Below, piece by piece: positions 1 through 64,000 of a DNA stretch of 64,000 nucleotides. Numbering within the stretch: the first letter of the stretch is position 1; each line of letters starts with the position of its first letter. The notes under the pieces were generated by a model that did not search any database, was not told where the DNA came from, and saw only the letters and a list, made by a program, of their open reading frames with translations. Made by a program: the position numbers and the translations under genes. Origin of the DNA: Ruditapes philippinarum (lineage: Eukaryota); NCBI RefSeq assembly GCF_026571515.1, contig NW_026851538.1, forward strand, positions 86,164 through 150,163. Direction: 5' to 3'.

Positions 1-207
1 TGCGTTTGCGACCAGCATGGATCCAGACTAGCCTGCGCATCCGCGCAGTCTGATCAGGATCCATGCTGTTCGCTATCAGTTTCTCAACTTGTTAAAGGGT
101 TTGTAAGCGAACAGCATGGATCCTGATCAGACTGTGCGGATGCGCAGGCTGGTCTGGATCCATGCTGCTCGCAAACGCAATATTATGGTTTTGTCGTGAC
201 GCGGCTC
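1..207 (+). mobile_element. Nested-palindrome MITE, copy 1 (left ~30 bp cut by the window edge)
   Basis: Consensus arms ...gcgaccagcatggatccagaccagcctgcgcatccgcgcagtctgatcaggatccatgctgttcgc, then loop tatcagtttctcaacttgttaaagggtttgtaag, then the inverse arm ending gttttgtcgtgacgcggctc. Right flank atat. Confidence 0.8.
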
Positions 208-639
208 ATATGATAATTGATTTAGAAATATATAATATCATATCGATACCTACACTCCGTGCATTGGTTTGCTTTACTTTATATTCAAATATTCTACTAT
301 GTTCAGATTGATTCAAGCAAACAGAGTCTGCAATTTTCATGTTATTTTGTTGTGACTAATTAATGCTTCCGAGGAGTGACATTTTTTCCAGTTTTAATTT
401 TCTTACGGAGTATATCAGAGCTCTTCTTGCATATGTCGACCCCCTATAGATAACATTAGAGTTGCTTGCGGTTGCTCTGGACATACAATAATATATTTTT
501 TCTTTTTAAAATACTGAAATTAGATGGAAAATAGACGCATGCTTTTGTAAAGTCATTTCCATTTCTTTGCATTTGGTTGTTCATATAATCTTATTTTCTC
601 AATTTTTATTTGCTTGATGACTTGCCGACTTGATTGTGT

Positions 640-1108
640 TTTGTTTTTTCGTTTGTTTGTTTGCTAGTTAGTTAGTTAATAAGTTAGTAAGTTGGTTGGT
701 TGGTTACTTACTAGTAGTTAGTTGGTTGGTTGTTTCGTTACTAAGTTAGTATGTTACTTGGTTGGTTAGTTAGTTAGTTAGTTGGTTGATTGATTGATTT
801 GTTAGTTACTAGTAGTTAGTTGGTTGGTTGGTTGGTTGGTTAGTTGGTTGATTTGTTAGTAAATTAGTTACTAGTATTAGATAGTTAGTTGGTTGGTTAG
901 TAAGTTAGTTAGTTAGTTGGTTGGTTGTTTGGTTACTAAGTTAGTAAGTTACTTGTTTGGTTAGTTAGTTGGTTGATTGATTGATTTGTTAGTTACTAGT
1001 AGTTAGTTCGTTGGTTGGTAGGTTAGTTGGTTGATTAGTTAGTAAATTAGTTACTAGTATTAATTAGTTAGTTGGTTGGTTGGTTGGTTAGTAAGATAGT
1101 TACTAGTT

Positions 1109-1180
<72 letters not shown>

Positions 1181-1195
1181 AAATAATAGAATATT
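640..1195. repeat. Compound microsatellite (GTTA / GGTT)n ending in perfect (gttagtta)n
   Basis: Direct reading. Perfect run at 1110-1170. Confidence 0.9.
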
Positions 1196-1214
1196 TACCT
1201 TATGACTTTTACAG

Positions 1215-1286
1215 ACTGGCATCGTCAGGAAACTACGGAGATTCCTTCCACAAGTACGTTCTTATCTGGGACGAGGATCATATCAG
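1215..1286 (+). CDS. GH16 endo-1,3-beta-glucanase (laminarinase-type), internal exon; translation ...LASSGNYGDSFHKYVLIWDEDHI...
   Basis: Acceptor ttttacag|A and donor CAG|gtatat. Frame-2 translation contains FHKYVLIWDEDHI, which matches the conserved GH16 glucanase block (FHxYxLEWTPDxI). Joins in frame to the next exon (S codon ag|t). Confidence 0.7.
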
Positions 1287-1439
1287 GTATATGTAAAAAA
1301 AGAATTGTTTTTTCTTCAAAGAGACTGTTAAAATCTTATCTAATTACATTCTGTTCTTTAAAAGCTTGTTGTATTACAATTATAAACTATATGAACAGAA
1401 TTACTTGCACACGTTATATCCGTTTGTTTTTTCTATGTC

Positions 1440-1800
1440 ATTAAAGCTGCATGCCCTCAGATTAGTCAAAATATTTCAATAAAATAAAACTTAAAAAATG
1501 TACTAATTAGATGTATGGAAAAGTAAAAGTTTTAAGATTCAAGTAATATTTTACACATTATGTGCGATAAATGACTGATGTTTTCAATGTTTACAACTAT
1601 ATTCCTACTGCGTTACTAACGTAGTTAAGGCTATTTATTCTTATGCTGACCTTTTTTGTAATTTACGTGGTTGTTAGTGCCATTGATAATGTGTAAACTG
1701 CTTCCTTTTGGTTACTTCACAATATTACACATTCAAATACATTTCAAAATTTTCATGAAAATTAGCATGAATCTGGATGCTTGCTACTTAAATTAACTAT
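1440..1800 (+). repeat. Dispersed ~360-bp repeat, copy 1
   Basis: ttaaagctgcatgccctcagattagtcaaaatatttcaat...catgaatctggatgcttgctacttaa. Homologous to 18117-18480. Confidence 0.55.
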
Positions 1801-2035
1801 TAAAACCATTGCTATGTTCTTTTTGTGTCATCTTTGGTTGTGGTCAATATAGTGAGTGTGTCGTTAAGTTTGCAATTTTTGAAAACTAATTCGTGTGTGA
1901 TGCCTCTTTATAACAATCCCAGGGCTAAATCTGTCTTTTAACCAGCTTTTTTTTTTAAAGAATTCATATTTCACACACTCTGTGAGAAGAATTTTTTTTC
2001 ATTGTTTTGATGACATCCTTTTTTTAAATTTTTAG

Positions 2036-2168
2036 TATTTCAATCGACGATACAGAAGTGTTGAATGTGACACCACAGACAAACATGTGGCAATTCGGAG
2101 AGCTCGATAAAGATGGTGTAGAAAATCCATGGGCTGCTGGAACCAAAATGGCTCCTTTTGATCAAGAG
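2036..2168 (+). CDS. GH16 endo-1,3-beta-glucanase exon; ISIDDTEVLNVTPQTNMWQFGELDKDGVENPWAAGTKMAPFDQE
   Basis: Acceptor ttttag|T and donor GAG|gtaaaa. The NPW...GTKMAPFDQE block is typical of invertebrate GH16 beta-1,3-glucanases. The minus-strand ORF 2032-2406 overlapping it is rejected. Confidence 0.75.
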
Positions 2169-4373
2169 GTAAAATAAATGCTAAACTCTCGATTCTCCTT
2201 ATCAGTACTACATGTATCAGTCGCAACTTTTCGGCCCTTTCCGTCAGTCTTCGAATATGAATAATAGCAGAGGACGTTCCGATTGGTACATCAAAACCGG
2301 AAAACATTTCAACACAAGGCAATTTCTCATCCACTTCTATACCGTCAAAGTCAGTGGCGTAGCTTCCTATAGGCACTGTAGGCACGTGCCTACACTTTTT
2401 CCTCAAAAATGAAAAATTAAATTATTACAAAAATGCGATAAAAATTTAAGGGTAAGGGCGGTAGATTTGTAGGTCCTAATATTAGAACATTAATGCCACC
2501 AATCGAGTTTTATACTCTTTATATCGAGTTTTATTTCATAACTAAAGTGTTGCCGTGTTATAAAGTTGTTCTGTGGTAAAACCTATCAGAGACGGATGAA
2601 GTTTTTGACAATATAAAAGTTTTTGAGCGCTTCGATTCAAAATATAAATATTACAAGTATGCACGACAATGATCGGCCATGTATCCAAATATCGGTAGTG
2701 CTAGCTTTATATAACTGATGAGGAAGCTAAGCGATATCTTTCGAATGAAGCCTAGACATTTATGATTTAATTATTTGTACATTATTCTGTTCAAACTGCA
2801 TCTCCGTCAAATCTTGAACACAAGTCGATTTGAAGTAAATGTGAAACATAATCTGTGTTATTACATATTTTTTTAACTGTATTTTAATTATATATAATAG
2901 ATCTATATACAAGTAATGTGTTCGAATACACATCAAAATCTGCATTTATTAGCGTAGTTGTGGAGAGTTTGCTTATAAAGCTGGCGATGCAATTCTCTTT
3001 TTTAATTTATACTTTAATGAAACTTTATTTATTCATTAAATTGCACATAAAGTAACATTTACAAACATTTCACAACAATGTAATTCAGATTGCATTGGAA
3101 AATATGTAAAATAAAGATACAAAATGTTGCGGATAGATGTAATTATAAGCTCTTTAAATGTACAGCGAAAAAAATAAGAGAATAATTGATTGTTGAATTA
3201 TCACTACAGTATAGAGAGACTAAGGGAACTTATAGAGAAATATTAGAAGAAAGGAAGAATGTAAGGAAAAACATGATTGAAAATATCCGATTTTTTAGTT
3301 CTTAAAATAAACATGTAAATAAATATGACCGTTCTGACGTGCCAAGTTCATTCGCACTGACAGTAATTCATACAAAATTTGTAAAAAAAAAGATTTCTGA
3401 ACATTCTGACACTACTTCGCGCGAAATAGTTCATTGAAGTTACAAAAATGTTGATAATAAAAGTTCTTCTTACTGCAGGTAACGTACTGGAAGTGTAAGT
3501 TTGCTTTGTCTTTACTCTCTCTATATGTTTGACTTCCGTAAACAGTCTATTCTATGTTCTATACATGTATATGTTTCACTAAGGCTTTCATTCATTAATT
3601 ATGGGTGCATAAAATCTTATTGAGAAAATGTATTCGATGCTGTTTGTGTGACATTACATATGTCATCATCAATTGGTATTTAAATACCGATTGTAACGTG
3701 TAAAGGGGTGCATTTAGTTAATGGGGTTTGATCTTGTTGATCTTTCTTTTAATTATTTTCTAATTATATATTTAGACAACCTTATTTTGAATTTAAAATT
3801 TTGATGATTGCTTAAAAATTTGCATAAATTTGTTCTTTTTAAATGTATAGTTTTGGATTCATATATTGTTACCCAAAACTATGTACCGAAAAAAGCTCTT
3901 TTTGCCAAAATATCACAGTAGCTTTGCGTTGAGTAAGTGATATAAGTATGGTCATCTTTAAATTGATGGAAAAAAATGTAACCAAAACTCAGCAAAATTA
4001 TGAATACTCTTCCTTCAGAACATGCCTTAACATACCCCAGAATGCAGCTATGGCAATGTAGATTTTCAAAATTTTCCGGGGGAGCATGCCCCCGTACCCC
4101 CCTAACACAAGTGCCTACACATTGGTTTCTTTCAAGCTACGCCCCTGAAAGTTTATTTATAAACGTCCCATTTACAATTAAATTTGTCTGCTCTCTGCTA
4201 AAGTGATGTGTGAGGTTTGGTTTCCAGGATTTAAATGATATTTCATGTATTATTCACTATTAGATCTAATACTAAAATTGTTTTGCTTTTATTTATTCAA
4301 TATAGCATACGCTTGTAAAAAACTGATTCCACTTTCATAAACATAAATATCCCCATTATTTGGTATGTTTCAG

Positions 4374-4595
4374 TTTTTCCTTATCATGAATGTGGCTATA
4401 GGAGGAACGGGTTTCTTCCCCGATAAATTTGTCAGTCCTACGGGAAAACCATGGCAAGATAAATCTGAATTCACAGCACGTGATTTCTGGAACGCACGTG
4501 GTCAATGGTACCCAACATGGAACGCGGACAAAAATAACGGAGAAGATGCCGCTATGCAAGTTGATTACATCCGAGTTTGGAAGCTTAAACCATAA
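4374..4595 (+). CDS. GH16 endo-1,3-beta-glucanase terminal exon; FFLIMNVAIGGTGFFPD...MQVDYIRVWKLKP stop
   Basis: Acceptor tgtttcag|TTT in phase 0 with the previous exon (FDQE|FFLIMNVAIGG). The C-terminal GH16 signature is present (NVAIGG..FFPD ... VDYIRVW). Stop TAA at 4593-4595. AATAAA at ~4651. Confidence 0.8.
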   Translation, partial: FFLIMNVAIGGTGFFPDKFVSPTGKPWQDKSEFTARDFWNARGQWYPTWNADKNNGEDAAMQVDYIRVWKLKP

Positions 4596-4887
4596 AATGA
4601 ACATTAGAATATTCTTTATAAATAGATCTTCATACAAAATGTTACAATTTTAAATAAAAGGTACATACCGATTGTTGCTTTCTTATACTTTAATATACAC
4701 GCCAAATTGATGGCATTTCCAACGGATAAGCTAAGCCATATAAAGAGAACATTCAAATATTCTTTACAAATACATTTACATATAAAATGTTCAAATATCC
4801 GGTAAAAGGTACACATTGCCCTCGAGCAAATAACATGGAAACAATCCCCTCCCTTTAAAAGATTTAATTTAACATTTGTAAACACCA

Positions 4888-5400
4888 TTTTTGGGGAAAA
4901 TTACTCACTGAACACAACATTTACCAGGAACATTACTCAATGTACACAGCATTTACCAGGAACATTACTCACTGAACACAACATTTACCAGGAACATTAC
5001 TCACTGAACACAACATTTACCAGGAACATTACTCACTGAACACAACATTTACCAGGAACATTACTCACTGAACACCACATTTACCAGGAACATTACTCAC
5101 CGAACACAACATTTACCAGGAACATTACTCACTGAACACAACATTTACCAGGAACATTACTCACTGAACACCACATTTACCAGGAACATTACTCAATGAA
5201 CACAACATTTACGCGGAACATTACTCACTGAACGCAACATTTACCATGAACATTACGCAATGAACACAACATTTACCATGATCATTACTCACTGAACACA
5301 ACATTTACCAGGGACATTACTCACTGAACACAACATTTACCAGGGACATTACTCACTGAAAACAACATTTACTAGAAAATTTACTCACTGAACACATTAA
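4888..5400. repeat. 32-bp minisatellite x ~15 (acatttaccaggaacattactcactgaacaca)
   Basis: Direct reading, period 32. Degenerates toward 5400. Confidence 0.9.
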
Positions 5401-6149
5401 CCAGGAAAATTACTCACTGATCATTAACTCGAATCGTGACAGTTACAAACTGATCACAATTCAGATCTAAATACCACTCACACTCTGAGCATCATGTCTC
5501 GTATTATAAACTGAGCACCTCTCACGTCCGAGGATCAGTTCCATTGTTGATTATAATCCTCTCGCTAGGAATATTTATGAAAAAAATACTTTGACCATGG
5601 TTGTTCATTATCAGCTGCGGACGTCACAAGGTGGGATCATCGGATCATTGCGTTGAAACCAGTTTGGTTAACACCTTTGGTCAGTGTTAGGACGTGTAAA
5701 TCTGATAAATAATAATCTTAGCTGTTCAAAAAAAAAGTTAACAACATGTTTCAAAGGTCTTTTTGGAACTTTTGATCAGTATATAATGAAAAAGATAATA
5801 ATTTTCTTCACTTACTAATGGAAATGTATTTGGATAAATCGTGTAACCAATGCAGTAAGGTGCGTTTTGTATAGAGTGCGGGCATAAATAAGACAACTGT
5901 TTGTAGACAAAACATTTTTATATTGTGTGGAAGTTACGTAGAAAATTTAAAGTAGAATTTAAGACGGTAACATATCTTTTTACTTCTTTTTTTTTGTGAA
6001 AGAAAATTATTTTAATTTTAATAAAAGCCTCAAGAGTACGAATAATATCTACGGCTGTAAGATTTATGGTGTTTGTGCACCAGTAGAAAATATTAAGATT
6101 GAGAAGATGAAGAGAAAAACCTAATAAGCAACACAAAAACAAGGTACAT

Positions 6150-6186
<37 letters not shown>

Positions 6187-7741
6187 TTTTGTAAAAGTTG
6201 TAAATTGCTTTTACAACTCTTTAGTTACTTAACTTTGGTGTATTTACGAATGCTCTACAACGGTGGCATTAAGAGGGCAAATGAAACCTATGCAATCGAT
6301 AGGTTTTAACATAGCCACGCAATATATATTATTTGCGCGAGCGATAGCAATGCATGGTCACGTGATTGCTATTACATAAACACTTAAAACCATTGTACGT
6401 GGCCATACGATAGGTTTCTCGTGCGCACGCGTGGCCACGTTATGATTTTCACGTGCGTATATAGCCAGAAACTTTTAAAAAACTTAAAATTATAAGGTAC
6501 TTTGCTGTCGCGCGTGCTTAAAGCATGTATGCAATCGTACTCTACAGACTGAAAGAAAGAAAGTGTTTTTTTCTTGTCCCATAATCATTATAAATCAAAG
6601 GCATTCAGAATTGGATTGGATGCTTTTTTATTTTGGCAAACGATAATCATTTTATGTCCGAAATTGTACGTATTTATATTACCTTATAAAGCCTCTATAT
6701 AATTATGTACATGCATTACAAAACCGTCACAAAGTTTGCCGTGTCTGTGGACTTAGGCCTACATATTTTAAGTCCCAGGTCTGTGTATAACATAAATTGT
6801 CTTGGCACTGGCACAAATGGAATAACATACTAAAATTATGTGAACCAGTTGTACCAAAAATTTATTAATCATAATGTTGCCAGTCAAATGGTATTTTCAG
6901 TAAATATATTGATACCATTCAAATCAAATCAAATCAAAATTTATTTATTGTCGGTATACATATATAACATTTTACAAAACATAAGCTATGTATAGCTTTT
7001 GACCGACATACATGCATAATGATATAAACATAAAACTCATAAAAGAAGCACATTAAGATATGAAACTTTGAAAGACAAATGGTAAAAGATAAGTTAAATT
7101 ACTATAATATGGGATGTAGACACTAAATGTTATAATTTAAAATAAAATAATAATAATTAATAAATAGTAATGTTATGCTAAGGATATGCTTAAAAGTTCT
7201 ATACTGTATCATACATGAATAAAATAATATATATCTAGATAAAATGCGGAATATATTAGCACATACATAAAATAAGATTACATAAAAAGTGGGTGGATAC
7301 TGCTGATCTTGACCCTGGTCCCAGGCCTAGCCTGGACTGCTATAAAAGAAAGGAAATACGATATTGAAAATGAAAAGGATCACAAAACTGTTACCACTAA
7401 TTAGGTTTTATAAATAAAAATCCCCAATTCAAAATTTGCAAGAAGTGATCAGCAGCCTCCTTCAATAAGCAAACTTCGCAAAAGCTGACAATAAGCAAAC
7501 AAAATTCAAGCATACTGGAAAATAATGCATGTACATAATCATTTTATGTTGAGAATATTAACAAATTTAAGCCAAATGTGAAATAAACAGATACATGTAA
7601 GTAAGCAGCAAAACAAAAGAAAGCAGGCAAGAAACAATACTGAAGATGGAGCTAAACTATAATGCAGGTTTATTGACAGAAAGTACATGAGCAACTCTCT
7701 CCATTCCATGCACCAATTAGACTTTTTAAATTGGTCATAAT

Positions 7742-8197
7742 TCACTTCCATTCTGAGGTGTTGAGGAAGTGAATTCCATAGTTTAGGTGCATTGGAACGA
7801 AAAGAGTTGCTGCCATAACTGGTGGTGTTCTTACCTGAGGGATAATGGCTACATTTTTTATACCTAAATTAAAAGAATGAGATTTTATATTAACAAGATC
7901 ATGTAAGTATGTTGGTCCTTGTTTATGAATAATTTTATGACTTTCGAGGGCTATAGTTCTGATTCGTCTTAATTTTAAATTTGGTACTTTAGATTTTATT
8001 AAAAGTGAGTCATAGTCTGATTGATAGTCATCATAAATGAATCTTAATGCTCTTTCTTGAATTTTCTCTAGTTTTTTTGTGTACTTTTCTCCACAGAAGT
8101 GCCAGGTGACAGGGCAGTAATTAAAGTTTGATAGTATAAAAGAGTATATGTTCAATTTCCCCAATTTACATAAATATTTACCTAATCTCTTTAGCAC
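7742..8197 (-). mobile_element. Non-LTR retrotransposon (LINE) fragment, 3'-terminal part of the RT ORF
   Basis: ORF 7742-8197 (-) contains the conserved post-RT tail of CR1/L2/RTE-type LINEs: NYCPVTW...LEKIQERALRFIY...SYDSLL..SKVPNLKLRRIRTIALESHKIIH. It is 5'-truncated, with no recognisable upstream RT. Confidence 0.6.
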
Positions 8198-9601
8198 GTT
8201 TAGTTGGGAATTAACCTGTTAACTTTTTTGTATTTTATCAATTCAATTCAATTCTTTTATTCATTAAAACACATTTTTATACGAATATTAGCAAAAGAAT
8301 AACAAGAACTTTGATATCAAAATCTAACAATTACGAGTACAATAGGAAAAGATTAATAACGAGTTTTTTTAGCAATTTTCACGATTTTATATCTTCACGG
8401 GACACCTGTCATTAGGAGCCGGATATAAACAAACATAAACAAACTGTTTCTAAAGAATTTATCATCTAATTTAATCTCTTTTGCACAGAAGGTATTTCGT
8501 CTCAAAATGATAATTTAACAGTTATGGAAATTGTTTTGTCTTTCTTTTCATACAGCATTAACTCAAGGACCTGTCAAGTATCACTGTATTCGGATATATC
8601 ATTATCAGATAGTCGAAATAGTAAAAAGCTAAATGCAACTGTAGCCTGCTATTTAACATGTACTTTTCCTTTAATAGAAAAGCCTCTACTGTACAGCTTC
8701 CAATAGATGTGTGGCGTTGGTTAGTGAGTGAAAACTTGGTTGGTTTTGCTTTAAGTTACAATAGAAAAATTAATCAATTAGTTCCTAATGATCAAGCTTT
8801 CTACAGTTCTAGTTAATTCCTGACAGCCATTTACAAAGGTCATGTTGACAATTTTCACAGGAGAGCTTTTTTCCAGCTTGTCATTTTTGAATGGGAGGGT
8901 TTTTATCAGGGAAGGGTTTTGTCCATTTTTCGGACAAACTAGAGATCTTTTTTTGATAAATCTTAAAATATGTACAAATTAGCAACAGGATAAACTGTGA
9001 TCAGACAGATGGATGTGGCTGTTGATCTTGGTCTACACATTTACCACTATCAGATAAAGTGCTAAGTAATTCATTAGAAGAGTCACAGTATTAATATTAT
9101 TCACCATGTCACCATTTCATTTTTGAATTTTGTGTAAACCTAGTTACTGACTCAGGATTGAACTTGAGACCTCTTGTTTACTAGGCGGATACTTAAGCAT
9201 GTTGCTTAAGCGTTGACCACTGTTGATATTTTAATTGCTACTAAACTAGAATAAGCTTAAAAATATATTATAAGTATTTGAAATCTTACACAGGCTGCCA
9301 GTACTGAATATCCTAGCAAGACTGCATCTGTTTACAGTAGTAATGAAGCTTCCTTTAAGTTTCTGTTTAAGATTTTACACACAGCTTGAAAATGAGATGA
9401 CAGCCAAAATGCAAAGTTTTTTCCTTATAAGAGGAGTTCTTTCTTGCACCATTGTCAACAAAATGCAAAAAAATAAGATATTACTATCTTTTAAATAATT
9501 GATATTTCTCTTGAACAAAATCTTATTCTTAACCCACTTACTGTCATAATTCTCTGTTCAGATTATTGAGATTCTGTCACTGATTTAAATGAAGTAGATT
9601 T

Positions 9602-9799
9602 GAGACATGCCATGACAAAACCAACATAATGGGTTTGCGACCAGCATGGATCCAGATCAGCCTGTGCATCCGCGCAATCTGACCAGGATCCATGCTGTTC
9701 GCTTACAACCCTATTTCAAGTAGAGAAACTGATGCGCAGGCTGGTCTGGATCCATGCTGGTCGCAAAGGCATTACGTTGGTTTTGTCATGATGCAGCTC
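9602..9799 (-). mobile_element. Nested-palindrome MITE, copy 2 (shorter variant)
   Basis: Terminal gagacatgccatgacaaaaccaacataatg ... cattacgttggttttgtcatgatgcagctc. Flanking direct repeat ATTT/ATTT. Lies 23 bp upstream of the KLHDC8-like ATG exon. Confidence 0.8.
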
Positions 9800-9821
9800 A
9801 TTTATCGTATTTCATTACAGG

Positions 9822-10047
9822 ATGGCTAGTAACGATGTGAATTGTGTGTTCAAGTCCGACTCTCTCAAGAAGATGGTCTACCCTCGTGTGTTCTCCAGCC
9901 CTGTTGTACATGAGAATAACATTTATGTAGTTGGTGGGTGTGATCAGATGGGTCAGCCTGTCGACAGCTTTGAAATGTACGACATCACAAAGAAAAAATG
10001 GACCACTTTACAAAATATGCCAACAAAGAGGGCAGCACCTGCTGTTG
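9822..10047 (+). CDS. KLHDC8-like kelch-repeat protein, exon 1 (blade 1); MASNDVNCVFKSDSLKKMVYPRVFSSPVVHENNIYVVGGCDQMGQPVDSFEMYDITKKKWTTLQNMPTKRAAPAV
   Basis: ATG at 9822 immediately after a cag acceptor, so an upstream noncoding exon is possible. Pattern W.F..MP..RVY...GGC..G.P.D..E.YD....W..L..MPT.RA.PAV matches the KLHDC8A/B N-terminus. Donor G|gtaggt, phase 1. Confidence 0.75.
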
Positions 10048-11015
10048 GTAGGTGTTTATTGTAAACAATCATGGCATATAAAATGATAATAACCTAAAGC
10101 TAAAATTTAGAAAATAAACAGGTAAGTTATTTAAATTCTTCCTGTTGAAGATTTTGTTTTGACTGTCCTAGTAGTATGGACTGAAATTACAAAATACAAG
10201 GTCTTTTTTTATCGAAAACTGCTGGTTCATCTTCATAGTACTAAAAGAAGGAGTTGCAACCATTTTGTAAGAAATTAACTTACTACATGTAAGAAATATG
10301 AATTTTTCTTTATTCATACCTTGTGAAGTAATTTGTAGGCTATATTTGAGTATTGGTAATACATTGTACACCCAGGGCCTTTTCTCCTACAATAGAAGAG
10401 GATACATAAGGTAAGATTCCCTTTAACAAAATTTCTTTCCCTCTAAATTTTCTTCTCTGCTAAGTAATATTCCCCTCTTTATGGGTCCTGCATCCATCTT
10501 CTAGTAAACAAAAAATCGCTGAATGTTTATCTATAGCTACCACTGGAACACTATTTAGGCAGCTCACTCCAGAAAACACTATGTAACTTCATGCTACTTT
10601 AGGATAATGGTATGGATACAGACATAGACATAGAGCCATGGTTTTTGCGAATAGGGACAGTTATTGTTTTTGTGTCATATGTTGAAACTTCACACTCTTG
10701 TTCTCTGTGATTATCTAACATAATAGGCACATGTCGCATAACTCTGTGTTACCTTTTTACTGTTATATATCCCTTTTCTTACTGTCAAGCACTGTGAATA
10801 ATTGAGCGTACAGTCTTATGGACAGCTCCTGTAAAGTTGCTATCGTTATTAACAACTTGTGAAATTAAAGTGGTAGTGGTTTGGAATCAAACTTCCGTTA
10901 CCACTGACTTTTTAGTTAAATACTGTTACATGTACCTCGAGACCTTTGGGCTTCTTTAATACTTAACAGAAGTAAAGCAACACCTAAGATATTTATAGAA
11001 TGTAATGTATTTCAG

Positions 11016-11168
11016 GGGTGGTTGGAGACAAGATAGTGGCTGTGGGAGGTGTTGGAGATTGTCAGCAACCTGTAGATGCTATAGAAATGTACAGTATAAA
11101 AGATAAAAAGTGGGAGAAAATGGACAACCTTCCTAGTGGACTTCTAGGCCTTTCATCAGTCTTGAAAG
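11016..11168 (+). CDS. KLHDC8-like exon 2 (blade 2); G VVGDKIVAVGGVGDCQQPVDAIEMYSIKDKKWEKMDNLPSGLLGLSSVLK
   Basis: Acceptor tttcag|GG and donor AAAG|gtaaat, phase 1 in and out. Kelch GG doublet and W present. Confidence 0.75.
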
Positions 11169-11176
11169 GTAAATTT

Positions 11177-11411
11177 GAGCCGTGCCATGATAAAACCAAC
11201 GTAATGCGTTTGCAACCAGCATGGATCCAGACCAGCCTGTGCATCCGCGCAGTCTGATCAGGATCCATGCTGTTAGCTTACAAACCCTATTACAAGTAGA
11301 GAAACTGATAGCGAACAGCATGGATCCTGATCAGACTGCGTGGATGCGCAAACTGGTCTGGATCCATGCTGGTGGCAAACGTATTATGTTGGTTTTGTCG
11401 TGATGCGGCTC
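11177..11411 (-). mobile_element. Nested-palindrome MITE, copy 3
   Basis: Full-length copy in KLHDC8-like intron 2, starting 9 bp after the exon-2 donor. Flanking ATTT/ATTT. Confidence 0.85.
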
Positions 11412-11928
11412 ATTTTATTGATTTTCTTTCAATACATAGGATTTTTTTTTATAAAACTTTAAACAATTGTTTCTGTATTCATAAAATTAATTCTTACTTA
11501 GTGATGTTAACTCATTTTGTATGACTCTGCATTAAAAGTGTATAACTTTTTAATATAAAACCCTTGTGACACATACATGTAGAATGTCAGAACCCATAAT
11601 TTTACGGGTGAAATGGAATGTCAAGTTGTAATTGTAAATTTAAATAAAATACTGGCCTTACATAATAGTTAAAGGTTGTCTGTCTCATTGTAGGACAAGT
11701 TTGATTGTTCAATCTCTTATCCTCATGAATTGGTTGAAAAGATATACTCTGCTTTGAATTTAGCCTTGAAAAGCATAGAACCTGGTCAAACTGCATGGAT
11801 ATACAGGCTGGCCTTGGGCTATAATGGTGGCAAAAGCCTTTCCACTTTCTACATGTTCTTACCGATTAAGGGCTTAATTAATTATACCATGTAAAACATA
11901 TAATAAAGGTGAAATGCATTATTAACAG

Positions 11929-12093
11929 ATGACAAGGTTCTGGTAATGGGAGGTATGGGTGTTGACACAAATCCGAATGATAGTTTCATGATGATAGATC
12001 TGGATGAAAATAAATGGAAGGGACTAAAACCTATGCCTACTGCCAGATATGCTACATTCTCTTTCATCATCAATGACAAACTATATGTTATTG
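11929..12093 (+). CDS. KLHDC8-like exon 3 (blade 3); DDKVLVMGGMGVDTNPNDSFMMIDLDENKWKGLKPMPTARYATFSFIINDKLYVI
   Basis: Acceptor attaacag|AT and donor ATTG|gtaagt, phase 1. Confidence 0.75.
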
Positions 12094-13303
12094 GTAAGTT
12101 CCTTTGTGTTTTCTGCAAAGACCATCAAAACAAGAATGCTATTTCAATGTTGCAAACCAATTCATACCATATACAGCCTTGTTTTCATTTCCACATCAAA
12201 AAATTTTCACATTTATTTCACTATGAATACTCTGTATTTCACTTGAAAAATATAAAGTTAAATAAAATAAACATACACAAATTTTATCAATGTTTTCAAA
12301 ATTCATTATTTTCAAAATGTTCCCAGGAATGGTAGACTTAACAACAGTTTTTTTCAAACGACTTGAACAGCCTTTTAAGAACGTTCTATCGGAAACTCTT
12401 ATGCGAAAACAAATTTAACCACCAAACATATAGTCCAACTTTATTATTTTCTTGATGAGAATGGAAATCGATATCAATTCTTCGTGCATTGTAGCCTTTG
12501 AAACTCGAACCATGCATTTTTCTACAACAATGCACTCAGAGTTAATATCTATTTCCTAATTAAAGTGACATTATGCCCATTTAAGTTTAAATGGTGAGTG
12601 TACAGATGCAAGTCAAAATAACATTTTGCCATTATTGCTTTCAGTTTATAATTTACTCAAGGAATAATGATAAATATCGTTAGAATGTTTTAGTAACGTT
12701 CAGTTTATAAAAAGAGTTGGGAATTCTTTTAATATTTTATGCAGGTTTTTTATCCTGAACATTTATCATCGTTGATCAATCACTTTTAAAATTTGTAGCT
12801 GATAAAGCTCAAATTTTTGTGAAAGTGACATTATGTCCATCAAGTGATATATTGTGCGTAAACAGGTGAAAGTCAAAAAAGTTTACATTTTGTCATAATG
12901 CATTAATTTAACAATTCACTTTGCATGAACGATATACAACTTGCAATCCCCAAGGACATTTCTGTAAATATCTATTGAAATTTCAATTTATTAAAAGTGT
13001 GAGGCAATCTTTTTATATTTTAGGCAGATATGTATGTTATACTAAATATTTTCCAATATCAACTATTGGTCTATCGCCATTAAAATAATAAGTCCATCTT
13101 TTGAAATACAATGTATATAGTCAATTCAGCTCAACTTGACAATGAAAAAATGAGCATAATGCCATTTTAATAAAAAAACAGAGCATAAATTGTCCCTTGA
13201 ATTAAAAGGGTATCGTAGATCTCATGGTTGCATACTATTACATAAACATTGAAGATATAAATGTATTTAGATCAGTGAGATTTCTAGGATCTATTTATTT
13301 CAG

Positions 13304-13510
13304 GTGGAAGAGTGGGAAAATTACCTTGTCTCGCATTTGAGGTGTATGATTTTTCGGAGGATTCATGGTGTAAGTTACCTGACGTGCCGTCAAAACGTGT
13401 GTTTGCAATGTACGCGGCAACAGATAAGTACATCTTCAGCATCGGAGGTTTGATACAACCAGGAAAGAAAGGTTTCTCAAATGTTTGTGAAGTCTTTGAC
13501 CTGGAAAAGG
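13304..13510 (+). CDS. KLHDC8-like exon 4 (blade 4); GGRVGKLPCLAFEVYDFSEDSWCKLPDVPSKRVFAMYAATDKYIFSIGGLIQPGKKGFSNVCEVFDLEK
   Basis: Acceptor tttatttcag|GT and donor AAGG|gtaatt, phase 1. Confidence 0.75.
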
Positions 13511-14245
13511 GTAATTTAAAACGTTTTCTTCAAGATTTTGAATTTAAGGTGACATTGTGTCCAGCTTTGGGTGAAAGGAACTGTTGGTTGTTATTTTATT
13601 TGCTTGGGAATTAAGCAAGACTGACAATTTTATAGCCTGATGTTAGTTTCCGATTTTCTTGAGGAAATAGTCCAAAGGATGTTATCTGAACTTTAAAATT
13701 TTGGTAATTCTTAGATATATTTCAGACAAAGACCATGTAATTATTTAATTAATATAGTTACCTGCAGTGAAAATGTGAAACACAAAAATTCGAATATATA
13801 ATATTATATTTTGCGTTGTTTTTATGGTTCGGTTACAGAGGTTTGATATTTGATTACATGTTTGTTAACATAGTTTAACAGATTATGTTTTGAACGGAGA
13901 CCACTGAGGTTTTTTGATAAGACGCGACTGGAATTTTGTTTTTGTAAATTTGTGTTTCATTTTATGTAGATCAGGACCATTAACATTTGTGCAAATTTTC
14001 AGACCATTTAGAAACTCCCTTTCTGTAAAATAATCAATTTAGTTGTGCAGAGTGACCTGGAAATGAAAAGATTGTCGACGTTTTTACTAAACATAGGTTA
14101 AGAATTGCACAGTGGATCTCCTTAGTTAATTAATTATATTTTTTTTCTTAATTAAACAGAGATATTTTCATATATAATTTAATTTTTTTTTATTTCAACA
14201 GGGCAATTTTGATATTTAATACTAAGGTTGTTTTTTTTTTCACAG

Positions 14246-14338
14246 AGGAATGGAAGATTGGTAAAAACTTGAGCTCCCCTCGTGGCGACTTTGCTATCGG
14301 TGTAATAGAGGACAAGGTTATTTGTGCCGGAGGATTAG
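14246..14338 (+). CDS. KLHDC8-like exon 5 (blade 5); EEWKIGKNLSSPRGDFAIGVIEDKVICAGGL
   Basis: Acceptor t-run cacag|AG and donor TTAG|gtatgc, phase 1. Confidence 0.75.
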
Positions 14339-14639
14339 GTATGCTTATTGCCTTTCTTTAGTCTTTAAAAAAAAAAACCCAGAGTGTTTATTTGTCAAGT
14401 TAATTGAGCTTAAGAGTAAACTGACTCAAATAATTTGAATATCTTAGCTTAAGTTAAATCCTGGCTTGAATTATTTTCAATCTGTTAACTTTTATAGTTA
14501 ACAGATATTAAATTATATTTTAAGTAATTTATTTGAGTTCCCAATACATTGTGCTAGCTTAAATTATTTTATTAATTCATTTGAAAATATTTTAACTATT
14601 TGAAATACTTTCTAGATTTCCGAGTGTATAAAATGATGA

Positions 14640-14830
14640 AATTAGCTCAAGATACACAACTTTTGATGGATACATAACCTAAAGACAATATAAACTTAAG
14701 TTTTACAAGTTTTAATGTATATATAACCTAAAGTCAATATAAACTTAAGTTTTGCATGTTTTGATGAATATATAATCTAAAGTCAATATAAACTTAAGTT
14801 TTGCATGTTTTGATGTATGTATTACCTAGC
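14640..14830. repeat. ~57-bp tandem repeat x3 in KLHDC8-like intron 5
   Basis: ataacctaaag(a/t)caatataaacttaagttttgcatgttttgatg(t/a)atat repeated. Confidence 0.7.
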
Positions 14831-14855
14831 CAATATAACCTTATAACTGTTACAG

Positions 14856-15112
14856 GTAATGATGGAAAACCTTTTGACACAGTGGAAATTTATAATCCAG
14901 AGACGGACACGTGGTCATTTGGTAAAAACATGTCATTGTCACATTGTTCTTGCGCGTACATAACACACCACGGGAAATTATATGTGATCGGGGGTCTCTC
15001 AGCTCAAGGTCCAACAAACTGTGTGGAATGTATAAGTTATGGGCCTTTAGACGATGATAGCAAAAGCAGGAAGACACAACCTGCTCGGGGAAAAAATAAA
15101 AAGCAATCTTAG
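14856..15112 (+). CDS. KLHDC8-like exon 6 (blade 6 plus C-terminal tail); GNDGKPFDTVEIYNPETDTWSFGKNMSLSHCSCAYITHHGKLYVIGGLSAQGPTNCVECISYGPLDDDSKSRKTQPARGKNKKQS stop
   Basis: Acceptor ctgttacag|GT, phase 1. Stop TAG at 15110-15112. Total CDS ~1101 nt (~366 aa), comparable to vertebrate KLHDC8A/B (~350 aa). Confidence 0.75.
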
Positions 15113-18100
15113 TCATTTTTATATTAAGTAGATTTTTTTTTAAATTTGATATTGTATAGTGTAAAAGTTCTGCAGCACACCCTGCTCCACACAGCATTGC
15201 CCATTCAGTGAGAATAGAAATATTTTAAATTTCCCATCTGGTTTAGAAAAATGAACAATTTTGTATTGAATAACCTAAGTAAAATTGTTTTTACAAAAAT
15301 TGTATTTTTACCCCACAGCCACTTGGACAGTGATAGACTATCAGTGATAGTTGGCTAAATCACTGCTCTTCAATCCAAAATATTTCTAAAAAAAAGTTTG
15401 TAAGTGATAAAAAAATATATTTTGATTATAGTTAGAAGGAATTCAGTAGTCTCAGAGAAAATCATGTAAGTTGGAAATTTATTGCAATATTGAAAGCATT
15501 TTGAATTAATTTTGGATTAACTTCTTGAGATACATAGTTACTACATACATATAATTTTTGGAAATTACTTATTCTTTACAAAACCCCTGTAAACGGCGCA
15601 TGGGTGGATACCTGATTACTTTAATACTTGGATTATAAACATGTTTATACAGTATGTTTTCTTTGCACACATTTACATTTTGATATTTGTTAAGGTGACA
15701 ACAGACACTTTCCGTGGTACTCACATAAATGTCATTTAAACCAACTTATTTTAGTAATAATTGTTATTTATTTAATCTTTGTGCATAAAATGTCGTTGAT
15801 TATCATAAAAAATAACATATTTGAAAAAAAATGCCTTTGTAAATGATTAATTTTTAATAAAAATCCTAAAATTTTAAGTCGTCATATCAAAGTCATTTTT
15901 TATTTTTTTGTCATCAAACTTTTGGAAAATAAACATACTTATAATATCTGGGGAACCGTGTCTCAAATTTTTTCTATCTTTTCTCAAAAAAATATTACGT
16001 AACGTCAAACATTTTATGCGACTTTTTTCACCAAACATATTACGTAATTAAAGATAATTAAGCCGCTGATTGAGCAAACAAAAATCCCCGACACGGTTCC
16101 CTCCGTAAATAAATTCCCTTTCATGTGCTTTTAACCGCATGTTAATTGCTTGATTATTAAAAAAGTTATGCCGATTCAAAGTTAGTCCGACCCGCATCAA
16201 ACGAAGTGTCATAAATCGGCTGTTCTCTCTCGGACCTCTACGTTTCACGCTAAATAATTGCATAATACACAAATATCGCACCATAGAGGGTCACAAGTTG
16301 CGGTACATACTCTAACAACATTTTATGACCCAGTGACATCTGACCAATTTAAAAGATGCTGATTAATATCAGTTTATTACAGAAATTTCTTCAAATCTTA
16401 ATGTCATTGTGATTTACCGTCCGTCTGGTATCGGTCGCACATGTCACGTGACTTTCGATAAAATTTGAGGCTCTCGATGGGGGGAAATGGAACTTATTTG
16501 CGCACTGCTAGCGGGGTATTTAATTGTTTCACTTTTGAAGTTTATTATTATTATCATCAACATTATTATTATATTATACCAGTGTCACTCTGTGTATTCG
16601 TTTATGAAATTCCGTTAAAATATAAATTAAATTAAAAAAATGAGCTTCTGACGGTCTTTTAAAGTCCATGGTATATATACAAATAAGAACGGGATATTAA
16701 ATATTTTTTCCCTCCAAATTGATATAAATGCTTAACATATTTTAATAGAAATAAAAGGTATCACTCGATCATTATGATCTGACCTTCTTAACTTCTATTA
16801 TCATGAATATCATCTATGCATCTCAGCACGGCATAGAGATCCAGTTTTAATTGGGATATACAATAAATTCCATACTTTGTCCCAGGTTTATTAGTACTGT
16901 GTGTTCGATTTATTCAAACCATTCACTGATAATATATTTTATTATCTTTTTTTTTTATTGATTCATAGAGAAATAATCATCCTTAGACAACCTAAAATGG
17001 TTTAGAAATTTGTCAGGGACACCTTACCACAAGTCATATAGGCGTTCACATTAAAAATGTTGTCTGTTTTTGTTGTTGTTTTACTTGACATTGTTAGAAA
17101 ACGAGGTTTAATGTAAAACAAGCCCTTGAATCCGTACAAAGTCCATCAGATAAACGGGACAGACAAATTATTTTCACACATTATGAATATTTTAGCAACT
17201 ATATTTTTAATCAACCCCGTGGTCGTGCGATTTGCCGCTATGCTTAATTATTTATGTTTCATACATTGTGTTACGTACATTGGCCGACAATTTCTTATTT
17301 TGTAAAAAAGGCTAAATAAAAGGTAGACGATATTCGGTATATGTACGATACATGAATTACGAGTAATATGGACCAGTATGGACCGGTAATTCACGCATAT
17401 ATGGAACTACCGATTTCCCTCATTGATGCCTCAACAGGGGGCGGAGCGTTATCGATAATTGACAGGTTACGCGAATAGCAGATAAAAATGGTACAGGTAC
17501 CGTTTTAAAACATTTAAAAACACATTTTTTGGACTAACTGCTTCCAAAATTAAATCATGAATGTGTTCAGAAAAGGTGGATAAATCTACTAAGCAAAAAA
17601 TCTCATTTTAGGTATTTTCAGTGATAATTGTCTCCGTTGTCACCTTAAAGAGGGAATTTCAAGCCAAAGTATTAACATGTGTATTATTCTTTGCCAAACA
17701 AAATAATTTGCATAAATTCTGTATGTTAAAGGAACTCCACTGAGGGTCAAAAGCCATAAAACATCTTATGTAGTTGAGCTACGGAAAGATATGCAAAAAA
17801 AAATTTAAAGAATATACTCAGAAATAAATGACAATCATATTTTTGTGCAATTTGCAGCCAATTTGAGTGAAAAGTGTTTTCAATTTTCATAATTTATCAT
17901 AATTCAAATAAGTAGTATGGGAAAAACAGACTGAGTGAATGATCTGAAAATTTGCACGCAAGTAGCTGGTCTAGACCTACATCAAATTGGACATATATCT
18001 CGAAAAAATATTTTATGTCCTATCATGGTGAAAAATGTTGGTGGAGTCCCTTTAACCAGGTGTATTCCAAGTATTTATATATCTGTTACTGTATATCTAG

Positions 18101-18116
18101 AATATTACCATTAGTG

Positions 18117-18480
18117 TTAAAGCTGCACGTCTCCAGATGAGCCAAAATAATTCAAGAAAATCAATATTGATAAAAATATACTAAAATTTTAAGAAAGGTA
18201 AAATCATTGAAGATCCAAGTTACATTTTACATGTTATGTGCGGTTTATGACAGATTTTGCAGTATTTTATCACCATATTTCTACTGCGTTTCTAACACAG
18301 TAAGGGCTGTTTTTGCATAAGTTGACCAAGTTCTGGTGATTTTCTTGGATTGTAAGTGCCGTGGGCAATATGTAAATAACTTTATTTGTTTGCCTCACAT
18401 TATTTTACTTTTAAATGCATTTCCAAAATTTTTAAAGAAAATTAACATGAATCTGGAGGCATGCTGCCTTAACTTCAAAA
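18117..18480 (+). repeat. Dispersed ~360-bp repeat, copy 2
   Basis: ttaaagctgcacgtctccagatgagccaaaataattcaag...catgaatctggaggcatgctgccttaa. A degenerate MITE-like relic follows at ~18600-18680. Confidence 0.55.
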
Positions 18481-19069
18481 TTACCTGATGATGTAAGATC
18501 TGATAATGTAAGAGTCAACCCTTCATTTGCACAATGGATTCGCAGTGCTTTGAAATTGGAACAGCCCTGGGAATTCAATCCCAAATTACAAAAAAGTGAG
18601 CTACCACCAGTATAGAGCCTGGTCAGACTGCATAGATGGCACAAATGGCCTGTCTCTGTACTGGTGGCAAAGGCTCATCATTTCTTTGTCTCTAGTAGGT
18701 TACGGGTTAAATACTCTTGTAAAAGTGTACATTTTTTTCACTGCTAAAATTTGACAAAATTATACTGGTGGTGTCACCCAAAAATGTTTTTGACCTTGTT
18801 GCTGAAAAATATTTGCTATTTTAAAGATTCTTTTTATCTGAGTGAGGGTAATTGTTTTTGTTGAAGAAAATATATATATATTTATTTATCACTTGTAAAC
18901 TGCTGCTATGTGTATGTTACTAAAATAATTATTGTGTTAGTTTAGTTATATTTTACCATTAATTTATATTATAAGAATAATAGCTGTTATATGATTCACT
19001 TATTTTCATTTGTATTGAATACTATGCACCATTTTTAGCTCGACTATTCGAAGAATATGAGAGCTATTG

Positions 19070-19125
19070 TAGTCGCCCCGGTGTCGGCGTCGGCGTCAGC
19101 GTCGGCGTCGGCGTCTGCGTTGGTT
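19070..19125. repeat. (GTCGGC)n microsatellite
   Basis: gtcggcgtcggcgtcagcgtcggcgtcggcgtctgcg. Confidence 0.85.
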
Positions 19126-19950
19126 AAAGTTTTTTGTAAAGTCAAATATCTCAATTATTACTTGAGATATTCAATTGAAACTTACAATACTTATTTATAG
19201 TAACAAGGTACATCAGATTGACAAGTTGGATAACTCTGCCTACAATATTGACAGAATTATGCCCCTTTTTAACTTAGAAATTTTGGTTAAAGTTTTTTGT
19301 AAAGTCAAATATCTCAACTATTGCTTGAGATATTCAATTGAAACTTACAATACTTATTTATAGTAACAAGGTACATCAGATTGACAAGTTGGATAACTCT
19401 GCCTACAATATTGACAGAATTATGCCCCTTTTTAACTTAGAAATTTTGGTTAAAGTTTTTTTATAAAGTCAAATATCTCAATTATTGCTTGAGATATTCA
19501 ATTGAAACTTACAATACTTTATTTATAGTAACAAGGTACATCAGATTGACAAGTTGGATAACTCTGCCTACAATATTGACAGAATTATGCCCCTTTTTAA
19601 CTTAGAAATTTTGGTTAAAGTTTTTTTGTAAAGTCAAATATCTCAATTATTGCTTGAGATATTCAATTGAAACTTACAATACTTATTTATAGTAACAAGG
19701 TACATCAGATTGACAAGTTGGATAACTCTGCCTACAATATTGACAGAATTATTGCCCCTTTGGAACTTAGAAATTTTGGTTAAAGTTTTTTTATAAAGTC
19801 AAATATCTCAATTATTGCTTGAGATATTCAATTGAAATTTAAAATACTTTTTTTATAGTAACAATGTACATCAGTTTGCAAAATTGCATAACTCTGTCTG
19901 CAAAATTTGCAGAATTATTTGCCCCTTTGAAAGTTAGAAATTTTGGTTAA
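19122..19950. repeat. ~163-bp tandem repeat x ~5
   Basis: The marker ggttaaagttttttgtaaagtcaaatatctcaa recurs at 19122, 19285, 19447, 19613, 19775. Confidence 0.85.
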
Positions 19951-20700
19951 AGGTTAAAGGTCTTCAAAGATATTTACTTGAAACTTTACACATGCACTTA
20001 GGGTCATAATTGGAGGGTCATAATTGTATGTCACTGACCAAGTTCCATAACTCTATCTTGCATTAAGGCTGATTCATATCCCCTTTTCTACTTAGTCTCT
20101 TGGTTAATGTTTACATGCAAGTTTTACATATCTCAATAACTATTAAAGATATTTATTTAAAACTTCACATATGCATTTAGGGTCATAATTGTAGGTCACT
20201 GACAAAGATCCATAATTCTATCTTGCATTTAGGCTGATTTTTCTCCCCTTTTTCAACTTAGAAATTCATGGTAAAGTTTTGCTTGTAAGCTGTTATCTCA
20301 ATAACTACTGAAGGGTTTGTGCCTTTTTTGGGACAATTTTATGCATTCATAATAATAAAGCAGTGATTTACTTGATAAAACATCTTAATAACAAGCCTTT
20401 GTACCTTTTCTGTCAAATTTATGTAGGGTCATAATTGTAGGTCACTGACAAAGATCCATAATTCTATCTTGCATTTAGGCTGATTTTTCTCCCCTTTTTC
20501 AACTTAGAAATTCATGGTAAAGTTTTGCTTGTAAGCTGTTATCTCAATAACTACTGAAGGGTTTGTGCCTTTTTTGGGACAATTTTATGCATTCATAATA
20601 ATAAAGCAGTGATTTACTTGATAAAACATCTTAATAACAAGCCTTTGTACCTTTTCTGTCAAATTTATGTATTCATAGGTAATTAGTATTATTATACTCA
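19950..20700. repeat. ~255-bp tandem repeat x ~2.7, related to the preceding array (shared ccccttttt-aacttagaaatt motif)
   Basis: 20175-20430 and 20435-20690 are near-identical. 19990-20170 is a diverged unit. Confidence 0.8.
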
Positions 20701-21083
20701 ATAAAACACCCTTGTGACATTACCTTCCGAATAGTCAAGCCAATACTGTATAATTGGCCTATAACATGAATTTATAAAAAAAATTGGCCCTTTAGTGAAC
20801 TTAAAAAATTTAACATCATGAAGGCTCTTTTACTATCAAGCACTTAGAATAGTCGAGCATGCTGTCCTACTGACAGCTCTTGTTATAAAAACAATAGTAA
20901 ATTTCTTAATTTTCTAAATTTTCTTGTTTTATTTTTTTCATATTAGGTAATAGTTTTCACTTAACTTCAATAAGTAATACACATTGTTTATTATTATTTT
21001 GTTTTATTATGTGGTTAATGCAAAATATGACTACAGTTTTTTTTATGTCTGTGAAAATAAAAGAACATACATATTCTTAATCA

Positions 21084-21250
21084 GGGCCTCTGTGGATGAG
21101 TGGTTAATGTTGCACACTTTAAAGCACTTGTGCCATACCACTGTGGGTTTGAATCCTGTTGGGGGAATTTAGAATCTTTCATGTGAGGAAGCTATCCAGC
21201 CAGCTTATGGAAGGTAAATGGTTCTACTTGGGTACATTTAAATGCCTGAT
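21084..21250 (+). mobile_element. tRNA-derived SINE, diverged copy
   Basis: gggcctctgtggatgagtggttaatg...ccactgtgggtttgaatcc (A-box and B-box-like), then the body ...tcatgtgaggaagctatccagccagcttatggaag...ggttctacttgggtac. Confidence 0.5.
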
Positions 21251-21289
21251 ATAATTCAAGAAGTGGCTGCTGTGGTCTTGATACTTGAA

Positions 21290-21790
21290 AGTTACTGTAT
21301 GACCTTTACATTGCAGATGTTGTGACCTTTACATAGCAGATGTCATGACCTTTACATTGCAGATTTCATGACCTTTACATTGTAGATGTCATGACCTTTA
21401 CTTTGTAGATGTCATGACCTTTACACTGTATATGTCATGACCTTTACTTTGTAGATGTCATGACCTTTACACTGTAGATGTCATGACCTTTACATTGCAG
21501 ATGTCGTGACCTTTACATTGTAGATGTCATGACCTTTCCATTGTAGATGTCATGACCTTTACATTGCAGATGTCATGACCTTTGTAACATAGCATATTTC
21601 ATAACCTTTACATTGTAGATGTCATGACCTTTACATTGCAGATGTCATGACCTTTGTAACCTAGCATATTTCTTAACCTTTACACTGTAGATGTCATGAC
21701 CTTTACACTGTGGATGTTGTGACCTTTGTAACATAGCATATTTCATAACCTTTACATTGCAGATGTCATGACCTTTACATTGCATACTTT
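21290..21790. repeat. 24-bp minisatellite x ~20 (gatgtcatgacctttacattgtag)
   Basis: Direct reading, with variant units (gcag/gtag, cactg/cattg). Confidence 0.9.
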
Positions 21791-22985
21791 AGTTAATATT
21801 TCAATGTGAGATTATTTGCATTTAATTTATTTGGTTTAAAAATCCTTTGTATCATAATTTCAAATCTTTAAATGCCTTAAGTCTCTATAAGTGGTAAAGA
21901 CTCAAACCCTCACCCATAACCACTCTCCCCCACATACCCTGCCCCTTTCACTTCCGATACAGCTCAAGCTCCGTCCACCAAAAATAAAAAGAAAAAAAAC
22001 ACGCAAGAGTTTAACACTTTCCTCAATTAGTAATCTTGGTTCTGGTCAGATTTCACGTATAAACAGGCAATAATGGCTGTGTTATGTCCCCCATGACCAG
22101 CCTTAATCCTGTTCATGCTTGAAATGTAAATTTTTTGAATCCCTTCATTAGTTATTGTTTATTTTCCACTTACATAATTTAAATTACAAAACGTTTGTCA
22201 TTCCATGTTTATGAAAACAATATCTCAGCAATAATCCATGTAAAAAAACTTACTAATTTTACTGTGCCATAGATTGTTATAATATTTTTTTTTTAGTTCA
22301 TCTAAGCACATGGTACTCAAGGTGAGCTATCAACCTGTGTTTGTCCTGCTGTATGTGTGTCAATAAGACATCAAAACATTTTCTTTAAAGGCCCATTATA
22401 CCACAGAAATGCTTTTATTTTTATTTCTCAAAGGTTGTTTATTTTTGGTGTAATTGAAAAGTTTCCAAAAAGTTACTCCCTGGCCAGTTACCTGAACCAT
22501 CATTTTTAGAAATGAGTACAGTTATACTATAGTGGTGTAGTATTTTGTATGGATGTCAAAAATCCTATTTTGTTTACATTTTGCTACTTTTATGACAAAT
22601 TGCTTCACATTCAATGCTACTTTCTTTGTGCAAGAAGCAAGTAACATTCTCTATAAGTATTACCTATATTTGCCCTTTCTAAAGAATGAAAAATATATTC
22701 ATTTTTGAGGGATCATGTGCCTTTAAACATATCTTCTTCTACACTGCATGCTAGACAAATATTTCCGAAACTCAGCCTGAATATTCCTGGCATGAAGCTT
22801 TTCAAGAAATTCCATTCTGTGTGAAACACCTGTTGCCATGGAAACTGGAAGAAAAAAACTTCACACCTTTGTTAAATTTACTGTCTTGGGGTGAAGATTA
22901 TTTTTCTTAAATTACTCCTTTTTAAAATTAAGACTTTCTACATGTTCTTGCATGCCATTTAATTTTGAATATTGGCCTATTTTTT

Positions 22986-24215
22986 AGCTCACCTGTCACA
23001 AAGTGACAGGGTGAGCTTTTGTGATCGCTTTTCGTCCGGCATCCGTCCGGCATCCGTCGGTCCGTCCGTAAACTTTTACTTTAAATGACATCTCCTCATA
23101 AACCACTAGGCCAATTTCATCCAAACTTCAGAGGAATGTTCCTTTGGTGGTCACCTTTAAAAAATGTTCAAAGAATTTAATTCCATGCAGAACTCTGGTT
23201 ACCATGGCAACCGAAAGAAAAAACTTTAAATATCTTCTTTTAAAAAACCCAAAGAGCTAGAGCTTAGATTTTTGGCATGAAACATCTTCTAGTGAGTGTC
23301 TACCAAGTTTGTTCAAATAAAAGCCCTGGGGTCAAAATTGGCCCCGCCCCAGGGGGTCATTGATTTTCCCTATATGCATATAGTAAAAACTTAAAAAATC
23401 TTCTTTTAAAGAACCTAAAGAGCTAGAGCTAAGATATTTAGAATGAAACATCTTCTAATGAGTGTCTACCAAGTTTGTTCAAATAAAAGCCCTGGGGTAT
23501 AAATTGGCCCCACCCCAGGGGGTCATTGATTTTCCCTATATGCATATAGTAAAAAATCTTCTTTTAAAGAACGCAAAGAGGTAGAGCTAAGATATTTAGC
23601 ATGAAACATGTTCTAATGGGTGTCTACAAAGTTTGTTCAAATAAAAGCCCTGGGGTCAAAATGGGCCCCGCCCCTGGGGGTCATTGATTTTCCTTATATG
23701 TGTATAGCAAAAACTTAAAAAATCTTCTATGAAAAAACCCAAATAGCTAGCGTTAAGATATTAAGCATGAAACATCTTCTAGTGAGTGTCTACAAAGTTT
23801 GTTCAAATAAAAGCCCTGGGGTCAAAATTGGCCCCGCTCTGGGGGTCATTGATTTTCCTTATATGTGTATGGCAAAAACTTAAAAATCTTCTTTGAAAAA
23901 ACCCAAATAGCTAGAATTTAGATATTAAGCATGAAACATCTTCTAGTAAGTATCTACAAAGTTTGCTCAAATAAAAGACCTGGGGTCAAAACTGGCCCCG
24001 CCCCAGAGGTGTCATTGTTTTTAATTATATGTGTATAGTAAAAACTTAAATAATCTTCTTTTAAAAAACCCAATGAGCTAGAGGTAAGATGTTTAACATG
24101 AAACATCTTCTTGTGGGTGTCTTCCAAGTTTGTTCAAATAAAAGCCCTTGGGTTAAAATTGGCCCTGCTGGGGGGGCCTTTATACAGGTGAGCGACCTTA
24201 GGGCCCTCTTGTTTA
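22986..24215 (+). mobile_element. Composite hairpin-headed element carrying a ~165-bp satellite array (Helentron-like), copy A
   Basis: Head agctcacctgtcacaaagtgacagggtgagct (perfect hairpin), then a (ccgtccg)n-like stretch and a ~200-bp unique part. Then 6 tandem units of ~160-165 bp (marker gtttgttcaaataaaagccctggggtcaaaattggccccgcccc at 23309, 23472, 23630, 23798, 23957, 24127). Tail caggtgagcgacc..gggccctcttg. Confidence 0.65.
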
Positions 24216-25234
24216 TTATGTTGGGAGCATTAAAATTTGGACCTTTTGAACAATATGACATGGCACTGAGTTTTGATAAAAGTTGACCTTGTGACCTCCA
24301 TTTTGCATTTTAATTTCTCCAAGAAAAAAACTGATGTATCAATTTGAGAACATTTTGATAATTAAAATAGGTAACAGGTACCATGTCAACAAAATGTATA
24401 TAATAAAATACTTAATTTACATTACAAAAATCAATGTTCAATGCATTCATGTGTTCCAAAAATATAAGTCAACCTATGAAAAATATGTTGTAAGTAAAAC
24501 ATAAAGTTACATTTTAACAAGTCAGAGACTAAAGTAAGTTTACAAAATTTCATGTCCTATAGATTTTAGAAAAAGAGTTGAAATATAAAATAAAGTTTAA
24601 CATGAGTTAAAATATAAAATAAAGTTTAACATACCTGTAGAAATACACATAGACAGAATAAGTCAAAATATATCCTTTATTGACAGTCCAAGAAATAAAT
24701 TATGACTGTCTAACCTTAAACTGTCTCTTTTATAGGTATGTTTTGGAATTGTTTGAAAAGTAAAATTAATTTATTAATGGGTTTTCACTTTGAAGTTATA
24801 AATGTCAAACACTACGAAGGAAACAAAGCTGTAATATTTTACACAACTATTATTCTGTATTGGTTTGTATTTACTCTATAAAAAACAGTCCATCTGTGAA
24901 ACAAAGAAAAGTGCTAAAAAGACCTACAGTGCTTCCTAGGCTTAAGCAAAATGTGTTAATTTAACAATATCTTAAGTATGTTTGACATGTAAAGAATGAT
25001 GGTTTCTATCCCAAAGTTTGAAGAAGTTATTACTGTTAAAATACATGGTATTTTAAGGTTTAAATTTGAAAATACAAACAAGTAAAATATAGATACAAAA
25101 ATGTACAAAATTATGCATTATGTAATATAAAAAAATAACTCATATTTGGGGTTCCTTATAATGTATTTAATTGTATTTAAAAGTAATTTATTGTGAAATT
25201 AACAAATAAAGCTATTTACATATTGCAAACGGAA

Positions 25235-25478
25235 CTTATAATCCAAGAAAATTACCAAAAAGTGGTCAACATATGCAAAGAGAGCCCTTACTGTGTTGGT
25301 AACGCTGTAGAAATATGGTGATAAAATACTGCAAAAGCAGTTGAACCACATATATGTATAACATTTTAAATATCACTTGGATCTTGAATGATTTTACTTT
25401 TCTAAAATTTTAGTACAATTTTCTCAATATTGTTTTTCTTGAAATATTTTGGCTCTCCTGCAGGCGTGCAGCTTTAAA
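25235..25478 (-). repeat. Dispersed ~360-bp repeat, partial copy 3 (inverted), abutting MITE copy 4
   Basis: Reverse complement of the first ~240 bp of copy 2 (...caatattgtttttcttgaaatattttggctctcctgcaggcgtgcagctttaa). Confidence 0.5.
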
Positions 25479-25479
25479 T

Positions 25480-25725
25480 GAGCCGTTTGCAACCAGCATG
25501 GATCCAGACCAGCCTGCGCATCCGCGCAGTCTGGATCAGGATCCATGCTGTTCGCTTACCGCGCAGTCTGATCAGGATCCATGCTGTTCGCTTACAAACC
25601 CTATAACAAGTAGAGAAACTGATAGCGAACAGCATGGATCCTGATCAGACTGCGCGGATGCGCAGGCTGGTCTGGATCAATGCTGGTCGCAAACCCATAA
25701 TGTTGGTTTTGTCCTGACACGGCTC
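25480..25725 (-). mobile_element. Nested-palindrome MITE, copy 4 (left TIR partly deleted, internal 40-bp duplication)
   Basis: Flanking AAAT/AAAT. Internal duplication cgcgcagtctg(g)atcaggatccatgctgttcgcttac x2. Abuts a copy of the ~360-bp dispersed repeat. Confidence 0.8.
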
Positions 25726-25789
25726 AAATAACTGTGGTAGTAAAGATGACAAAAGGTGGATTTGGTGCTAGGATTTGACTGTGTTAAAT

Positions 25790-26900
25790 ATAACTTTACA
25801 GTGAGTAAGGAACAGTTATAACATATAAGTAATTATATGGTATACAATGTTTCATACACATGAGAACTTTATGGGACAGACATTACAAACACATGATAAC
25901 TGTTGTGCACAGACCGTTTTGAGCACATATATACAAATGTAGTAACTTTTTGGTACAGAACATTTCAAACACATAGTTTCTGTGTTTGACAAAACATTTT
26001 GAACACATAGAAATTGTGTTGGAAAAAAGATTTAAAACAGATAGTTAAGTTAGTGTTTTGGACAAAACATTTTGAACACATAGTAACTGTGGGGAACAAA
26101 ACATTTTGAACACATGGTTACTGTGTGGAACAAAACATTTTGAACACATGTAATTGTGTGGAATAAAACATTTTGAATACATAGTTACTGTGTTGGACAA
26201 AACATTTAAACACAGCATTTTGAACACATAGTAACTTTGTGGAACAAAACATTTTGAAATCAAAGTAACTGTGTGGAAAAAATATTTTAAACACGAAGTA
26301 ACTTTGTTGGACAAAACACGTTTTGAACACATAATAACTGTGTGAAACAAAACAATTTGAACACATAATTATTGTGTGGAACAAAAATTTGAACACATAG
26401 TAACTTTGTGGACAAAACATTCTGAACACATAGTAATTATGTTGGACAACACATTTTGAACACATAGTAACTGTGTGGAACAGAACATTTTGAACACATA
26501 GTAACTTTGTTGGACAAAACACCTTTTGAACACTTAGTAACCTATTGGACAAACCATTTGAAACACCTAGTTACTGTACAGAACAAAACATTTTGAACAC
26601 ATAGTTACTGTGCAGAACAAAATATTTTGAACACATAGTGACTGTATGGGACAAAACATGTAGTTATGTTGGGGACACATTTTAAAGATATGTCTGATAC
26701 AGGACAGTGAAAACACATAGGAACTGTGTAGAATAGAATTCTTTGAACACAGACTAACTGTTTTGTAGAGATTTTTTGAACACATAGTGTATATGTAGTA
26801 TAGAACCTTTTGAACTCATAGTAACTGTATTGATAACCTTTTAAACTCACTTATAGTAACTATTAAAAGCAAATTGTTACTATGTGGTTCAGAACATATC
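25790..26900. repeat. ~36-bp minisatellite x ~30 (aacattttgaacacatagtaactgtgtggaacaa)
   Basis: Direct reading. It generates the artefactual Cys-rich ORFs 26045-26850 (-). Confidence 0.9.
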
Positions 26901-27079
26901 GAAGAGTCTTGAACACATAGAAACTGGTATAAAGTTTGCAGTTCATAAGCAAGAACGTTTTAAAGAAACGAAGAAAAAATGGTTGGTTGCTGTAAACACA
27001 AGCAGTAACTTTATTTTATTTTATATACATATATATCCTTTCCTTCCTTTAAATGCTCAAATATTATCTTCTTATTTTT

Positions 27080-28385
27080 AGCTCACCTGTCACAAAGTGA
27101 CATGGTGAGCTTTTGTGATCGCTTTTCGTCCGGCGTCCATCCGTCCGTAGACTTTTACTTTAAATGACATCTCCTCATAAACCACATAGCTAATTTCATC
27201 CAAACTTCACAGGAATGTTCTTTTGGTAGTCAACTTTAAAAATTGTTCAAAGAATTTAATTCCAAGCAGAACTCTGGTTGCCATGGCAACCGAAAGAAAA
27301 AACTTAAAATATCTTCTTTTAGAAAACTGCAAGAGCTAGAGCTAAAATATTTGGCATGAAACATCACCTAGTCATAGTCTACCAAGTTTGTTCAAATAAA
27401 TGCCCTGGGTTCAAAATTGGCCCCGCCCCAGGGGGTCATTGATTTTCCTTATTTGTATATAGGAAAAACTTAAAAAATCTTCTTCTAAAAATCCCCAAAT
27501 AGCTAGAGCTTAAATATTCAGCATGAAACATCTTCTAGTAGGTGTCTACCAAGTTTGTTCAAATAAATGCCCTGGGGTCAAAATTGGCCCCGCCCCAGGG
27601 GGTCATTGATTTTCCTTATTTGCATGAAGTAAAAACTTAAAATATTTTCTCTTAGAAAACCGCAAGAGCTAGAGGTTAAATATTTAGCATGAAACATCAA
27701 CTTTTCAGTGTCTACCAAGTTTGTTCAAATAAATGCCCTGGGGTCAAAATTGGTCCCGCCGGGGGGGGGGGGGGTCATTGGTTTTCCTTATTTTATATAT
27801 AGTAAAAACTTAAAAAATCTTCTTTTAAAAACCCCATATAGCTAGAGCTTAAATATTAAGCATGAAACATCTTTCAGTGGGTGTCTACCAAGTTTGTTCA
27901 AATAAATGCCCTGGGGTGAAAATTGGCCCAACCCTGGGGGGTCATTGATTTTCCTTATTTGCATATAGTAAAAACTTAAAATATTTTCTTTTAGAAAAAC
28001 GCAAGAGCTTAGATATTTGGCATGAAACATCACATAGTCAATGTCTACCAAGTTTGTTGAAATAAATGCCCTGGGATCAAAATTGACCCCACCCTGAGGC
28101 GTTATTTTCTAGTTAGCGTCTTCCAAGTTTGTTTAAATAAAAGCCCTGGGGTCAAAATTGGCCCCTCGAGTGGGGGTCATTGTTTTTTCCTATATGTGTG
28201 TAGTAAAAACTTTAAAAAAAATCTTCTTTTTAAAACCCCAAAGAGTTAGATATTTATCATGAAACATCTTCTAATCGCTGTCTACCAAGTTTGTTCAAAC
28301 AAAAGTCCCTGGTTTAAAATTGGCATTGGCTCAGGGGGCTATATACAGGTGAGCGATTTCAGGGCCATCATGACCCTCTTGTTTT
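27080..28385 (+). mobile_element. Composite hairpin-headed element with ~170-bp satellite array, copy B
   Basis: Same head (agctcacctgtcacaaagtgacatggtgagct) and same tail (caggtgagcgatttcagggccatcatgaccctcttg). About 7 tandem units, with a G14 run at ~27762. Confidence 0.65.
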
Positions 28386-29119
28386 TTATTCTTTGCTTGG
28401 TACTAAGTATTTGAAAAAAATATGTATTTTGATTAAAAATTGCCAAAACCAGAATAGTGTTTTTATTTTAAAAAAAAATGACTTAATTTGTGGCCAATGA
28501 GAATCAGTGCTTATGTTAATAATACAACATTGCAGGTCAGTGCTCCAATATTGAACCTATTGTTAAGACAGTTTATTGAACTGCAGGCGATTTACGTCAT
28601 TTAATCTGCAGACTAATGGTCGCATATTTGAGAAAAACGAGGCAGTCTATTAAGCGTCTGCAGATTTTTGTTTGTTTGTTTGTTTGTTTGGATTTTTACT
28701 GCACGTCAACACATACCTGGCCATATCGTGCCGAATGCTATAATTCGGCACAAAAAAAATCTGCAGACGCTAAAAAGACTGCCTAATTGCAGACGCTAGT
28801 CGTTTTTCTCGAGATATACGAAAGAGGTAAGACCATAAGTTTGGTTCTCTGACTACCGGAAGTACATCGGGCCAAGAACTTTTTAATCAATCCTCGTATG
28901 GTAAAAATACTACAGAATACACACGCTTGGTAGACTGAATAATTGCAGACGGATGTCGTCCTTCCATAGATATATATGCTAATAAGACTGACGAATTGCA
29001 GACGAATGTCGTCCCTGTATAGATATATATATATGCTAATAAGACTGACAAACTTTTTTCAGCCGATAAGACGCTAAACAATTATCCACGAGCTCTTGAA
29101 AATCGACCGGCATCTTGTC

Positions 29120-29335
29120 AAACACCAGGAACACATTGGAACCATTTGGACGACATTACTTTCGAATCCCACGAGGTTGTTTGGAGGAAACTATCCAGCT
29201 AACTTACGAACGTTGGTGTGTTGTATTCAGGTGCCCGCTCGTGCCTGAACGGGAAACTAAGGTCTCCCTCCGTCAGTAATGCTGGAAAGTCGTCTGATAA
29301 TCTTTACAATGTCGTTGTAAAAAATATAAGACAAA
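29120..29335 (+). mobile_element. tRNA-derived SINE, 5'-truncated copy
   Basis: Body homologous to the 29942 and 53478 copies (ggaggaaactatccagctaacttacgaacg...attcaggtgcccgctcgtgcctgaacgg...). Confidence 0.5.
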
Positions 29336-29941
29336 TTAATGAGACCTAGCATATTTTTTTCTTATTGCACAGCAAGATTATCATGTCTTAATGACATGCA
29401 CTGTATGATGGTAAAACAGCTTGTCAAAACAGGTAAAATGTACGTGTTAAAAGTAAGGAAAATAAATTGATATTTAATATCCATGGGACATTTTGTGTGG
29501 TTTATTCGGAATTATTTTCCTCCTTATATTTCTTTACAAACTAATGAAATAAGGGCGTGTATTTGTATAATTTGATACAGTTGAGGATATTGACTGTGCT
29601 AGTTTAAAGGCCCATTTAGTCTTAAAAATCACCTTTTAACTTCTTCAAAAAGGTCAATCGAGTTTTATATTTTTCAGTAAAGAATAAAGAGCAGAAAAAT
29701 AAAGAGCATGATATATGTTAAATAAGACTGGAGGAAGTAGCACTGAACGTGCGATAAAATGTCTTAAAGGTAGCAAAATGTTAACAAAGTAGTATTTTGA
29801 TTTACAAAAAAACACTATATCAGTAAAATTATACCTATTCCTAAAGAGGAAAAAGTTCATTTGTATAATAATCTTGTTTATAAATTTGCACAATTTAATA
29901 TTTTGAAATCTGTGTTTTCCAAACAGAGTATGTTCTGTTCT

Positions 29942-30188
29942 GGGGCGTCCGTGGCCGAGTGGTTAAGGTCGTTCACTTCAAACCACTTGCCATTCACCGC
30001 TGTGGGTTCGAATCCCTACAGGGACTTTGAATTTTTTCATGTAACCTTACGGAACGTCGGTGGTTCTACTCAGGTGCCTGTTCGTGTCTGAGATCTTCCT
30101 CCACCAGCAAAGCTGGAACGTCGACATATGCCATGTAATCTGTCGGTGTGACGTAAAATCCATTCAAACAAACAAACAAACAAAATAT
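29942..30188 (+). mobile_element. tRNA-derived SINE, full copy with (CAAA)n tail
   Basis: Head ggggcgtccgtggccgagtggttaaggtcg...ccgctgtgggttcgaatccc (tRNA-like A and B boxes). Body ...catgtaaccttacggaacgtcggtggttctactcaggtgcctgttcgtg...cttcctccaccagcaaagctg.... Tail caaacaaacaaacaaacaaaat. Confidence 0.6.
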
Positions 30189-30859
30189 TCTGTTCAGTTA
30201 TGTATGACCGATGAGTAACTTTTGGAAAAAGTAACCAGATCACCGACATATATTTTTTTCATATAAAAATGATAAAATTTTGACGGTTGTCAATTTGTTT
30301 CTTTGTCAAAATTGCACATTTCAAAAAAAGATATAAATAAACAAATAAATAAAATTAAAAGCTTTGATTTGACAGCGTGGCAAATACTTATTTACACGTA
30401 ACCGTCGAAATATCATTATTGGATATACGTACTAACAAACAATCGGTGAATAACATTGAAAATGTCAAGTGTTTTACTTATGTTATCATGTTAAAGGCGA
30501 CGAACATGTAATGTTCATATGCTGAATAAATAATTGAATTGACTAATGAATATAAACAAAGACCATTGTTGCAAAAAATAACAAAGACAACAAAAACCAC
30601 AAACTCAAAGCAGAAAGTCAAGAGACACTTGTCTTGTTATTTCAATAATCACGTGTTATTGTATTGTTAATACAACTTTGTTGCTCAGTTTAACGTCATG
30701 TGAGTTATCTTAAGTCACGTGACTGTACATGTATATTTGTGAATATAGTTTTAATTGTCTTATGAACGTTAACTTTGAAAAATATTACAAACAAAATATG
30801 CCAGAAACATTACGTATAAAATCTTTTTTTTTATTCAAAACAACCAATTCGGTTGTTTT

Positions 30860-30955
30860 TGTACTTCGCTAAAATGATGTTTACACTTTGTGACGTTTAC
30901 ACTGTATGATGTTTACACTGTATGGTGTTTACACTGTATGGTGTTTACACTGTAT
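30860..30955. repeat. 20-bp tandem repeat x ~4.5 (gatgtttacactgtatggt)
   Basis: Direct reading. Confidence 0.8.
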
Positions 30956-31616
30956 GTGTCAAATATAGTTTTTTTTTCGCAAAAGTAATCAAAGTTTAGC
31001 CGACTTATCTTTTTTAACTGTCGGCTTGGCCATAATTGAATGCTAAAATGACGCCCTCTTGTACATGTTTATCCTATAAGATTTGCATTAATTAGTGTAC
31101 TTGTTTACAAATACTTGAGTTCATGATGATCAAATGTACACGTTTTTTTACATAAAAGTAAGTATTGTAAAGTTTCACGTCTAATAAAATTATGTCATCG
31201 AACGTACATAAAATGATTATGACCTTAATCATGAATGACGTAAAAGAAAAATTTACGCGTTTTCATTTTTCAGTTGTTTTGTGCACTTCGCCATTAATTA
31301 AATACCCCCCCCCCCAAAAAAAAAAAAACAAAAAAAAAACAAAAAAAAACAAATAAAAAAAATCACTATTGCAACTGTTCCACCTACTTCATAAAACATT
31401 TTTTCATTTAAAAAAAAACATGTCAACAGAAAACGTAAAAATTTGATTTTACTGTTGCCCCCTTTATTTCACCATTTTATAACACTGCACGTTTGTAACG
31501 TCGCTTTTCATTGGATAATCGTGACGTTTATATAGTTTTATATACACGGCTGCTGTCGATTCATGAAGAAATCTTACTTTTTCTCTAAAAATGATGATTG
31601 CTGTATTATAAATTCG

Positions 31617-31753
31617 TTATAAAGATTGTTGACAGGTTATATGACCGTATATATATAAACGGCTGTTTGCCATATAACCCTCGCCTAGCGGCTCAGGTCA
31701 TATTTACAAATAGCCGTTTATATAGGGCCATATAACCTGTCAACAATCTTTAT
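31617..31753. mobile_element. Small palindromic MITE (~137 bp) flanked by TTATAA
   Basis: agattgttgacaggttatatg(a)cc ... ggccatataacctgtcaacaatct inverted termini. TTATAA on both flanks, which could be a TSD or part of the TIR. The interior is also palindromic (ccgtatatatataaacggc / gccgtttatatag). Confidence 0.5.
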
Positions 31754-33089
31754 AACCAATATTATACACACTCAATACTTATAAGGCAACATCATTTTGG
31801 TTGTAGCTAAGAGATACCGCTCTAGAGATGTTACACGTATCTTGTACTCTTACCATTCAGCAGATTTTATAGTGCTGATAAAAAGGTGACCGCTGTGCGA
31901 AGGTTGCACTGTATTAAATTGAAAGTATTAACGAACAGAAAATTGCATATACATGTATGAAAGTTATCATACATCCGGTAAGAAAAGCTATTCATTTTCA
32001 GTAAAACAACAATTGTCCTTCATAAGTGTTTCGTATCATGTGCCTATGTTATCATTAAGCGAAACTTTTTTGCATTGTTTTCTTCCGCGTGTACACACTC
32101 AAACGGTTAATATTAATGTTGAAATCACTTGGACACTGTATTTCAAAAGTTATAGACATTGTACTTATATAGGTATGTTGTTTTTAGAAATTATATATTC
32201 ATATATTTATTTCGATTTTTGCTTAGCATATTATCAATACTGATTTCTTTTTATTGTAATTACTTTGCCTACGAATGGGTCCTGTTTGGGCCATTTGAAA
32301 TGTCGCCTTTGACATGCGATACTAGTATATACAGTTAATCTTTTGTGGTGACCTCGCGAGGATATAATTTTATTGTTGCGAGAATCCGCCTTTGACATGT
32401 GATACTTCGACTAGTAGTAAATCTCATTTGGTGACCTCGCGAGAGTATAATTTTATTGTATTGCGAGAATCTAAGTTAAACTTGCGAGAAATTAAACGTT
32501 TAGAATCGTAAGAATGTAACAAATAATTTAATTAAAAGGTCGACGTAAGAGATTTAGTCAAAATCGCGAATGTTGGTTTAAACATATTTATTTAAGCTCG
32601 ATTACGAAATAAGTTATTGCAACTTAATTTAATCACTTTCGAGTCTGCTTCCTGGAAACAACCAGTACTGGTGTCATATGAAGAAACATGGTCGTGACCC
32701 GATTAGGGTTCGAACCAATGATCTCTGGGTTGAGAGGTAGATACCTTAACCAATAGGCCACCGCTCCCCTTTGCGAATGTCAACAGGCGACATTTGAATG
32801 GCGTCAACTGGACACCGTATCTTTGTGACGTGAGTCTGCAATAAACGCAGGTTCCGTTTATCTTTTTAAAATGGCAAAGTTTTCGTAAAAACTATATTCA
32901 GTTGAACATAAAAAATTACTATCCATCACCTGTTTTCTATACATGTATATATTCTATAGTTATTCAGCACAGTAGATGACTTATATCAAACTAAATTGTA
33001 GAACAGATTTCGTGTTTGTATGGATATTTTGACAGTAGAATTCTTTTATCCTATTGCGGGACATGCCAAAATTAATAACAAAAATACAA

Positions 33090-33800
33090 ACTAACTTATC
33101 ATAAAATTTATATAATCTAGCTAACTATATAACATTCATACAATCTAGCTAATTATAACATTTATAATATCTAGCTAATAATATAACATTTATACAACCT
33201 AACTAATTATAACATTTATACAACCTAAATATTAATAACATTTATATAACTTAGTAGAATATCTACCTTCCTAGTCATAACATTTACACAACCTAATTAT
33301 TTAAAACATTTGTACAACCTAAATAACTATAACATTTATGCAACCCAACTAATTATATCATTAATGCAGGCTAGCTAATATAATAACATTTATACACCCT
33401 AACTTTTCATAACCTTTAAACAACCTAACTATTCATAACAGTTATACAATCTAACTAATTATTACATTTATACATCTTAATTTATCATAACATTTACACA
33501 ACCTAACTAGTATATCATGTTTAACAACCTAACTAATTATATAACATGTACACAATCTTTCTTATTATAAAAATTATACTATCTAGCGTAGTATAATATT
33601 TATACAAGCTAACTAGTTATACAGTATTACATTTATACAACCTAACGCTTTATAACATTTATACAACTCAACTAATTATAACATTTATGGAACCTAACTA
33701 ATTACATTGTATAACATTAAAATTTTATACAATCCATTTATACAATCTAATTAATTCTAACATTTATACAACCTAACTAATTATAACATTTATAAACGTG
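33090..33800. repeat. ~27-bp minisatellite x ~25 (aacatttatacaacctaactaattat), immediately upstream of the claudin-like A start
   Basis: Direct reading. The array ends ~50 bp before the ATG at 33851. Confidence 0.9.
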
Positions 33801-33850
33801 CTTTATTCTTATGACTGACCGAGTATATATATTTTTTAGACTGTTTGGAA

Positions 33851-34052
33851 ATGAACAAGTTTTTAGTTGCTGGTTTAGTGGTATGTGTACTTGCTACTAT
33901 TGTATGTATACTCAGTACTTCCATACCATACTGGCTATATGGACATTCCAAATCATATGGGATAGAAACGTCGGTAGCGTCTGGCCTCTGGCAGGTTTGT
34001 GTTAGAAGTAAAATCCAGAGTTCAACAGAAACATCGTGTTTCAAAAACAGTG
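33851..34052 (+). CDS. Claudin/PMP22-superfamily 4-TM protein, copy A, exon 1; MNKFLVAGLVVCVLATIVCILSTSIPYWLYGHSKSYGIETSVASGLWQVCVRSKIQSSTETSCFKNS
   Basis: ATG at 33851; the track ORF starts 6 nt earlier at an alternative TTG. TM1 followed by the claudin signature W...GLW..C...C. TATA-like tatatatattttt at ~33823. Donor G|gtgagt, phase 1. Confidence 0.7.
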
Positions 34053-34541
34053 GTGAGTTAAAGACACCGATCATCGTAATTTTTGACAATTGTATTGATA
34101 ATGACGGTTAGTTGTCTATAACCACATTAAACACTTTCAACAAATTATTTTTAAATTATTAAAATAAAAAATATATAAATTAAAAATCCAACAATGTATA
34201 ATCGCTCTGACGGCTGAAGTCAAAGCCTAAGTATCAACCAATAGTAGTTATGATGCAAAAATGTCCTTTAAAATGTTATTGAACACTTTTTTCAATGTAA
34301 CTAGATCTACGTCAAAAAGTTTGTTTCGGTTTTCCCTGCGAGCTGAACGGCTTTGTGCTATAACGGACGCCATCATAAACAATATTCATTTTACGAAATA
34401 ATTTTACCAATGGCTAATCAGTGCATGGAAATACTAAGTTTAGATTTAGAATGAACAAAACTAACACACCTGTATCATTTTCATAATAATTTATATATTA
34501 TTCATTATTATATAATAATTCATATACTATTTATCTCGTAG

Positions 34542-34694
34542 ATTTGGCATCATGGATGAAAGCGGTGCGAGCTATGATGATTCTTGGTATACTTTTTATG
34601 GCAATGAGCGCTGCTATTGCGTGCTTATATCTTGTGAAATTCTACACGAATAATCATGTCTATATCTGCACGGTTTTCACGGCAGCTCTAGGAG
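34542..34694 (+). CDS. Claudin-like copy A, exon 2 (TM2-TM3); DLASWMKAVRAMMILGILFMAMSAAIACLYLVKFYTNNHVYICTVFTAALG
   Basis: Acceptor tctcgtag|AT and donor GGAG|gtttgt, phase 1. The track ORF 34544-34888 reads through into the intron. Confidence 0.7.
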
Positions 34695-34859
34695 GTTTGT
34701 ATTGGTTTATTTCTCTCTTAATAATGCTGCATTTTTGTTACGTCAATTTTCATTGGATAATCGTAAAGTTTATATTTTTCTTTGTACATGTTTATGCACA
34801 AAGAATCTTAAAGTGTAGCTTTATAATTTCATTGGTTTATATATATATGTTTGCTCCCC

Positions 34860-35085
34860 ATATAACTCTCGTCATTGGCGTTATATAACCTATATAACCA
34901 TCGCTAAGGGCGTTATATAACCCTCGCCAAATACGTTTTAAAACATACATAGCCCTAGCAAAGTGGCGTTATTAACCCAAATAACCCTCGCTAAGTGGCG
35001 TTATATAACCCATATAACACTAGCAACTGGCGTTATATAACCTATATAACCCTCGTCAAAGACGTTATATAACCATGAAAACTTG
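34860..35085. repeat. ~44-bp tandem repeat x5 (ggcgttatataacc-tatataaccctcgc-aa) in claudin-like A intron 2
   Basis: Direct reading. The motif ccatataaccctcgc is shared with the interior of the 31617-31753 MITE. Confidence 0.8.
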
Positions 35086-35249
35086 AAAATTAACATTTTG
35101 AATAATGTAAACAGTATTGCTTCATATTTTCATTTCCTCATCGGACATTGCCAATAAATGTACAAAATAAGTGAACGATATGTTTAGCAGTTCGTAAACT
35201 TTTCATTTTTTTCTTACATAAACTATATTCTTATTTTTTTCCAAATCAG

Positions 35250-35428
35250 GTGTGTTCGTGATTGTCGGGTTCGTTGTTTATGCCAGTGAATTTAACAAGG
35301 AAAATCAAACTGCAGTCCATTTAAGTGGCGCATTTTATTTGGCTGTCTTATCAGCTGTCCTGGCGTTCGTTGCGGCAAGCCTGTTTGTCATTTCGAGAAG
35401 GTCCGCTGGAGGGTATAACACAATTTAG
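35250..35428 (+). CDS. Claudin-like copy A, exon 3 (TM4 plus tail); GVFVIVGFVVYASEFNKENQTAVHLSGAFYLAVLSAVLAFVAASLFVISRRSAGGYNTI stop
   Basis: Acceptor tttttccaaatcag|G. Stop TAG at 35426-35428. Total ~178 aa, typical for PMP22/EMP/claudin-like proteins. Confidence 0.7.
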
Positions 35429-35753
35429 AGTCCGCATACCGTAAAATTTCAGTTGAAATACTTGTAGAGATGACGTCATTTCATTTTTGGTTTTATTAAT
35501 GGTGACAACATATTACTTTCTAATATTTGCATTTTATTGGATCTTTCACGAAAACAAAATAAATACCTAGTGTTTTATGTGGCCCCTTAACCTTATATAA
35601 ACTTTGAAGCTACTTTCCCACTCACAACAAGCCTAAAAACATCAAACAGTTTCCAGTTTCACTTGACACAGAAATAAACACCCATATTTATCACACCCAC
35701 TATTTTAACATGTAGCGAGGACAGCTTGATGCAGGTAAAACTTCAATATAAAT

Positions 35754-35974
35754 GAGCCGCGTCACGACAAAACCAACATAATGCGTTTGCTTCCAGCATG
35801 GATCCAGACCAGCCTGCGCATCCGCGCAGTCTGATCAGGATTCATGCTGTTCGCTGTCAGTTTCTCTACTTGTTATAGGGTTTGTAAGCGAACAGCATGG
35901 ATCCTGATCAGATGGCTGGTCTGGACCCATGCTGGTCGCAAACCCATTATGTTGATTTTGTCGTGACGCAGCTC
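35754..35974 (+). mobile_element. Nested-palindrome MITE, copy 5 (reference copy)
   Basis: gagccgcgtcacgacaaaaccaacataatgcgtttgc...loop gtcagtttctctacttgttatagggtttgtaag...cccattatgttgattttgtcgtgacgcagctc. Flanking AAAT/AAAT. 326 bp downstream of the claudin-like A stop. Confidence 0.85.
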
Positions 35975-37091
35975 AAATGTCAGTTTTAAACCGAATTTCT
36001 AAGATATGTTCTTTTTTTGTCTGTTTTTATAGACATAATTTTCTATCATATATTCTGCAGCAATCGATTGCTGAATAAAAAACTTACCCAGCGCCAAATT
36101 GTTCTACCCGTAACCAAACTTATTTACTTGCAACAAGTTAACGGGTGTGATTACAACTTTAGTCGTTGCAACGGTTTAAAAATACAGCAGAAATATTTTA
36201 CTTTGATGTTTTTTTTCGTCGGACAAGATCATGTATTTTTTCGTCGGACAAGATCATGTATTAATCCCCAAGCTACATGTAAATGTAAGAGCCTGTGGTG
36301 CAATTTTACTAGTATCTTTTGATGTCATTTTACATGTATTTCAAAAATGCCCAAACTACATTGTGTGGGATAGTAGCTTCAATCATCAATGTTGCGTTTG
36401 TAACGATAAAACTATTTTGTAATTATATATATTATGATGAATAAAGTTTTGAGAGGAAATTGCTTTTTTGATTTTCTGTTCATGATAAATGAATGAAAAC
36501 AAAATACATCATATACCGTTTATAAATAAGTCAAACACAGAAATGTCTTCCCGTCTGTGCGTGGCGTGTACGGCACATGGGCATCGGCTGAATATTTGCG
36601 GCTTGGCGGATAGAAAACTTTTATACTAAACTGCCAGTTCTCGGATTTCTTCTTCGATCAGCTGACGATGTCCCGACTGAAGCCGAGGGGAGTGGCACTA
36701 CAATGTAGGCGGAGACGACGAGGAAAGTGTGCTAGGGTGCGCAAGCACATATATTGACGGCTTAAAAGGCAGGACCTTTGCTGGCACAACAACCCTTTTC
36801 AGTGCTATTTCCTTTTCATATTGTCTCAGTTAACTGTACATTTAAGTTCTCATTGACCACTGTATAGGGACCTACTTTAGGCTGAAAATTCATATATTTG
36901 GCTTATACTTATAGGAAATTGTATGGAGGTAAATTATCACCACTGTGTGCTTCAAAATTAACTCTTTAGGGGCATGGCTGCTGACATATTCCGGATCCGT
37001 ATACTCGACAGCAAAAGCTACATTTAGTCTCTAATAGGACAGATGGACACACATCATCATTATCATCAAATATTAAATATAGCTGTCATAT

Positions 37092-39179
37092 TCACCGTGG
37101 GTAAGCAACTTTGGTCATGTGACCACAGAAATCAACGTACACGGCCAAAATAGCTCGGTTGAGGTAAGTTTTTTAGTGGTTATGTTTCTGTCCAGCCGAT
37201 TTAAATTATGCTACATAGCCTACCGACCGCGGCAGTTCCGATGCTTTCTAAAAATGTATTTAGTTTCGTCTAACGTTTTGTATTTTATGAGAACATTTAA
37301 ACAATATTTGCAAATTGTCGATCACAACGTACACACTATTGTGTTTTAGTGTTGATGAAAATTTAATAAACGATACGCATGTCAGTTCTAAGTAAAATTT
37401 CAGGTCTTAAAATATATAAGAGAATGTTTTAATGAAAAAAAGAACTGGTTTCCTGTTGTCTTTTTTTGTATTTATTAAAAAATTGACCAACTTACAGAAA
37501 TGTCAACGTACACACTCACAATTTAGTTTGATAGTGGTCTGAACATGAGGCTGCAACTTCGAAATAGGTGGCTTTTTCCAACAAAAAATTAGCTTTTAAT
37601 TTAGATTGCCCTCGCAAGCTGTATATAATTACTTTTTTTTACAAAGGAAATAGTTTAGAGTGCATTCATTTCATCGCAAATAAGCTTAAACAACCTTTAA
37701 CTTTTTATGTTATTTATTTGTACTTTTGTTTTTTAGAAGACAAATTTCCAGTTACCCATTACTGCTTAATGATTAGTTGAAACAGCCGTTTTTATATTTT
37801 ATACTGTATTAATATAGTTCGTATTACAATATAGATCGTAATTACAGTAATCTTAATATAATAACGTAAACAACCAGGATAATGGTCTGTTGCTTCACCA
37901 ACTAGTGCCTTCGTAGCAGCAAAAGGGTCCAAAGTTGACGATGACGCCGAGTAACAATTCAATATTATCGGTTTTTCAGCATTTGCGTCACTTGATCCCT
38001 ATGATGTTCTATTAACATTATATTTTCAAGAATATATCTACTTGCACTTGCTATGTAAAAATATCTTATAAACAATTCACCATTTTATATGTTGGTTAAG
38101 GCAACCAAATACCCTTTGTTAAATGGTTAGTTACTGGTACCAAGTTTCTAGAAAATGCTTTTACTACTCAAGAAATCAGTTACTGGAAAATGGTTACTAG
38201 TAATAAATTTACCGGAAAATCGTTTCTAGTAATAATTATATTTACCTATCTTATTTTGTGCGCAATGTATGAGCTATAGATATGAATATCAATGACATTG
38301 TTAAAATATTTAAACATGATGTAATCATAGGGTTAAAGTGACATAACTGCTGAAATACCGGTACTACCTATAAAATAGTCACTTGGCGTCATTGTCAACT
38401 ATGGCAACTTTTGTTGCTACAGAAGGCACTAGGTTGGTTAAGCAAGAGACGCTTATCCTGGCTGTTTAGGTTATCAAATGACTGTAAAATGATCTTATTT
38501 GATACAGTTTACAATTGCTGTTTCAGCAAATCATTAAGCAGCCTGAGTAACTTTTTTTTCTTTCTAAATGAAAACCACAAAAGAACAAATACATAACATA
38601 ATAAAACAGTTAAAGGTTGTTTAAGCTTATTTGTGATGATATGAATGCACTTGCAACTGTTTTCCTTAAACCTGTACTTATATACAGTTTGAGAGGGCAA
38701 TCTAAATAGAAAGCCAACTAGCTTTTTGTTAGAAAATGCCACCTACTCCGAAGTTGCAGACCACTATCAATCTGAATTGTGAGTGTGTACGTTGACATTT
38801 TCTAGACTGTATGTGTACCTTGACCAGTTCTTTTTTCATTAAAACATTCTCTTATATATCTTAAGACTTGAAATTTTACTTACAACTGATATGCGTATCG
38901 TTTATTAAGTTTTCATCAACACTTTCACACAATAGTGTGTACGTTGTCATCGACAATTTGAAAAATTGTTTGAATGTTCTCATAAAATACAAAACGTTAG
39001 ACGAAACTAAATACTTTTTTAGAAAGCATCGGAACTGCCGCGGTCGGTAGGTTATGTAGCATAATTTAAATCGGCTGGACAGAAAAATAATCACTAAAAA
39101 AACTTACCTCAGCCGAGCTATTTTGGCCGTGTACGTTAACTTTTGTGGTCACATGACCAAAGTTGCTTACCCACGGTGA
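37092..39179. mobile_element. Long-arm palindrome / foldback-like element (~0.85-kb inverted arms, ~0.4-kb centre)
   Basis: 37092-~37980 is the reverse complement of ~38380-39179. Termini match (caccgtgggtaagcaactttggtcatgtgaccaca... vs ...tgtggtcacatgaccaaagttgcttacccacggtg). Mirrored ORFs are seen in the track (37119-37349 vs 38876-39094; 37568-37780 vs 38509-38742). The arms are ~80-90% identical with indels. Confidence 0.7.
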
Positions 39180-40189
39180 TATTTGGGGCGTTTATATCAC
39201 CACCGTTACTGCACTTAATAATACTTAAAAATAATGCATATTTTATTTGAGTAACAACTGTTCATATACATATATATTGAATATGATGAGTGTTAATCTA
39301 AATTATGTGAAAAAAATACATGTAGATATACGACATCACTATTGTGCTTGTGGTATTTTTGTTCTACCTATTCGGAATCTTTCGTGTTAGGTGGTTCCAG
39401 TATTCCACACTTGAATACTGTTGAATCACCCTTAGGATATGAGGCCTGCTTTTTAAATTTGTCTTTTGACGTAATATCTGTGATATGCAGGCTTCATAAC
39501 CTCAGATCCCCTTTCAAAATTCCATTTTATTTAGTTCCGCCCATTGTTTTCTCGTTTAGGGCACACGCTTTTTTTTACTTGGGGACCATATGCCGCTTTT
39601 CATGGAATGGCACTAACGTGTGACATTGAAGGTTCCATGATAACCGCCATATGAACACATCTACGGATGTTTCAAAATTCTAAATTTTACCAGTTCATGT
39701 TAAATTCAGCTTCAGCCGGTGCTGGCGGGCGTGGACGGTAGTTTGCAATTGACAGCACCGTCCATGAACAGGCTCAATCAAACCGAGCCTGCAACATTTT
39801 CAATTTTGCCGTGCTGGGCTTTCTTTAGGGATTCTTATTTCACTCTATTGTATATTTCAACGATATAACATGGATTAAAGTATCTATATATAAATGTAAT
39901 ATGCATTTTGCTGATAAACCTTAAATAAGGGTGGCTGATTTGTGACATGTATTTTTGTTTCGCGGGGCCCCAGTCAAAAACACGAGATTAATTATTGTGG
40001 CTGATTTGTGCTATGTTGTACTTTCGCTCTGCAGGGCGCCAAGCGAAAAATTATATGCAGCCACCATAACACCTTAATGTATCCTTTTTCATATTATTAG
40101 CCGGTGAATGAATTATAAATCAAATGAAAAGTTTGTGCAGATTGATTGCATCAATTAAAACTCCAAGGACTTTGAAAACATGGAAAGAT

Positions 40190-40625
40190 TTTTATTGGAC
40201 AAAATGTAATTTCAACCACTAAGTAATGATAAAATAGAAACCGTTTACTATTTAGCAGAACCAACAAAAAGATTTATACTATTTAATAAAGAATACGACA
40301 ATAAATAAATGCTTTTTTCATTAAAGGCACATTATTCCTAAAAATAACATTTTGCTTTTTAGGAAACGGCAAATATGAGTTTTATAATGTTAATAAAATG
40401 TACGATTTTTATTGGACAAAATGTAATTTCAACCACTAAGTAATGTTAAAATAGAAACTGTTTACTATTTAGCAGAATCAACAAAAAGATTTATACTATT
40501 TAATAAAGAATACGACAATAAATAAATTCTTTTTTCATTAAAGGCACATTATACCTAAAAATAATATTTTGCTTCTTAAGAAAGAGCAGACATGAGTTTT
40601 ATAATGATAATAAAATGTAAGATGC
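40190..40625. repeat. ~217-bp direct repeat x2
   Basis: tttttattggacaaaatgtaatttcaaccactaagtaatg... recurs at 40189 and 40406. Confidence 0.8.
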
Positions 40626-40761
40626 TTATTACCTGACGAAAGTAGTGATCATGAGTGATGAATGTGAACTTATTTGTCATCAATGTAGCAATATGTAAAA
40701 AATAAATTATTATGGCTTCCATTCACTATAATTTTACTAACTACGGAATTCCATTAACGAC

Positions 40762-40931
40762 AGCATCCGCGCAGTCTGATCAGGATCAATGCTGTCCGCT
40801 ATCCGTTTCTCTACTTAAAATAGGGTTTGAAAGCAAACAGCATGGATCCTGATCAGACTGCGCGGATGCGCAGGCTGGTCTGGATCCATGCTAGTCGCAA
40901 ACCCACTATGTTGGTTTTGTCATGACGCGGC
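40762..40931 (+). mobile_element. Nested-palindrome MITE, copy 6 (5'-truncated)
   Basis: Starts inside the left arm (catccgcgcagtctgatcagg). The right arm is complete. Confidence 0.7.
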
Positions 40932-42387
40932 ACATATATACTTCTCGTTCAACGCAGCAGAAAGATGAGTAAACATAAAGTGTTCGCTTGTCAAACTGGT
41001 GCACTTTCATATAGCATGTAGATTTCCCACAGTGAATGTAGAAAACTACCACCATATATCACTGTTGTACAGCGTCCACCGGATATAGCCTCTAAAAACA
41101 CAGAAAACGAAAGTAGAAAGCTGCACAACGAGTACACCATTTAATTTGCAAACAAAAGCAAATATTGCTCTAAAACTAGAAACATTTAGCTTCACAAAAT
41201 TGTTTAGTTTGGAAAAATCGATGAAGTTATGATGAAGAAATAAGTTAAAACATTACCTCGGGTGTACTCGGTGTGCAGCTTTCTACTTTCGTTTTCTGTG
41301 TTTTTAGGGGCTATAACTGGTGGACGCTGTACAACAGTGTATATGACGTAATTGGCAATTTGTATAAAGTATAGTACCAGCGTATTTAGGACGGATGCCT
41401 TATATGCCATTAAACGTTGCTGTTGTTGCTGTTTGTACATTAAATATACTTTGGTCATTTGTAAGTTTGGGTTTTGAAAATAATACTAGAAAATAAAGTT
41501 ATCTGTACAAATATTCTAGAGCATGGTTTGTCAAACCATATACAGTCAATCTTGTATTAAGAGACCGCTCAAGGGTGAGGTCAAAAGTGGTCTCTTAATA
41601 AAACGGTCTCTAATGCAAAACTAGGTTTTCCAACCAAATTTCACGGGTCATAGCATGTACAAATATCAATTAAACATAAGCAGGAAATGAAACAGTTTAA
41701 TAGTTTAATATTTTTATTATCATATATTCCAACATTCCTTCAAAATTCAGACATTTACATATAATAGATATGATATGAATTACTAAATTTATTACTTTAT
41801 TTTAATAACCTATTTTACTGAGTCAACATCAAACAATAAAGCTACAATAATAAGTTGGTTTTTTTTTCTACAAGAATAACATTTTCTACAATGTTTTGGT
41901 TGGTCATTTCAACACATTGGCATTGTGATTAATGTAGCACTATCCTATGTTTCTAACTTTTAACACATTTCATGGTAACCACCTCTTTACCTGAAAAAAG
42001 TCACTAATCTTTGATTACTTTGTATCAACCTCAGCTCTAAAACTCACAAAACTGTCCCGTAAAGTCATTATGCTTTCAAGCCATTTGTCTTGACCTTTGC
42101 TCAATGCTAATTCTTTCAATTTATACAACATCTCATTTGCATCACTCATACTAAAAATGTCCCAGTAACAGTGTTCAAGTCAAATGTTGGAACTGCTTTA
42201 TCAAATATGTACATATATAACAAAAACTTTGAAAACTGATTTCCATGCTTCATACATTCGTTGATTTTCAGACAAAACTATCAATGACTTCTTGAAAATT
42301 TTCAGTTCTGTAGTCCCACAGACTTACTCCAACTGGGAGATAAGTAAGAAGAGTGCACACTCTTCTAGGTCCAAATCATATAATTAT

Positions 42388-42530
42388 GAGCCGCGTCACG
42401 ACAAAACCAACACAGTGCGTTTGCGATCAGCATGGATCCAGACCAGCCTGCGCATCCGCGCAGTCTGATCAGGATCCATGCTGTTCGTTATCAGTTTCTC
42501 TACTTGTAATAGGGTTGGTAAGCGAACAGC
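42388..42530 (+). mobile_element. Nested-palindrome MITE, copy 7 (left arm plus loop only)
   Basis: gagccgcgtcacgacaaaaccaacacagtgcgtttgcgatcagc...loop...gcgaacagca, then unrelated sequence. Confidence 0.7.
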
Positions 42531-43173
42531 AATGGAGCCATACCACGAGATAAGAAAACATACTTACTAATCACTGTATTACTGAGCGTCCGGTTTTGTT
42601 ACATCGTTCTCTTGAGAAGTATTGTACCCAAGAAGAGTGTTAAAGTAAAGCTTGTTAAGTTGTTTTGAAGAATTATCTTCAGTGACCTTGTCTGAAATTG
42701 GAGCTTTAGATGTATTTTCAGAAATTTCTTTGGAACTGATGATTTTGCATAATCTTCGTCTCCCTAATACTTTCTCTTCACGATCCAATGGATGCGTAAC
42801 TTGATGGAATTATATACCCCCTTTTCAATGTGGAAAATGTTGAATATGTTACCAATATGGCCATGTTACAGCATTTAAGAAACAGACTTTCCTTTCCACA
42901 TATAAATAACCATCATTTAGGTTTACAATAATGATGACTTGTTATTTTGTTTCCCCTTAAGATCTCTATAACGCCCTCTAATATTACGTCACATAAAATT
43001 GTGTTCAGGTGAGCTAGACATAAACCAAATTAAAAGAAAATTATGATATTTGATATTTATAAAACTTTTATTATATACAATAAAAAAACAAACAACGTAC
43101 AGTTGTTTTTACACGCATAAAAAATATGCTTTGTTCCAATAATGAGACATTTTAAACTAATGAGGACATAATT

Positions 43174-43407
43174 GAGCCGTGTCACGACAAAACCAACATA
43201 ATGGGGTTGCAACCGGGATGGATTCAGACCAGCCTGCGCATCCGCGCAGTCTGATCAGAATCCATGCTGTTCGCTTAAGACCCTATAACAAGTAAAGAAA
43301 CTAATAGCGAAAAGCATGGATCCTGATCAGACTGCACGGATGCGCAGGCTGGTCTGGATCCATGCTGGTCGCAAACCCATTATGTTGATTTTGTCGTGAC
43401 ACGGCTC
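43174..43407 (-). mobile_element. Nested-palindrome MITE, copy 8
   Basis: Full-length, somewhat more diverged (ggggttgcaaccgggatggattcagacc). Flanks aatt/atat. 150 bp upstream of the LINE fragment. Confidence 0.8.
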
Positions 43408-43559
43408 ATATATTTAAGATATTAATATCTTATTTTATTAACCATAATTTGAAATATCTGGTTTAGAGGAAAGCAATTTATACACTGTCGAAAAATTTAT
43501 AAGATATTATAAAATAATATCGTATTTTGCTAATGATTTTAGAACAGTTTCTTATTCTC

Positions 43560-45645
43560 ACTAATTAATGTAGTACTTTGCCTCATCATTTCCTACTGAA
43601 GAGTGGTCATTTAGTTGCAAAATAAGCATAATGTGTCGAAGAACACTGCATCAAATGACTTTGGCAATGACCAGGCTTCTGTTGACTTAGATCAGTTTAA
43701 TTTTAATAGTGTTGATGAAATAGAGAATGAACACTTTGATAGCATGATAACTATTGATGAGGTACTGAAATGTATTTTACATGCAAAGTCTGGTAAAGCA
43801 CCGGGTTATGACAATATACCATGTGAACTACTAAAAATGATTCTGCGTTAGCTTTGCTACATAGTCTTTTTAATAGATGTTTTTTAAGTGGTTCTGTTAC
43901 TACTGCATGGTCTGAGAGTATAATTTCACCAGTTCCCAAGTCTTCAACCACAGACCCACGGGATCCTTTGTCATACAGGGGTATTTCTTTGGCTCCATCC
44001 ATGTATAAAATATACTGCTCTGTTTTAAATAATAGATTAGTAAAATGGACAGCTAGTAATAATATTATAAGTGATGAGCAAAATGGTTTTATAAAAGGTA
44101 AAAGTACAATTGACCAAGTACAGTCCCTAACAAATATTATTGAAACACGTAAACTTAAAAAGTTACAAACATTTACTGCTTTTATAGATTTCAGGAAGGC
44201 GTATGACCTTATAGACCGTACATCACTGTGGCAAAAGTTGCACCAGCAGGTGGGGATAGGGGGCAGACTGTTTCAGGCAATTTCATCATTATATAAAGAT
44301 GTTTAAGTGCTGTATACGCTTAAATGGATTTGATACACCTTGGTTTGATGTAAAATGTGGATTGAAACAAGGCTGCCCCCTGTCTCCAATGCTGTTTAAC
44401 TTGTATATTAATGATTTAGTAATGTATATGAATAATTTAGACAAAGGTGTTTATATTGGTGAAAGAAAAATATGTATTTTGCTATATGCTGATGACATAG
44501 TTTTGTTGGCAGAAAAGGCCAAAGATCTTCAATCCATGTTAGATGCTTTAGCTTTATGGTGTTGTCAAAATAAAATGACTGTCAATTGTGATAAATCCAA
44601 TATTGTTCACTTTAGAGCCGACAGTATTTCTAAAACTGAACATGTTTTTGAATTCAATTCAGAAAAACTGGAAATTGTTCATAGTTATAAGTATCTTGGT
44701 GTCGTACTAAATGAATTTTTGGATTATAATGAAATTGCAAAGACAGTTGCAATGTCTGCCTCTAGAGCACTTGGTCTTGTTATATCCAAAAGTAAGGCAT
44801 TTGGTGGTTTTCAGTACTCAACATTTACAAAACTTTATGATTCAATGGTATGGCCCATAATTAATTACAGTGCCCCGATTTGGGGTGATAGATCTTACTC
44901 GTGCATTAATGCAGTTCATCATAGGGCAATGCGTTACTACTTGGGTGTTGGAAGATACACCCCGAATGTGGCTGTAAGTGGAGAGATGGGTTGGAAACCA
45001 CCAATTGTTAGACAGTGGGTGTCTGTATTTAGACAGTATTTTAGAGTTATGAATATGGATGATAATAGAATTAATAAATCTGTATTTATGTGGTCTAAAG
45101 CAAGTAATGTCAAGAATGGTTTTTACCGACTTAAGAAACTTTTAAAAGATATTAATAGTAGTCACATACTAGAGGCTAATATCGGAAATGCCAAACCTAC
45201 CATATCAATGCTAGAATCTAAACTTATGGAAATAGCAACAAATAAATGGAAGTTATTACTTCAGAGAGAAAATGCCATTAGAGGAAATGGCGGGAATAAA
45301 TTAAGGACTTACAGGAAGTTTAAATCTCAGTTCTGCACTGAAAAGTACCTTACGTCTAAGTTGCCATTTATGTATAGATCAGCCTTTACAAAATTCAGAT
45401 GTGGTATAGCACCACTAAGAATAGAAACAGGTCGTAATGAAAATATTAATGTAATAAATAGAAAATGTTTTAATTGTCCGGACACTGCAGAAGATGAGAA
45501 ACATGTATTACTTTACTGTCCATTATATAATGATGTAAGGAAAGAGTTGGTCTCTGCGTTAGATGATGTATTAAGAAATAGAGATACTAGTATTGTATCT
45601 GATGATGACAAAATGGTTAAAATTTTAGTAGTAAAAACCTAGTAT
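43560..45645 (+). mobile_element. 5'-truncated, frameshifted LINE ORF2 (reverse transcriptase plus CCHC-like C-terminus)
   Basis: Three consecutive ORFs (43615-43851, 43854-44306, 44299-45642) in frames 1/0/1 carry RT motifs: GYDNIPCELLK, PVPKS...RGISLAPSMYKIY, FIDFRKAYDLIDR, GLKQGCPLSPMLFNLYINDL, LLYADDIVLL, and a C-terminal CFNCPDTAEDEKHVLLYCPLY. The first shift sits in an A5 run (~43835). The second is near 44295. No endonuclease domain is present. Confidence 0.7.
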
Positions 45646-47952
45646 ATTTATCTGCCAAAGCCTGCCACCATATTCTGTTTGAGAGAAAAAGAAAATTGTA
45701 CTGTAAATCATGATTCTTTTATATGTTTTTATGGAGTACCGTTTTAACCAATATGTAAATAATGGTAAGTAACATTTTAGATAGATTTTATGGTTTTAGA
45801 AACATATTCAAGAAGTAGGTTCCAATAAGTAGACGTGATAAAAATTCCTTATTTAAGATTTTTGTATTTTCTTTTTTTATATATTGATATAGGATATCGC
45901 TCTAATGCGCAATATTGAGCTTTGCCTTTATTTTAGTCATGAGTATTTGGTTGGAGGCTGCTTCTTGAATTGAACCATTGCAACAGATACAGTTGTATTA
46001 ACATACAAATGGGTCTTATGATACTATAGGACTGCGATGTCTAGTCATGAATAAATCACACTTTCTTGTTTATTGCTTTACACCCAATATTATTACTATT
46101 TAGGTAAAACACACATACACATTATATCAAGGGTATAGTGTTTGGATGAACATTCGGATGTGTGTAGGATCTGCATATATCTGGACGTTTCTCGGAACAC
46201 TGTAAACTTGTACACTGCTGTAACATTCAAATCTTACAACCAGCAATAACAACACAAACTACACAGAATTTCAACTAAAATAAATACAGTCTGGTTGTCT
46301 CAACTCTTCACATTATTTTTATTTTTATTTGTTTGTTTTTTTGTTTGTTTTTTTTTTGTTTTGTTTTTTTTTAAAGAAGAAAAAATACTTGGTTTTATTT
46401 TTAAGTAACTTTGAAGATATGTCCAGTATGTTAGATTTGTTGTAAAGTTATGTATAGTCTCTTATAACTCATCTATGAGTGGCATTTATGTACAATGTCG
46501 TAGGTTTTATATTTGTATTATTTTAATATTGTACATGATGATGAGACTTTAATAAACTATCTTATCTTATCTCTTATCTTATGTCTTTAGGAATTAACTG
46601 ATCAGTACGTTAATATTGCTAGAAATTTTAAAGGAGCCCAAATATGGTTCAGGTAATTGGCCAATGAGTAAATGTTTGGATACTATAAAGGTACACCAAA
46701 ATTAAATAGCTTTTGAGAAATAAAGATAAAAGCACTTCTGAGGCATAATGGGCCTTTAAGTGAGAAAAGACGTCTTTTAATGAAACAGTCATGGTTTTTA
46801 GTTGATATTGGTTTACTTTTATACACCTGTCGTACATATTGACGTAATAGAGCATAACGGAAAGGTATGTAAACGACGTATACTCGTGATTCGATTAGTC
46901 ACGGGATAATTTTAAATTACCTAGCATCAACAACTAAGTTAAGGTATGTTAAATTTGTTTATGATTTATTAAAGAATATCTAGACATGTGTTTGTAGGTT
47001 AATAATGTAACAGATTAATGTTTAAATATTCGATTTTTTTCTATATTCACTGATATTTAGCCTTTTCCAAAATCGTTCAATAAGGAAGTGTTGCGAAATC
47101 TGTAACGGTAAGCTTTTCGTTCATCGTTATAAAGCAGAGCTAAGCAGAACTGTCTTCAGTTGATACTGAGATTTCATGTATTTATTCATTATGACTTTGA
47201 ACTAACTTTGACATTTGAAATTGATCTTTTTGACCTACATGTATACGAGAACGAAAGTTGAAGATTTTTGTGAACCCCTTTTGTTCTTTTCTGTTGGTTT
47301 TCTTTTAATCACAGGTTTAGTTGCAATAGAAAACATTCTTTTACATGTTTGTTAAATAATTGTTGACTTATCATATATATTGACTAATTATAATAATTGT
47401 AATTGTACACTACAAAAGTATGTCATCGTTCAAACCGTTGTATACACCTTGGAAAGTAAACAGGTATAAATTCATGTACATATGTTAAACGTTTTACTTA
47501 AAGCAAACAGAACATCAGATGATACTTAACATAAAGCTCATATATAATATAAAGCGCAACCAAAATCTTAACCCTGTAATATTACGTGTTTATTTTGCTT
47601 TAGTAAACATCTGTGCTACCAGAGTATTTTTGCTAATTAGTATTAAATTCATTTTACAACGGAGTTCAGTTCATATTTAAATACATTAAGAATTTAATGT
47701 TGTCATGTAGCTTTGATTATAACTGAAGTTTAAAACTGTACATGTGTACAGGTAAACATGAATATACATACAGTGACACCTGTGAACAAAGGCCACTTTT
47801 ATCGATGAATAGTTACCAAAAAGTAGCCTTTATTTGCAGAGTTATCGTTATTCAGAGGTGACTTTTAACCCAAATTTGACTGTGCATATATCGATAAATA
47901 GTCATATTCGTTACAAATAGATAAAGTATAATAATTTCCTTTACAGGTAAAC

Positions 47953-48157
47953 ATGAGTAAACTGTTGGTTTGCGGCGTTCTCATGTGTTTGTTTGCTGCT
48001 ATTCTCAGTATAATAAGCACGGCGATTCCGTATTGGCTTCACGTGCATGGTAGTGTCCTTGGACAGGAGGGCACCCTAAATATTGGCCTCTGGCAGACAT
48101 GTTTGAAATATAAAACGTCATTTGCTAGCGGAACGAAATGTGGAGATACGGGAATAG
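47953..48157 (+). CDS. Claudin/PMP22-superfamily 4-TM protein, copy B, exon 1; MSKLLVCGVLMCLFAAILSIISTAIPYWLHVHGSVLGQEGTLNIGLWQTCLKYKTSFASGTKCGDTGI
   Basis: ATG at 47953 right after a tttacag acceptor-like site, so an upstream noncoding exon is possible. W...GLW..C...C signature. Donor AG|gtatct, phase 1. Paralogous to copy A. Confidence 0.7.
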
Positions 48158-48169
48158 GTATCTAGAAAT

Positions 48170-48309
48170 GAGCGCTTATCAACTCTATTACAAGTAGAGA
48201 AACTGATAGCGAACAGCATGTATCCTGATCAGACTGGGCGGATGCGCAGGCTGGTCTGGATCAAAGCTGGTCGCAAACCCATTATGCTGGTTTTGTCGTG
48301 ACACGGCTC
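48170..48309 (-). mobile_element. Nested-palindrome MITE, copy 9 (internally deleted: left terminus gagcgc joined to loop plus right arm)
   Basis: Flanking AAAT/AAAT despite the internal deletion. Begins 13 bp after the exon-1 donor of claudin-like B. Confidence 0.7.
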
Positions 48310-50631
48310 AAATATTATAATGATGTGTTTCTTTAGTTCAACCATGATCCCGCTGGTTTATCCACGAATATAGAAACCAGACTAGTCTGCACTTCCGTGC
48401 AATCTGACCAGGCTCTATACTATTGGCCGACTCATTAATTTTTTTCATAATAAAGATATCCCCCAAAATTGATAATTGTAAGTTCTTATAATGCAACTAT
48501 TACAGATGGACAAGAACATTTAAGAAATGCAGAATATTAATGTTTCATTATTATTTTTTAATCCCGATTAAAGAGATAGATATAAACTATTTTAATTATT
48601 TTGAGTTTGCTTAGAACTAGCCAGTGCTGGTGTTGTATAAAAGATATAATTATGGTCGTTACCTGATATATGGCTCGAACCCAAATCGCTTGGCTGAGCT
48701 GTAGAAGATTTAACCACTGTAAGACAAACGCTCCCCCTGTATTTGAGCTGTGGTTGACAATAGAATTTAGATACGTTTAAAGTAACATTATTCACATCTA
48801 AATGTACATGGTAAAAATAAAAACAGTTTGATGTTTTGCCATAATTGTGTTCGATTTAATATTTTACAACGAACACATATACCAACGGAAAGGTTTATAA
48901 ATAGCGTTTAGAATCGCTAACGCTCATTGTTAAAAAAAAGTAGGGCAGTCTTTTTATAATTAAGGTAATTTTTACATTGTATCATAAACAATTTTCATTA
49001 TATTTTATTGGCCAATCAACATAATAATCAGATTTTTTTAAAAAATATATTACTAATTTAACTAAATTTGACAACGAAAAAAATGAGCATATACAGTCAC
49101 TTTGAAATAAACTTTAAAAAAAATTCGATATACATGTATATTCAAATGTTAATAAAGTTATATTTCCTTATCTCTTAACTTCTTGACTCTAGATTAGATG
49201 TCTTATCTCAGTTTTAAATGTATTATCATTATAAGTGTTTTTATTTCCTTTCATGTAACCCTCAAAATTATCTTTAATCGTGTGTTTACATTTGTATGAA
49301 ATTGTCGTACAGCTAAATTTCATTTAAATGCATATAAAGCTAATTTCTCTACCATGTGACATAACACGTGAAGCTTCGCTGAATTTGAAACATAATTATT
49401 TCACCAGTTGAAATAAAATGTGTATTATTAAGAGTGAGACTAAAAATAAGTGTGGGACCACAACACTAAATAACGTATTCCGGTATATACCGGATAATGC
49501 GCTGTTGAATAATTAAATCTTGCACCAAACGAAATGAACTTTATTAAAGTGTATAAGCTATATATCAAAAAATATTATGTAGATTTTAAAAAAGAATTCT
49601 TCCTAAATGTTTGTATGAAATAAAAATTCAATAAATTGCCTTAAAGCGAATGGCGAATGCGCAAAATCATTGCTAAACGGATAAAACCCTAGTTAAAATA
49701 GCAAAATAATATTTTGTTCCGGAACATTTTATTCTGTTTAAGTTCATTTTTCATGTGTATTAAATAACAGAGCCATTCTATGTTACAACTTTTTTTTCCG
49801 GGAATCAGCCATATAACAATTGAACCGATATAATTTTACTGTTGATAAATTTTATAAAAATATTTCATAAGATATAGATTTATATCCTTTAATACGTGTT
49901 ATTGAAAAATAGTTTTCTACTAAGTGATCATGATTTCTGCAAGCGTCTATAGGTACTGCTCCAACACTGTAGTGAGCTTAACCCTGTGATAAACGTACAC
50001 CATTTATTTAGTAAACACAAGGTTTATGTTGCTTATTATTTACGGAAGTTTTTCATTGTACTACCTGTCATTGAATCATTATATGAGTATATTTGCTTAA
50101 TTTCAAAATCTTGTCTATCATCTAATCCATCCATTACCTGTACATGGATGGTAGTAGTAAATGCAGGCTACAGCCTACAGCCGCTACCCCATGCCCTATA
50201 GCACCGGCTTAGGCATTTATATTTTAGGACAACATTTATGTATGAAAATTGATCAATTTAGACTTCAGTAACATCCACGACTGACGACTTGTAAATGATA
50301 TTTTTAGAATTAAGTTACATATACGATGCGAAATGTAATTTTGCATAAATTTTGTTTATTTTTGTTTGGTTTTATGGCGTACCAACGTAATTTAGGTCAT
50401 AATTATGGCGCCGAATCAGGAAAGGTGATTTTGGCTAACCTCGAGTGTTACAAGCTTTAAAGCAACACGATGGGTCAAAACCACGTCACCTGCTGGAGCT
50501 AAGGTCTTGAGATGCATTGACTCCAGTAATTCGAAACCATTTAGTCGCTTCTTATGACGACACAGGGATAAACGGTGGATGCATAATGTCTTAGTTTTTT
50601 TAGTACACAGCTTATATTTCTTTTATAACAG

Positions 50632-50775
50632 AGACAAGCTGGTGGAAAGCTGTTAAAGCGTTAATGATCATCGGAAATGCCTGCTTAACATTCAGTACAA
50701 TTCTTGGCCTATTGTACTGCAAGTTCAACACACAGAACAGCGCACAAGGCACGATATTCATGGCTTTATTTGGAG
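50632..50775 (+). CDS. Claudin-like copy B, exon 2; ETSWWKAVKALMIIGNACLTFSTILGLLYCKFNTQNSAQGTIFMALFG
   Basis: Acceptor ttttataacag|AG and donor GGAG|gtttgt, phase 1. The donor context is identical to copy A (GGAGgtttgt). Confidence 0.7.
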
Positions 50776-51758
50776 GTTTGTACATTTCTGTCTGTCTAAT
50801 TATATATTACGGACTCTCTTATTAAGTAATATTATGGACGGTCATGAAAACGATTGTATTAGTAAGCAAGGCAAAAATTTGTATTATCTCTTTAAAAAAT
50901 GTAAGAATTTGAAGAAAGCAGATAAATATAATGCATTTTTTTCATTGTAATTCTCTGTTGTTTAACCTTTAATTTGATTAATCGTTTAAAGACGTTTAAA
51001 AATCTTTCAAAGAAATGGAAATACTGAATTGATTAATTCAATTAATGAATTTAAATAATACATAAATAGAACAATAGCCTAGCTTTTAAACTGCTGACAT
51101 CTTTAACAGAGTTTAGTAAGGAGGTGGTTAAACACGAAAACAAGTGATACAAAATGTAGGTCTAAAAGTTACAAAACTTTCTTTCCAAATTAAACTAAAA
51201 TGACGCAATATGTTTAACATTTTCGCTGCCAGAGGGTTATTGTTTTATTGTTCACCTATTTGCCAGAGGATTTTCTAAGAAATTATTATTAATTAATATA
51301 ATTATTATTATTTGTTATTAGTATTATAATAATTATATGTGTTTTCAAAATTGTTAGTATGATAATAATTATTGTCGATGGTATAATTTTCATTATATTT
51401 ATTAATTATTTTTATTATTAATATTATTAATTTATTATTATTATTATTATTATTATAGAAACGGCTAAAGCCGTCCATATGGCAAATACGCCGAAAAAAA
51501 AACAGGGACGGCTTAAGCCGTCCATATGGCAGTGAAAGGGTTAAAGTAGCTTTCTTGAGCTATTCATAACGCAACAGTGACGTTTGTTTCTAAAAATAGA
51601 TCGGATCTTACTTATTTTATAGAGAGCGGACCGGTGGATTAGAGGTATCTAAGGGTTACCTTATTGTTTTTGTATTTTAATTAATGACGGCAAATTTTAA
51701 ATTTGAAGGCCGCTTTAAACTAAAATAAGAGAAATGCATGGTGTTTTTTTTATTTAAG

Positions 51759-51928
51759 GTATTGTTCTAACCATTGCTGTGATAGTGTTTGGATCTGAAA
51801 CAAAAGAGGATAGTTCATCATTCAGTGTATGCTTCATACTGGCAATAGTATCTGCCGTGTTGGCATTGTTGTCTGCAGCTCTTGTAGGAAAAGCGAAACG
51901 GGGCCCGACGGGATATAGCTCAATATAA
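51759..51928 (+). CDS. Claudin-like copy B, exon 3; GIVLTIAVIVFGSETKEDSSSFSVCFILAIVSAVLALLSAALVGKAKRGPTGYSSI stop
   Basis: Acceptor tttatttaag|GT. Stop TAA at 51926-51928. Same exon count and intron phases as copy A. Confidence 0.7.
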
Positions 51929-52362
51929 TCACGGCTTGATTCAACGCAAAAATACTAAACTATAGAAACTACTTTGAAACAAGGATAGAGAACTCTATCT
52001 TATATCACAACTTACGCAATGCAAAACACTGTTTTATATATATTATAGCAAGAGTAATATTAATACCTATCACGTGGTGTAATTCTAAGTGTTAAAGTAT
52101 TTGAGAGATGAGCATATATTGCTGCATTTCGAAGAAAGTATATGAATATTTCATCTTATTTCAACGTACGCATGGTTAGTTCAATTTTGACTACCAGACT
52201 AAATAAACGATCTAGAATATATGTAAAATTTGCATTAATACTGAACACGTGTTCACCAGTCACAATAACTTTTCTTTATAAAGTTTTCAACATTTTTTTT
52301 CGTTTCACCATGTTACAATTTATCCTTTCCGCTTATCTTGCCACTGTTAACCATAATATGCT

Positions 52363-52911
52363 GTGTTCTCACCGCCGATCAGATCAACTCGATCAAGCAC
52401 GATCAAGCGATCGGGTACCGGTCTAGCTCGGTCTGCATGCGTGATCGGGGTTGGTCGGAGCGGTCTACCTTGGTCGATATGGCTCTGGCTTCCTACCCGA
52501 ATCTTTTTGACATGTCAAAAAAATTCGAGTAGCGATCGAGTAGATAAGACGTCGAGAAGCGATCGTATAGTGATCGAGTAGAAGATCTAGTTGATCGAGA
52601 ATAAATCGTGTAACGATCTAGTTTTGTCGGGTATACATCGGATTTACATGTCTTACCAGGTAGAAATCTGGCAACGATCGAGCAGAGGTCCAGTTAGTCT
52701 AGTTGAGATCGTGTATGACTCGCGTATAGGTCTTGGTGATCGAGAAGAAGTCGGGATGTTGGTCGGGTTGTCGTCGAGAAGAAGTCGTAAACATGGTAGA
52801 CTTGAGGTCGTGTAGGAGTCGTGAATTTGCATTTGATCCAGCTTGGTCGGGCTTCATCGGGGCATTAATGTGATCGGGACGATCGAGTTGATCTGATCGG
52901 CGGTGAGAACA
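52363..52911. mobile_element. Non-autonomous TIR element (~550 bp) with a GATCGA-rich interior
   Basis: 31-bp terminal inverted repeat tgttctcaccgccgatcagatcaactcgatc at 52364-52394 and 52881-52911. The interior is GC-richer than its surroundings and full of degenerate ~11-bp gatcgag(t/a)aga(a/t)g repeats and GATC/TCGA palindromes. Confidence 0.6.
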
Positions 52912-53477
52912 TATAACCACGCTAAATATCTTAAATAGACCTGTTGTTTTTTTCAAGCTGGACAAACCATATATCATTTGTTTTTAGGGAAAATTCAACA
53001 CATATACTGACTGACTAGCAAACAGTGCATTTCATTTCATGGTTTAAATGTTGTAGGATTTTTATTTATGCTATACATGTACTAAGCTACATGCTTTTTT
53101 GTAATGTTAGAATTGTTGAAGAAGATTTTCACTTTCTTTAAGCTTGCTTAAAACTTCCAAACTGAGAAAAAATATCCCAATGAATAGCCGTCTTTAATCT
53201 AATTCTAGAACTTTATTATCCATAAATGTACCGGGACCAATTAATTCATTTAAGCTGATTTGATTTGATTTGTTCATTTTGCATTTTGCAAAAGATGTAT
53301 AGAAGAATCTTTTCCGAAGTGATCAAATATCATTCTACCGTTGAATATTTTATATCGTGTTTTAAAGCTTGATTACATTTAAAACAATAATATCAAGTCA
53401 AAGCTTGTTGTTGTCCGACAGATATCGATTTGTAAATATATTTCTACTAATTATCTAATTGTTGTTTGATTTTAAGT

Positions 53478-53745
53478 GGTGGGGCGTCCGTGGCCGAGTG
53501 GTTAAGGTCGTTGTCTTCAAACCACTTGCCCCTCACCGCTTGGGGTTTGTAAAATCACCGGGGACTTTCATATGAGGAAACTATCTAGCTAACTTACGGA
53601 AGATTGTTCTACTCAGGTACATGTTTTTGTACCTGCAATAGTGCACAGAAGGGCACCTAAGGTCTTCCTCCACCAGTAAAGCTGTAAAGTCACCATATGA
53701 ATTATACTGTGTAGGTGGGACGTTAAAACCTACCATAAAAATGTA
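53478..53745 (+). mobile_element. tRNA-derived SINE, full copy
   Basis: Same head (ggggcgtccgtggccgagtggttaaggtcg) and body (ggaaactatctagctaacttacggaag...ggttctactcaggtac...cttcctccaccagtaaagctg). Confidence 0.6.
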
Positions 53746-54185
53746 AATAGTATATTTATAGAAAGGAATAAAAGGTTACGCTTGCGAAGTTAATTGATAA
53801 TTAAATTTTAATTTTAGTGCCTTGTATAATCACCACTAATAGTTTGCCTTTTATTGCTGTACTTTTGTATGTTTTTTTTTTATATTTGTTAACCCTTAAT
53901 TATATTTATACTGTTTGAAAATAAATGTACTACATTCTTAAATGGAATATTTAGTTTTATAGTTTTACTTATGTTATAACAAATTAACAAGTTGCCAGCA
54001 AAACATTTGTTTAATAGACAGAGAATGGTATTTGTACATGTTATTTTCATCATTTTTCACAACAAAAAACAAAAACAACAACAACAACAGCAATTTATTT
54101 ATTGATTTGACAAGTTACAGATATCCCTCACACATAAGTTATTGACATACATGTATACGTGAAAGAAGAAGTATGGAAATATAAA

Positions 54186-55203
54186 CAATAGAGCCGTGAT
54201 GGCCTTAAAAATCGCTCACCTGAACTCTCCATGACAACGTACAAGTAATATTGTAAACTATAAAAAAGCAGATATAAAATTTAACTCTTAAACTGATATC
54301 TCAAAGTTAATATTTGTATCTGAAAAAGTGCATGTTTATAAATATTTCTAGTTGCTACTGCTAAGAGAAACCCCAAGAGATGTGTACATATACCGGGGCG
54401 GGCCAATTTTTACCCCAGAGGTTTTAGTTGAATAAACTTGGGAGACACCCAATGGCCATTAGGAGATGTTTCATGCCAAATATCTAAGGTCTAGCTCTTT
54501 GGCTTTTTAAAAAGACATTTTAAAAAAGTGTTTAAAATATACATATAAGGAAAATCAATACCCCCTTGGGCAGGGCCAATTTTGATCCAAGGGCTTTTAT
54601 TTGAGTAAAGTTGGTAGACACCCATAAGAAGATTTTTTATGCTTAATATCTAACTCTAGCTCTTTGGGGTTTTTGCAAAAGATTTTTTTTTAAATTTTTT
54701 ACTATATACATATAACGAAAATAAATGATCAAAGGACTTTTATTTGAACAAACTTGGTAGCCACTCACTAGAATACGTTTCATGCTTTATATCTAAGCTT
54801 TAGCTATTTCGTTTTTTTTAAAAGAAGATTTTGAAAGTTTTTTACTAAATACATATAAGGAAAATCAATGACTCAAATTTTTGACCCAGGGTTCTATTTG
54901 AATAAACTTGGTAGATACCTATAAGAAGATGTTTCATGCCAAATATCTAAGCTCTCGCTCTTTGGCTTTTTTAAAGAATTTTTTTTTAAAGTTTTTTTCT
55001 CTCAGTTGCATGGCAACCAGAGTTCTGCTTTGAACATTTTTTAAAGTTTACCACCAACTGAACATCCGTGTGAAGTTGGATTAAACCGGCTAAGAGGTGT
55101 TTGAGCTGATATCGTTTAAAGTAAACGTTTATGGACTGACGGACGACCGCCGGACGGATTGTGATCACAAATGCTCATCTTGTCACTTTGTGACATGTGA
55201 GCT
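54186..55203 (-). mobile_element. Composite hairpin-headed element with satellite array, copy C (inverted)
   Basis: The reverse complement of the head lies at 55171-55203 (atgctcatcttgtcactttgtgacatgtgagct) and of the tail at 54186-54221. ~4 satellite units at 54390-54990. Followed by a (CA/GCA)n microsatellite at 55222-55305. Confidence 0.6.
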
Positions 55204-55221
55204 GAAAAAGAAATAAAGAAA

Positions 55222-55273
55222 ACACATCCGCACACGCACACGCACGCACGCACACACCAACGCACACACGCAC

Positions 55274-55304
<31 letters not shown>

Positions 55305-55305
55305 A
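55222..55305. repeat. (CA)n/(GCA)n microsatellite
   Basis: cacacgcacacgcacgcacgcacacacc...cacacacacacacacacacacaat. The track ORF 55116-55355 over it is an artefact. Confidence 0.9.
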
Positions 55306-56033
55306 TAAAACTCCAACATCTGACGTTCATGGTATACTTGGTAGACTCCCGTCATCAGTTATTTGTAAAGAAACGTCTATAAAAGTTGAAAACTCCCTAT
55401 GTACATGCTATATAAAGACCTATCACAAATTGTTGGGCTTCTAAACTCCATTCAATTATTGATCATTTAAGTCTTACAAGTATTCGCTATGACTGTAATG
55501 CAAATTATTTAAGTTTGTTAAAAAATAGGACCCGAGGCCAGTTAATTCAGGATTGGAATCATACAGTTAATTTTTCACCGAAATTACACTACTATTGTCA
55601 GTTTAAACATTTTTTTTGAATTTGAAGATTTATTAAATCTTTTCGCATAATTTTGGAAATTGAAAAAGGAAGATTGAATTGGATTTATAGACTGAATAAA
55701 TTATGTAAATTATCTCATCAAAATATTACTTATGTCAACAAAAAGTAAAATTTACACTTTTTAAAATAGAGTAATATATAGATTTGTCGATGAAATGTCG
55801 AAACAATTATTTGGAACTCATCACAGGCTCTTAACGAGTAATTAAATCCTTATCTCTGAAGTATAAAATTGTTGCTTATTAACTTGTTATTATCTATACA
55901 TTTGTTTGATTGTATCAGTTTAAAAATGTAAACATGTTTATAGGTATATTGATGTTAAATGTCTTTGCCATGTAGTCGGCCAAAAACCATGCTCATTGTC
56001 GATTTGTCAATAAACTTGAAATTTGAAAGAAAT

Positions 56034-56723
56034 TCAATTGTTTCTCCTTATCTTCATTACAGATTTCTTGAGCGAGTAATGAACCCAGCATTTTGTCCAA
56101 GTTATGCCCATATTTGTCTCTAAACCATTGGTGTGTGGGTACAATCCATTTAGATTACTATAATAACAATCATTGTACCACCAAGCTCCGCTAAACTGCA
56201 CTGCACAATTAGCGTAGGCGCGTTGGTCATTATCACTGTCTTTTGTTGTGAATTGACTATTGTTATGAAACAACATGGAATCGCCACACGAGCCGCCATA
56301 TCCTCCAACCGACAATTCTGTATTTATCACTCTCATCCTTAATTACTGAAGGTGGAATATTCAGCATAGGCAGAAACCGGATTACGATTGTCAATTTCAA
56401 ACGTTTCCAAGCATACATAGAGTGAACTGTCGGCAATCGTCAAATAGTATATCTGTTCAAGTCCGAGCCAATACTCGCTACTCCTGTTCCCGAAATCCAT
56501 TCTTGTAGTCTTCCCAGTTTCTGTAGAAATCTTCTGATCCGTCTTGTCGGCGTTGAATAACCGTCCATCCACCATTGGTCATATCACACCATACATCAGT
56601 AGCAGTACTTCCAGTTGGTTTGATCACATAAACACCGTCTTCGGTATAGCCTTGTTGAAAAAACGCAAGACAGTCAACTGGCTCGGGTTGCTTGTGAACT
56701 CTTTTTACTTTTTGACTGCCTTC
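56034..56723 (-). pseudogene. Fibrinogen-related domain (FBG/FReD) exon with at least 2 frameshifts; EGSQKVKRVHKQPEPVDCLAFFQQGYTEDGVYVIKPTGSTATDVWCDMTNGGWTVIQRRQDGSEDFYRNWEDYKNGF / FGNRSSEYWLGLEQIYYLT... / ...GGYGGSCGDSMLFHNNSQFTTKDSDNDQRAYANCAVQFSGAWWYNDCYYSNLNGLYPH...
   Basis: Three overlapping minus-strand ORFs in three different frames (56478-56765, 56339-56575, 56034-56336) together spell a canonical fibrinogen C-terminal domain (GGWTVIQRR.DGS.DF.R.W..YK.GFG; EYWLGL; NCA...G.WWY..C..SNLNG.Y). The YKNGF to GNRSSEYW junction needs a 1-nt removal (ggatttCgggaac). A second shift plus an in-frame TAA lies near 56336-56345. There is no room for introns. Confidence 0.55.
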
Positions 56724-57139
56724 CTGTAAAACATGATAATAAACGCTTCCTTGAAAATTAAACATTTTGTTGATTTTTTTAATCTGTATAAATCACTATG
56801 TGTGTTAAACACATGTCAACTGATCATTTTCAAAATAAAAATGTATATTATATATTATGAGATTATAAGAGATCATTAGATATCTTAAACGTTAAATACA
56901 AATACATGTAATATTTTAAACTATTAAAAATGAGCTCCTCCAAATTGGCAGAGTCTTTGATATAGATAACGTTAGGCGATTTAGTTTATAATATATATTT
57001 TTATGATTAATAAATAATAATAATTGTTTCAAAAGTACTAAAATTGACAGCTACAAATCTTTAAGAAAAGTTCAGAAAAAAGATGCTAGATAATTAACAC
57101 AAAAAATATATAGCAAATAATTATTTTTATAATGCTTAC

Positions 57140-57598
57140 TTGAATGCACTTTATTGGCACCCTTTTTCTTATTCCGCGGATAATAGTTGCGTTAGCATCA
57201 TCATGTTTGTCAATGTTGTAAGAATCATCAGAACTACAATAACATGTAGAATTATTTTCAACGAAGTACCATGATGGCATTTCAAGACTTTGACATTGAT
57301 AAATGCAAGACACCTTTGATTTACCATGAAGTACAATTAATTTCGCATCTGTTTGTGGGATATAAGACACTCTATCTAATTTAGATTCAAATTTAGTACA
57401 TTCCTTTTCCAAAATTTGTGCCTTTGAACAACAAAAATAAATCGCAAGAAAAATAAAAATGAAATTTTCTGTTGAGAAATACAGCAACCATTTTGTCGCA
57501 CCAAATAAATTACTTTTCAATTTTATCCTAGCCAATTGACAGCAAATTGCAAACTGAACTCGCTTAAACAATTTCGAAATAACAAAACATGCATGCAA
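57140..57598 (-). CDS. Putative upstream exon of the FReD gene, Cys-rich (possibly PAN/apple-like) with a signal-peptide-like hydrophobic stretch; ...LLYFSTENFIFIFLAIYFCCSKAQILEKECTKFESKLDRVSYIPQTDAKLIVLHGKSKVSCIYQCQSLEMPSWYFVENNSTCYCSSDD...RGIRKRVPIKCIQ
   Basis: Minus-strand ORF 57086-57598. A CAA|gtaagc donor at 57140 in phase 0 splices to the ttttacag|GAAGGC acceptor at 56723/56724, in frame with the FBG exon. The only nearby ATG (MVAVFLNRK...) is in the +1 frame, so the true start is unresolved. This could be a further frameshift or an upstream exon. Confidence 0.35.
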
Positions 57599-57964
57599 AA
57601 AATAATTATGAATAATTTGCAGTGCTATTGAAATGAGAAGAACATAAAAGAATAATAGTATGTTGGCTATATTGATAATCTATCAAAAGATCAATTTACT
57701 TGTATTTAATAGGATTAGTTCTACAAAACCACATTTACAACAAAATACATGTAGAAAAAGCTGTCTTGGTTACCAACAGATGTAAGACAAATTTTTGCAT
57801 GTAAGTTAGATTTGAATAGGAATCAATTTTTCGATTTTTTTCTCCTAAATATTATATATTTTTTTACTTCATCAATAAACCAAATATAAAAGAAGGAAAC
57901 AGAACGAAGCTTTATCCGAGTGTGATAGTTGGAACATATATAATGAGTCACACATAATATATAT

Positions 57965-58199
57965 GAGCCGTGTCACGACAAAACCAACATAATGGTTTTG
58001 CGATAAGCATGGATCCAGACCAGCCTGCGCATCCGCACAGTCTGATCAGGATCCATGCTGTTCGCTTACAAACCCTATAACAAGTAGAAAAACTGATAGC
58101 GAACAGCATGGATCCTGATGAGACTGCGCGGATGCGCATGCTGGTCTGGATACATGCTGGTCGCAAACGCATTACGTTGGTTTTGTCGTGACGCGGCTC
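57965..58199 (-). mobile_element. Nested-palindrome MITE, copy 10
   Basis: Full-length, flanking ATAT/ATAT. ~370 bp upstream (in gene orientation) of the FReD N-terminal exon. Confidence 0.85.
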
Positions 58200-59332
58200 A
58201 TATATTACTATAGTTGTACAATCGAAGTAGCCATGGTAACAGAAGTTTTTTTAGTGGTGTTAGACCTACGTTTATTTTCCGGTTAGAAAAACGTGGTTGC
58301 AAAAGAATAAATAAAGCAATAAATTAGGACACTCGAGCAACTCTTTTGACACTTATATATATATGTCACGTCCATTTCTTGTTTTTTTATAAAAAGGCTG
58401 ATATATTAAAGAGTTTAGAAAGAACTTAGTTATGCATATACCTTACAACTTCTTCTCTAGTTGCCACTGGCTCTTTTTTATTGCTGATCGTGAGGGGGGT
58501 TGCGTTCGTTGAACGCCGGCCTTTCCTTGTTTATTCATTTTTATTGTCATTGGTGACAAAAATATTTATCCTTTAGTAAAATAATATTAGGATGGGAACT
58601 AAGTTATGCATTATACCTTACAATCTTTAATCTAATGGGAAAGTGATCTGAATTAGGTGAAAAATCTTAAATAATATTTTTTTTCATGATTTTTTTTCTG
58701 CTACGAAATCTGCTTGTGGTCATAGTATTATTTCTACATAGGTTTAGTCGTTAAAATTTGGCTTTTACAAATCATGGTCATGCAAACTACATGAATTAGA
58801 TAAAGAAGGCAGACGCTTGTTTTGGTTGAGGCTATTATGTTTTTGTTTAGGGGGTTAGTTGTCGTAGACAAATTTATAATTTGTGTGCATTTATTACCTT
58901 GCAATGATTATATTATCTTAAATGCTTCTGTGATTAATTAATAAAATTATTTGTATTTAAAATTGTTATATGTCCGATTAAAGGCATAATTCTAATTCAG
59001 ATGAAATCAGTTCACACCTTCATGTGCATTGATCACGTGTTGGTTTCAGCCAATGAAAATCATCAACATAGTCGGGCAGAAAAAAAGTTTTCTATTAGTG
59101 AATCGATATTCTTTATGTAGCAAGCAAACTTTGAGTTGCAAGTGTTAGTTTTATACTATATTTTCGGCAGAAAAATCTGTCCGAGTAGGGCCAGGCATTT
59201 TCATATCATAGGATGGCTGCCTACACTATCACGTGATTATCCAAGCACAACCGCGACTTGGCGCGGGAATTATAAATATAGCTAACCTGGGCGCGAAGTA
59301 TAGGATAGGAAATACCTTTTTACATTTATGTA

Positions 59333-59452
59333 TAGGTAAGTGTGCATATTGGGTGTTCTTCGTAAATAAGAAAGCTAAAAAGGAGCGGAGCTTGCGAAGC
59401 GACTGTAGCTTTCTTATTTACGAAGAACATCCAATATGCACTCTAACCGGCT
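59333..59452 (+). repeat. Hairpin repeat, copy 1 (~45-bp stem, ~30-bp loop)
   Basis: gtgcatattgggtgttcttcgtaaataagaaagct-aaaaaggagcggagcttgcgaagcgactgt-agctttcttatttacgaagaacatccaatatgcac. Confidence 0.65.
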
Positions 59453-59574
59453 TTAGTCCTCGCCAATTTTTTTTTAGCCAATCACCGACGAGGATTTTTC
59501 AAATTTTCAGGTTACAAATCTTAATAGAACAGATTTTATATAAAACTGGACGTTTTATATTATAAAACGCAAGT

Positions 59575-59705
59575 GGGCGGAGCACTAAGCCGGTTAGAGT
59601 GCATATTGGATGTTCTTCGTAAATAAGAAAGCTACAGTCGCTTCGCAAGCTCCGCTCCTTTTTAGCTTTCTTATTTACGAAGAACACCCAATATGCACTC
59701 TAACC
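59575..59705 (-). repeat. Hairpin repeat, copy 2 (reverse complement of copy 1)
   Basis: Preceded and followed by the direct motif aactggacgttttatattataaaa(c/g)gcaagtgggcggagc (59546-59590 and 59733-59775). Confidence 0.65.
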
Positions 59706-60360
59706 TATGCATAGAACAGAATTTATATCAACTGGACGTTTTATATTATAAAAGGCAAGTGGGCGGAGCTAAGTTTCGAAGAGCGCTAAAGTGCAATATA
59801 CGCATGTGCAGAGATATTGAAGTTTACTCCTCATACTAATCAATATTTATGCATCATGCTTTTTCCGTACACGCACATGTATATCGTCACTACGGCATAG
59901 AATTAAAAAAAGAGGTTCATTGAAATGAAAACAGGCAAAATAACAGTTTTATTACTTATAAAACCCTAAGAAGTAACTTCAAGTCTATTTTATTACTTTA
60001 TACATCAGTGTACACATTTACTTATATTACATTTTGACCTTATCAAATGCTATGAATCATGCAGGAACTCGCAAATTTGGCTCATTTATTTATATAATTA
60101 TCAGTAAGATAAATAATTGTTTTGTTTTCCTTCCAATGTTTCACAATTGATAAAATTTCGAAATCTTCATTGAAGAATTGACCGAGGAGATCGAAATCAC
60201 CGCTATCATTTTTCGCCTCCATATTGTCTTATTTACCTAGACAGAATGGGGGAATTAGCTATCCCGAAAATGTGTACCGCTACCGTCGTCCAAACATGGT
60301 TTATAATATACACATTTAGGCTATCGTGTGACGTCACGCAGTGTGTTGGGCGGAAAAAAT

Positions 60361-60490
60361 TGGGCGGAGCACTAAGCCGGTAAGAGTGCATATTGGATGT
60401 TCTTCGTAAATAAGAAAGCTACAGTCGCTTCGCAAGCTCCGCTCCCTTTTAGCTTTCTTATTTACGAAGAACACCTAATATGCACTCTAA
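60361..60490 (-). repeat. Hairpin repeat, copy 3
   Basis: Same orientation as copy 2. Preceded by gggcggaaaaaattgggcggagcactaagccgg. Confidence 0.65.
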
Positions 60491-63400
60491 CCTATACTTA
60501 ATATTTACAAAACCGTATCTTCGGGGTTTTATTGGATCAATTGATAACAAATTATAATGCTTTTTTGTATAGGAATTTTTGTATTAGTATACGAATTTTT
60601 GTAAAAATTTTCTTGTTATATTTGATGTAGCAAACAAAACAACTTTTAATGTTCAGTTAAGCACTAAATAAGGAACTGTAAAATTGACAACATAGGACAG
60701 TTATATGCCTTAAATATAACCTGTATGCAAAATTTAAACAAAATTTACCGTGTGGTTTATGAGTTATGGACACTTTTCTGAACTGAAATTTTGCCATTAG
60801 AAGGTCTTTTTTTTCAGAAATGAAGAAACCCTAAAGAGTCTATTATATCATCATTATGAAATATATTTTTATATTGCTCATTGTTAAGAAACAAATAATG
60901 ACATTCAGGTAACAAATTAAACAAGCAAAACGATTGTTTCTAAACGAAATGTTTTTAATATTGAATTTCATAAAAATGTAACCTTACCCCACCAACTTTA
61001 AAACACTTATTTGACCATTTCCCTATGGAAAAAAGCGTTATCTAAAATATCCACAATGAGGGGCTGGTTTCAAAGTTTACCTAAATTTTCTTAACTGTAT
61101 ATTGGCTGGTTTTGCAAAATAAAAAATACTTTTACTGTGTATTTTTTATTTTATAAATCTTTGAAAATATCTGGTATCATTAAATTACATGTATTTGCTA
61201 ATAAATTTGGCATTATTTAGCGAATAAATACCTACAATAATTATATATTTAAAATTAAACACTTTTTCTTCCATTTGGGATCTGAGTGATTCATAAAAAA
61301 TGTTAAAAAGAAAAACAGTTGCCTACTCTTGGTTTGAACCCACGCCCCTCAGTTTCAATACACTTGGCAGTGATTCTAGCCTTCTTGAATACTCTTCCAA
61401 AAGTGGAGATAGTGCATTAGAGGTGTATAACCTTAAGTATCATATTGACTTCATGAAAAAACAAACTTTTCTACGCTAGATTGTTTATAATTGTTTTGCT
61501 TGTTTCTAGGACAATCTGTCACATTAGTGCAGTAACGGGTTAAGTCCTTGCACTAAGGTCACGAATCAATCTAAAATTAATATGCATCATTGAAACAATT
61601 AATTTTTTACAATGTTGTCAAAAATAGAAATTTTGAGCGTGTTCCTGTCATAATTTTTTTATTATTTGAATAGCTTATAAATAATAGAGCGCTTTGATTG
61701 TTCTAACAATTTGTGAAAATAGGAATCAATTGATTGAAATGATCCTAAATACAATAGTCAGTGAGGCATATGATTTGTTAACATGTTGTTTATTCTTATT
61801 TATCATGGGCAACTAACATGGTTACAGTGCAACCCTTCCCTTTATAGTCCCTTTTACTTGCAATTCTTTATGTTTGATGAGTTTATTAATAAAAAAATTG
61901 ATAAAACAAGGATCAACCAGGAAAGGCGGGGTTTTCAATGGCAACGCAACCCCCACACGATCCAGCAAACTTAAACCCCAACAAGAAGACTTGACAAAAG
62001 ACTCCCGGCCCGGAGGTAAAATTGCCCGGTATGTTACTTCTAAGATTTCGATTTCTTGTGGAAAATGTAGCAACAACAATGACATAATAAGTTCTTGAAG
62101 TTTAAAACCACATTTTGTAAACATAGATTTTTTATATTATATTATTGAAAATTGATTTGTTTCTTCAAGTTTAAGACAACCTCCCATTTTTTACAAGTAT
62201 TTGCATGGGTTCCTATTACTTTTTTTACTTTTGGACTATTGCATAGGCGATATTAAACAGTATAATTAAAATAATCAACGTATGACATATTTGAATAGAA
62301 ATAAAAGGATAATGGATAGTATGAAATCAACAAATGTTTCATCTTTAATTTAAATGCAAAAAGCTAAAATGAAAAAAAAACATTAAGAAGAGCTAGGGTT
62401 ATTAGAGTCATTTTATTGAGGTAAGTTGTTATAAGAGCCATTTTACAGCTATTTTACAACAGCTTTCAAATTTCAGGAGAGCCAAAATACCGTTTTTGCT
62501 AAATCTTGGTTAATCTATTATCCTATTTTGTTATTACATCAAGATAATCTTTTATTGGTATCAAAATAATCTTATATCAGTAAATCCCAAATCCCAAATG
62601 ATCAACTATAAGAATTCATGCTTTTTGCTTAATAAACACCGGTAATACTGTTACATTGATCTTTGTACCTTATGATATAGATCTAAGGTATATCATAATA
62701 AATTTATTTTTTTTTTTCACCATTTTAAGGGAAAATATAAGGGAAATTTTTCTTTAAATTAACATAATTTTGGACCTGTTATACACCTTTAAAAAATTTA
62801 TTTTAACAATTTCCAGGGTTTTTAGCATAGAAAAACTTGGGTTTTTTTCCAAAATTTCACCAGTTAAATAGATCGTTTTTTCTAACATAAACATATTAAA
62901 CCCTTAAAAAAGGATGGATTTTAAAAACCCAATTTTATTTGGGTTTAAATTAAAATGTTTTGTATTAACCCCAATTTTAAAATTTAGCCCCGATATGAAA
63001 AAGGGGGAAAAATTTTACCCAGCAATTTATATTTTTTAAATGAATATCCATAGTTCAAATGTTTCAACAGTGAGAAGGTTTTAGAGTTATTTAATGATTA
63101 CATCTACTTTAAAGATTTTAAAGAGCTGTTTTGGAAGTCTGGAGTACAATAGTTAACAACTCCATGTTTAAACATTCTAATAAAAGCATTGACATCGCTA
63201 ACATCTTTGACTTATCCGTTATTAAACTGAAATCCATATTTATACAGCTGTTTTCTACCCGGCACATCTAGGGATTTTTTAACATTTATAAAATTGCTTT
63301 TTTGGATGTCTATGGGATGGCATAGTTAACAAATTACACAAATATCGAATGCAATTAAATTATTTATATAAAATGTAGTACACATTCAAAAACAACCATA

Positions 63401-64000
63401 CATGTATAAGTAGTTCCACGTACATAAAGCATACTCAATAAATCCAAAATGTGAGATGATTAACAAAGTATCGGTTTGATAATTGAATCAAAAATATTAA
63501 ATAAATCAACAACTGTTACAGAAAAAATAACCAAAATATATCTGAGCAAAGAGAGCTCGTTGTGCCTGAGATACTTACTAAGAATGAGCGGATGACCATG
63601 ACAAACTTGATGTAAGTAAGATACCCATGTACTTATATTCAGAGGTAATATTAATTTGCGTTCCACGATACGACCAGTGCTCATATCGACGAAGAGGACC
63701 ACCATTTCGAAAAAACAGTCTTATCCATGTTTATTTCCATCCTAGTATCACAACAAAACTTTGTCAATAAAATTTTTTTTGCTGTTGAAAGCTTAATTGC
63801 AGCTTTAACAGCTGAATAACCCTTCCAAAAAACCTGCCTGAGATTCATTAGTTTTATCATTGTCTTCAGCCCAATCGTACAACCGTTTATTTAATGATAC
63901 CCGAAAATATCTTATGCATATATTTGTAATTTATATGCTTCTGTAATTTCCAGGAATGTTACTTGGTCCATACTTATGAACAGGAGTTATAGCAGACGAC

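Follow-up and report, generated by a model that had tools for sequence, protein, structure and literature searches.

The window analysed here, by which we mean the whole stretch of 64,000 nucleotides, has the composition of AT-rich animal DNA (GC ~32%) and contains a KLHDC8-like gene, the paralogous claudin-like genes A and B, a FReD gene and a LINE-like reverse transcriptase (RT) reading frame, for which Pfam analysis confirmed Kelch, PMP22/claudin, Fibrinogen_C and LINE reverse transcriptase domains. The nearest relatives of the genes are found in bivalve molluscs, the KLHDC8-like matches reaching identities of ~60-75% (74% for the best match, a transcript; 60-62% in the search and 62-66% in the alignment for Potamilus and Mya). 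The KLHDC8-like exons are supported by splice signals, by protein alignment and by an mRNA-like contig of a relative (70-78% identity per exon); five of them have fixed boundaries (Table 1), while exon 4 starts at 13304 and a trial end at 13499 breaks the reading frame. Claudin-like A possesses a phase-1 intron homologous to that of claudin-like B and at the same position, which supports the gene models of both paralogues. Scattered among these genes are ten copies of a palindromic element, the placement of which relative to exons is the subject of this analysis.

Using positions 9602-9822 as a blastn query against the 64-kb window retrieved the ten copies, and their alignment afforded a 235-bp consensus of the form GAGCCG...CGGCTC. 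The consensus begins and ends with the terminal inverted repeats (TIRs) GAGCCGTGTCACGACAAAACCAAC and GTTGGTTTTGTCGTGACGCGGCTC and folds back as a single long palindrome around a 33-nt loop, with either arm being a hairpin in itself. In copy 2 the inverted arms comprise 60 nt each and are 92% complementary. The loop lies in plus orientation in copies 2, 3, 4, 8, 9 and 10 and in minus orientation in copies 1, 5, 6 and 7. Folding of the consensus as RNA gave -219.6 kcal/mol compared with -71.6 kcal/mol for shuffled sequence (z = -29.5), in full agreement with the strongly structured palindrome described in the initial annotation, and folding of the surroundings of copies 2 and 3 gave z = -10.4 and z = -20.8, respectively. 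Stop codons interrupt all six frames of the 235-bp consensus, leaving no coding capacity, and the element combines the TIRs, the non-coding sequence, the many homogeneous copies and the length below 800 bp by which miniature elements (MITEs) are recognised. As a MITE it is a cut-and-paste DNA transposon of the non-autonomous type, which has no genes of its own and depends for its movement on a transposase from another source. The eight ORFs and exon sets of the window that were scanned with Pfam contained no DNA transposase, the only transposon domain being RVT_1, and no autonomous Sola element with corresponding ends was found; covariance models from Rfam gave no match at gathering score across the whole window, and a literature search with the sequence strings of the element itself returned only primers with BamHI sites. 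The copies are 90-97% identical to the consensus (K2P distance 0.03-0.11), and this divergence of 3-10% points to an old burst rather than a current one. Marks of decay are visible as deletions in copies 2, 4 and 9 and as CpG transitions.

Table 1. Copies of the palindromic element and neighbouring gene features in the window (TSD, target site duplication).
Feature	Position	Strand	Remarks
Copy 1	1-207	-	clipped by the window start; right flank ATAT at 208-211; 95% identical to the consensus
Putative KLHDC8-like 5'UTR exon	8420-8491	+	would end at donor AAG/GTATTT
Copy 2	9602-9799	+	36-bp internal deletion; TSD ATTT at 9598-9601 and 9800-9803
Spacer between copy 2 and exon	9800-9820	+	21 nt, ATTTATCGTATTTCATTACAG; TSD copy, short pyrimidine-rich stretch, cag acceptor
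KLHDC8-like first coding exon	9821-10047	+	ATG at 9822; donor GTAGGT at 10048
KLHDC8-like exon 2	11016-11168	+	donor GTAAATTT, directly followed by copy 3
KLHDC8-like exons with fixed boundaries	9821/9822-10047, 11016-11168, 11929-12093, 14246-14338, 14856-15112	+	
Copy 3	11177-11411	+	full length, sense; TSD ATTT at 11173-11176 and 11412-11415
Copy 4	25480-25725	+	5' internal deletion and 36-bp internal tandem duplication; TSD AAAT; no exon nearby
Claudin-like A stop codon	35426-35428		
Copy 5	35754-35974	-	TSD AAAT; past the claudin-like A stop codon
Copy 6	40763-40933	-	left side truncated; right flank ATAT
Copy 7	42388-42539	-	right side truncated; upstream of the LINE-like RT ORF
Copy 8	43174-43407	+	full length; imperfect flanks AATT/ATAT; ~200 nt upstream of the RT ORF
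Claudin-like B exon 1	47947-48157	+	ATG at 47953; phase-1 donor G/GTATCT; start approximate
Copy 9	48170-48309	+	left arm deleted, terminal GAGC kept; TSD AAAT at 48166-48169 and 48310-48313
Copy 10	57965-58199	+	full length; TSD ATAT; upstream of the first recognisable FReD exon

Analysis of the insertion sites revealed perfect 4-bp target site duplications in 12 of 17 copies with both ends preserved, the ends being taken as GAGCC and GGCTC. All 12 conform to A[AT][AT]T, hereafter AWWT (ATAT in five copies, AAAT in four, ATTT in three), as anticipated by the earlier reading of AT-rich 4-bp targets, and matching flanks are obtained only with a 4-bp duplication and these boundaries. No extended target motif beyond AWWT was detected around the duplications. 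A duplication of the AWWT type is a hallmark of Sola1 transposons according to PMC3845634, and PMC3627910 gives AT-rich 4-bp duplications of the same type ('ATAT, AAAT, ATTT') for Sola2-type elements; bivalves are among the molluscs with reported Sola elements (PMC10294476). Because of its AWWT duplications we place the MITE in the Sola superfamily, an assignment based on the duplication and not on the termini. For Sola membership, the Repbase rule demands that positions 1-11 of the termini align with those of a classified Sola element (PMC4455052), and the TIR published for Sola1_NA, GGACCGTTTATTTTG (PMC3845634), matches the termini of the MITE only weakly. Other superfamilies were discarded: piggyBac and Kolobok duplicate TTAA, which occurs in none of the duplications; PIF/Harbinger elements, including Tourist-like MITEs, duplicate a 3-bp TWA, and only a 4-bp duplication fits here; Ginger2 targets TATA (PMC3845634), and the duplications observed include AAAT and ATTT and never TATA.

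Three of the ten copies stand directly beside exons. In the KLHDC8-like gene, copy 2 ends 21 nt before the first coding exon and 22 nt before its ATG, where the initial annotation gave 23 bp; all five of its distances are accurate to 1-5 nt. The cag at 9818-9820, proposed there as the acceptor preceding the ATG exon, is plausible: window positions 8420-8452 match the 5'UTR of the mRNA of a relative (27 of 33 identities, E = 4e-4), with a donor downstream of it at 8491, so that copy 2 probably stands at the 3' end of an intron in the 5'UTR. Copy 3 begins at intron position +9, exactly as had been noted, with the 8 nt GTAAATTT separating its start at 11177 from the end of exon 2 at 11168; of the three AWWTs that overlap at intron positions +3 to +8, it occupies the last. 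The orthologue from Potamilus streckersoni has this intron in the identical position, after SSVLK/R. In claudin-like B, copy 9 starts at +13, again as described before, behind the 12 nt GTATCTAGAAAT that follow the end of exon 1, and it sits on the first AWWT of intron 1; the homologous intron of claudin-like A is free of the element. Having lost one arm, copy 9 can form no long hairpin, and it is nonetheless tolerated 12 nt from the donor.

The two remaining neighbourhoods that had been singled out are confirmed as to distance. Copy 5 begins 325 nt past the stop codon of claudin-like A (326 bp had been stated), and copy 10 lies ~375 nt (rather than ~370 bp) upstream of the FReD exon that had been called N-terminal. 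This exon contains no ATG, the gene is encoded on the minus strand, and the exon may be other than the first coding one. Neither distance is unusually small. The left flank of copy 5 also carries CAG/GTAAAAC 19 nt upstream of the element, a motif of unverified meaning.

To assess the placement statistically, random positions for ten elements were drawn from the window's 3,485 AWWT sites outside exons, and their distances to 20 exons were scored. An exon is found within 25 nt at just 1.9% of these sites, and the permutation yielded P = 8e-4 for at least three copies within 25 nt, P = 4e-4 for a third-smallest gap of at most 21 nt and P = 0.02 for the sum of log distances, all of which unannotated exons would weaken several-fold. 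In introns of the window, the first AWWT ends at a median of 16 nt past the exon end. GC content and GC asymmetry of the flanks showed no departure from those of random AWWT sites.

Further copies were obtained from metagenome contigs. A translated fragment of the element used as query returned at least 496 ORF fragments, almost all from the JGI metagenome 3300049158, with at least one ENA assembly also among the sources. As the copies on these contigs diverge no more from the window consensus than do the copies in the window itself, we take the contigs to be host DNA from the same or a close species. In collections without host DNA, scans of metagenome contigs gave no match for the terminal pattern and nine bacterial contigs with a single match each for the internal pattern, genome contigs gave ten chance matches, and viral contigs none. 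The contigs reached through the ORF fragments were picked solely as the longest and provided 13 further copies. In two of these the element follows an exon donor at short distance: 14 nt after a Xan_ur_permease exon in L001, where CCTGTCTTAG is followed by GTAAGACCACATAT and GAGCCG, and 16 nt after a Hexokinase_2 exon in L032, where CAGACCAAG is followed by GTACCAGTATTCAAAT and GAGCCG. Pfam searches with the exons alone supported both assignments (E = 6e-6 and E = 2e-6, respectively). The exon edges concerned lie deep in their genes, at profile positions 341 of 389 for Xan_ur_permease and 214 of 242 for Hexokinase_2. Among the other 11 copies, one lies 77 nt before an acceptor, L014a shows an unverified donor-like motif and nine have no recognisable exon nearby.

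Taken together, 4 of 23 copies gathered without bias lie 8-16 nt past a verified donor (copies 3 and 9, L001 and L032), and in copy 9, L001 and L032 the AWWT used is the sole one between exon and element. The exon-edge copies in this unbiased set comprise four on the donor side and one on the acceptor side. A rough binomial estimate, which takes 0.5-1% of non-exonic sites to lie at most 16 nt from a donor, gives P ~1e-5 to 1e-4 for at least four donor-proximal copies among 23. The closeness to exons described in the initial annotation is thus non-random by permutation and recurs in independent contigs. Its description of the positions as splice-proximal or promoter-proximal holds for exon edges; promoter proximity as a common theme fails, with exon-edge copies situated deep in genes elsewhere. 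Two acceptor-side cases, L029, which precedes an HDAC-like exon by 14 nt, and L030, which precedes an HD-domain exon by 32 nt, were chosen for ORFs fused to annotated domains and, being biased, were left out of the statistics. The same applies to two further read-through ORFs from exon to MITE that emerged from a 78-aa profile search, one with calmodulin (spacer ~57 nt) and one with a weak Kelch match (spacer ~12 nt), a sample biased by the length limits of gene callers.

We favour, with moderate confidence, the explanation that the excess at exon edges arises from an insertion bias toward them, is then filtered by selection, and is tolerated as the element folds on itself. The sample behind this bias consists of 23 copies, four of them donor-proximal, with the exons of the window incompletely annotated. 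The element integrates at A[AT][AT]T and duplicates the tetranucleotide; in doing so it would be biased toward exons or their borders, with chromatin as the likeliest cue, such as a nucleosome positioned on the exon or accessible DNA beside it. An exon-positioned nucleosome is a plausible cue because many DNA transposons, introners included, favour nucleosome-linker DNA (PMC9860276). Selection would then clear insertions within exons and most of those within the 20-50 nt required upstream of an acceptor, whereas copies just past a donor would survive because the donor needs only ~6 nt of intron; the same filter would yield the 4:1 ratio of donor-side to acceptor-side copies. Tolerance may be aided in two ways: the duplication mechanism spares the bases of the splice site, and the transcribed palindrome should fold and so rejoin its flanks, although copy 9, tolerated without a long hairpin, speaks against such a role of folding. 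The copies beside the KLHDC8-like and claudin-like B exons would accordingly be passengers and not regulators. The neighbouring genes have intact frames and conserved exon junctions, consistent with tolerated, near-neutral insertions. That the integration machinery recognises exons or junctions as such, through a nucleosome, a histone mark or a cue coupled to transcription or splicing, and lands on the first AWWT outside the exon, we regard as a tentative possibility; if true, it would be a plausible stepping stone to introner-like behaviour. No splice-junction-proximal target preference of a eukaryotic cut-and-paste transposon was found described in the literature searched.

Several other explanations have to be weighed against an insertion bias filtered by selection. 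Chance combined with selective attention, in which MITEs insert throughout AT-rich non-coding DNA and some happen to fall near something, gains from the threshold of 25 nt having been set after the fact, from the sum-of-log-distance value being no lower than 0.02, and from the majority of copies standing apart from exons (7 of 10 in the window with no known exon within 300 nt, and the 9 of 13 outside it mentioned above). It is nevertheless quite unlikely in view of the permutation, in which three copies as near as 21-25 nt had P = 4e-4 to 8e-4, the two additional donor-proximal copies that independent contigs contributed at Pfam-verified exons, and the binomial estimate. Sequence mimicry would make the donors by-products: the element would prefer an AWWT behind a motif like GTAA or GTAAAAC, and donors of the type AG/GTAAGT would be struck for their resemblance to it. 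The 26-nt flanks, read toward the element, do contain TAAAAC 6 times against 0.69 expected, AGGTAA 4 times against 0.25 and GTAA 13 times against 5.3, and the TIR itself holds ACAAAACCAAC; these nominal enrichments of TAAAAC and AGGTAA suggest that some sequence component may take part in target choice. However, no flank k-mer survives correction for 1,323 tests, and the spacing between motif and duplication varies from 6 to 19 nt, a spread that a DNA-binding preference would forbid. AGGTA occurs 116 times in the window, in 64 cases with an AWWT no more than 20 nt away. Only five of these 64 are annotated donors, yet of the three AGGTA-adjacent copies in the window two stand at true donors (P = 0.017), and so do L001 and L032; AGGTA alone is therefore unlikely to be the cause of the donor bias. 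Since the acceptor-side copies (copy 2, L029 and L030) would be left wholly unexplained, we consider mimicry rather improbable as a general account.

Differential retention would have the element insert uniformly and persist for longer at exons, where deletions would harm the splice site or where the hairpin would be mildly beneficial, e.g. by masking cryptic sites or aiding exon definition. The copies, diverged by 3-10%, are old enough to have been exposed to selection and DNA loss, the loop lies in sense orientation in each of the four verified copies next to donors, and the antisense loop, TTTCTCTACTTGTTATAG/GGTTTGTAAGC, resembles an acceptor followed by a donor, which hints at selection at the RNA level. 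A deletion shadow, however, predicts a broad excess over tens to hundreds of nucleotides and not the occupancy of the first AWWT; the exon-edge copies are no older than the others, and four of four copies in the same orientation amounts only to P = 0.125. We judge retention unlikely. Functional co-option, as suggested in the initial annotation, would turn the copies into modulators of splicing, promoters or terminators, or nucleators of silencing for the KLHDC8-like, claudin-like and FReD genes. It fits their position near splice signals and a start codon and the very stable structure, and effects of MITEs on neighbouring genes, including effects via small RNAs, have been described in other organisms, as summarised in the background of PMC5199201. 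Against it stand the empty Rfam search of the window, the decay of the copies like neutral sequence, and the presence of the family at the borders of unrelated exons from housekeeping genes (permease, hexokinase, HDAC, HD-domain), which argues for a property of integration and not for gene-specific regulation; co-option thus appears very unlikely. The least probable account, to which we assign next to no likelihood, is an introner-like origin, in which the element would have made its introns by inserting into exons and supplying or recruiting the splice sites. Introners are often MITE-like, with TIRs and duplications of 3-9 bp (4 bp in some), and are found at intron ends (PMC9860276), and the element does lie 8-16 nt from donors. 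The host introns, however, measure 760 nt (copy 3), 2,474 nt (copy 9) and ~1,329 nt (copy 2) and exceed the elements of 235, 140 and 198 bp in length by factors of 3-18, and the splice sites lie outside both element and duplication. An introner would make up essentially the whole intron, and the intron would be missing from relatives without the element; here neither is the case. For copies 3 and 9 an introner origin is refuted, their introns predating the element: the intron of copy 3 is present at the equal position in Potamilus streckersoni, and claudin-like A has an intron of matching position and phase that lacks the element.

Comparison with known systems places insertion bias with subsequent selection in perspective. 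Sola1_NA MITEs of Bombyx mori and Rhodnius prolixus and Sola2-type elements resemble the window MITE in AWWT duplications, TIRs, a length of a few hundred base pairs, non-coding sequence and high copy number (PMC3845634, PMC3627910). The first bases of Sola1_NA, GGACCG, loosely recall the GAGCCG found here, with no homology of the TIRs past these first few bases in the published sequence. The elements differ in that the window MITE is palindromic in its entirety, with nested hairpins, whereas the Sola1_NA and Sola2-type elements of these accounts have short TIRs around unique sequence; a preference for exon edges is not mentioned for Sola elements in the passages of these two sources retrieved by term searches. 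Gene-associated MITEs (Tourist, Stowaway and mPing of plants as well as those of insects, including mosquitoes) are likewise short, palindromic and enriched in introns and gene flanks, but their preference extends over hundreds of base pairs to kilobases, whereas a subset of the present family occupies the first target site, at 8-16 nt from donors. Introners, which are known from algae, fungi and other aquatic eukaryotes, share TIRs, duplications, non-autonomy and a location within genes near splice sites; they carry or recruit splice sites and fill essentially the whole intron, unlike the window MITE, which resides in older, longer introns with splice sites outside the element.

The MITE itself is of an ordinary, known kind, and it is the accumulation at exon edges, in a small sample of 23 copies, that is unusual: about a fifth of the copies lie 8-21 nt from an exon, mostly on the first usable target of the intron, in a zone elsewhere depleted of transposons. 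If confirmed genome-wide, the family would offer a natural system for studying how a DNA transposase reads exon-intron architecture, be it through chromatin or sequence, a gauge of how much structured insertion is tolerable at splice sites, and a view on the beginnings of intron-generating transposons; if the excess is a small-sample effect, the finding shrinks to routine repeat annotation. Its practical bearing is on gene prediction and on the interpretation of intronic variants in bivalve genomes.

The closest parallel for the asymmetry between donor and acceptor comes from mammalian transposable elements, which are depleted near exons ('hazardous zones', Zhang, Romanish and Mager 2011; PMC3088655). 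Those found within 20 bp of exons favour the donor side, as ~6 bp of intron suffice for a donor whereas an acceptor requires 20-50 bp (PMC3088655). The window MITE family shows the same donor-side asymmetry, but while mammalian elements are strongly under-represented near exons, the copies described here are over-represented there.

On the metagenome contig L032, a second MITE copy was found ahead of the preceding hexokinase exon (155-297), with 77 nt separating the end of the element from the acceptor of that exon, and two consecutive exons of one gene are therefore bracketed by two MITEs. A further single insertion, with identical flanks, is common to the contigs L026 (1960-2194) and L027 (868-1102), which originate from one JGI and one ENA metagenome assembly; thus, the host species was sampled on two occasions and carried the insertion each time.

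Wherever MITEs co-occur on one metagenome contig, the orientation given by their loop is uniform (two copies each on L012 and L014, three on L026), which may reflect an orientation bias within genes, while the copies in the window are mixed (six plus, four minus). Read antisense, as in a minus-orientation copy (e.g. window 35840-35880), the loop is TATCAGTTTCTCTACTTGTTATAG|GGTTTGTAAGC; here a pyrimidine tract and AG precede a site resembling a GTAAG donor, a succession of signals by which it could serve as a cryptic exon when transcription runs antisense. Analysis of the flanks of all copies, in the window and on L001-L032, revealed the hexamer TAAAAC in 6 of the 39, where 0.69 would be expected, an enrichment without significance once corrected for multiple tests. 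The hexamer frequently lies within GTAAAAC, 4-15 nt ahead of the TSD, and is similar to the ACAAAACC motif within the TIR of the element. MITE copies 6, 7 and 8 are all situated at most 3 kb upstream of a LINE-like retrotransposon with an uninterrupted ORF of 460 aa.

Comparison of the KLHDC8-like gene with its Potamilus streckersoni orthologue (L031, 3001-3429) revealed that the latter lacks intron 1 (after residue 75; window 10048-11015), its first coding exon spanning this point uninterrupted. This difference is a lineage-specific gain or loss of an intron and is unconnected with the MITE. In the FReD gene (window 56342-56792, minus strand), the furthest-upstream recognisable exon has no ATG, and the fibrinogen domain is divided among ORFs overlapping in different frames (56481-56578); this could mean that a very short intron lies here, that the frame has shifted or that the gene is a pseudogene.

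Coordinates of the second L032 element, the retrotransposon and the tandem repeats
Feature	Location	Strand	Details
Second MITE copy	L032 1-77		clipped at contig end
LINE-like retrotransposon	window 43615-45639	+	RVT_1 domain
Tandem array 1	window 19120-19952		165-167-bp units
Tandem array 2	window 23219-24176		165-167-bp units
Tandem array 3	window 27298-28094		165-167-bp units
Exact repeat	window 20178-20671		246-bp unit, exactly 2 copies, 100% identity
Short-unit array	window 4895-5420		32-bp unit, 16.5 copies, 91% matches
Long tandem array	window 25948-26828		34-bp unit (also 68/103/137-bp)

The three arrays of 165-167-bp units, located in the gene-poor stretch from KLHDC8-like to claudin-like A, are satellite-like or TE-borne repeats; the first comprises five copies at 95% identity, and a related unit starting AAAAACTTAAAA is common to the second and third. 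The identity of both 246-bp units suggests a very recent duplication. Directly downstream of the last exon (4385-4595) of a gene that we take, by recognition of its sequence, to be beta-glucan-binding/GH16-like, and for which a Pfam search returned no matches, lies the 32-bp array. The 34-bp array begins approximately 220 nt past MITE copy 4 and gives rise to long spurious ORFs on the minus strand.

Follow-up and report, generated by a model that had tools for sequence, protein, structure and literature searches.

Copy 3 of a short foldback repeat occupies an intron of a kelch-repeat gene in the 64-kb window (the whole stretch of 64,000 nucleotides analysed here), where it is bounded by identical 4-bp sequences. 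The question raised by this locus is which superfamily of DNA transposons moved the element. The relevant features are the following:

11015 to 11168, plus strand: host-gene exon encoding kelch repeats, situated just upstream of copy 3 and outside the element
11173 to 11176, no strand: left target site duplication (TSD) of copy 3, ATTT
11177 to 11206, plus strand: left terminal inverted repeat (TIR) of copy 3, GAGCCGTGCCATGATAAAACCAACGTAATG, carrying the Sola1-type terminal motif
11382 to 11411, plus strand: right TIR of copy 3, ...GTTGGTTTTGTCGTGATGCGGCTC
11412 to 11415, no strand: right TSD of copy 3, ATTT

The element sits 8 nt into the intron following this exon. Its left TSD takes up intron positions +5 to +8, and the donor GTAAAT (11169-11174) is left intact. 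A second kelch-repeat exon was found around 11946-12100.

The element and its copies

BLAST of copy 3 against the 64-kb window revealed ten copies in total, listed here with their coordinates, strands and flanks:

Copy 1: 1 to 207, minus strand, truncated at the window edge; right flank ATAT
Copy 2: 9602 to 9799, plus strand, internal deletion; flanks ATTT/ATTT
Copy 3: 11177 to 11411, plus strand, 235 bp, near-perfect foldback; flanks ATTT/ATTT
Copy 4: 25480 to 25725, plus strand, GAGC followed by a deletion of about consensus positions 5-30, internal duplication; flanks AAAT/AAAT
Copy 5: 35754 to 35974, minus strand, loop in opposite orientation; flanks AAAT/AAAT
Copy 6: 40763 to 40933, minus strand, right end only (terminal CGGCAC); flank ATAT
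Copy 7: 42388 to 42539, minus strand, left end only; flank TTAT
Copy 8: 43174 to 43407, plus strand; flanks AATT/ATAT, the sole mismatched pair in the window
Copy 9: 48170 to 48309, plus strand, GAGC followed by deletion of nearly the whole left arm; flanks AAAT/AAAT
Copy 10: 57965 to 58199, plus strand, full length; flanks ATAT/ATAT

The unit measured about 235 bp and was bounded by GAGCCG...CGGCTC ends, both of which were kept in seven of the ten copies. Its foldback consists of arms of about 100 bp around a loop of about 30 nt; copy 10, when folded as single-stranded DNA, reached -110 kcal/mol (z = -20 versus shuffled sequences) with about 100 bp paired per arm. No ORF of at least 110 aa overlapped any of the ten window copies. 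The element is thus below 800 bp, non-coding, bounded by TIRs, dispersed in several copies and flanked by TSDs, which are all the attributes by which MITEs are recognized. Pairwise identity among the copies ranged from 76 to 92%, a level that fits an old family in which a quarter of the TSD pairs have mutated after insertion.

The central loop was inverted in copies 1, 5, 6 and 7 with respect to copies 2, 3, 4, 8, 9 and 10. Its direction was the only usable orientation marker among copies, the arms displaying no reliable asymmetry; an arm position reading GCG or GGG was considered for this purpose and rejected, being polymorphic in both arms. The inverted loops may correspond either to whole elements in reverse orientation or to loops that were flipped when the two arms of one element recombined.

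In copies 4 and 9 the left end was reduced to GAGC, after which came a deletion with 1-2 nt of microhomology, within intact flanks. Since both lack a left TIR, they most probably lost this sequence in place, after insertion. The same had been proposed in the original prediction for copy 9, a reasonable inference given the 4 nt of left end that persist there next to undamaged AAAT/AAAT flanks.

Several arrangements around the copies may be mentioned here. The intact termini of copies 6 and 7 face each other across 1455 bp, with flanks ATAT and TTAT, a pattern that might have arisen by two separate truncation events or by a rearrangement. On its left side, copy 4 is flanked by the end of a different dispersed repeat (25340-25479, terminating in TGCAGCTTTA and also present at 18117-18237 and 1441-1551, both on the minus strand), the MITE having landed at most 3 bp from the end of that repeat. 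Just downstream of copy 8, the region 43854-45642 is a non-LTR retrotransposon fragment with adjacent ORFs of 150 and 447 aa, both displaying RVT_1 matches.

Related copies were also found in other hosts. A peptide from the arm of the element matched 63 short "proteins", all from JGI, and six of their contigs were examined. These six, together with a kelch contig (L082), all belonged to one JGI metagenome, 3300049158. As L082 was 93.6% identical to window 11483-13014, this sample contains DNA of a close relative of the window host. Five complete copies occurred on the six contigs, with flanks ATTT/AAAT, ATTT/ATTT, ATTT/ATTT, AACT/AAAT and ATTT/ATTT. An exact 25-mer from the element core led to 12 contigs (L090-L101) of about 40% G+C (36-43%), binned in Sedimenticola MAGs (GenBank JBEVXV01/JBEVXT01, "MAG: Sedimenticola sp. 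... TCF1"). Since eukaryotic MITEs with Sola1-type ends appear here in MAGs of clam-symbiont bacteria, these contigs evidently derive from the clam host, having been mis-binned into the genomes of its symbiont. This second clam host harboured a sister MITE family. Its 236-bp unit (GTGACGCGTCATGAGAAAATG...) shows homology with the window MITE over the length of the arm and is flanked by ATAT/ATAT, ATAT/ATAT, ACAT/ATAT and ATTT/ATTT.

A metagenome scan with a degenerate 19-mer of the terminus produced 80 loci, all of them chance matches except L012 (MOXH01002810.1). At positions 332-567, this contig carries a sequence distantly related to the MITE, GAGCCGCGTCATGACAAAACC...GGCCC, whose hairpin has another stem; the two flanks of this sequence, AATT/ATTA, differ as 4 bp, and ATT/ATT abuts both ends. 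The sequence of the element found no match in the searched literature and no family in Rfam, where a MIR172 match of 25 bits, below the gathering score of 70, was discarded as due to chance.

Flanking duplications and target motif

The original prediction had reported identical 4-bp direct repeats immediately outside copies 2, 3, 4, 5, 9 and 10, with a mismatch in copy 8 only. Both statements agreed base for base with our reading, perfect pairs occurring in six of the seven two-ended window copies (ATTT twice, AAAT three times and ATAT once). When these seven copies were scanned over boundary shifts from -3 to +3 and repeat lengths from 2 to 8, perfect repeats in six copies were reached at two settings only: 4 bp at the boundary given above and 2 bp one base further out. 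The pairs were then compared with a permutation null, in which right flanks were dealt at random among copies so that the AT-rich flank composition was kept. For the window alone, six matches out of seven arose in 2275 of the 500000 trials (p=0.005). Taking all complete copies together (seven from the window and nine from two other hosts), 12 of 16 pairs were perfect and four mismatched, with a permutation p of 3e-5. The 4-bp flanking duplication is therefore real.

No empty site was recovered, either among sister contigs at copy 3 or by BLAST of reconstructed sites, which likewise returned no paralogous ones. At the orthologous position of copy 3, the closely related contig L082 begins at window 11483, 72 bp beyond the MITE, and the more distant L083 intron was too diverged for alignment.

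A tally of 18 left and 20 right flanks, from window and other-host copies, gave the following outer bases:

Position -4: A in 16/18
Position -1: T in 18/18
Position +1: A in 20/20
Position +4: T in 20/20

Only two flanks departed from A or T at the middle positions, and every perfect duplication fitted A-W-W-T. Given these outer bases around a W middle, the site is A-W-W-T specifically, which goes beyond the "AT-rich" duplication initially described. Two flanks displayed T at position -4 (TTAT in copy 7 and TATT in L089), both from truncated copies. Positions -6 and +6 were mostly A and T, respectively, a hint of a wider palindromic target.

That positions -1 (T) and +1 (A) never vary has a further consequence, overlooked in the original prediction, namely that a 4-bp and a 2-bp description fit every flank equally. 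According to the latter, the element would be one base longer at each end (TGAGCCG...CGGCTCA) and would produce a 2-bp WW duplication at a preferred A-WW-T site, the "4-bp TSD" being an artefact of boundary placement. The equal scores of the two settings in the boundary scan agree with this, as do the only non-A outer bases at -4 (copy 7 and L089), which would then be plain target DNA. Yet, the same invariance is expected under a strict AWWT preference, as the literature describes for both Sola1 and Sola2, and the difference between 2/18 and 0/20 outer-base departures is non-significant. Moreover, curated Sola1 consensus sequences begin at the G and the 4-bp convention is used in the literature. 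To our knowledge, no superfamily combines TG...CA ends with a 2-bp TSD other than TA. We thus regard the 2-bp alternative as unlikely and retain a 4-bp AWWT duplication, a length that held at the predicted boundary in six of seven copies, with the shifted 2-bp reading fitting the same data. The data refute the idea that the flanks are no duplications at all and that the element merely lands in AT-rich DNA where AWWT is common: the window is indeed 68% A+T (about 32% G+C) and all flanks are AT-rich, but the permutation already took this composition into account, the middle two flank bases co-vary between left and right sides, and AWWT represents just 5.7% of window 4-mers.

These duplications also bear on several common superfamilies. 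Tc1/mariner elements duplicate TA, PIF/Harbinger elements TWA, and piggyBac and Kolobok elements TTAA. The first two had been argued against as parents, rightly so, since flanks ATTT, AAAT and ATAT fit neither TA nor TWA. Even with the boundary displaced by one base, a 2-bp reading gives TT, AA or TA, so that Tc1/mariner stays excluded. The 3-bp TWA of PIF/Harbinger was absent, a repeat length of 3 giving 0/7 perfect pairs at all shifts, and TTAA, as required for piggyBac/Kolobok, was present in none of the flanks.

A hairpin module in the arms

Each arm of the MITE contains a hairpin module of about 66 nt, organized as TTGCGACCAG-stem-CCAGAYCAGCCTGCGCATCCGCGCAGTCTGATCAGG-stem'-CTGKTCGC. It was located in the arms of every window copy (for example at 58000-58070 and 58095-58165 in copy 10), on contigs L090-L101 and at 364-436 of L012. 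The central 37 nt (CCAGAYCAGCCTGCGCATCCGCGCAGTCTGATCAGG) were nearly invariant and the outer stem differed between MITE families with compensatory changes, which affected 7 of 26 pairs. The module recurred in MITE families with unrelated termini in at least one other clam host; the L091/L101 family, for example, which displays CATGGGCGTCGCC...GGCGACGCCCTTG ends and non-AWWT flanks, carries it as well. It corresponded to no Rfam family and to no sequence in the searched literature.

A rather speculative interpretation, to which we attach a low probability, is that the hairpin is a selected, structure-dependent mobile module that has moved from one MITE family to another across superfamily limits. 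It would then be more than a passive piece of a single family, and might act as a transposition enhancer, as a small-RNA precursor or as a hairpin bound by a host factor, to name some examples. A functionless origin, by palindrome self-correction or by capture of the module between MITEs, could account for it as well. Elsewhere in the window, two short and diverged sequences related to the hairpin core were observed, at 18596-18680 and 11768-11840. The former is a unit of about 85 bp with GAGC...GCTC bounds and non-matching flanks (AAGT/ATCA), which may be an old miniature derivative.

Superfamily relationships

Sola1 DNA transposons reportedly go back to Bao, Jurka, Kapitonov & Jurka 2009. 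The AWWT duplication has been termed "a hallmark of the Sola1 transposons", and Sola1-derived MITEs with this TSD and GGACCG... ends are known in Bombyx, Rhodnius and butterflies (PMC3845634). More broadly, Sola-type MITEs have been catalogued across insects (iMITEdb, PMC5199201), and both Sola1 and Sola2 are present in bivalve genomes (PMC10294476), Sola1 transposases being widespread there. A 4-bp TSD different from TTAA, presented by the original prediction as unusual among MITEs, is so in frequency, but such Sola MITEs are already on record in these insect studies.

At the level of DNA ends, the MITE was compared with the three curated consensus sequences of autonomous Sola1 elements available for Anadara kagoshimensis, which start with GACTGCCGTCATGAGAAAAGG, GTGTCAGCGCATGAGAAAAAG and GACGTTCCGCAAGCGAAAAGG (Martelossi et al. 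2023, PMC10294476 supplement). The MITE start, GAGCCGCGTCACGACAAAACC, displays CGTCAYGA.AAAA in common with them and in the same register, and 13 of 21 terminal positions were identical, again in register, to Anadara Sola1_21. The motif CGYCAYGASAAAA was common to the MITE termini and the curated bivalve Sola1 consensus sequences.

At the protein level, a profile built from the translated Anadara Sola1 transposases matched 174 proteins at E <= 1e-5. Among the 120 matches listed, most belonged to Pfam DUF7869 and the named ones were nearly all from bivalves (Saccostrea, Ostrea, Mercenaria, Ruditapes, Crassostrea, Pinctada, Mytilus, Tegillarca and Dreissena). One of the matching proteins, P0094 (707 aa, Pfam DUF7869, E=4e-154 to the profile), is encoded by an intact autonomous Sola1 element of 2847 bp, found at positions 7766-10612 of contig L102 and flanked by ATAT/ATAT. 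This contig (48% GC) came from an organism other than the window host. The element possesses 36-bp inverted ends, GAGCCGCCTCACGCGAAAAGG...CCTTTTCGCGTGAGCCGGCTC, the right one closing with CGGCTC. In the same register, its end and that of the window MITE shared 16 of the first 21 terminal bases and 12 of the first 13 (P~2e-5 at fixed register). The sister MITE family of the second host shared 15/21 with each of L102, Anadara_21 and Anadara_22. Contigs L103 and L104 contained a transposase gene and no recognisable TIR; an 11-bp inverted repeat of L104 was considered as possible termini and judged unconvincing, its flanks reading AGCA/GCAG.

The same terminal organization, G-W-S-N3-CGYCAYGASAAAA placed equally far from the end, was thus displayed by the MITE, by Sola1_A.kagoshimensis_21/22/23 and by the L102 element. 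The latter elements differ from it in measuring 2.8-6 kb, in encoding a transposase and in belonging to other species, and their likeness to the MITE stops after about 20-30 bp. As for a longer transposase-encoding element with the very termini of the window MITE, the search suggested by the original prediction found none within the window and the retrieved loci: the best tblastn hit to Sola1 transposase remnants in this material had E=0.08, and a scan of the window with up to 6 mismatches gave no termini beyond those of the ten copies.

Since the TSD motif and the termini both point to Sola1, the MITE is probably a non-autonomous DNA transposon of this superfamily, moved in trans by a Sola1 transposase at AWWT sites. 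A DDD transposase of the Sola1 type (Pfam DUF7869), encoded elsewhere in the genome, would recognise the terminal inverted repeats over about 20-30 bp (GAGCCGCGTCACGACAAAACC...) and excise the element. The transposase would then cut A-W-W-T sites with a 4-bp stagger and integrate the element there, gap repair leaving an AWWT duplication on both sides. Both the trans-mobilisation and the 4-bp stagger are what we infer from termini and flanks.

The closest competitor among superfamilies is Sola2 (or Sola3), from which the MITE could derive by the same mechanism with a transposase of another clade. Sola2 families of Dictyostelium and Polysphondylium (e.g. DFa/PPa) are likewise flanked by AWWT, in the form of ATAT, AAAT and ATTT (PMC3627910), and Sola2 elements do occur in bivalves (PMC10294476). 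The TSD alone fails to separate the two superfamilies, so that the preference for Sola1 is founded on some 20 bp of terminal similarity. Within the end comparison, which covered Sola1 termini only, the terminal 21 bp matched Sola1 in register (up to the 16/21 recorded for L102), and a Sola2 or Sola3 origin appears improbable on that basis. Sola2 elements belong to a different transposase clade and display short TIRs of 12-21 bp (PMC3627910).

Still less probable is a partner of the Ginger type (integrase-related) or from an undescribed superfamily. Ginger2/Tdd elements resemble the MITE in having long TIRs and 4-bp AT-rich duplications (PMC2836005), and a shifted boundary would give the MITE TG...CA ends. 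Yet, such boundaries leave only 2 bp duplicated, and Ginger termini read TGTNR, in contrast to GAGCC here, or TGAGC if shifted. As TSDs, Ginger1 produces CCGG/CCGT and Ginger2 4 bp contained in RTATAY (PMC2836005), a TSD of TATA also being given (PMC3845634), whereas ATTT and AAAT dominate around the MITE; neither the ends nor the target of Ginger2/Tdd were found in the window element. The Sola1 match makes an undescribed family unnecessary. Of the candidates put forward in the original prediction, Sola consequently stood, on account of AWWT and of termini matching an autonomous Sola1 element, and the two others were abandoned.

As a Sola1 MITE, the element can be set beside those of insects (Sola1_NA of Bombyx mori and Rhodnius prolixus, PMC3845634). 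Like them, it is short, non-coding and multicopy, displays a 4-bp AWWT TSD and has TIRs with an initial G and a CCG among their first six bases (GGACCG... in Bombyx, GAGCCG... here); in both cases the termini resemble those of DUF7869-encoding autonomous elements. It differs from them by its host phylum, apparently bivalve molluscs, and by an unrelated internal sequence. The insect elements have short TIRs only, in contrast to the almost perfect foldback with 100-bp arms described here. Unlike the insect cases, the window and the retrieved loci contained no cognate autonomous copy with exactly these termini.

Our results thus support the view that the element is an ordinary mollusc MITE of the already described Sola1 superfamily. 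One small but real gap concerns the superfamily itself, as its "4-bp" TSD is inseparable from a 2-bp duplication by flank sequences alone. In practical terms, this repeat, which reaches 10 copies per 64 kb and in one case lies 8 nt from a splice donor, can now be annotated as DNA/Sola1 and no longer as an "unknown MITE". The combination of AWWT duplications and GAGCCGCGTCACGA... ends provides a straightforward criterion by which additional copies, as well as the autonomous partner, can be sought, and GAGCCGYGYCAYGAYAAAACC can serve as terminus string for extracting MITE copies with their flanks. The general picture of the superfamily is unchanged, and a mollusc example is added to the Sola1-derived MITEs.

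Follow-up and report, generated by a model that had tools for sequence, protein, structure and literature searches.

Short tandem arrays of a 160-170-bp repeat lie at three places in a 64,000-nucleotide stretch of the Ruditapes philippinarum genome (assembly GCF_026571515.1, contig NW_026851538.1, forward-strand positions 86,164 to 150,163; hereafter the window, in whose own numbering coordinates are given). The question raised by this locus is whether these arrays are pieces of satellite DNA in their own right or the cargo of a mobile element, and in the latter case of which kind. HINEs are non-autonomous derivatives of Helentrons, which are Helitron2-type rolling-circle DNA transposons. The three segments, here called copies A, B and C, are very probably independent and old insertions of one HINE family, which carries as its cargo a 166-bp monomer of the Cg170/HindIII/BIV160 superfamily in a short array.

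Copies of the element in the window

A blastn search of the window with copy A as query returned three copies and no more, all at the loci given by an earlier note on this DNA and in the orientations A (+), B (+) and C (-):

22986..24211, + strand: HINE copy A, 1226 bp, complete, with both the 5' subterminal inverted repeat (subTIR) and the CTCTTG terminus
27080..28381, + strand: HINE copy B, complete, 1302 bp
54186..55203, - strand: HINE copy C, the most diverged of the three

The starts previously assigned to the three copies, and the end of C at 54186, stand. The 3' ends of A and B, earlier placed at 24215 and 28385, were too long because four flanking T's had been counted in; comparison with related elements sets them at the CTCTTG at 24211 and 28381. 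Both ends of each copy are bordered by T-runs, including those at 22980-22985 and 24212-24214 beside copy A and at 28382-28387 directly 3' of copy B.

The order of modules is the same in all copies: a 32-nt bulged hairpin, a microsatellite, a spacer of ~150 bp, the array, the 3' subTIR, a palindrome and the terminus. No open reading frame of at least 80 aa was found inside copies A, B and C, as expected of HINEs, which have no coding capacity. The copies are 12-27% diverged, with 88.5% identity between the left flanks of A and B. Although these two copies are 2.9 kb apart, the DNA flanking them is unrelated, and they are therefore separate insertions rather than the products of a local duplication.

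A second, unrelated HINE is present at 19037-20882. Within 36 kb of the window there are at least four HINEs, which belong to two families.

The 5' head, microsatellite and spacer

The left flanks are composed as follows:

22986..23017, + strand: copy A head, 5' subTIR AGCTCACCTGTCAC and complementary inverted repeat (IR), together a 32-nt hairpin in which 1 nt is bulged
27080..27111, + strand: copy B head, 5' subTIR and IR hairpin, the bulged base being T where A has G
55203-55172, - strand: copy C head, 5' subTIR and IR
23033..23069, + strand: copy A microsatellite, (CGTCCGG/GTCC)n
27127..27148, + strand: copy B microsatellite, shorter than that of copy A
~55157-55133, - strand: copy C microsatellite
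23070..23218, + strand: copy A spacer between microsatellite and array, conserved in B and C

The 32-nt head of copy A is AGCTCACCTGTCACAAAGTGACAGGGTGAGCT; that of copy B differs by one substitution, and that of copy C is more diverged. When folded it has a stem of 14 bp, which is closed by a loop of 3 nt and interrupted by a bulge of 1 nt, with DNA fold energies of -12.9 kcal/mol in both A (z -5.3) and B (z -6.1) and -8.5 kcal/mol in C. The earlier note had described a perfect hairpin of 31 bp, which has to be replaced by this bulged structure, as the sequence then quoted is absent from the window even with up to 3 mismatches. An IR complementary to the 5' subTIR and separated from it by the 3-nt loop is kept in 17 of 17 heads (window and public contigs), and a (CGTC/GTCC)n tract lies 3' of the hairpin in A, B and C and at all 16 related loci described below; both features are characteristic of HINEs, the IR of the DINE-1/Cg_HINE type lying 1-22 nt downstream of the 5' subTIR. 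No relation was detectable between the spacer of copy A and the 166-bp monomer.

The array and its satellite relatives

The arrays, together with an insert in copy C, occupy the following positions:

23219..24168, + strand: copy A array, 5.8 units of the 166-bp monomer (Cg170/BIV160 type), 87% identical on average within the array
27298..28338, + strand: copy B array, ~6.4 units, with a deletion junction inside at 28095-28103
54996-54395, - strand: copy C array, ~4 degraded units
54394-54224, - strand: unrelated insert between the array and the 3' subTIR of copy C

These counts agree with the 4-7 units of ~160-170 bp first proposed. A 44-nt marker from the monomer occurs seven times in the window against an expectation of 0. 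In copy B there is a weak alternating (dimeric) pattern, with 92% identity between units B2 and B4 and 84-87% among B1, B3 and B5. As is required of HINE cargo, the way the array is oriented between its flanks does not change from copy to copy among the three; moreover, A and B have in common the phases at which the array starts (spacer to first unit) and ends (truncated last unit to right flank).

The 166-bp consensus aligns over its full period with CgiSat01a, CgiSat01b and CgiSat09 of oyster at 63.7-64.0% identity (z 26-30 against shuffles); the unrelated satellite CgiSat08, used as a control, gives z -0.5. CgiSat01a, a satellite that we take to be Cg170, is matched on the strand complementary to the published one, and the alignment includes the segment AGTTTGTTCAAAT, identical over 13 nt. 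The CgiSat reference sequences were taken from Data S1 of PMC8268682. BIV160 was compared by its primers, not by a consensus, and here the matches are 13-14 nt long: bivR is found in the monomer at 13/13 nt (reached by 0 of 300 shuffles) and bivF at ~20/25 nt (reached by 1 of 300). A unit of ~160-170 bp that can be aligned along its length to the family consensuses places the monomer in the Cg170/HindIII/BIV160 superfamily, and the kinship with Cg170-type satellites suggested in the earlier note, which had named a lack of similarity to known satellites as the contrary outcome, is borne out. The monomer pattern had no match among public genome contigs and viral contigs.

The 3' tail and the termini

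The right ends of the copies are built from the same parts:

24184..24211, + strand: copy A right flank, 3' subTIR ACAGGTGAGCGA at 24184-24195, palindrome remnant and terminus CTCTTG
28345..28381, + strand: copy B right flank, 3' subTIR ACAGGTGAGCGA, palindrome and terminus CTCTTG
54223-54212, - strand: copy C 3' subTIR, the terminus CTATTG ending at 54186

The 3' subTIR ACAGGTGAGCGA occurs five times in the window with at most one mismatch (0.06 expected) and is present in all three copies, as had been claimed of a shared tail motif. The 5' motif (A)GCTCACCTGT and the 3' motif ACAGGTGAGC(GA) are perfect complements over 10 nt in A and B, the pairing extending to 11-12 nt with 1-2 mismatches, and copy C has 1-2 further mismatches; the motif of this pair also builds the 5' hairpin. 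Subterminal inverted repeats are thus found at both ends, as in HINEs, although the perfect 10 nt are short when set against the 11-15 nt published. A single subTIR mismatch is the predominant state in the Cg_HINEs of oyster (PMC7492417).

The palindrome that follows is recognisable but eroded. In copy A a remnant, AGGGCCCT, is left at 24200-24207, the loop having been lost through a 9-bp deletion; in copy B it is imperfect (AGGGCCATCATGACCCT at 28361-28377, one stem mismatch) and in copy C it carries several mismatches. None of the three folds better than shuffled sequence. Three related loci in other contigs (L007, L009 and L017) have an intact 3' stem of 6-7 bp immediately before the CTTG of CTCTTG, with fold energies of -5.9 to -8.7 kcal/mol (z -2.4 to -3.3).

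Related elements and the boundaries of insertion

Searching metagenome and genome contigs with the head recovered 16 loci in unrelated public contigs. Upstream of the head, all 16 show unrelated DNA that ends in TTTTA, and downstream of it a GTCC/GTGC microsatellite; five of them contain the tail, consisting of CAGGTGAGCGA, the palindrome and CTCTTG, followed by T's. Their interiors range from ~230 bp without repeats (L002, L009) up to arrays in which a 145-bp repeat is present in 7 or 13 units (L007, L017). Across 17 heads from the window and the public contigs, conservation leaps from ~0.4 to 1.0 exactly between TTTTA and GCTCACC, and in all eight tails compared the element ends between CTCTTG and TT. 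More specifically, TTT(T) precedes 17 of 17 5' junctions and TT(T) follows 8 of 8 3' junctions. The proposal that head and tail recur as element boundaries is therefore upheld by sharp edges in 16 unrelated contigs, where they enclose other cargo or none.

These observations bear directly on the possibility that the copies are pieces broken from an ordinary satellite array and spread by segmental duplication or recombination, together with a head and tail that were simply co-duplicated neighbours. The monomer's family does form classical arrays in oysters (PMC7492417), and the 2.9 kb separating A and B might suggest a local origin. However, similarity ends abruptly at the same nucleotides in every copy, the DNA on either side of A, B and C is unrelated, and the same head and tail surround unrelated cargo or no cargo in the 16 other contigs; the boundary analysis largely refutes this explanation, which is extremely improbable.

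Among the eight complete elements no flanking direct repeat was found other than the T-runs. The T-run flanks suggest that insertion was precise and without target-site duplication, with boundaries between T and AGCTCACC at the 5' end and between CTCTTG and T at the 3' end. A MITE of a cut-and-paste (TIR) DNA transposon with incidental internal tandem repeats, which would be expected to have terminal inverted repeats and a target-site duplication of fixed length, is an improbable identity for these copies. Short inverted repeats do lie close to both ends, and DTC84 of Donax trunculus was first described as a MITE with a putative AA target-site duplication (PMC3879986), but the inverted repeats here are subterminal and ~10 nt long, the ends are asymmetric (hairpin and microsatellite versus subTIR, palindrome and CTCTTG), and elements of the pearl/DTC84 type have since been reassigned to Helentrons (PMC7492417, PMC4067079). 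It is scarcely credible that the copies arose by retrotransposition, as SINE-like or other non-coding elements with repeats inside. Short, non-coding and dispersed as they are, they have no tRNA-, 5S- or 7SL-like head (ARAGORN 0, Rfam 0), they end in CTCTTG rather than in poly(A) or a simple-repeat tail, they show no target-site duplication, and their terminal hairpins and subTIRs are foreign to SINEs. A canonical Helitron (Helitron1; 5' TC...CTRR 3', inserted between A and T, no inverted repeats) was also considered and rejected, the termini being (T)nAGCTCACC...CTCTTG(T)n with T on both sides and with subTIRs.

An exact 22-nt head, GCTCACCTGTCACAAAGTGACA, is common to lineages whose cargo is entirely unrelated and whose contigs come from at least five metagenome projects and one MAG; within it the position of the hairpin bulge is fixed while its base varies. 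It is conceivable, if doubtful, that a single long-lived or horizontally spreading mollusc Helentron lineage, its termini under strong purifying selection exerted by its transposase, has repeatedly swapped or captured tandem-repeat cargo. Such a lineage would carry satellite cassettes in general instead of serving one satellite alone.

Class assignment and proposed mechanism

Published HINEs consist, in order, of a 5' subTIR, a complementary IR, a GTCC-type microsatellite, a variable spacer, satDNA-like repeats in one orientation, a 3' subTIR and a 3' palindrome, and they insert at T-rich sites without target-site duplication (PMC4067079, PMC7492417). The reading of the copies as Helentron-like satellite carriers is supported by the module order, the recurring boundaries and the homology of the monomer to Cg170-type satellites.

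In the proposed mechanism, which is drawn by analogy with the family, the Rep/helicase(-endonuclease) of an autonomous Helentron located elsewhere would recognise the terminal structures. At the 5' end these are the subTIR and its adjoining IR, which form a bulged hairpin when the DNA is single-stranded; at the 3' end they are the subTIR and the stem-loop before CTCTTG. One strand would then be mobilised by rolling-circle replication and, with no duplication of the target site, inserted at a TT site within a T-run, the tandem array riding along as a passenger. Because the array junctions are identical in A and B, the array was already in the master element, and the number of units was altered later, internally, by unequal exchange, slippage or deletion. 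No obvious candidate for the autonomous partner, which would encode Rep/helicase(/APE endonuclease) between the same termini, was seen by eye among 10 window ORFs of at least 110 aa, a Pfam scan of six window ORFs of at least 80 aa gave no Rep/Hel match, and no autonomous Helentron with these termini was seen by eye among ORFs of at least 150 aa in the 16 related contigs.

The eroded 3' hairpins and the 12-27% divergence indicate that the present copies are probably immobile relics. The suggestion of a mechanism seen in action was thus overstated, as the copies are old.

Comparison with known systems

HINEs carrying Cg170-related arrays are already well documented in bivalve genomes, so the copies in the window are ordinary. 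They add a further mollusc case of Helentron-derived HINEs scattering Cg170/BIV160-type repeats across euchromatin and leave current understanding unchanged; in the established picture, short HINE arrays can expand, contract or seed satellites. For annotation, the 166-bp arrays here belong under transposon cargo (DNA/Helitron-2 or HINE) when the sequence is masked, and not under satellite loci.

In the DINE-1 elements and HINEs of Drosophila, mites and mosquitoes (Thomas 2014, PMC4067079) the subTIRs, the IR beside the 5' one, the microsatellite and the repeats that may occupy the centre correspond to those of the copies described here. Their 3' stem-loop has an eroded counterpart in the window copies, and their TT target, with terminal T's that vary in number, agrees with the T-runs seen here. 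They share no sequence similarity with these copies, however, and the conserved core of DINE-1 is absent from the latter.

Pearl (CvA, CvG; Gaffney 2003) and DTC84 (PMC3879986) are likened here by description: a flank, 1-5 repeats of ~160 bp, (ACGG)n and a second flank, the two ends carrying an inverted motif of 11 bp. Read from the other strand, this is the architecture of the window copies, in which CCGT takes the place of ACGG (PMC3879986), and a relationship of the CvA repeats to BIV160/Cg170 has been reported. These elements differ in having first been classed as MITEs, with the putative AA duplication mentioned above (PMC3879986), and the DTC84 core repeat (156 bp, palindrome TTGTCCGGACAA) is, by its description, distinct from the window monomer (Satovic & Plohl 2013, PMC3879986). 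The BIV160/Cg170/HindIII satDNA superfamily itself, for which two conserved sequence boxes and an additional occurrence as long (peri)centromeric arrays are characteristic, agrees in unit length (~160-170 bp) and in its full-period alignment (CgiSat01a, CgiSat01b, CgiSat09), whereas the window arrays are short (4 to ~6.4 units), lie inside transposons and are ~36% diverged from the oyster consensus.

The Cg_HINEs of Crassostrea gigas include a group 1 (Cg_HINE_1, _2, _10_13; in Repbase Helitron-N2_CGi and relatives) that carries Cg170-type repeats (Vojvoda Zeljko 2020, PMC7492417). Cg_HINEs contain 2-29 satDNA-like units of ~166 bp in fixed orientation, with GTCC/GTCY microsatellites in their left flanks (PMC7492417). 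The window copies are from another species, their monomer is ~64% identical to the C. gigas consensuses, their flanks are likened to those of Cg_HINEs by module description, and their 3' palindromes are eroded. Nevertheless, the two sets have an identical module order, an IR within a few nucleotides of the 5' subTIR, Cg170-homologous cargo and copies in both orientations, and the T-runs beside the window copies are in keeping with the T-rich or TT sites at which Cg_HINEs insert without target-site duplication; group 2 of the Cg_HINEs, like the related contigs found here, joins the same type of flank to unrelated cargo.

Copies of the element in the window

The window holds three copies of one element, as the earlier note had proposed, and blastn of copy A against the window matches A, B and C only. 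The head of the element comprises a 5' subterminal inverted repeat (subTIR) and an inverted repeat complementary to it, which together form a hairpin, and the tail a 3' subTIR, a palindrome and the motif CTCTTG.

Copies, heads and arrays (arrays from Tandem Repeats Finder)
22986-24211 (+): copy A
22986-23017 (+): head of A, 32 nt, AGCTCACCTGTCACAAAGTGACAGGGTGAGCT
23219-24165: array of A, 5.8 copies, period 166-167 bp
27080-28381 (+): copy B
27080-27111 (+): head of B, one substitution relative to A
27298-28094: array of B, 4.8 copies, period 166-167 bp
55203-54186 (-): copy C
55203-55172 (-): head of C, a more diverged version
54583-54877: degraded array of C

The period and the differing counts agree with the earlier description of a tandem monomer of about 160-170 bp present in a different number of units per copy. 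More specifically, monomer-by-monomer blast resolves five full units and one partial unit in A. In B it resolves four full and three partial ones, along with a deletion junction at 28095-28103, and in C about four damaged units, two of which lack the GC-rich part. The units of B weakly alternate, with 92% identity between B2 and B4, 84-87% among B1, B3 and B5, and 81-87% between adjacent units. Because the 44-nt monomer marker occurs seven times in the window at up to 3 mismatches where none is expected, and because blast confirms both copies and units, the observation is real and far beyond chance. Two details of the ends needed correction. The 31-nt perfect hairpin quoted in the earlier note has no match in the window at up to 3 mismatches because it is one base too short, and the 32-nt head does match; the ends given for A and B were wrong in their last four bases, while the remainder of the description of the ends stands.

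Genomic setting

Copies A and B sit between a kelch gene and a claudin-like exon, and C lies about 830 bp downstream of the last exon of a fibrinogen-domain gene.

Genes and reverse transcriptase in the window
~9822-15112 (+): kelch (KLHDC8-like) gene, four exon-like ORFs
33845-34108 (+): PMP22/claudin-like exon (Pfam)
43854-45642 (+): non-LTR reverse transcriptase, two ORFs (150 and 447 aa; Pfam RVT_1)
56037-56765 (-): fibrinogen-C-domain (FReD) gene, two exons (Pfam)

The best named relatives of the KLHDC8-like protein are from Mya arenaria (49%) and Potamilus streckersoni (46%); with homologues at only 46-49%, no near relative of the source species is annotated in the protein collection. 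From these matches the host is a mollusc, probably a bivalve. The product of the reverse-transcriptase ORF has no exact database record; its closest relative is a Logan contig from SRR29986439 (95% identity), and identity to Mercenaria and Mytilus proteins is about 50%. The same search also returned proteins from MAGs of the lucinid symbiont 'Candidatus Thiodiazotropha', which look like host retrotransposons in host-contaminated MAGs. An ORF at 7742-8197 (-) resembles a C-terminal fragment of a reverse transcriptase and gave no match in the Pfam scan. There are many other tandem repeats, among them a 34-bp array with 68/103/137-bp higher-order periods between A and B (25948-26828), and arrays at 4895-5420, 21299-21784, 33084-33794 and 40185-40630, their periods listed as 32 bp x 16.5, 23 bp/144 bp, 26 bp x ~25 and 217 bp x 2.1.

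Anatomy of the element

Alignments of the three left and three right flanks give a constant order of modules. A T-run is followed by A+GCTCACCTGT(CAC), the loop AAA, GTGACA-N-GGTGAGC(T) and TTTGTGATC, then by a microsatellite, (CGTC/GTCC)n, that varies in length; next come the spacer (about 150 bp, conserved) and the array, whose last unit is truncated in the identical phase in A and B. The right flank continues with TATA-CAGGTGAGCGA, 3-5 nt, a short palindrome of the AGGGCC..GGCCCT type, CTCTTG and a second T-run. The 5' motif GCTCACCTGT and the 3' motif ACAGGTGAGC are exactly complementary, and ACAGGTGAGCGA occurs five times in the window at up to 1 mismatch against 0.06 expected. No relation between the left-flank spacer and the 166-bp monomer is detectable (z <3).

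As single-stranded DNA the head is predicted to form a hairpin whose 14-bp stem contains a single bulged base and closes on a 3-nt loop; its energy is -12.9 kcal/mol both in A (z -5.3) and in B (z -6.1), against -8.5 kcal/mol in C. The predicted folding of the 3' palindromes of A, B and C is no better than that of shuffles; in A a 9-bp deletion removed the loop, and the stem has one mismatch in B and several in C. The bulge, a single unpaired base on the 3' arm of the head hairpin, is at the same position in 17 of 17 heads (A, B, C and the related contigs L002-L006 and L008-L016), its identity being A in most relatives, G in copy A and T in copy B. A bulge so fixed in position and free in base suggests a structural requirement for recognition.

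Recurrence of the boundaries

JGI metagenome contigs, scanned once with a 22-nt head, yielded 15 contigs, and GTDB genomes, scanned once, yielded one (together L002-L017); the head pattern has no match in viral_contigs. Each matched contig has its own, unrelated upstream DNA with TTT(T)A at its end, and after the hairpin comes a GTCC/GTGC microsatellite. Where upstream sequence was long enough to compare (17 heads), the most common base has a share of about 0.4 that jumps to 1.0 at position -5, which is five bases ahead of the G in GCTCACC. The tail was found in eight elements (A, B, C, L002, L007, L009, L012 and L017), all of which end in CTCTTG (in C, CTATTG) with TT or TTT after it. The element boundary is read as T|AGCTCACC...CTCTTG|T. 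An intact 3' hairpin of 6-7 bp stands directly before the terminal CTTG of CTCTTG in L007, L009 and L017.

What lies between head and tail varies. L002 and L009 measure about 230 bp and have no array, a 145-bp repeat is present in 7 units in L007 and in 13 in L017, and L015 contains a 157-bp repeat; neither repeat shows a detectable relation to the 166-bp monomer (z <3). Recurrent boundaries around differing interiors show that head and tail are the ends of a mobile unit and not neighbours of a satellite, and the recurrence that the earlier note had called for is seen in contigs beyond the window. Flanking sequences of A and B show no similarity; the two are thus separate insertions, and a segmental duplication of A into B was rejected.

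One of the matched contigs is itself of note. L017 (CBDHEM010000068.1, 'MAG: Leptonemataceae bacterium', GTDB) contains at positions 1-3630 a complete eukaryotic HINE (non-autonomous Helentron), with head, (GTCC)n, 13.3 units of the 145-bp repeat and a tail whose 7-bp hairpin is perfect. This contig is almost certainly host (mollusc) contamination of a bacterial MAG.

Kinship of the monomer

The 166-bp monomer consensus was compared with the consensus sequences of the C. gigas satellitome (PMC8268682, Data S1). It aligns around its whole period to the reverse complements of CgiSat01a (63.7%, z 26.5), CgiSat01b (63.9%, z 29.5) and CgiSat09 (64.0%, z 28.0), against z -0.5 for the control CgiSat08, an unrelated satellite of similar length; the z-scores are inflated about two-fold because both sequences were doubled for alignment, and are still decisive. 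We take CgiSat01a to be the classical Cg170 satellite. Of the published Donax BIV160 primers, bivR matches the monomer at 13 of 13 nt (equalled by 0 of 300 shuffles) and bivF at about 20 of 25 nt (1 of 300 shuffles). Judged by these alignments and primer matches, the monomer is a divergent member of the Cg170/HindIII/BIV160 superfamily, a kinship that the earlier note had left to be checked. The monomer pattern has no match in genome_contigs or viral_contigs, and head and monomer k-mers have no relevant match in the full texts searched.

Dispersal and age

The elements are modular, and their termini are sharp and recur. They inserted independently into T-runs and differ in unit number, and the array is a passenger with conserved junctions. 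By analogy with the family, a Helentron Rep/helicase(-endonuclease) would mobilise them in trans, with recognition of the terminal hairpins and a single-strand intermediate of the rolling-circle type. Shifts in array size are best explained by unequal exchange, slippage or deletion. No obvious candidate for an autonomous Rep/Hel was seen by eye among 10 window ORFs of at least 110 aa or among ORFs of at least 150 aa in the related contigs; the Pfam scan was confined to six window ORFs.

Monomers are on average 87% identical within A and 80% within B; the mean is 82% for A against B and 73-77% for C against the other two. In their left flanks A and B share 88.5% identity. This divergence, together with the eroded 3' hairpins, indicates that A, B and C are old and probably immobile; what the earlier note had read as a mechanism "in action" is rather a record of past dispersal.

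A second, unrelated HINE family is also present in the window.

Second HINE
19037-20882 (+): whole element, with 5' subTIR GCTCGACTATTCGAAG and a weak adjoining hairpin
19079-19120: microsatellite (CGGCGT)7
19120-19952: array 1, 165 bp x 5.1, 95% identity
20178-20671: array 2, 246 bp x 2.0, 100% identity
20843-20858: 3' subTIR CTTAGAATAGTCGAGC, 94% complementary to the 5' subTIR
3' end: hairpin GCTGTC-CTACT-GACAGC, terminus CTCTTG as in A and B, then TT

Its 165-bp repeat shows no relation to the 166-bp monomer (z <3). Its arrays have diverged far less internally than the ones in A, B and C, so this element is probably younger.

Classification and comparison with known elements

DINE-1/HINE elements are defined by subTIRs of about 12-15 nt, by an inverted repeat at a distance of 3-22 nt from the 5' one, and by a microsatellite and a 3' stem-loop; central repeats are optional, and the targets are TT, with a variable number of terminal Ts (Thomas et al. 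2014; PMC4067079). The same substructures occur in 11 Cg_HINE families of C. gigas: the microsatellites are of the GTCC/GTCY type, a variable stretch of 10-500 bp precedes the array, the repeats keep a fixed orientation, and the targets are T-rich, without target-site duplication (Vojvoda Zeljko et al. 2020; PMC7492417). The window elements have these features except for the 3' stem-loop, which is eroded here and intact in relatives, and we infer that target-site duplication is absent at A, B and C. This match of modules and the satellite kinship support the Helentron-like, satellite-carrying element of the earlier note. Other classes were rejected: a canonical Helitron would need TC...CTRR ends and an A/T target, a TIR-type MITE would need target-site duplication and symmetric ends, and the pol III-derived head of a SINE is absent (no tRNA, no Rfam match).

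Satellite-carrying HINEs are already well described in bivalves. Among the Cg_HINEs, group 1 carries Cg170-type repeats, and group 2 has flanks in common but not cargo; the repeats CL1, CL2, CL10 and CL13 were reversed there for comparison with Cg170, with which the reverse orientation of the window monomer agrees (PMC7492417). The two-array layout of the second HINE resembles Cg_HINE_10_13 and Cg_HINE_11_12. Finally, pearl and DTC84 show the same architecture on the opposite strand, in the order L, repeats, (ACGG)n, R.

Follow-up and report, generated by a model that had tools for sequence, protein, structure and literature searches.

A whole-body palindromic MITE family of probable Sola1 affiliation in a 64-kb window of bivalve DNA

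The element and its copies in the window

A short palindromic element lies at positions 35754-35974 of a 64-kb stretch of bivalve DNA, the whole of which was analysed and is referred to here as the window. The element is 221 bp long, runs opposite to the consensus as given here (minus orientation), and is bounded by the two halves of an AAAT target-site duplication (35750-35753 on the left and 35975-35978 on the right). Its outermost 40 nt on the plus strand (35754-35793) form one terminal inverted repeat, which begins with GAGCCGCGTCACGACAAAACC and carries the Sola1-like decamer CACGACAAAA at positions 10-19. This is followed by a first arm palindrome (35794-35849), composed of two ~26-nt units (CAGCATGGATCC-AGACCAGCCTGCGC and then its imperfect inverse) around the tip ATCC. 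A central unpaired loop of ~32 nt (35856-35887, minus strand) is the sole asymmetric part of the element and sets its orientation. The second arm palindrome (35893-35934) has been shortened by a 14-bp deletion that removed the tip of one arm hairpin, and one of its BamHI sites has mutated to GGACCC, with two of four such sites remaining in the copy. The element is completed by the opposite terminal inverted repeat, whose outer 40 nt (35935-35974, minus strand) end in GTCGTGACGCAGCTC.

Related sequence is abundant around this copy. The 12-mer CAGCATGGATCC, allowing at most one mismatch, occurs 33 times in the 64-kb window, as compared to 0.06 occurrences expected from dinucleotide-preserving shuffles. 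The initial annotation had listed ten copies of a ~235-bp element, all of which were recovered by BLASTN within the window using the copy at 11177-11411 as the query, and the boundaries of two of them were corrected to 40763-40933 and 42388-42539. Together, the ten copies account for 3.2% of the window. Full length (234-235 bp) is retained by only three of them, whereas the rest carry deletions, are truncated or run past the edge of the window. The full-length copies are all in plus orientation and lie at 11177-11411 (235 bp, target-site duplication ATTT/ATTT), 57965-58199 (235 bp, ATAT/ATAT) and 43174-43407 (234 bp), the last of which has the flanks AATT/ATAT, a decayed target-site duplication. 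Among the shorter plus-orientation copies, 9602-9799 has a 36-nt internal deletion (ATTT/ATTT), 25480-25725 combines a 26-nt deletion in the left terminal repeat with a 36-bp tandem duplication (AAAT/AAAT), and 48170-48309 is a half element in which GAG is followed by the loop and the right arm, positions 4-99 being deleted (AAAT/AAAT). In minus orientation, the copy at 1-207 begins outside the window, retains four BamHI sites and is followed by the right flank ATAT; 40763-40933 is truncated, with one end missing and an ATAT flank after the retained end; and 42388-42539 is a half element made of one arm and the loop, the other arm having been deleted. The loop thus occurs in both orientations, as had been proposed, with six copies in plus and four in minus.

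None of the copies has coding capacity, and no open reading frame of at least 130 aa overlaps any of them. A LINE reverse transcriptase is encoded on the plus strand at 43854-45642 by two overlapping open reading frames of 150 and 447 aa, both of which match Pfam RVT_1. Since the gene is split into two overlapping frames, it probably carries a frameshift. Relatives of the LINE protein are found in Mercenaria mercenaria, in Mytilus edulis and in 'Thiodiazotropha' bins in which lucinid clam DNA is an evident contaminant, and the closest relative, a LINE copy with 96.8% DNA identity, is present in a Logan contig of run SRR29986439. The protein relatives, along with the satellite-like arrays described below, mark the host as a bivalve mollusc, and the window as a whole is eukaryotic and repeat-rich. 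The MITE copy at 43174-43407 is located ~450 bp upstream of this LINE.

Anatomy and predicted folding of the consensus

Alignment of the ten sequences (alignment A1) produced a 235-bp consensus. Reading 5' to 3', the consensus opens with the outer terminal repeat (40 nt; GAGCCGCGTCACGACAAAACCAACATAATGGGTTTGCGAC), followed by unit a (26 nt; CAGCATGGATCCAGACCAGCCTGCGC), a tip of 4 nt and unit b in inverse orientation. The loop comes next, and beyond it lie unit b as such (26 nt; CAGCATGGATCCTGATCAGACTGCGC), a second tip, and the inverses of unit a and of the terminal repeat. Units a and b differ at five of their 26 positions, and the two ~26-nt units of each arm make up one imperfect palindrome of 56 nt. 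Fold prediction divides the consensus into a stem of ~101 bp and a loop of ~33 nt, with the 101-nt arms pairing almost fully. The predicted folding energy is -221.4 kcal/mol as RNA (z = -32.8) and -145.2 kcal/mol as DNA (z = -31.4), thereby bearing out the long stem that had been anticipated from the sequence. A single arm folded alone reaches -49 to -58 kcal/mol, and the long stem is far more stable.

The earlier description of a near-perfect ~100-bp inverted repeat holds for the consensus only, complementarity between the arms being 87-91% in the three full-length copies. The same crude division into arms yields 74% for the copy at 35754-35974, owing to its deletion. Each arm of this copy forms an imperfect palindrome whose own 26-nt arms are 85% complementary. 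Nested hairpins had also been described, and each arm is indeed an imperfect palindrome, but the 'second-order' and 'third-order' hairpins turned out to be the outer and inner parts of one and the same palindrome. Similarly, four BamHI sites are present in the consensus, although all four are kept in only three of the ten copies, with two left in the copy at 35754-35974. Of the 28 BamHI sites in the window, 26 nevertheless fall within MITE copies. In base composition, the element (53% GC, 16 CpG) stands apart from the window (32% GC), and the observed/expected ratio for CpG falls from 1.01 for the consensus to a mean of 0.85 for the copies, with 0.75 for the window.

Termini, target-site duplications and status as a MITE

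All intact termini start with GAG or end with CTC, except for one GTG variant at 40933. Identical 4-mers flank six of the seven copies that have both ends (p ~4e-13), namely AAAT in three, ATTT in two and ATAT in one. The pattern AWWT was found in nine of nine flanks beyond an intact high-coordinate terminus, against a background of 0.057 per position (p ~6e-12); flanks that depart from it are two left flanks (TTAT and AATT) and one metagenome flank (ATCT). The duplication is consistently 4 bp long, and no duplication of 8-9 bp was seen. Because the A and T of AWWT are fixed, an alternative reading places the element ends at TGAG...CTCA and shortens the duplication to the 2 bp WW. Pre-insertion sites were sought by joining the flanks of each copy and searching them against the window, and no spanning match was found there.

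These features uphold the original designation of the element as a MITE. It is short (below ~800 bp) and non-coding, has terminal inverted repeats and a duplication of fixed length (six of seven copies), and occurs in the window in many copies, in either orientation and in unrelated contexts. An extremely improbable alternative is that the copies are not mobile at all, and stem from segmental duplication or faulty assembly, or else represent a structural motif selected by the host, such as a cruciform with a role in replication or chromatin organisation. The density of ten copies in 64 kb, the strong cruciform potential and the GC- and CpG-rich composition (53% GC and a CpG observed/expected ratio of 1.0, within a window of 32% GC) would be in keeping with such a motif. 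However, the copies are ~10% apart, their boundaries are sharp and marked by 4-bp duplications, and many of them are truncated or one-armed, such that the structure has not been preserved. Related copies also occur on independent metagenome contigs. In comparisons within the window, the flanks of the copies show no similarity to one another; as the flanks are unrelated and the copies differ in sequence, the copies are not assembly duplications, a possibility that the initial annotation had raised against its own reading. The element is a real, well-defined and ordinary transposable-element family. It may already have an entry in Repbase or Dfam, and a literature search with the exact strings of the terminal repeat and core found no paper.

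Near-whole inverted repeats, high copy number and insertion in either orientation are shared with other MITEs whose whole body is palindromic, such as human Made1 of the Tc1/mariner group and Stowaway-like elements. Those elements duplicate TA, in contrast to the AWWT duplicated here. Resemblance to the Pearl, CvA and DTC84 modular MITE-like elements of bivalves extends to the host group, to abundance, to non-autonomy and, for some of them, to the possession of palindromes. Pearl, CvA and DTC84 carry internal BIV160-type tandem repeats, whereas the present element has none and such arrays stand separately in the window.

Probable assignment to the Sola1 group

The family is most probably a non-autonomous class II MITE of the Sola1 group, as judged from its target-site duplication and a terminal sequence motif. 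A 4-bp AWWT target-site duplication counts as a hallmark of Sola1 DNA transposons according to PMC3845634, which cites Bao et al. 2009, and the element has this duplication in common with Sola1 elements. Sola1 and abundant MITEs are present in bivalves (PMC10294476), and three curated autonomous Sola1 consensus sequences are known from the ark clam Anadara kagoshimensis (Sola1_A.kagoshimensis_21, 22 and 23; PMC10294476, supplementary file 12). In the element, CACGACAAAA occupies positions 10-19 in 14 of 15 intact termini, with CATGAYAAAA where the CpG has decayed. The corresponding positions of the three A. kagoshimensis consensus sequences hold CAYGNNAAAA in five of six termini (PMC10294476). 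The background rate of CAYGNNAAAA is ~1e-4 per position; this motif of 10 nt, in register, was defined after both sequence sets had been seen. The link to a Sola1 transposase is drawn from the duplication and this post hoc motif, as no autonomous partner sharing these termini was found.

The remaining terminal bases set the element apart from its putative relatives. It begins with GAGCCG, whereas the clam Sola1 elements begin with GACTGC, GTGTCA and GACGTT. Across the first 11 terminal bases, there are four mismatches to the closest clam Sola1 (GAGCCGCGTCA in the element versus GACTGCCGTCA). A Repbase rule of thumb for a shared family allows at most one mismatch over terminal positions 1-11, and under this rule the element therefore does not belong to the same family as its nearest clam Sola1. 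Non-autonomous Sola1 elements of Bombyx mori and Rhodnius prolixus (Sola1_NA) are similarly short, non-coding and present in many copies with terminal inverted repeats, although the insect Sola1 MITE terminal repeats given in PMC3845634 (GGACCG...) are unlike those of the element. Another difference from the putative Sola1 relatives is that the entire body of the element is palindromic, with a further palindrome nested in each arm. A tblastn search with a clam Sola1 exon detected no Sola1 transposase remnant in the window or in the compared loci; given that the window holds no such remnant, the element is non-autonomous.

It is unlikely that the family instead belongs to a superfamily other than Sola1, be it one with TGAG...CTCA ends and a 2-bp duplication, a member of Ginger2, Sola2 or Academ (3- to 5-bp duplications), or a Foldback-like element. 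AWWT can be parsed as a 2-bp WW duplication between fixed T/A termini, and similarity of the target site and of the terminal-repeat motif is all that ties the element to Sola1. Against this, the flanks are never TTAA, as they would be for piggyBac, Kolobok or Sola3, and are not the plain TA of Tc1/mariner, since the duplicated unit is 4 bp. Nor are they TATA, the Ginger2 duplication reported in PMC3845634. The in-register CAYGNNAAAA shared with three autonomous bivalve Sola1 families further argues for Sola1.

Foldback-type elements have long inverted-repeat arms composed of repeated sub-units, tend to rearrange internally and generate duplications of 8-9 bp. The long arms of the present element, likewise assembled from repeated sub-units, recall this type. 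The element is nonetheless small and uniform (235 bp), with two sub-units per arm, and its duplication is consistently 4 bp, with none of 8-9 bp.

Proposed mechanism of transposition and origin of the palindrome

Under a Sola1 assignment, the DDE transposase of an autonomous Sola1 element located elsewhere in the genome would bind the terminal repeats, and might also recognize the four repeated 26-nt units as subterminal sites. The element would then be excised and reinserted at AWWT with a 4-bp staggered cut, in a cut-and-paste reaction operating in trans, and repair of the staggered cut would give rise to the AWWT duplication. The whole-body palindrome probably came about when one transposon end, together with its subterminal repeats, was copied in inverted form, and is better seen as a by-product of this origin than as an adaptation.

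A consensus and a probable superfamily are now available for ~3% of the window, which aids repeat masking and annotation of the source genome, and the consensus provides a handle for finding an active or extinct Sola1 partner. Sola1 is poorly studied, and the four 26-nt units could guide work on transposase binding. The biological value of the family is otherwise modest, and nothing in it points to a new kind of system.

Age and decay of the family

The copies had been described as nearly identical, from which a recent amplification was deduced. Neither statement withstood comparison of the sequences. Pairwise identity ranges from 83 to 96%, with a mean of 89.8%, and identity to the consensus from 90.5 to 96.7%, such that the copies are ~10% apart from each other and ~5.5% away from the consensus. 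Amplification is not very recent, and the family is ageing rather than young. Differences from the consensus, summed over per-copy counts, affect ~12.7% of CpG-site positions compared to ~5% of other positions. This CpG excess fits methylation-driven decay at some copies, and the concentration of substitutions at CpG suggests germline methylation of at least some of them.

Six of the ten copies are rearranged inside the palindrome. The rearrangements comprise loss of a tip (35754), the 36-nt deletion (9602), the 26-nt deletion with the 36-bp tandem duplication (25480), loss of a whole arm in both 42388 and 48170, and truncation in 40763. Such a pattern of deletion and rearrangement fits the replication or repair errors to which palindromes are prone, and the arm-loss and tip-loss derivatives illustrate the decay of long palindromes. 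The initial annotation had also proposed that the elements act as recombination or replication-fork hotspots. The rearrangements fit, and lend indirect support to, structural instability of the copies themselves, but do not show that the elements are hotspots for the host genome.

Relics and occurrence in other sequences

Older, degenerate relics of the element had also been suspected in the window, and weak ones were confirmed at about 11768-11840, 18604-18671 and 48362-48427. Each is a single arm-type hairpin, with 73-78% identity to one arm over 51-73 nt (E ~1e-5 to 1e-8), the aligned segments being 11768-11840, 18608-18671 and 48377-48427. The relic at 11768-11840 is 73-76% identical to one arm, while that at 18604-18671 is ~77% identical and has 22-nt arms that are 82% complementary. 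The third, at 48362-48427, is 76-78% identical over 51 nt and adjoins the half copy at 48170. These relics may be old copies that lost an arm, as the young half-copies have, or may belong to an older family related to this one.

Outside of the window, a scan of metagenome contigs with a 19-mer returned six loci, of which only two hold the element, both from the JGI metagenome Ga0182091. A full copy and a copy end are present there on two contigs, at 82-88% identity to the window copies and with the flanks ATTT and ATCT. No element was found in prokaryotic genome contigs, which were scanned with two patterns, or in viral contigs. Samples of ~20 kb each from Mercenaria, Mytilus edulis and one further ENA assembly contained no full copy.

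A diverged hairpin with 72-76% identity to one MITE arm is present in Mercenaria mercenaria CM038764.1 (L009, 20147-20225), and reads GTTTGCGACCAGTACAGACC...CTGCACTGTTCG. It was the only arm-like hairpin in the three ~20-kb samples, and suggests that the arm palindrome predates the 235-bp family and is common to distant bivalves.

Fate of transcripts and the question of small RNAs

Long hairpins of this type had been proposed as precursors of small RNAs, in which case the elements would be, or would have become, hairpin-RNA genes: Dicer would cut the stem, and the resulting siRNAs or miRNAs would control host genes or the transposon family itself. The stem is certainly very stable (-221 kcal/mol as RNA, z = -33). 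MITE-derived miRNAs are also known in other lineages; the human MITE Made1 is reportedly the source of mir-548. On balance, we regard the existence of such hairpin-RNA genes as very unlikely. The stem is not conserved, given that the arms are 87-91% complementary and that whole arms have been deleted in several copies, and at 100 bp it far exceeds the length of animal miRNA precursors. The host is a mollusc, moreover, and a 2025 survey of 32 molluscs reported no dedicated endogenous siRNA pathway and no siRNA-type Argonaute or Dicer, with Dicer-like read pairs at least fivefold below those of siRNA-bearing species (PMC12479628). The element differs from Made1 and its mir-548 in residing in a mollusc, a group reported to have no Dicer-dependent siRNA route (PMC12479628).

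Rfam matches to miRNA precursor models, all of them sub-threshold, would lend some support to small-RNA production. At gathering thresholds, Rfam gave no match. With permissive E-values, two copies were searched, and the scores obtained were 40.8 bits for mir-5892, a family of the nematode Haemonchus (cut-off 82), and 25 bits for plant MIR172 (cut-off 70). These matches were rejected as generic hairpin hits, as their scores are far below gathering and as a different, unrelated family was matched by each copy. The matches reflect hairpin shape only, as any long hairpin would give.

A different fate may await the stem if the element is transcribed within a host transcript, where it would serve as a substrate for ADAR editing rather than as a source of siRNAs. 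Among 22 holozoan species, A-to-I editing was found mainly on double-stranded RNA formed by young repeats, DNA transposons ranking among the most readily edited (PMC9989829). Taken together with the reported absence of siRNAs in molluscs (PMC12479628), this literature makes ADAR editing or piRNA control the more likely fate of transcribed stems. We give little credence to the stronger proposals that transcripts of the 100-bp stem are processed into Dicer-type small RNAs or, relatedly, that they are dominant ADAR substrates setting the double-stranded RNA threshold of innate immunity. If true, Dicer-type processing in a bivalve would contradict the siRNA absence reported in molluscs.

Other repeats in the window

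The window contains several further repeats. Tandem arrays with units of 166-167 bp occupy 23219-24165 and 27298-28094, and an array on the opposite strand with units of 143 bp occupies 54583-54877, the unit containing CCCTGGGGTCAAAAT. The reverse complement of CCCTGGGGTCAAAAT has 13 nt in common with primer bivR of the bivalve BIV160 satellite (PMC5139131). From their sequence, the 166-167-bp and 143-bp arrays look like BIV160/Cg170-type satellite-like arrays scattered in euchromatin.

At 19079-19952, a (CGGCGT)7 microsatellite is followed by five copies of an unrelated 165-bp tandem repeat (95% matches), a combination of microsatellite and short array reminiscent of the modular pearl and Helentron-associated elements of bivalves. 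At 20178-20671, exactly two tandem copies of a 246-bp unit occur with 100% identity, reflecting either a duplication that is very recent or an error of assembly. A 32-bp tandem repeat at 4895-5420 (GGAACATTACTCACTGAACACAACATTTACCA) comprises 16.5 copies with 91% matches.

Two repeats border the MITE copy at 25480-25725. Directly downstream of it, a degenerate 34-bp minisatellite of ~25 units (70-80% matches) spans 25948-26828 and creates a spurious open reading frame of 144 aa at 26118-26552. On the other side lies a dispersed ~300-bp repeat, for which the segments at 18117-18411 and 25180-25477, and also 1441-1724, show 70-83% identity. The repeat ends at most 2 bp from the insertion point of the copy at 25480, which may have inserted at or beside the end of this older repeat.
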